NCBI GenBank assembly: GCA_002189035.1
Contig: NEEC01000286.1
Location: 1-26,038 of the forward strand
Length of the DNA: 26,038 nt
Reading direction: 5' to 3'
Source: Utricularia gibba
Taxonomy: Eukaryota > Plantae > Magnoliophyta
Positions 1 through 26,038 of this stretch are shown here, piece after piece. Made by a program: the position numbers and the translations under genes. Numbering within the stretch: position 1 is the first letter of the stretch; each line of letters begins with the position of its first letter. Below the pieces are notes generated by a model that worked only from the letters and a program-made list of their open reading frames with translations, was not told where the DNA came from and did not search any database.

Positions 1-1942
1 CATATTACCAAAATCATTTCACCTACCTTGATAATCTATTATTCTCAACATTGGATTCTAAATCCTATAGTTTACACCTTCCATATAAGTTAGGTTAAAT
101 GTGTTTTCAATAATGATTCCTAATTGAACACTTCTACTTAGATGCTGAAGATGAATTTGGATTTTCTAACATGTACTTAGTCTTTAGCCACACACGAGCA
201 AATTGACAAGAAAAATTTTAAATTAAATATCAAATAACATAATAAAATATCAACATATACAAGGATTGCATAATATTCTTTATGAAAAAGTGTTCAAGCG
301 CATACATTTGACTGTAAAATATGAAAAATATAAGAGAAAATTGGTTAAAACAACATCATTATTTAGATATTCATGTGAACCTAAGATATTGGATCAAATT
401 TTCATTCTTCATGCAACTTAAGCCTTATTTTAAGCTCGAATTCATACATTTTCAAATTCATGAATTGTTAAATTTTGATTTATCTTTAAATTGAGTCGAA
501 AATGTTATATAAATTCATAAAATATATTTTATTTTCGAAATATAGAATTAATATAAAAGATTAAAAATCAATATAGATTTAAGATACAATGATAGGTAAA
601 GTAAAAATTAGAATCTCAATAATAATAATAAAATATGTTTTAAAATGAAACAAAATAAAATCGTATATATATCATCTCATCAATCTTTAATAGAGTGTAG
701 CCTGATCGCAAGCTCTTCATTGTTGGGAGGTAAACTTTCGTTCTTTTTTCATCATTAGTTGATTTTAAACATTAATTTGAATAGAATCATTGTGATTCTC
801 ATGTTTTTTCGAATTTCACCAATTTTTGCGCATTTTTCTTTTCCAAAAAGAATAAATCCATATCACCACAAAAACTTAATCGGTTGTTGACATAACTTTG
901 GAACCATAACAACTACTATTATTATTAGTATTATCATGATTATTATTATTTAATTTGCATGTTAGGTTTCAGATGGAATGACATAAAATGCGAATGAATG
1001 CCTGGGTGACAAGCACCATGAGGCAGTCGACGCTTGACTGGACTGCAAAATTTAAAATATTAGAGTAATTTTATTCATAAAAAAATGGAAAAGAAAAACA
1101 GATTGACGGTAACGGTTCAGCTTCAGCATCTGTTGAAAAGTAGCGTCGGTGTTCCCCTCTGGTTAAACGTCACCTTCCACAGCAAACGAATGAATGACAG
1201 TGATTGCATGTGTTCAAAGTGTCTATCGTCTAACTTTCTTTGGGCCCTGACTCCACTACCGCATTATCTCGCTGAAATGGATGGACAAACTGCGATTTGA
1301 TGAATTCGATTCCAACCCATCTATAAGTTCTCTGAATTCTTTAGCTTCCTGACTCCAAAAATCAATCTTTTCGTTCCATTCTTTCTGGGTCTTTGTCTTC
1401 CCCCCGTGAAACCTGTCGGCGTGTTTTCGTGCATAGTGCAGCGCAGATTAGAGAAGAATCTGGTTTGCTTTACCACCCGCAATCTTGTTGTTTACTTTTC
1501 TGTTCAAAGATTTCGGGTAATAAATGGGAAGACATGTGCAGTGTTGTTGCATCGGGAAGTAATGATTCAGGTCTCCGGAAAAGCCTTGTCGAGTTGATGG
1601 GTTCTCATTTGTGGTAAGAAGCTCCACCGCACTTTTTTTCTTTTGGATAAGCGTTTGTGGTTAACTTTCTGTGTTCTCCCACTGATATTGGAGTTTGCAA
1701 GAAATTTGATTAGGGAATCATGTTGTTGTTTCATGAATTCTTTACTGGGACATATCCCCAACTTATGATGAGTTTCTTGGATCCAAGTTGAGAATGCAAA
1801 TGACTTTGGGTGTATGATCCTTGTTTGGGTGAAACAAGGGGTGTTGTGTTTTTTCCTGGTATTTGTTCTCTGAGCTGCTATTTTTATTGTTTTTGTCATG
1901 CAATCACTCCTTGAAGGTAAAAAGGGGCTGGTGAAGTCTCTG

Positions 1943-3489
1943 ATGGATGACAAGCAGATTGATCTGAAGAAACCTCTTATATCAGTTAGAAGACATTCTG
2001 GAAAAGGGGCATCAGTGACACATGATCGACAAGAGTCTCCCTTGGTTCTCCCTCGGCTTCCGTACTACATATCCGACCTGAAATCTGGACCTATCAGCGA
2101 TCCTGGAGCAGTGCCTTTTCAATGGGAACACAAACCTGGAAAGCCCAAGGCAGAGATAAAACCAGAACTGCGGATGGCTCCTAAGCTTCCTCCTGGCAGA
2201 TTCATTGCTGAATTCCCCTGTGGCTCAGTGAAAAGTCCATCTCCCAGTGAAGAGATTGATGATTTTGAGAAACTGCGAAGGGAAACTGAGGGAAGCAAGA
2301 GTTCTTCTGACTGTGATGACGAATATGCAGATGCACCTGATAGATTGTCCTGGACAGAATCATCTTATTTGAATTGTGGTATGAGTGACTTCTCGGATTT
2401 GGATGAGAATCTGTCACAGAAATTTCCAGCTGGTCGCATGCGAATGAGTTCATGATGAAGAGGTTTATCCCTGCAGCAAAAGCAATTGCTTCCGAGACAC
2501 CTACATATTTACCCCCAAAACAATCTCTTGCAAGAGAAAAACCATTGCAAGTGAAACAGGGATTTTTTGGCAAGCCTGAACTCAGATATGGACCTAGTTT
2601 TGCAAAGAAGTACTCTCATTTTGGTTTGGATGCAGCAATAGAAGAAGAAGAGGACGATGAAGATGATGATGAAAAGGAATGTGATTTCAACGGTAGTTTT
2701 CCTGGGTATGTGGTTTATTTTCAAATCTTTGTCTGAAGAGCCCATTTTACCTCCAAAACCATGTTCCTAGTTTGAATCTGAGATCAAGAGCATCTCTTTC
2801 TTCTGCAACTAAAACACCACCTGAGAAAGATTCAGATTCAAGTGACTCTGTAGTTGAGAAAACTGTCCTTGTTGATACTTTGCAGAAAGTGAGTAATCTG
2901 AGTTCTCCCTCCTCACCTGAAAATGAACATGAGATCACTTCGCGGATTATGAATCAGATGCATGAAACAGATTCTCCCATGGATGATAGTATCATTGATG
3001 AAGAGTGGGAAAGAACAGAGCAACAGCTTATTTCTACCATCCAAAAGAAAACAACATTTCCTGCTTACTCCCACATGAAGCATTTAGAGGTAACTCTGTC
3101 GCTATCTGCAGATGATGTGGAGAAGCATCTGCAGAGAGCAAGAACTCGGGAAACCTCCGCAGAAAATCTTCAGAGCGCCCACTTCCTCCGCCTTTACCAA
3201 AATCTCCATCGGATTCCTGGCTGTGCCGCGCTTTGCCATCACTATCAGCATCTGCTCCCCAGAAAATTTTTCGAAACCAGTGCTTGTTCCTGCAGCAAGT
3301 CCTCAAAAACTTAGTTTACCAGCAATTGGAATTCATCTAAAGTATGCGCTCTTTTACCTATGTCTGTCGGATTCTTGATATCACCTTCAGTTTCATGTTA
3401 CACTACTTCGTATCTGTTTTGGGCAGGAAAAGCTGATGAGCATACCAGAGTGTGATGAAGATCACTACAGTAGCAGCGTTCACTCTTGA
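1943..3489 (+). CDS. DUF688-family plant protein, frameshifted as assembled (probably intact in vivo)
   Basis: Family-like blocks occur in successive frames: MDDKQIDLKKPLISVRR (ATG 1943; an in-frame upstream ATG at 1898 is possible), SGPISDPGAVPFQWEHKPGKPK, EFMMKRFIPAAKAIASETP (from ~2446), VCGLFSNLCLKSPF (from 2706), PLPPPLPKSPSDSWLCRALP (from 3179). Putative intron GT3342..AG3426 and last exon EKLMSIPECDEDHYSSSVHS* (3427-3489). At least three -1 shifts (~2407-2451, GGG 2704-2706, probably CCC 3178-3180). Family assignment is from motif recall. Confidence 0.78.
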
Positions 3490-3654
3490 TGTGGTTGGCT
3501 CTTTATTGTACTAGAAAGAATAGATCAAATAAATTCAACTGAGAATTCACATCCAATGCTCTTGTAAGACACAATTCAAAGAGAGCTCCTACTGAGTACA
3601 TAAAAGTTTATATGCATACTGTATACCAATGCAAAGTATTTCATACATCAAAAC

Positions 3655-6137
3655 TTATGACAACTTGGAGTCTAATCCAGTATAATCAGCAGCTGTATAA
3701 GATTCAAACAGTTCTCGGATTAGCCCCTGTTTCCTTCTAGGATTGCAGCCCATATCTTTGCAGAGTTGATCATTGTACCAAATGTGAAAGCCCGCAATGC
3801 AAGCTCTCCTATACTCATTATTAACCGAGATTTTCTTCATGTACTTTCCCCACTCTTCAATGTCCTGTTCCATTTCCTTTATGCTGGGCAACGTAAACGC
3901 CCCATCTAGTAACGCCACGAGCCATTTGGAGCTCATTTCGAATGTGTAGATGTTCAAAAGAGACTCTGAATAGCCGATAACCGCCATTTGTGGATGCGTG
4001 GATGAATCATTTGCCTGTAACAAACATCATAGACTTGCAAAGTTGTAACACACATCTTACAATGAGACTCAAATACAAGCTCAAGCTAAGTAAAAGTACC
4101 TGTAGAGGGGCATCAGGGAAGTTGGAGACCGGCCGATGACGATGTCTCGGATGCTCGAGCGCGAAAACATGTTCCTGAGCTTCTCGTCTCCTTTGTATCC
4201 CGTTGCGAAGATGACTACATCTGCTACCAATGGTTGGTCCTTTTGTTCATCTAGAATCAAGCCCTCTTTGCAAAAAGAAATCTTTTTAGGCTTCTTGAAC
4301 ACAATACTTCCCGCTTCCACTTTGTCGTAGAAGTCCGATGGTATGATCATGACCTTACAAGTGGAAACATACTGCACAAATGGTTCCTTTGGAACCATGT
4401 CGTATTTCTTCAGTGGAAGCTTCCGCTTCAAATAGCTCTCCACGAACTTGGAAAGCGCCCACCTCTACAAAAAAGAGAACAGAAAATAATTTAGACCTTT
4501 GTCATTCTTCATGTTGATCAAATTTGTACCATACCATGGGACTCAACAGTGTAGCCAAGAGACCGTAAAGCAGCCCTTCACGAGGCTTATGAATCAGCAT
4601 CTCAGTAATGCGATTGAAAAGAAGAGCACCTATATCAACTCCCCGTGGAAACATGTCCGGCATCATCCACGGAATAGTTCGTTGCAACATCGTGCACGGA
4701 AGTTCGTTTCCTGGAAACCAAAAGCCGACCAAAGCTCAATTCACAATATCCCAACCTCAATCACTTTCAGAAAAATGCAATTCACCGAAAAAAACACACA
4801 GAGATTCACCAATCCTCACCGTTTGCAAGTGCACACTCGTAAGCCACATCGACGGCTGATTTATTACTGCCGATGACCACGACTCGCTTCCCTTTGATGA
4901 GCTCCAATGCGGCAGCATTGTCCATCGCGGAGTAGTCCATGGAATGCAGGACTTTCCCGGAGAATATCTCCGGTCCACGGCCATCGGGGAAGTCTGGTAT
5001 ATTCGGAAGGCCGCTAAACCTTCCGATACAGAGGACTAGGAAGTCCGCTTCATATTCCTACGGCAGAATCGCTGTAAATTGTTACTCAAGATAAACGATT
5101 TCAAATCGTAAAGAGCAATCGGCGAAAAAACATGAATTAAATTAATAATATTTTTAAAGTTAATAAAAAAATAGTCCACACTAATCATTTAACTCATTGA
5201 TGGACTCCAATTAGGGTTTCAAACGATATCAAAAGTAGGATTAAATTAGAATTTAGTTGGGTTTCAAGATTTCAATCAAAACTCTTACATAGGTTTGGTG
5301 CATAAAAACCTCATTATTTTAAATTCACCCTTTTCATACAATTAATAAGAAAGTAAAAAAGATTTTATTAAAGACACCAATGTAATTTTGATTTTAATAA
5401 TCATAAATTCAATTTTTAATAACTATTAATCAAACACAATACTTTAATAAAAAAAATGTAGTCAATAAATACATTTTTTATCTTAAATCCATAAATAAGT
5501 TTTTTAAAAAATCTAAATATTTTAAAATGATTTTATTAAAGACACCACAGCCCCACCATTCTAGTTCCTCTTCATTATTACTATTTTAGGTGATGACTAA
5601 ACTATGGTTAAATTTCTTAGTTAAAGAATATAATATAATGTTACGATATATTTAATTAATTGACTTGGGAATTTACGTGATTAAAATAAAAAAATACCTC
5701 TGTGGATTTAGATAAGGTGTCAAGAACCTGGAGCTTCCACTTGCCTTTAGATCCAAATGCCCTCCCGCTTCCTCCCCACAATTCCCATGCCACCATTTCC
5801 TCTTCGCTTTCCCCCACGTAATCCACGCTCCTCACTTTGCTGTTGAACTTGATGTAGCGCGCCAAATCGAAATGCTTGGCGTAGGAATTGACGTACTCGA
5901 GGACTTGATCCGCCGGAGGAACATCTCGTCGGCGTCGGGAGACGGCCAATCGAAATCGGAGAACCTGAAGTAGCGTTTCAGGTTCTGGAGCCGAGTCGTC
6001 TTCATCGTGTGATTCCATACCCCGCCGACTTGCCCCGCGGCTTCGAAGACCACAGGATTGAAGCCAGCGGCGGCGGCGTGCTTGCAGGCCAGGAGGCCGG
6101 CCATTCCGGCGCCGATGATCGCGACTCTCTTCTGCAT
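3655..6137 (-). CDS. FMO1: FMO1-like flavin-containing monooxygenase, copy A (5 exons; 526 aa if two -1 frameshifts are corrected)
   Basis: Exons 6137-5698, 5057-4820, 4710-4535, 4464-4100, 4014-3655, all with GT-AG introns. Motifs: GAGMAG (FAD), [11 protein letters not shown] (FMO signature), GSNKSA (NADPH), FATGY, C-terminal [17 protein letters not shown]. One G is missing at 5918-5919 and at 3992-3993 relative to copies B and C. The symbol denotes the family, not proven orthology. Confidence 0.9.
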
Positions 6138-7959
6138 TTTGACTGTTTGAGTTTGGCGCGTTAAGGGATTAGTTGCTTTGACTGGGATTTGGGGGGAAAA
6201 TGGAAGCCTCTATTTAAACCTTTTTTTGGTTGAAAGACACCACGGAATGAGTTATGTTGGCCAAGACGTCCACGTAGCACGGGTAGTTGCCATCCAAACT
6301 TTGGAAATCCAAAACCAAGCATTCTATTTATTAATTGAATTATAATTTATCATAATCATTTTTAAAATAAAAAATGCGAAACTCAAAACCGTGCACGGAC
6401 ATCTATAAACCGTTTGCCGGTCAATAATTTCAAATTCTAGTGGAATGACTATTGATTTCATATGACAATGTTTATGTTTAAGGGTGGAGCTTGGGCTTGA
6501 GCAAACTCAGCCTTGACCTAATCTTAAAAAAAATTATATGTTAATTTAATTTATATTTTACTTAGAAATCTTGTTTAACTTCATGGATTGACCAACCTTA
6601 AAAATTTTCTCAAGCTCTACCAATACTTATGTTAAATCTTGAACTGAATATTTGCATCTTATTATAATATTGTTTGGATTTCATAGGAAAATGCTTATAT
6701 TGAATGCTCAAATTTGACATTCATATGATTGCACATTCATGCAACATTGTGTACCACTCCATTCGGTGTTTGGTTTGAACTTGCAAAGGCACGACCTTCA
6801 TGCAATACTGCGTACCATTCTATCTGCTAGTAGTTTAAACTTACAAAGGATTGCAATTTCATGTAGCACTATGTAACCCTATCCAACGTTGGTTTAAAAT
6901 TGTAAAGAACAACTTCATGCAGCACTGCATAATGTTGTATCTAATATTGGTTTAAAGTTGTGGAGGACTGCAGCTTTACTCAATGGTGCATACCACTCTA
7001 TTTGATGTGGGATCAAACTTTGAAGCATTGTAGTTTTTACGTTTGCACCATTTAACACTCTATCTAGTGCTGGTTTAGACTTGCAAGATCATGTAACATG
7101 ATAATATGATGTTGGCTATAAATTGCAGATAGTTCTTTCATTATTAATTATAGACAGTTTTGATGGTTAACCAACCATGGAGTGCATGCTCGGCTATTTA
7201 ATCTCTCTAATGAGTGCTTATTGTGTCTCTTCATACCATTATTCCAAGGAGAACACACTAGTTCCACCTTCCTTTTCCTCCACATTGGACTTCTGATAAA
7301 CGAAAATCCATGTCATTGTTTAATTATGAAAATTTTGATTCAAATAAAATTTATAAAACCTAATTTTTTAGAGATACAAATCAAGCAATTGTATAGTGGA
7401 ATTAAGCTTGAACATAAGGAGTTTAATACCTATTGCATGAAATTTAATACATTCTAGTTTCAAAATCGATTTCAAGTTTAAGCAAAAACTAGCATGAATT
7501 CAATAATTGCGTGACAATAAAAATAAAGAGATAATATGTTTATAATTCTAAAAGTGGAATGTTCATTCAACTCATGTTTCAAACTAGCTCAAGATGATCT
7601 AAATCTACTCAAATCAATTATTTTTTTATTTTAATTTACTTAGGTATCCTATTTTCACCTTACCCTCAAGTCTACCATTTTATAAAATTAATAAGAATAG
7701 ATTTATTCAATCATATTAATCTCTATCCAAAAAAAATCAACTATCTAATTACATCATATATATCCATTAGTTTACCTCTAGGTTGGGTTTCCCAAGTTAG
7801 AATTATTTTTTCCCTACTAGATATATATACTAGATTGTTATGAAGATTTAAACTAGCACATTTTTCTTTTTGAATCTAGACTAAAATGACTACTTCTTCC
7901 ACATCTTCCTAAGGCATTGCTCTAATCTAGTCAATCAAACTAAAGATAAGCAAAATATC
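3985..7959. repeat. Left arm (3975 bp) of a large inverted duplication
   Basis: Reverse complement of 9409-13386. Both ends and many internal blocks were checked by eye; differences found are essentially 1-bp homopolymer indels. Confidence 0.97.
6736..7089. repeat. Degenerate minisatellite, ~6 units of 56-61 bp, upstream of FMO-A
   Basis: Units start at ~6736, 6797, 6858, 6914, ~6975 and ~7036, with consensus TTCATGCA..ACTG.GTACCA.TCTAT....TGGTTTAAACTTG.AAAG. Confidence 0.75.
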
Positions 7960-8109
7960 TTCATGAAACAAAAATAATGGTACATCCAATAGTCACAATC
8001 TTGATATAAAGAATAAAAAGAAACGAGAAGTAAAGAAAATTCTGAAAATGTCAAATAATCCATTTTGCTTCTATAGTACTATTTCTGGTTGAAAGTCGAA
8101 TTAAGAAGT

Positions 8110-8384
8110 CAGAGATTGATGGATAAATTGTTGGTAATAACCCATGAAACCATAAAACTTAGAAAGAGCTTTTAGATTTGTAGGCAATAACATAGTGTAT
8201 TGGATAAATTGTTTTCCAAAGAAACATTTTGATAGCTTAGCAAAGAGTTTGCTAGTACATTTATTCATGTTTTTTGTTGTAAACAAGAATATCATAAAAA
8301 ATATCAATAAAAACTTGTGAATATACAATAGGAAATAATATTCATGAGAGAAAAAAATATGAAGGGAGCATTCGTCAGGCCAAA
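8110..8384 (-). mobile_element. Ty3/gypsy reverse transcriptase remnant, C-terminal half (duplicated copy)
   Basis: Across frameshifts: FGLTNAP..F..LMN, HKFLLIFF.DILVYNK (degenerate catalytic motif), LFAKLSKCFFG, PTNLKALSKFYGFMGYYQQFI. Confidence 0.8.
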
Positions 8385-8990
8385 GAGATGTGAGGAAAGG
8401 ATCAAAAGAAGAAAAGATTGGACAAACACTACTCTTAAAATTTTTTGTTTGAAAAAAAAAAGCTGATGCGATCATAAATAATATAAATAAAGATAATGAA
8501 ACTGAAGAAAATAATAATACTAATCATCTCATAATTTCACTTGAGACAATTACTAGATCAATAACATGAAAAAATAAAAAAACTTATTATGAAATTGTAA
8601 ACCAATCAGAAAAACTATGAAACATATGACATTGAGTTCAACCTATTTAAATTAGATCAAGTTGAGTAAAATTGGGTTATAACATTTTAGTTCACTAACG
8701 TTGCTTTTATTTTGTGTAGGCCCATTTCCCTATTTTATTTAAAAATGGCTTCATTCTTGTTTGGAAACAATTTTGATTATAATAAATTTTGAAAATTATG
8801 CTTTTTCTTTAAGTTCTTATAGAACTTGAGACTTATGAAATTTTATTTATGATGTTTAGTGTAGTTTATTTTTTTGTTTCCTTTCATGTTTTGTGAGTAT
8901 AGTAGCATTTTCATAAATTGAGTTGCAATGATATTCATTTCTTGAGAATTAACTTCTTCTTTCATGAATTATTGTTTTATTTGAAACTTA

Positions 8991-9209
8991 GAGTATGTTT
9001 GGTAAAGCTTCTGCTTCAGTAGAAGCACTTCTAGAAGCAATTCTTAGATAAAACACGTGTTGTTCTGTTTTATATGAAGTTGAAATAATGAAGTGCTTCG
9101 ATTTTTTTTAGAAGCTAGGGTATCTCTGCTTCAAAAAAAATGAAACGTTTCTAGAACCACTTATTTGAAGTTGTTTGAAGTTTTTTCTGAAACAGTACCA
9201 AACAGACCC
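8991..9209. mobile_element. Tourist-like (PIF/Harbinger) MITE, 219 bp
   Basis: TIR GAGTATGTTTGGTA versus reverse-complemented right end GGGTCTGTTTGGTA (12/14 match); TTA target-site duplication at 8988-8990 and 9210-9212. Confidence 0.85.
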
Positions 9210-10280
9210 TTAAGATCTGATTTTCCAAAAAATTGTGGTTTGAACTATCACATCAAAAACCAATGATGACAAAAAAACATGCAGCAACACAATCTTTTAT
9301 TGAGCACACTAAGTGAGTGCATAATGAATGCAACAACAATGCTTGAATAGACAAAAAGTTGAACTAATTGTCCGAAAAAAAGTGCAACAGATCTCTGGTA
9401 AGAAATCCGATATTTTGCTTATCTTTAGTTTGATTGACTAGATTAGAGCAATGCCTTAGGAAGATGTGGAAGAAGTAGTCATTTTAGTCTAGATTCAAAA
9501 AGAAAAATGTGCTAGTTTAAATCTTCATAACAATCTAGTATATATATCTAGTAGGGAAAAAAATAATTCTAACTTGGGAAACCCAACCTAGAGGTAAACT
9601 AATGGATATATATGATGTAATTAGATAGTTGATTTTTTTGGATAGAGATTAATATGATTGAATAAATCTATTCTTATTAATTTTATAAAATGGTAGACTT
9701 GAGGGTAAGGTGAAAATAGGATACCTAAGTAAATTAAAATAAAAAAAATAATTGATTTGAGTAGATTTAGATCATCTTGAGCTAGTTTGAAACATGAGTT
9801 GAATGAACATTCCACTTTTAGAATTATAAACATATTATCTCTTTATTTTTATTGTCACGCAATTATTGAATTCATGCTAGTTTTTGCTTAAACTTGAAAT
9901 CGATTTTGAAACTAGAATGTATTAAATTTCATGCAATAGGTATTAAACTCCTTATGTTCAAGCTTAATTCCACTATACAATTGCTTGATTTGTATCTCTA
10001 AAAAATTAGGTTTTATAAATTTTATTTGAATCAAAATTTTCATAATTAAACAATGACATGGATTTTCGTTTATCAGAAGTCCAATGTGGAGGAAAAGGAA
10101 GGTGGAACTAGTGTGTTCTCCTTGGGAATAATGGTATGAAGAGACACAATAAGCACTCATTAGAGAGATTAAATAGCCGAGCATGCACTCCATGGTTGGT
10201 TAACCATCAAAACTGTCTATAATTAATAATGAAAGAACTATCTGCAATTTATAGCCAACATCATATTATCATGTTACATG

Positions 10281-10634
10281 ATCTTGCAAGTCTAAACCAG
10301 CACTAGATAGAGTGTTAAATGGTGCAACGTAAAAACTACAATGCTTCAAAGTTTGATCCCACATCAAATAGAGTGGTATGCACCATTGAGTAAAGCTGCA
10401 GTCCTCCACAACTTTAAACCAATATTAGATACAACATTATGCAGTGCTGCATGAAGTTGTTCTTTACAATTTTAAACCAACGTTGGATAGGGTTACATAG
10501 TGCTACATGAAATTGCAATCCTTTGTAAGTTTAAACTACTAGCAGATAGAATGGTACGCAGTATTGCATGAAGGTCGTGCCCTTTGCAAGTTCAAACCAA
10601 ACACCGAATGGAGTGGTACACAATGTTGCATGAA
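10281..10634. repeat. Mirror copy of the ~61-bp degenerate minisatellite, upstream of FMO-B
   Basis: Reverse complement of 6736-7089, lying inside the inverted arm. Confidence 0.72.
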
Positions 10635-10785
10635 TGTGCAATCATATGAATGTCAAATTTGAGCATTCAATATAAGCATTTTCCTATGAAATCCAAACAA
10701 TATTATAATAAGATGCAAATATTCAGTTCAAGATTTAACATAAGTATTGGTAGAGCTTGAGAAAATTTTTAAGGTTGGTCAATCC

Positions 10786-11231
10786 ATGAAGTTAAACAAG
10801 ATTTCTAAGTAAAATATAAATTAAATTAACATATAATTTTTTTTAAGATTAGGTCAAGGCTGAGTTTGCTCAAGCCCAAGCTCCACCCTTAAACATAAAC
10901 ATTGTCATATGAAATCAATAGTCATTCCACTAGAATTTGAAATTATTGACCGGCAAACGGTTTATAGATGTCCGTGCACGGTTTTGAGTTTCGCATTTTT
11001 TATTTTAAAAATGATTATGATAAATTATAATTCAATTAATAAATAGAATGCTTGGTTTTGGATTTCCAAAGTTTGGATGGCAACTACCCGTGCTACGTGG
11101 ACGTCTTGGCCAACATAACTCATTCCGTGGTGTCTTTCAACCAAAAAAAGGTTTAAATAGAGGCTTCCATTTTCCCCCCAAATCCCAGTCAAAGCAACTA
11201 ATCCCTTAACGCGCCAAACTCAAACAGTCAA
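10786..11231 (+). promoter_or_regulatory. Proximal promoter of FMO-B (mirrored upstream of A) with W-box and ACGT motifs
   Basis: TTGACY/RGTCAA at 10786, 10852, 10946, 11187 and 11226; TACGTGGACGTC at ~11094-11105; TATA-like TTTAAATA at ~11152-11159. Short motifs only; function is inferred. Confidence 0.4.
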
Positions 11232-11232
11232 A

Positions 11233-13395
11233 ATGCAGAAGAGAGTCGCGATCATCGGCGCCGGAATGGCCGGCCTCCTGGCCTGCAAGCACGCCGCCGC
11301 CGCTGGCTTCAATCCTGTGGTCTTCGAAGCCGCGGGGCAAGTCGGCGGGGTATGGAATCACACGATGAAGACGACTCGGCTCCAGAACCTGAAACGCTAC
11401 TTCAGGTTCTCCGATTTCGATTGGCCGTCTCCCGACGCCGACGAGATGTTCCCTCCGGCGGATCAAGTCCTCGAGTACGTCAATTCCTACGCCAAGCATT
11501 TCGATTTGGCGCGCTACATCAAGTTCAACAGCAAAGTGAGGAGCGTGGATTACGTGGGGGAAAGCGAAGAGGAAATGGTGGCATGGGAATTGTGGGGAGG
11601 AAGCGGGAGGGCATTTGGATCTAAAGGCAAGTGGAAGCTCCAGGTTCTTGACACCTTATCTAAATCCACAGAGGTATTTTTTTATTTTAATCACGTAAAT
11701 TCCCAAGTCAATTAATTAAATATATCGTAACATTATATTATATTCTTTAACTAAGAAATTTAACCATAGTTTAGTCATCACCTAAAATAGTAATAATGAA
11801 GAGGAACTAGAATGGTGGGGCTGTGGTGTCTTTAATAAAATCATTTTAAAAATATTAGATTTTTTAAAAAAACTTATTTATGGATTTAAGATAAAAAATG
11901 TATTTATTGACTACATTTTTTTTATTAAAGTATTGTGTTTGATTAATAGTTATTAAAAATTGAATTTATGATTATTAAAATCAAAATTACATTGGTGTCT
12001 TTAATAAAATCTTTTTTACTTTCTTATTAATTGTATGAAAAGGGTGAATTTAAAATAATGAGGTTTTTATGCACCAAACCTATGTAAGAGTTTTGATTGA
12101 AATCTTGAAACCCAACTAAATTCTAATTTAATCCTACTTTTGATATCGTTTGAAACCCTAATTGGAGTCCATCAATGAGTTAAATGATTAGTGTGGACTA
12201 TTTTTTTATTAACTTTTAAAATATTATTAATTTAATTCATGTTTTTTCGCCGATTGCTCTTTACGATTTGAAATCGTTTATCTGAGTAACAATTTACAGC
12301 GATTCTGCCGTAGGAATATGAAGCGGACTTCCTAGTCCTCTGTATCGGAAGGTTTAGCGGCCTTCCGAATATACCAGACTTCCCCGATGGCCGTGGACCG
12401 GAGATATTCTCCGGGAAAGTCCTGCATTCCATGGACTACTCCGCGATGGACAATGCTGCCGCATTGGAGCTCATCAAAGGGAAGCGAGTCGTGGTCATCG
12501 GCAGTAATAAATCAGCCGTCGATGTGGCTTACGAGTGTGCACTTGCAAACGGTGAGGATTGGTGAATCTCTGTGTGTTTTTTCGGTGAATTGCATTTTTC
12601 TGAAAGTGATTGAGGTTGGGATATTGTGAATTGAGCTTTGGTCGGCTTTTGGTTTCCAGGAAACGAACTTCCGTGCACGATGTTGCAACGAACTATTCCG
12701 TGGATGATGCCGGACATGTTTCCACGGGGAGTTGATATAGGTGCTCTTCTTTTCAATCGCATTACTGAGATGCTGATTCATAAGCCTCGTGAAGGGCTGC
12801 TTTACGGTCTCTTGGCTACACTGTTGAGTCCCATGGTATGGTACAAATTTGATCAACATGAAGAATGACAAAGGTCTAAATTATTTTCTGTTCTCTTTTT
12901 TGTAGAGGTGGGCGCTTTCCAAGTTCGTGGAGAGCTATTTGAAGCGGAAGCTTCCACTGAAGAAATACGACATGGTTCCAAAGGAACCATTTGTGCAGTA
13001 TGTTTCCACTTGTAAGGTCATGATCATACCATCGGACTTCTACGACAAAGTGGAAGCGGGAAGTATTGTGTTCAAGAAGCCTAAAAAGATTTCTTTTTGC
13101 AAAGAGGGCTTGATTCTAGATGAACAAAAGGACCAACCATTGGTAGCAGATGTAGTCATCTTCGCAACGGGATACAAAGGAGACGAGAAGCTCAGGAACA
13201 TGTTTTCGCGCTCGAGCATCCGAGACATCGTCATCGGCCGGTCTCCAACTTCCCTGATGCCCCTCTACAGGTACTTTTACTTAGCTTGAGCTTGTATTTG
13301 AGTCTCATTGTAAGATGTGTGTTACAACTTTGCAAGTCTATGATGTTTGTTACAGGCAAATGATTCATCCACGCATCCCACAAATGCTTCTATAG
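11233..13395 (+). pseudogene. FMO1: FMO1-like copy B, 3'-truncated by the rearrangement (open frame of 419 aa)
   Basis: Exons 11233-11673, 12314-12551, 12660-12835, 12906-13270, 13356-13395, in frame throughout (1260 nt). Exon 5 reads QMIHPRIPQM, crosses the junction at 13386, adds LL and stops at TAG 13393-13395. Confidence 0.88.
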
Positions 13396-14728
13396 TACTA
13401 TTTCTGGTTGAAAGTCGAATTAAGAAGTCAGAGATTGATGGATAAATTGTTGGTAATAACCCATGAAACCATAAAACTTAGAAAGAGCTTTTAGATTTGT
13501 AGGCAATAACATAGTGACGTATTGGATAAATTGTTTTCCAAAGAAACATTTTGATAGCTTAGCAAAGAGTTTGCTAGTACATTTATTCATGGTTTTGTTG
13601 TAAACAAGAATATCATAAAAAATATCAATAAAAACTTGTGAATATACAATAGGAAATAATATTCATGAGAGAAAAAAATATGAAGGGAGCATTCGTCAGG
13701 CCAAAGAGATGTGAGGAAAGGATCAAAAGAGAAAAAGATTGGACAAACACTACTCTTAAAATTTTTTGTTTGAAAAAAAAAAGCTGATGCGATCATAAAT
13801 AATATAAATAAAGATAATGAAACTGAAGAAAATAATAATACTAATCATCTCATAATTTCACTTGAGACAATTACTAGATCAATAACATGAAAAAATAAAA
13901 AACTTATTATGAAATTGTAAACCAATCAGAAAAACTATGAAACATATGACATTGAGTTCAACCTATTTAAATTAGATCAAGTTGAGTAAAATTGGGTTAT
14001 AACATTTTAGTTCACTAACGTTGCTTTTATTTTGTGTAGGCCCATTTCCCTATTTATTTAAAAATGGCTTCATTCTTGTTTGGAAACAATTTTGATTATA
14101 ATAAATTTTGAAAATTATGCTTTTTCTTTAAGTTCTTATAGAACTTGAGACTTATGAAATTTTATTTATGATGTTTAGTGTAGTTTATTTTTTTTGTTTC
14201 CTTTCATGTTTTGTGAGTATAGTAGCATTTTCATAAATTGAGTTGCAATGATATTCATTTCTTGAGAATTAACTTCTTCTTTCATGAATTATTGTTTTAT
14301 TTGAAACTTAGAGTATGTTTGGTAAAGCTTCTGCTTCAGTAGAAGCACTTCTAGAAGCAATTCTTAGATAAAACACGTGTTGTTCTGTTTTATATGAAGT
14401 TGAAATAATGAAGTGCTTCGATTTTTTTAGAAGCTAGGGTATCTCTGCTTCAAAAAAAATGAAACGTTTCTAGAACCACTTATTTGAAGTTGTTTGAAGT
14501 TGTTTTCTGAAACAGTACCAAACAGACCCTTAAGATCTGATTTTCCAAAAAATTGTGGTTTGAACTATCACATCAAAAACCAATGATGACAAAAAAACAT
14601 GCAGCAACACAATCTTTTATTGAGCACACTAAGTGAGTGCATAATGAATGCAACAACAATGCTTGAATAGACAAAAAGTTGAACTAATTGTCCGAAAAAA
14701 AGTGCAACAGATCTCTGGTAAGAAATCC
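13385..14728. repeat. Direct repeat D, copy 2 (1344 bp)
   Basis: Matches 8066-9408; diverges from copy 1 after AGAAATCC (14728). Confidence 0.97.
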
Positions 14729-15600
14729 ACTAATTATTCAACTACAATAACAGCATTCCTTGATCAACATAAGTGAATGTTTCTTGGGTCCGTTGGCTTA
14801 TTTGATTGAATGAAGATCACATGTGTTGACAATGGCATGAAAAAGTACTCATAATGTTCAAGAAAGATGGAAAAACTTGTTTTAAGCACATCATCAAGTG
14901 GATGCGAATTTGAAAAACTGGAACATAAATCAAGTTTAAAAATGTAAATTACCCCATGTAATTCATCAAGGAGATTATCAGCCAAAGGGATTGGCAAACA
15001 ATCATTTGGTGAGAAGTTATATGAGTGGTACAGTGCTTGACTTCAAATATATAACTCGGGTCAATTTATGGTGCGAGTAAAGTCCATGCCTCCAATTCAT
15101 TGCATTTGACTCTTCAAGTGGTGACTGCTAACGATGGTTACTTTGAAGTCATTTCACAAGTCACAAAATAAATTACTGAAAAGCTTGATGTAGAAGAAGG
15201 ATGAAAGCTAGTGATTTGGGAGTGGAGGTGCTCATAACAATCAATATAATCTACAAATGTTTCTGTTTGTAAGAGTTTCATGAACTCAATGAGAACTTGT
15301 ATGGTATGCAAATCATCAAACTCTTAGGAAATCTGAAGAAAATTCCACCCAATTACATGATGAGTGAAGAGATTTGTAGCCCATCTAGCTAAGCATTTGC
15401 TGCCTCATAAAATGCAATACTAGAATCAGCCAACCAAGACCTCTCTTGAAGTGAGAGTAACAGATTGATTAGAGTTAGCAAATCGCTAATGGTTGAAATG
15501 AGCAAATGCAGCAAGGGACTAGGGTTAAAGCATTCTTAGGCTTTCTCTTGAGCAAATCGTTATTGGGTAATAGCATCCTTTTCATCCAAAAGTGCAGTCT
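13430..15600 (-). mobile_element. Decayed Ty3/gypsy retrotransposon (gag and split RT)
   Basis: gag-like EFMKLLQTETFVDYIDCYEHL (~15230-15290); RT N-half PIPLADNLLDELHGVIYIFKLDL...HYEYFFMP (14997-14833); RT C-half resuming at FGLTNAP (13705). Order on the minus strand is collinear. Outer limits are approximate and no LTRs were recognised. Confidence 0.78.
14311..14529. mobile_element. Tourist-like MITE, copy within repeat D2
   Basis: Same TIRs and TTA TSD as 8991-9209; duplicated passively with segment D. Confidence 0.85.
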
Positions 15601-15707
15601 TTAGGATTGGGGACTTCACAACATCACATGCAACGTTTTTATAAAGCGCAATTCACAGAGAGTTGCTACTAAGTGCAACAAAGTCAATGTTTTTCATACA
15701 TTAGAAC

Positions 15708-18589
15708 TTATAAGGACCTGGAGGAGCCCAATCCAGCATAATCAGCAGCTGTGTAAGATTCAAACAACTCTCTGATTAACCCTTGTTTCCTTCTAGGATT
15801 GCAGCCCATATCTTTGCAGAGTTTGTCATTGTACCAAGTATGAAAACCCGCAATGCAAGCTCTCCTATACTCATTATTAATGGTATATTTCTTCATGCAC
15901 TTTCCCCATTCTTCAATGTCATGTTCCATTTCCTTTATGCTAGGCAATGCAAATGCCCCATCCAGAAATGACACGAGCCATTTGGAGTTCATTTCGAATG
16001 TGTAGATGTTGGAAAGAGACTCTGAATAGCCGATGACCGCCATTTGCGGGATGCACGGATGAATCATCTGTCTGCAACACACATCATAGACTTGCTAGTG
16101 TTTCAGTGAGAAGTCCCATATACTACAAGCTCATGTTTATGTACAAGTACCTGTAGAGGGGCATCAGGGAAGTTGGAGACCGGCCGATGACGATGTCTCG
16201 GATACTCGAGCGCGAAAACATGTTCCTGAGCTTCTCGTCTCCTTTGTATCCTGTTGCGAAGATGACAACATCTGCTACCAATGGATGCTCGTTTTGTTCA
16301 TCGAATATCAAGCCCTCTTTACAAAAAGACATCCTCTGAGGCTTCTTGAACACAATGCTTCCCTCTTCCACCTTGTCGTAGAAGTCTGCTGGTACGATCA
16401 TGACCTTACAAGTGGAACCATGGAGGACAAATGGTTCCTTTGGAACCATGTCGTACTTCTTCAATGGAAGCTTACACTTTAAATAGCTCTCCACAAACTT
16501 GGAAAACGCCCACCTCTACAAAAGGAGAGGAGAACATAAGTTGAACCTCTGTCATCCCTTATGCGGATCAAACTTTTAGCGTACCATGGGACTCAGCAGT
16601 GTAGCCATCACACTGTAAAGCAGCCCTTCACGAGGCTTATGAATCAAGATCTCAGTCATGCGATTGAAAAGAAAAGGACCTATAGGAACTCCCCAGGGAT
16701 ACATGTCCGGCAGCATCCACGGAATAGTTCTCTGCACCATCGTGCACGGAAATTCATTTCCTGGAAGCCCAAAACCCTACCAACGCTCATTCAGAGTATC
16801 CCAACCTCAATCACTTTCAGACATATGCAATTCACCGACAAACACACTCACAGAGTTACCAATCCTCACCGTTTGCAAGTGCACACTCGTAAGCCACGTC
16901 GACGGCTGATTTATTACAGCCGATGACGACGACTCGCTTCCATTTGATGAGCTCCAATGCGGCAGCATTGTCCATTGCGGAGTAGTCCATGGAATGCAGG
17001 ACTTGCCCGGAGAATATTTCAGGTCCGCAGCCATCGGCGAACTCTGGTGTATTCGGAAGGCCGCTGAATCGTCCGATGCAGAGGACCAGGAAGTCCGCTT
17101 CGAACTCCTGCCGCCAAATCCCAAATTTTTGTACAAAATCTTAAAATTAATAATTTTTTGTAATATTTTATAAGTTTTTTGGTAATTTTTTATGAATAAT
17201 CATTCAAATATATTTCGTTTCCATATTTACACGCTCGTTACATTACATCACCATATAACTATGTTTTGAAATCACTAAGTTAATCGATTGGGGGTACTTT
17301 GGTATATTCATATTACTTTAACCTAATTAAAATAACTCATTTCAATAGTAAATTAATTTCAAAAACCAAATCAATTAAATAACCTAACAATAGCATTATA
17401 ATTTACGATTCAGATTAAATGTTCAATTTTCGTTGTTCTTTCTTATTTAATTTAATTTCTCGTATCATGAGTCTATTTAAATATTTTTTTATCTTATTGA
17501 AGGTAAGTTATTTGGATAATATTTTTGTATTGAAATCGATTATTTGGTTAGAAATATTGTTGATTAATATTTATCTACAAATTATATAAATGTTACAAAA
17601 ATTAAAATAATACATTTTTTAACTTGTTGAAGTCAAGTTTGACTAACATGAAGTAACCGTTCGATTTTAAATCATAACTACACGTAGTGTTCGATTGATG
17701 AGATTGAATGAGTTTAAAAGTATAATTATGAATTATAAGATGTTAATTTCATAGATTAAAATATATCTAGTATTCCATGGATTTTTTTTTAATTTCATGT
17801 ACATAGGGTTTATTTAAAACCATATACCCTTTTTTTTTACTTAATACTACTTAATCCCAATTGTAATCTCAATAACTATACGTTCTTTAAAAAATTAATC
17901 CGCCTATATCAACTATATTTAAATTCAAATAAATTAAACTATTTCTTTTTTATCTCATAACTGTTGTACCGTGTGTTCATTCAATATTATTATTACTATT
18001 TTAGGTGATGACTAAACTATGGTTAAATTTCTTAGTTAAAGAATATAATATAGATTTAATTAATTGACTTTTAAATTTACGTATACTGATGGATTAAATA
18101 AAAAGGTTATCGGAAACGGTAAAAAGGAGGAGCGGTTAATAAAACGTACCTGGGTGGATTCAGATATGGTATCAAGAACCTGGAGCTTCCACTTGCCTTT
18201 AGATCCAAATGCCTTCCCGCATCCTCCCACAATTCCCATGCCTCCATTTCCTCTTCGCTTTCCCCCACGTAATCCACGCTCCTCACTTTGCTGTTGAACT
18301 TGATGTACCGCGCCAAATCGAAATGCTTGGCGTAGGAATTGAGATACTCGAGGACTTGATCCGCCGGAGGGAACATATCGTCGGTGTTGGGAGACGGCCA
18401 ATCGAAATCGGAGAACCTGAAGTAGCGTTTACGGTTCTGGAGCCGAGTTGTTTCCATCGTGTGATTCCATACCCCGCCGACTTGCCCCGCGGCTTCGAAT
18501 ACCACCGGATTGAAGCCAGCGGCGGCGGCGTGCTTGCAGGCCAGGAGGCCGGCCATTCCGGCGCCGACGATCGCGACTCTCTTCTCCAT
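15708..18589 (-). CDS. FMO1: FMO1-like flavin-containing monooxygenase, copy C (527 aa if one -1 frameshift is corrected)
   Basis: Exons 18589-18150, 17107-16870, 16760-16585, 16515-16151, 16071-15708 (GT-AG). Motifs [31 protein letters not shown] at 18226-18228, where A and B have four, breaks the WGG codons in exon 1. Confidence 0.9.
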
Positions 18590-18725
18590 TGTGACTGCTT
18601 ATGGCGTGAAGTTGCTTGATTGGGATTTGGGGAAAATGGAAACCTCCGTATAATCTATTTTTAGGAAACACGGGAATGAATCATGTCGGCCAAGAAGTCC
18701 ACACAGCACTGTGGTGACAGCCAAC

Positions 18726-18993
18726 CATATTTTTGAAGGTCGAAAATGATTAATTGGATTGAAATTATTTAAATAATATAAAAACCTAAAAAATAATAAA
18801 CAACTAATTCCATTTACGGAACAGAGCAAGGCTTCCGGCCCCAACGACTTAAATGTATGGGCTACTCATTGTGGCCTGCTTCTACGAGGCCCAGATTGAA
18901 GGAACGAATACATGTTGCCTGAGTTCGTCGCATTAGGGAAACAAGTCTGTGATTCCTTTGCGCTGATGGGGTGAAGCCAATTGAGACGATCTA
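18726..18993. promoter_or_regulatory. Short divergent promoter region between FMO-C and the MIP3 fragment
   Basis: The two ATGs are 404 bp apart, head-to-head. Site II-like motifs TGGGCT (18858) and GGCCCA (18888). Confidence 0.45.
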
Positions 18994-19680
18994 ATGGCGA
19001 CGGTTGATTTAATCAAATGCTGTTTAGAATCTATTCGACAGGTGAGTTGAGATTTTTTTTTTTTTTTTTGTTTTGGTTTGCTTTTTCCTGTGTGTGGTTA
19101 TTTGCTTTCTGTTTTCCCCTTTCTCTCTGGTAATGTTGTTCGTTTTTTTTTTCTGTTTCCTCGGGTTTGCAGATATCGGATCACATTGATGACGCAGTAA
19201 TTTATTTAGATGCGGGAAGTACGGAAGCTTTCCAAATAATTGGGGCTTACCCTTTGTTTCTGGAGCTTGGTGCTCGAGCTGTTGCTAGCTTAAAGAGCAT
19301 GTTGGCTCTTGATAAAGTGAAACATTTATGGTGCCATTTGATTCATTGATTTTGTTTTTATTTTGTAACTTTTATGTGAGCTTTAGTGACGCTTTGGCTG
19401 AAAATTTTTCATCTCTTGCATTGTTTCCTGTGATTTCTTATGGTTGGTGCCATTTGATTCATTGATTATTTTGTAACTTTTATGTGAGCTTTAGTGACGC
19501 TTTGGCTGAAAATTGTTAATCTCTTGCATTGTTTCCTGTGATTTCTTATGGCTGTTGCCCTCTAGGTGGTTGGTTGGGGAAGCAATCCTGGTCACGTGAC
19601 GAAAATCGTTGTGTTCACATCACGCTTTCCGAGTGATGCACATAGATATATTTTATGATGTCTGAATATGCTTCAAATTG
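18994..19680 (+). pseudogene. MIP3: 5' fragment of Sec1-family domain protein MIP3 (MAG2-interacting protein 3)-like gene
   Basis: Exon 1 18994-19041 MATVDLIKCCLESIRQ; exon 2 19173-19316 ISDHIDDAVIYLDAGSTEAFQIIGAYPLFLELGARAVASL; exon 3 from 19566 VVGWGSNPGHVTKIVVFTSRFPSDAHRYIL*CL, with TGA at 19656-19658 where CGA (Arg) is expected. Recognisable homology ends near 19680 and no further exons were seen. Identity is from recall of the MIP3 N-terminus. Confidence 0.8.
19329..19551. repeat. Tandem duplication (115 bp + 107 bp) in MIP3 intron 2
   Basis: TGGTGCCATTTGATTCATTGATT...GTGATTTCTTATGG at 19329-19443 and 19445-19551. Confidence 0.9.
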
Positions 19681-20346
19681 TTATAAATGGTTTCAGAGGT
19701 GTGCAATTGGTGTGAGAGTGGTAGGAATTACAATTTATACCAAACCCCATAGCTTTTCATTAATTTATCCATAGTTTTATTGAAAAAATGATTTCTACAT
19801 TCATTGATCAAGGGTTTTGGTGTTCCAAACCTCACAAAGATGTATTCTTAAAAAATTATATGACTGAATAAACGTATTGAGAATTGATGGGTATCGCCTC
19901 CATCTATTTTTAAACACATTACACTACTATCAAAATGTATTCATAATCATCATAGTTTGGAAAGGGGTCTATGAAGTTAGTGACCCACACATCGAACACT
20001 TCTTGAACAATAATTGACTTCATTGGCATTTCATTGCGGTTTGATGTTTCTTGTTTGATTGCAGTTTTCACAACTCTTACAATAAGACTTGACATACTTC
20101 AAAACTGTTGGTCAATAATAACCACAATCCAATACTTTCTTTGCTATATGGTTAGGACTATGATACTTTTAAGTGTTATTTTCTAATTATTATTGTATAT
20201 TAATTTAGTATTAAGTTGTTCAAATTAAGAATTAGATTAATAAGTGTTCTATTTTTTAAAAAAAAAATCTTATTTTTCTATTTTGTATATATTTTCGTTA
20301 TCTTTTTCATGCACTTTGACTGAAATGTGGTAGGAGACACGTGGAG

Positions 20347-21493
20347 TGTTGCAGGATGCTTGCAGCAGACAAGACATTGACATTTCGTGCCTTGCACACG
20401 ACTTGGAATAATTGTGAATGGAATACTGACACTAATCAAGTCCCCCGACTTATAGCATGTTAGAGTCTACAACAATGATTCGATGCTTATTTGCATGCAT
20501 GAGAAAGCTGGTGGTGCACGCAAGACAGAAAAAATGATGGAAAGGGGACCAAAAAGAGTTAATGCACGTGAGAAATGATATAAAATTAACTTGAAACACT
20601 ATTTTCGTACTTTTGAACATTGGACTTTTGACACTTACTTTTTGCTCATAGAATTTTTGATTCTTCCTCTCCTCCAAGAGAGTAAGAACATTTTAGCTTT
20701 CCATTTCATTTTCTGTTTTGATGGCTCTTTATAGCTAAACTCTTTTAGTTTATGTGAGTAGATGAAGTTCCCTTCAAAATTTTGAGCACAATTCTTGGTT
20801 CTTTATTTAAATTCTTCTGGATTTTGCATACTTTCACGCGTCTTGTTGCAGTCTTTCTGTAACGTCTCCTAGTCAAAGTTCATGAGTAGTAGGCCACTGC
20901 TCATGGATTTTGATGAAGAGTAAAGTGAAGAGCACCATCTCCAACCCTACCGGTTTGAGAGAAATAGTGAATTGTTTGTGATTGAGGTACCGCAACAATG
21001 GACAGATAGTGACCTCGAAATTGCCATTGATCATTGGCAACATCCGGGCACATGCGTAAAATTTGATTTTTGAAGGCAATTGACAGCAATCCTCTTGTTT
21101 TCTCAATCTTCCAAGGGGGAATCACATGAAGCTATTCTCATGCCTCCTTGTCAATTAGAGTGTAAGGGAGAGTAGACTATTCATTACTTCTATAACTCCT
21201 ATAACCAGCTATTCGGAAAGAATCAGTGAAAGCCAAGGTAAAGATGGACAGAAGAAAGAAACGGAATCCATTTCCTAGGAACGACAACCCTTAGTCAAGG
21301 TCTATTACTTGCATTGTAACTTTCATTTCCTTACTTCAAAAACCTCCTTTTTACAAACTCGTGATAATTTGTAAAAGTCTGCTATAAAACACTTTTCAAA
21401 AAACTTAAATCCCTGAGATTCACACTCATACTAGGGTCTTTTGTGTTTTACGTTTTTCATATATAAAATTTGTTAAGGAAATGACACGCAACA
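20347..21493 (+). mobile_element. Possible degenerate LTR (1147 bp)
   Basis: Ends TGTTGC...GCAACA are perfect 6-bp inverted termini, and the 3' part looks LTR-like. Flanks TGGAG/GATAC give no TSD and no PBS follows. Confidence 0.35.
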
Positions 21494-21631
21494 GATACCC
21501 TCCACAAGGAGACGTATGACAAAAAGCCAGTACTTGGTGAATGTCATCTTTAGCCAAGCATCATCGTGCAACACCATCATTACCATTTTTCCACAAATAA
21601 GGGTTATTCATGAATAATAGGCGAATGTCCT

Positions 21632-23636
21632 TAGTGTTGGGCACGAATTGTGCCCAACTAGTTGTGGGCAAGGCCCAACAAATTTGTTAATCCAACATGT
21701 ACAACCTATAGGCCAAATTTTCGTTTGGATTCATAAGTGGGTTGGTCCCATGGGTTTTAATTAAACCCAACCCAACCTGTGGCCTGAAGACCAATTAATG
21801 GGTTCACGATGGATGACCCAATATTTTAAAAAATATTTTTAAATTTATATTTTTAGTTTTAACTCAAATTATATTAAATATTTAAATCCTAATAATTATA
21901 AAGTAATATTTTTATAAAATATATAAAAATAGGACTATGACTCTCATTTTATTAATTTATCCTCACTTTTGACTGAATAATACCATAATACAAATGTTTG
22001 AAAATAAAAATAAAAACATAAAAAACTCCTAATACCATGTACTATTCGTCTTCTTCATATTCCTCTTCAGAACTTGATGCATAATATTGTAATTTATTCT
22101 TCCTCCTTGCCACATCATTTCAATTTTTTCAAACATATACATGCCTTCAATGTGTCAAGAACAAATTTTGATCTTTTCTTAATAAGCATTCTCCACTAGC
22201 ACTAAATGCACGGTTGAAATTGGAGTACATCTTTGGCCATCTTAACCAAGATTGGAAAATTTATAACATTGCTTTTCCACCATATTAGTAAATCAAACGA
22301 ATCATCATCATTACCTTCAACAATAGGCGCATTGTGTTGTAAAAAATATATTCTCCATGTGAACTAGAGAATTGGGAGGATGAACTACATTTGCTACGAA
22401 CTAAAGTAATAGGATGAATAACAAAAGAGCATGAAGAAAAAGATGAAGGAATAAAAACATTTACCATAGACATATTTGATGCACCATGCTCAATTTCATG
22501 TAATGAAAACATAGCTTGAATATTCAAAATTGCTTACCTATTCATTTTAAGAACATCAATAAAAACATAAAGTAGAGTTTTCTATCTTTTTTCCTTTAAT
22601 CTAGAATCCAAACTAGTTGCAACAAGATATAATTGAAGAATTTTATCATAATATTTTCAATTTTTTTTTTGCATATCACCTATTATACTATCAAATGGAG
22701 GCTCCCGAGAGCACTTATAAAAAACATACGAAATGCGAACAACTCCTTGAAGAATTAAATGTATAGTAAGAAAATATGAAGTGCTTAGCAAATTAGTACA
22801 AGAATATATTCTACCAGATCGACCTTTTACCATTACCTGCAACACCAGAAGAATTAGAATCCGTAGTTTTAGAATCAACTTGTAAGTCTTCATCTGAGTC
22901 CAAGTCATCCAAATCTATGTCATTATTATCAATGGATTGTTTGAGGAATGAAAAGATCATATTCCATCCATATCGAAATCTGAAAAATAAAAAAAACTCA
23001 TATTTACATATTCTTAATACTTAATTGAAGACTCATATTAATAAATTGAAGATTTTAAAAAAATCAAGCTAGATATAATCAAACAAAATCCATGATACAG
23101 ATTCAGTATATATCAACAAAACGTGAAATTATGTAAATACTTAAAAAAAGAAAAAATATAAATAAAATTAAAAAAATTCCAACTTCAGATGGATCAAAAA
23201 TATGCAAACAATGGTGAAAATGAATCAAAATTATGTGGCTATTGTTAGATTGCGATCAAAATATCCTTTTGAATCTAAACAATATGGCTAGGGTTGAATG
23301 GTGATTCCAAAATTCAAAATATTCTGTTTTGATATGTGTTAAATTGGGTTTTGAATTTTGGATCAAAAAGAATTATCCATAGAATTATTTTGGATTGATG
23401 TGTCAACTCGTGGCTCAACGGGTTTGTTCTTATATGTGTTAAAATTGGTTTTGAATTTTGGACTGAAACAAATTATCCACCAAAGAATTATTTTGGACTG
23501 ATGTGTCAATTTGTGGTCCAATGGGTCTGACCCGTTAGGGTCATGTGTTGATTTGGCTCAATCCATCAACTTTCTAAGACAGGTTGACCCATGGACTAGA
23601 CTCATTCATATGGGTACAAAAAGATTAGTAAACCTA
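21632..23636 (-). mobile_element. Internally deleted hAT DNA transposon remnant
   Basis: Dimerisation-domain relic FDLLIWWKSNVINFPILVKMAKDVL..PISTV..AFSASG...LDTLKACICL (~22305-22125); DUF4413-like DMQKK..KYYDKILQLYLVATSLDSR (~22680-22600); CCCAA/GGGT-rich subterminal-like blocks at ~21636-21820 and ~23400-23620. TIRs and TSD not resolved, so the limits are approximate. Confidence 0.72.
23332..23530. repeat. Two diverged ~100-bp tandem units
   Basis: ATATGTGTTAAA.TGGTTTTGAATTTTGGA...AGAATTATTTTGGA.TGATGTGTCAA starting at 23332 and 23432. Confidence 0.85.
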
Positions 23637-24752
23637 GTAATGAGGCTCGCAAAACCAATTTTAACATGACTTAGAGGAATGATAATGATGAAATGATTGT
23701 CACCATGCTTGGTTATTTAAATCTAATCGAGACCAGTAGTGACCGGATTACGGAATCAAGAGCAAACTGTCATATTTATTCAAGGAATGAGTATTTCTCC
23801 TTCTATAGTCCATTTGGGGTGACAATCATATGATCAAGTTTGCTGACAAGTCTACTACACCAGTGCTTGAAATGGGAGAAGTCTCTAAAATTTACCTCAA
23901 TAAAGACTGCCCTTTTGAAGAATGTGTTGCATGCTCCTACCATAAATACCAATGTCATCTCAGCCATCCAGATGGATAAATGTGACCTAAATATCTACTT
24001 AGGCAATGGGGCTATTGTGATGATGAAAAACAATGTCTTTGTTAGGAAAAGAAACATCGGTAGTCAAGAGTTGTATGTGATGAATGCTTCTGTTATTTTT
24101 TAGAATCAAATTGATTCTGCTTACATGATGTTCTTTTGATATCTAACATGTTAGACTAGGTCATACTAACTATGTCTACATGAAAAGTATGCAACAATTA
24201 GATTTAATTTCGAAATTACTTGACTTATCTGCTAAGTGTGAAACTTGTATAAAGGCAAAAATAATTAAAAAATCATGTTTTTTTGAGTAAAGAATCTGAA
24301 TTGCTTGCATTGATTTATTTGGATGAGATACCTCAAAGGAACAACTGACTATGACATTCAATATCATAAAAAACCCATTGTATTGGAGGGATACAATGAT
24401 GATAGTTGGGTATATGGGACAGAAGAGCCAAAGACCATAAGTGGAGTGATTTTTACATTGGGTAGAGGAGCTGTATCTTGGAAATCCACTAAAAAAACCT
24501 TGATATCTAAATCATTAATGGAAGTTGAGTTCATTACATTAGATCTAATAAGAATTGAGGTCGATTGGTTGAGAAACTATGTGATGAGAATCCCTCTTAA
24601 GCAACACGGATCCTTCTGAGTGTTGCTGCATTGTGATTGCCAAGCATTGATTGTCACTGTTAAGAATCGATCCTACAATGGAAGAAATATACACATGCAA
24701 CTAAGGCATGGAATATTGAGATTGTTGTTAAGAACCGGTGTGATATCCATTG

Positions 24753-25243
24753 TGATGGGGTACAAATCGGATATGGTTAATCGGTCCCTGAAAAGCTGCC
24801 AAAAGGAACTGTGATGGGATAGGTTTGGCTGATAGACCGATATGTGTCAGAGACACAGTCTGAAAAGTGGTCGAATTACGGCAGAGCAGGCAACGATTTT
24901 CTGAAAAGCAGGATCGCAGTACAGGTGCAGAAAGCAACTGACAATTAAAGAATTCAGGATTCGATCAGATCGATCTCTCCTATAAATAGGATAAATTCTG
25001 AAGAGAAAAGGGTTGGACCCTTAGCCCACTAACGTGTATTCCCTCTCTTCCATCGTCTAGTGAAGGTTATTCTCTGGTGAGCTCTGACAGCTCTGTAGTT
25101 TTTTTGTCTTCCGGCGGTTTCCACGTAAAAATCTTGTCTTTTCGAACTCTTTATAGCATACGACCCTAAACCGGTATGCTGCATCCAGCTACACCCATAA
25201 CTTGAAAATCGCCCAATCCTGATATCGATTTTCACCCTCAACA
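24753..25243 (+). mobile_element. Solo LTR (491 bp) inserted in the copia RNase H
   Basis: TG...CA termini; 5-bp TSD CATTG at 24748-24752 and 25244-25248; TATAAATA at 24981. Removing it restores the reading VISIEYMR. Confidence 0.88.
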
Positions 25244-25893
25244 CATTGAATACATGAGAATGTTAGTGAATTTGACCAATCCACTAGCCAAACCTCTCAA
25301 TAGAGAGAGAATCTGTGAGCTTTTGAGGGGAATGAGACCAATGCCGTTAAGCAAACGACAATGATGATAACCTAACATGTGAGAAGAGAAACACTTTGAT
25401 CAGGTTCATATGGGTAATAATAACTCACTGCTAGTTTTGAGAACACAAATCTAGGCAAGTGGTCATTTTTATGAAATATGTGTTCTACCTGCAAAATGAA
25501 GGATTAGTATTTACTCTTAATATCTCTGTAGTTGATTAAATTCGTAACACATATAAGTAGAGTGTGTTAGATAGAGGCACCTTTATAAGTGTGGAGGATA
25601 GCCGCTCCTATGAAATATATGAGATCTATAGAGCACTTATGAATCAACAGAAGTTGTATCGAGCTTATGGGTGTACTTGAGAGTTAAACAGTTGATAATT
25701 GTGGGGGTGGGTTAATGTGATTGACTATACCTCTATATCACATAATAGAATTTGATTCATAGAAATACAATTTCACCATCTACTTAGTTATATATGTATA
25801 GTGTAATCAAGAGATTGATTCATAATCAAAAGATATCATTCTCTAGACATTAGAGATTGATGGCCTAGCTCTCTCTCCAATATGTGAGGGGAT

Positions 25894-26038
25894 TGTTGAA
25901 TTTCTAGTATTGAAAAAGAACTTACTATCCTACATTGCTAGTTGAAAAGAAGTTCAATTTCTTTATATAGAATACCAACCCATTAACTTTGATTGGGTTT
26001 GAGAGTGAGCTTGACTTCTTATGCATATAGAGTTCTAA
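25894..26038 (+). mobile_element. Start of the copia 3' LTR (runs off the window)
   Basis: TGTTG immediately after the polypurine tract. Confidence 0.6.

Follow-up and report, generated by a model that had tools for sequence, protein, structure and literature searches.

A probably recent, 3ʹ-truncated duplicate of a candidate FMO1-like gene facing its paralog in Utricularia gibba

Genes and repeats at the locus

The window analyzed is a 26,038-nucleotide stretch of Utricularia gibba DNA (contig NEEC01000286.1, assembly GCA_002189035.1) that contains the flavin-containing monooxygenase (FMO) genes A, B, and C and a DUF688 gene, together with the repeats that join them (Table 1). The DUF688 gene is recognized by Pfam PF05097, with model positions 1-147 matched in one frame (E 5e-34) and 161-239 in the next (E 9e-11). 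No annotated MIRNA or snoRNA lies in the window, since Rfam (gathering threshold) and ARAGORN returned no matches over its whole length.

Table 1. Features of the FMO locus, in positions of the window
Feature	Position	Strand	Remarks
DUF688 gene	1898..3314	+	convergent with FMO-A; one-base frameshift ~2440-2452
FMO-A	3655..6137	-	full-length, 5 exons, ~528 codons
Inverted-repeat left arm	3985..7959		A gene and 1.8 kb of upstream DNA
A/B palindrome spacer	7960..9408		single-copy segment 7960-8065 and X 8066-9408
Inverted-repeat right arm	9409..13386		copy B with its promoter
FMO-B	11233..13395	+	exons 1-4 open, exon 5 stub, TAG stop
B exon 1	11233-11676	+	
B exon 2	12314-12551	+	
B exon 3	12660-12835	+	
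B exon 4	12906-13270	+	
B exon 5	13356-13386	+	cut after 31 nt
B arm of proposed hairpin	12320..13386	+	exon 2 to exon 5 stub, including short introns 2-4
B-C loop	13387..16040		2654 nt, 33% GC; X' (to 14728) and unique DNA
FMO-C	15708..18589	-	full-length paralog, 87-89% identity to A/B
C arm of proposed hairpin	16041..17101	+	antisense of C exons 2-5

Protein and family searches, run exon by exon, place these genes among the FMOs. The FMO-like family PF00743 was matched by exon 1 (E 1e-16), exon 2 (E 1e-5), and exon 5 of A (E 4e-5). The N-terminal FAD-binding GxGxxG is present as GAGMAG in exon 1, and the 11-residue FMO motif FxGxxxHxxxY is found in exon 2. The predicted products would carry an FMO-like domain with both FAD-binding and FMO motifs. 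The best matches come from Lamiales at 68% identity; the best with a name is a Sesamum radiatum protein, "putative flavin-containing monooxygenase 2", with 68% identity over exon 1, the comparison being one of exon-length fragments only. The genes are candidate clade-I (FMO1-like) flavin monooxygenases; Arabidopsis FMO1, a pipecolate N-hydroxylase, is contrasted with the YUCCA and S-oxygenating clades. A search of the literature found no paper tying Utricularia gibba to flavin-containing monooxygenases.

Copy B and its 3ʹ end

An earlier note on this DNA had described B as keeping its upstream DNA and exons 1-4 and losing most of exon 5 at 13386, and the gene model bears this out. The ATG at 11233 (+ strand) is preceded by 1824 nt of duplicated DNA (9409-11232) copied from the upstream region of A, and 31 nt of exon 5 are left. 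The copied segment includes the full putative promoter region of A, with a TATA-like box that is also conserved in C. In all, 418 of the ~528 FMO codons are retained; after two codons of post-junction sequence, the frame is closed by a TAG stop at 13393-13395. An RNA made from the copied promoter would encode a 420-residue protein without the C-terminal 110 residues, which is probably inactive.

The same note called B "terminator-less", a description that stands for the native 3ʹ UTR, which is lost, but not for the DNA that replaced it, which supplies the early stop and carries ordinary poly(A)-type signals. On the + strand of the B-C spacer, AATAAA occurs at 13627, 13807, 13894, 14100, and 15167, a count at chance level (5 observed, 4.8 expected). 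The first of these lies 241 nt downstream of the junction and has upstream of it UG-rich motifs of the TTTTGTTGTAA type that are FUE-like (far-upstream-element) at the motif level. At the 3ʹ end of A itself, AATAAA follows the stop codon by ~155 nt, and in sequence the context of B's first downstream AATAAA resembles that end. Plant poly(A) signals are in general loose and A/U-rich (PMC10082929). To judge from motifs only, a B RNA, if transcribed, would most likely end at cryptic poly(A) sites in the AT-rich relic, no more than a few hundred nucleotides downstream.

The nature of this relic is suggested by a - strand ORF in the spacer (14767-15042), whose only PDB matches are Ty3 RT structures (4ol8 and 7q5b, E 0.085); this weak match points to a decayed Ty3/gypsy RT on that strand. 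Pfam gave no match for the spacer ORFs. A second spacer ORF matched a repeat protein only and was set aside as a chance hit.

Origin of copy B

Self-BLAST identifies A, not C, as the closest partner of B. The two lie head-to-head in an inverted repeat of 3.98 kb (3985-7959 vs 13386-9409) with 99.65% identity, and only 15 columns differ: 11 are one-base homopolymer indels, and 4 bases are substituted. A further repeat is in direct orientation, with X (8066-9408) and X' (13385-14728) sharing 99.1% identity. Of the two junctions, the first (9408/9409) is blunt and the second (13386) has TG microhomology. The gypsy RT relic continues across 14728/14729 without a break, which marks the joining of X' to 14729 as ancestral.

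In the proposed history, A and C were at first two functional flavin monooxygenase genes, candidates for clade I (FMO1-like), standing in tandem in the order DUF688 > < FMO-A - gypsy relic - < FMO-C. One two-junction event, by replication template switching or end joining, would have placed an inverted copy of 3985-7959 after segment X and then resumed at the start of X, giving the present order A - g - X - B - X' - C. On this account, B faces C tail-to-tail only because A and C already stood in tandem, and the B-C geometry is a by-product of the rearrangement, since B is one arm of a near-identical repeat of A. Codon-by-codon counts within exons gave Ka/Ks = 0.25 and Ks = 0.24 for A/B vs C. 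These values indicate that A/B and C evolved under purifying selection and so form an old functional pair; the arms that B and C could contribute to a hairpin were therefore 13% diverged from the birth of B, and their mismatch would be the old A-C divergence.

Rearrangements of similar form are familiar from human DUP-NML-INV/DUP and DUP-TRP/INV-DUP, which have two junctions, an inverted duplicated segment, a single-copy spacer, and 0-2 bp of microhomology. The U. gibba locus shares with them the two junctions, the inverted duplicated segment set apart from its source by a single-copy spacer, the direct duplication of a neighboring segment, and the 0-2 bp of microhomology. It differs in being from a plant, in its scale (kb, not 100 kb), and in involving no pre-existing inverted low-copy repeats.

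The junctions are known from a single noisy long-read-type assembly. Indels of one base are common in it, as the one-base frameshifts in both the DUF688 gene and C (a deletion in the exon 1 G run, ~18228) attest; A has one-base deletions relative to B in exon 1 (5918) and exon 5 (3992). A and B are identical within the noise level of the assembly, and one-base frameshifts and young-repeat differences at that level are not to be read as biology. The copy, or its link to C, might itself be an assembly artefact, such that there is no inverted duplicate or that [X-B] belongs elsewhere or in another copy number and was mis-joined. Such an error would fit A/B differences that do not rise above noise, in an assembly with about one indel per 700 nt, and the near-identical 1.34-kb X/X' repeat is one through which sequences could be mis-joined or [X-B]n collapsed. 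Nevertheless, it is judged unlikely. The structure is not the spacer-less fold-back of missed-adapter or chimeric reads, as it has a spacer of 1449 nt and two junctions that are clean and differ from each other, TG microhomology being present at one of them, and it lies inside the window, bordered by unique sequence at either end. Moreover, both novel junctions must occur in reads however X is resolved. An exact 31-nt pattern common to A and B just before the junction had no match in the metagenome contigs scanned.

The reading we favor, with moderate confidence, is that B is an incidental, very young, 3ʹ-truncated duplicate of FMO-A and not a dedicated silencing device.

Potential for double-stranded RNA between B and C

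The earlier note had proposed that B and C form a natural hairpin locus, and the geometry that it gave was recovered in full. B faces C on the opposite strand, and self-BLAST and a repeat finder both pair 13386 with 16041 around a loop of 2654 nt (~2.65 kb in the note). The inverted arms (12320-13386 vs 17101-16041) are 87.2% identical over 1075 nt by self-BLAST, which also found a second inverted match of 88.8% over 597 nt (11090-11686 vs 18709-18138). The perfect runs of 59 and 47 nt reported for exon 4 were located at 13218-13276 and 13170-13216, and longer ones lie beyond them: exon 1 has two, of 61 and 64 nt, and intron 1 has one of 64 nt. Exact B/C matches of at least 20 nt number 17 (20-64 nt), and 359 21-mers are shared. 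Across 1069 columns, the arms could form 922 Watson-Crick and 27 G:U pairs; the predicted duplex has uninterrupted helices of up to 62 bp and an energy of about -1680 kcal/mol. The locus places two arms from one gene family in inverted orientation on a single DNA molecule, and the dsRNA that they are predicted to form would contain perfect stretches of at least 21 nt with matches to family members. The intron block of 64 nt, conserved without a mismatch, was also considered as a small-RNA gene, a reading dropped when neither strand gave a fold signal.

From this geometry it was proposed that transcription of B continues across the 2.65-kb spacer and into antisense C, and that DCL enzymes cut the resulting imperfect hairpin, 1.07 kb long with a further 0.6 kb, to 21-22-nt siRNAs with a dominant silencing effect on A, B, C, and possibly FMO1 relatives at unlinked sites. 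Variants of the proposal draw the dsRNA from inter-molecular pairing of convergent B and C transcripts or from RDR6 copying of poorly terminated B RNA. The shared 21-mers and long helices of the B/C arms speak for it, as do a B promoter copy identical to that of A, the missing native 3ʹ UTR, and the perfect match to A that any B-arm siRNA would have. U. gibba has DCL1, DCL2, DCL4, and two RDR6 genes, and 21-nt sRNAs dominate in its described libraries (PMC8333044). Precedents exist in GmIRCHS (PMC3406792), in PAI1-PAI4 (PMC3203196), and in the feeding of RDR6 by transcripts that read through (PMC10082929). However, the B/C arms are only 87% alike, and the spacer is long, AT-rich, and supplied with many poly(A) signals, where that of GmIRCHS is 78 bp between perfect arms (PMC3406792). 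Selection cannot have shaped so young an arrangement, and U. gibba, in which DCL3 is truncated, would give only weak 24-nt/RdDM output (PMC8333044). The key step, Pol II running 2.65 kb past the junction into antisense C, is possible but is not favored by the sequence, and the proposal as a whole is considered improbable.

A different source of dsRNA would be the A/B palindrome rather than the B-C pair. Transcripts from outside, reading through from C (- strand) or from the DUF688 gene (+ strand), would fold into a near-perfect 3.98-kb hairpin with both promoters inside it. Its arms share 99.65% identity around a loop of 1.45 kb, C and the DUF688 gene both point into the palindrome, and the - strand has no AATAAA for 1087 nt after the C stop codon. 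Such transcripts would nonetheless have to pass the native 3ʹ end of C or DUF688 and continue for several kb, and the transcription of A and B is itself directed out of the palindrome; this source is regarded as very unlikely.

Comparison with known silencing loci

The closest parallel in form is rice Lgc1 (low glutelin content 1; Kusaba et al. 2003), in which a rearrangement reportedly removed the 3ʹ end of one family member and left it tail-to-tail with a paralog. Read-through there is said to give a hairpin, siRNAs, and dominant silencing, with both the siRNAs and the dominant phenotype demonstrated. B and C show the same arrangement of a 3ʹ-truncated gene-family member tail-to-tail with a paralog, for which the silencing route is a proposal only; they differ in arms that are 87% alike and in the 2.65 kb of AT-rich retroelement relic with poly(A) signals between them.

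Inverted duplication has also reportedly been recognized as an origin of small-RNA genes (proto-MIRNA; Allen et al. 2004), and B, an inverted copy of a target gene, could likewise give rise to small RNAs directed at its own family. However, young loci of that kind start near-perfect and are transcribed as one unit, whereas the B/C arms were 13% diverged from the outset and belong to separate genes with their own promoters.

In soybean GmIRCHS, an inverted repeat of truncated or pseudogene copies stands behind a working promoter, with arms of 1087 bp compared with 1075 nt for B/C, where the promoter is a copy of presumed activity (PMC3406792). Unlike B/C, GmIRCHS has perfect arms, a 78-bp spacer, and the foreign GmJ1 promoter, and its read-through dsRNA has been detected experimentally (PMC3406792). 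PAI1-PAI4 of Arabidopsis Ws is, like B and C, a tail-to-tail inverted pair of paralogs, but the PAI arms are near-identical and adjacent, and the outcome is H3K9me2 and DNA methylation of unlinked copies (PMC3203196), a pathway reported to be weak in U. gibba (PMC8333044).

Evidence from PAI1-PAI4 bears directly on read-through. A minority of transcripts passing a working terminator suffices for silencing, and a new poly(A) site at the repeat center weakens it (PMC3203196). Because only minority read-through is needed, some dsRNA could come from B despite the cryptic poly(A) sites; with the weakening by a central poly(A) site set against this, the sequence by itself is compatible with either outcome. 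In the plant literature, no paper was found tying FMO1 to inverted-repeat siRNAs.

Implications

Silencing at this locus would be of a known kind (Lgc1, GmIRCHS, PAI1-PAI4), and the mechanism is possible but unsupported. The full conjunction, in which the B junction is a real segregating haplotype and read-through into C or RDR6 copying yields 21-22-nt siRNAs that dominantly silence A and C, is given very little credence. For now, the locus is most likely an ordinary structural variant. As such, it shows with clear resolution how a truncated gene copy can be set beside its paralog by a two-junction inverted duplication. If the silencing proposal were true, a single template-switch event would have created a dominant loss-of-function haplotype, and an FMO1-type family would be added to the few that have natural hairpin alleles (glutelin, CHS, PAI). 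A complex rearrangement would then have produced, in one step, a naturally occurring knock-down allele in a carnivorous plant, acting on a gene family of defence metabolism.

Three FMO copies and the truncation of FMO-B

A five-exon flavin-containing monooxygenase (FMO) gene occurs in three copies in the window: A and C, which are full-length, and B, which is truncated at its 3ʹ end. In searches run exon by exon, each exon serving as a separate query, the Pfam FMO-like model PF00743 matches exon 1 (E 1e-16) and, more weakly, exons 2 and 5; GAGMAG plus an 11-residue motif are visible directly in the translations. Among named proteins, the best match to exon 1 comes from a Sesamum 'putative flavin-containing monooxygenase 2' (68% identity), and the remaining named matches take in more Lamiales. 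As the earlier note reported, B is cut in exon 5 at 13386; this exon, which starts at 13356, retains 31 nt, leaving 418 of ~528 codons, and a TAG stop lies two codons past the junction. Upstream of FMO-C are two short tandem duplications, 19329-19559 and 23325-23529 (periods ~108 nt and ~100 nt, 82-92% identity). Additionally, an ORF at 24314-24616 (+ strand) with no significant Pfam match may correspond to the RNase H region of a Ty1/copia polyprotein.

Features of the FMO locus
Feature	Position	Strand	Remark
FMO copy A	ATG 6137 to stop 3655	-	
FMO copy B	ATG 11233	+	
FMO-B exons 1-4	11233-11676, 12314-12551, 12660-12835, 12906-13270	+	
FMO copy C	ATG 18589 to stop 15708	-	
DUF688 gene	1898-3314	+	convergent with A
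A/B inverted-repeat arms	3985-7959 vs 13386-9409		99.65% identity
X	8066-9408		
X'	13385-14728		direct copy of X, 99.1%
B-C main arms	12320-13386 vs 17101-16041		inverted, 87.2%, 1075 nt
Second B-C match	11090-11686 vs 18709-18138		inverted, 88.8%
AATAAA on B's strand in the B-C spacer	13627, 13807, 13894, 14100, 15167	+	

Origin of FMO-B

FMO-B is probably an incidental truncated duplicate made by a very recent complex rearrangement. A 3.98-kb inverted repeat has A and its upstream region as left arm and B as right arm. The repeat X sits inside the spacer of this A/B palindrome and its direct copy X' follows B, giving the layout A - g - X - B - X' - unique DNA - C, where g is a single-copy segment. 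The two novel junctions are 9408/9409, which is blunt, and 13386, which has TG microhomology. A scan of metagenome contigs with the exact 31-nt A/B pattern just before the junction gave no match.

The spacer between the B and C arms appears to be a decayed Ty3/gypsy reverse-transcriptase (RT) relic on the - strand; Ty3 RT is the sole PDB match, a weak one (E 0.085), of the ORF at 14767-15042 (- strand), and a Pfam search of the spacer ORFs gave no match. RT motifs, which we take by eye to be present in the X' ORFs (13423-13792, - strand), continue from this ORF. If that recognition is right, the relic crosses 14728/14729, so X'-14729 would be the ancestral adjacency and the ancestor would have been A - g - X - unique DNA - C, a tandem pair. 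The putative relic occupies both the B-C spacer (13387-15323, - strand) and the A/B palindrome's loop (8066-9408).

A and B differ at 15 columns, comprising 11 one-base homopolymer indels and four substituted bases; genuine divergence is expected to have the opposite indel:substitution ratio. One-base frameshifts are found in the DUF688 gene (~2440-2452, with the Pfam model resuming in another frame), in C exon 1 (~18228, G4 to G3) and in A exons 1 and 5 (5918 and 3992, C3 to C2), those in A and C falling in short G/C runs, and they point to assembly indel noise rather than pseudogenes. Together, the indel-dominated differences and the frameshifts in three genes indicate about one assembly indel per 700 nt, so A and B can be regarded as the same sequence. 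This points to a very recent rearrangement, to homogenisation by gene conversion or to an artefact; the last of these, either faulty assembly or a mis-link through X, is unlikely.

Between A/B and C, Ks is 0.24 and Ka/Ks 0.25, counted codon by codon within exons, with zero in-frame stops. A and C thus represent a gene pair that is old and under purifying selection, and the frameshifts seen in these two copies are most likely errors. When B originated, its arm and that of C were therefore already separated by 13% divergence. The tail-to-tail geometry of B and C is a by-product that selection has had no time to shape. Ks is uneven, at 0.10 in exon 1 (11233-11676) and 0.44 in exon 5 (3655-4014 / 15711-16071), and past gene conversion between tandem paralogs may account for this. 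Furthermore, a 64-nt block of intron 1 (11734-11797, 17989-18052, 5574-5637) is 100% identical in all three copies; outside it intron 1 is unalignable, and A/B and C are only ~87% alike. Neither strand of this block gave a fold signal, and Rfam had no match to it; it may be a regulatory element within the intron or a tract of gene conversion.

Inverted arms and the 3ʹ end of FMO-B

The earlier note proposed that B read-through into antisense C could yield hairpin dsRNA and siRNAs against the FMO1 family. Its figures were all borne out on recheck, including the ~2.65-kb loop with 13386 opposite 16041 (2654 nt) and perfect B-C runs of 59 and 47 nt (13218-13276 and 13170-13216). Longer perfect runs (61, 64 and 64 nt) lie in exon 1 and intron 1, and B and C have 359 21-mers in common. 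As RNA, the main arms are predicted to form 922 Watson-Crick and 27 G:U pairs over 1069 columns, with an energy of ~-1680 kcal/mol and a longest unbroken helix of 62 bp. Silencing is a reasonable hypothesis and belongs to a known class, and this geometry is the one feature that suggests it; the hypothesis is weakest where it requires transcripts to cross the spacer, and silencing by any RNA route is quite unlikely.

B was described as terminator-less, and its own 3ʹ UTR is indeed lost, but the replacement carries poly(A)-type signals (AATAAA and TTTTGTTGTAA-type motifs). The sequence now 3ʹ of B is 33% GC. AATAAA is undepleted in the spacer on B's strand (5 observed vs 4.8 expected from shuffles), and the first, 241 nt past the B junction, is preceded by TTTTGTTGTAA-type motifs, an arrangement similar to A's own 3ʹ end, where AATAAA lies ~155 nt past the stop codon. 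In plants, poly(A) signals are loosely defined, consisting of a U/UG-rich far-upstream and an A-rich near-upstream element, with AAUAAA present at only ~10% of sites (PMC10082929). Given such looseness, and judging from these motifs, the AT-rich spacer likely terminates many B transcripts well short of 16041.

Routes to dsRNA and likely outcome

The literature on read-through silencing points both ways. At Arabidopsis PAI1-PAI4, most transcripts terminate normally and a minority reading through suffices for silencing, whereas a new central poly(A) site reduces it (PMC3203196). Soybean GmIRCHS has perfect arms 78 bp apart and detected read-through dsRNA (PMC3406792), in contrast to the 87.2% arms and 2654-nt loop here. 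RDR6 can also be fed by poorly terminated RNAs (PMC10082929).

Transcription of A and B runs out of the palindrome that they form. RNA entering from outside would be needed for the perfect 3.98-kb hairpin; read-through from C (- strand) or DUF688 (+ strand) could provide it, and no AATAAA occurs on the - strand for 1087 nt downstream of the C stop. Within the locus, an FMO promoter could drive only one hairpin, that from B to C. siRNAs from the B arm, if made, would match A perfectly. U. gibba has DCL1-4, with DCL3 truncated, and two RDR6 genes; 21-nt sRNAs predominate and CHH methylation is low (PMC8333044). With these features, any silencing outcome would more plausibly be post-transcriptional, through 21-22-nt siRNAs, than RdDM.
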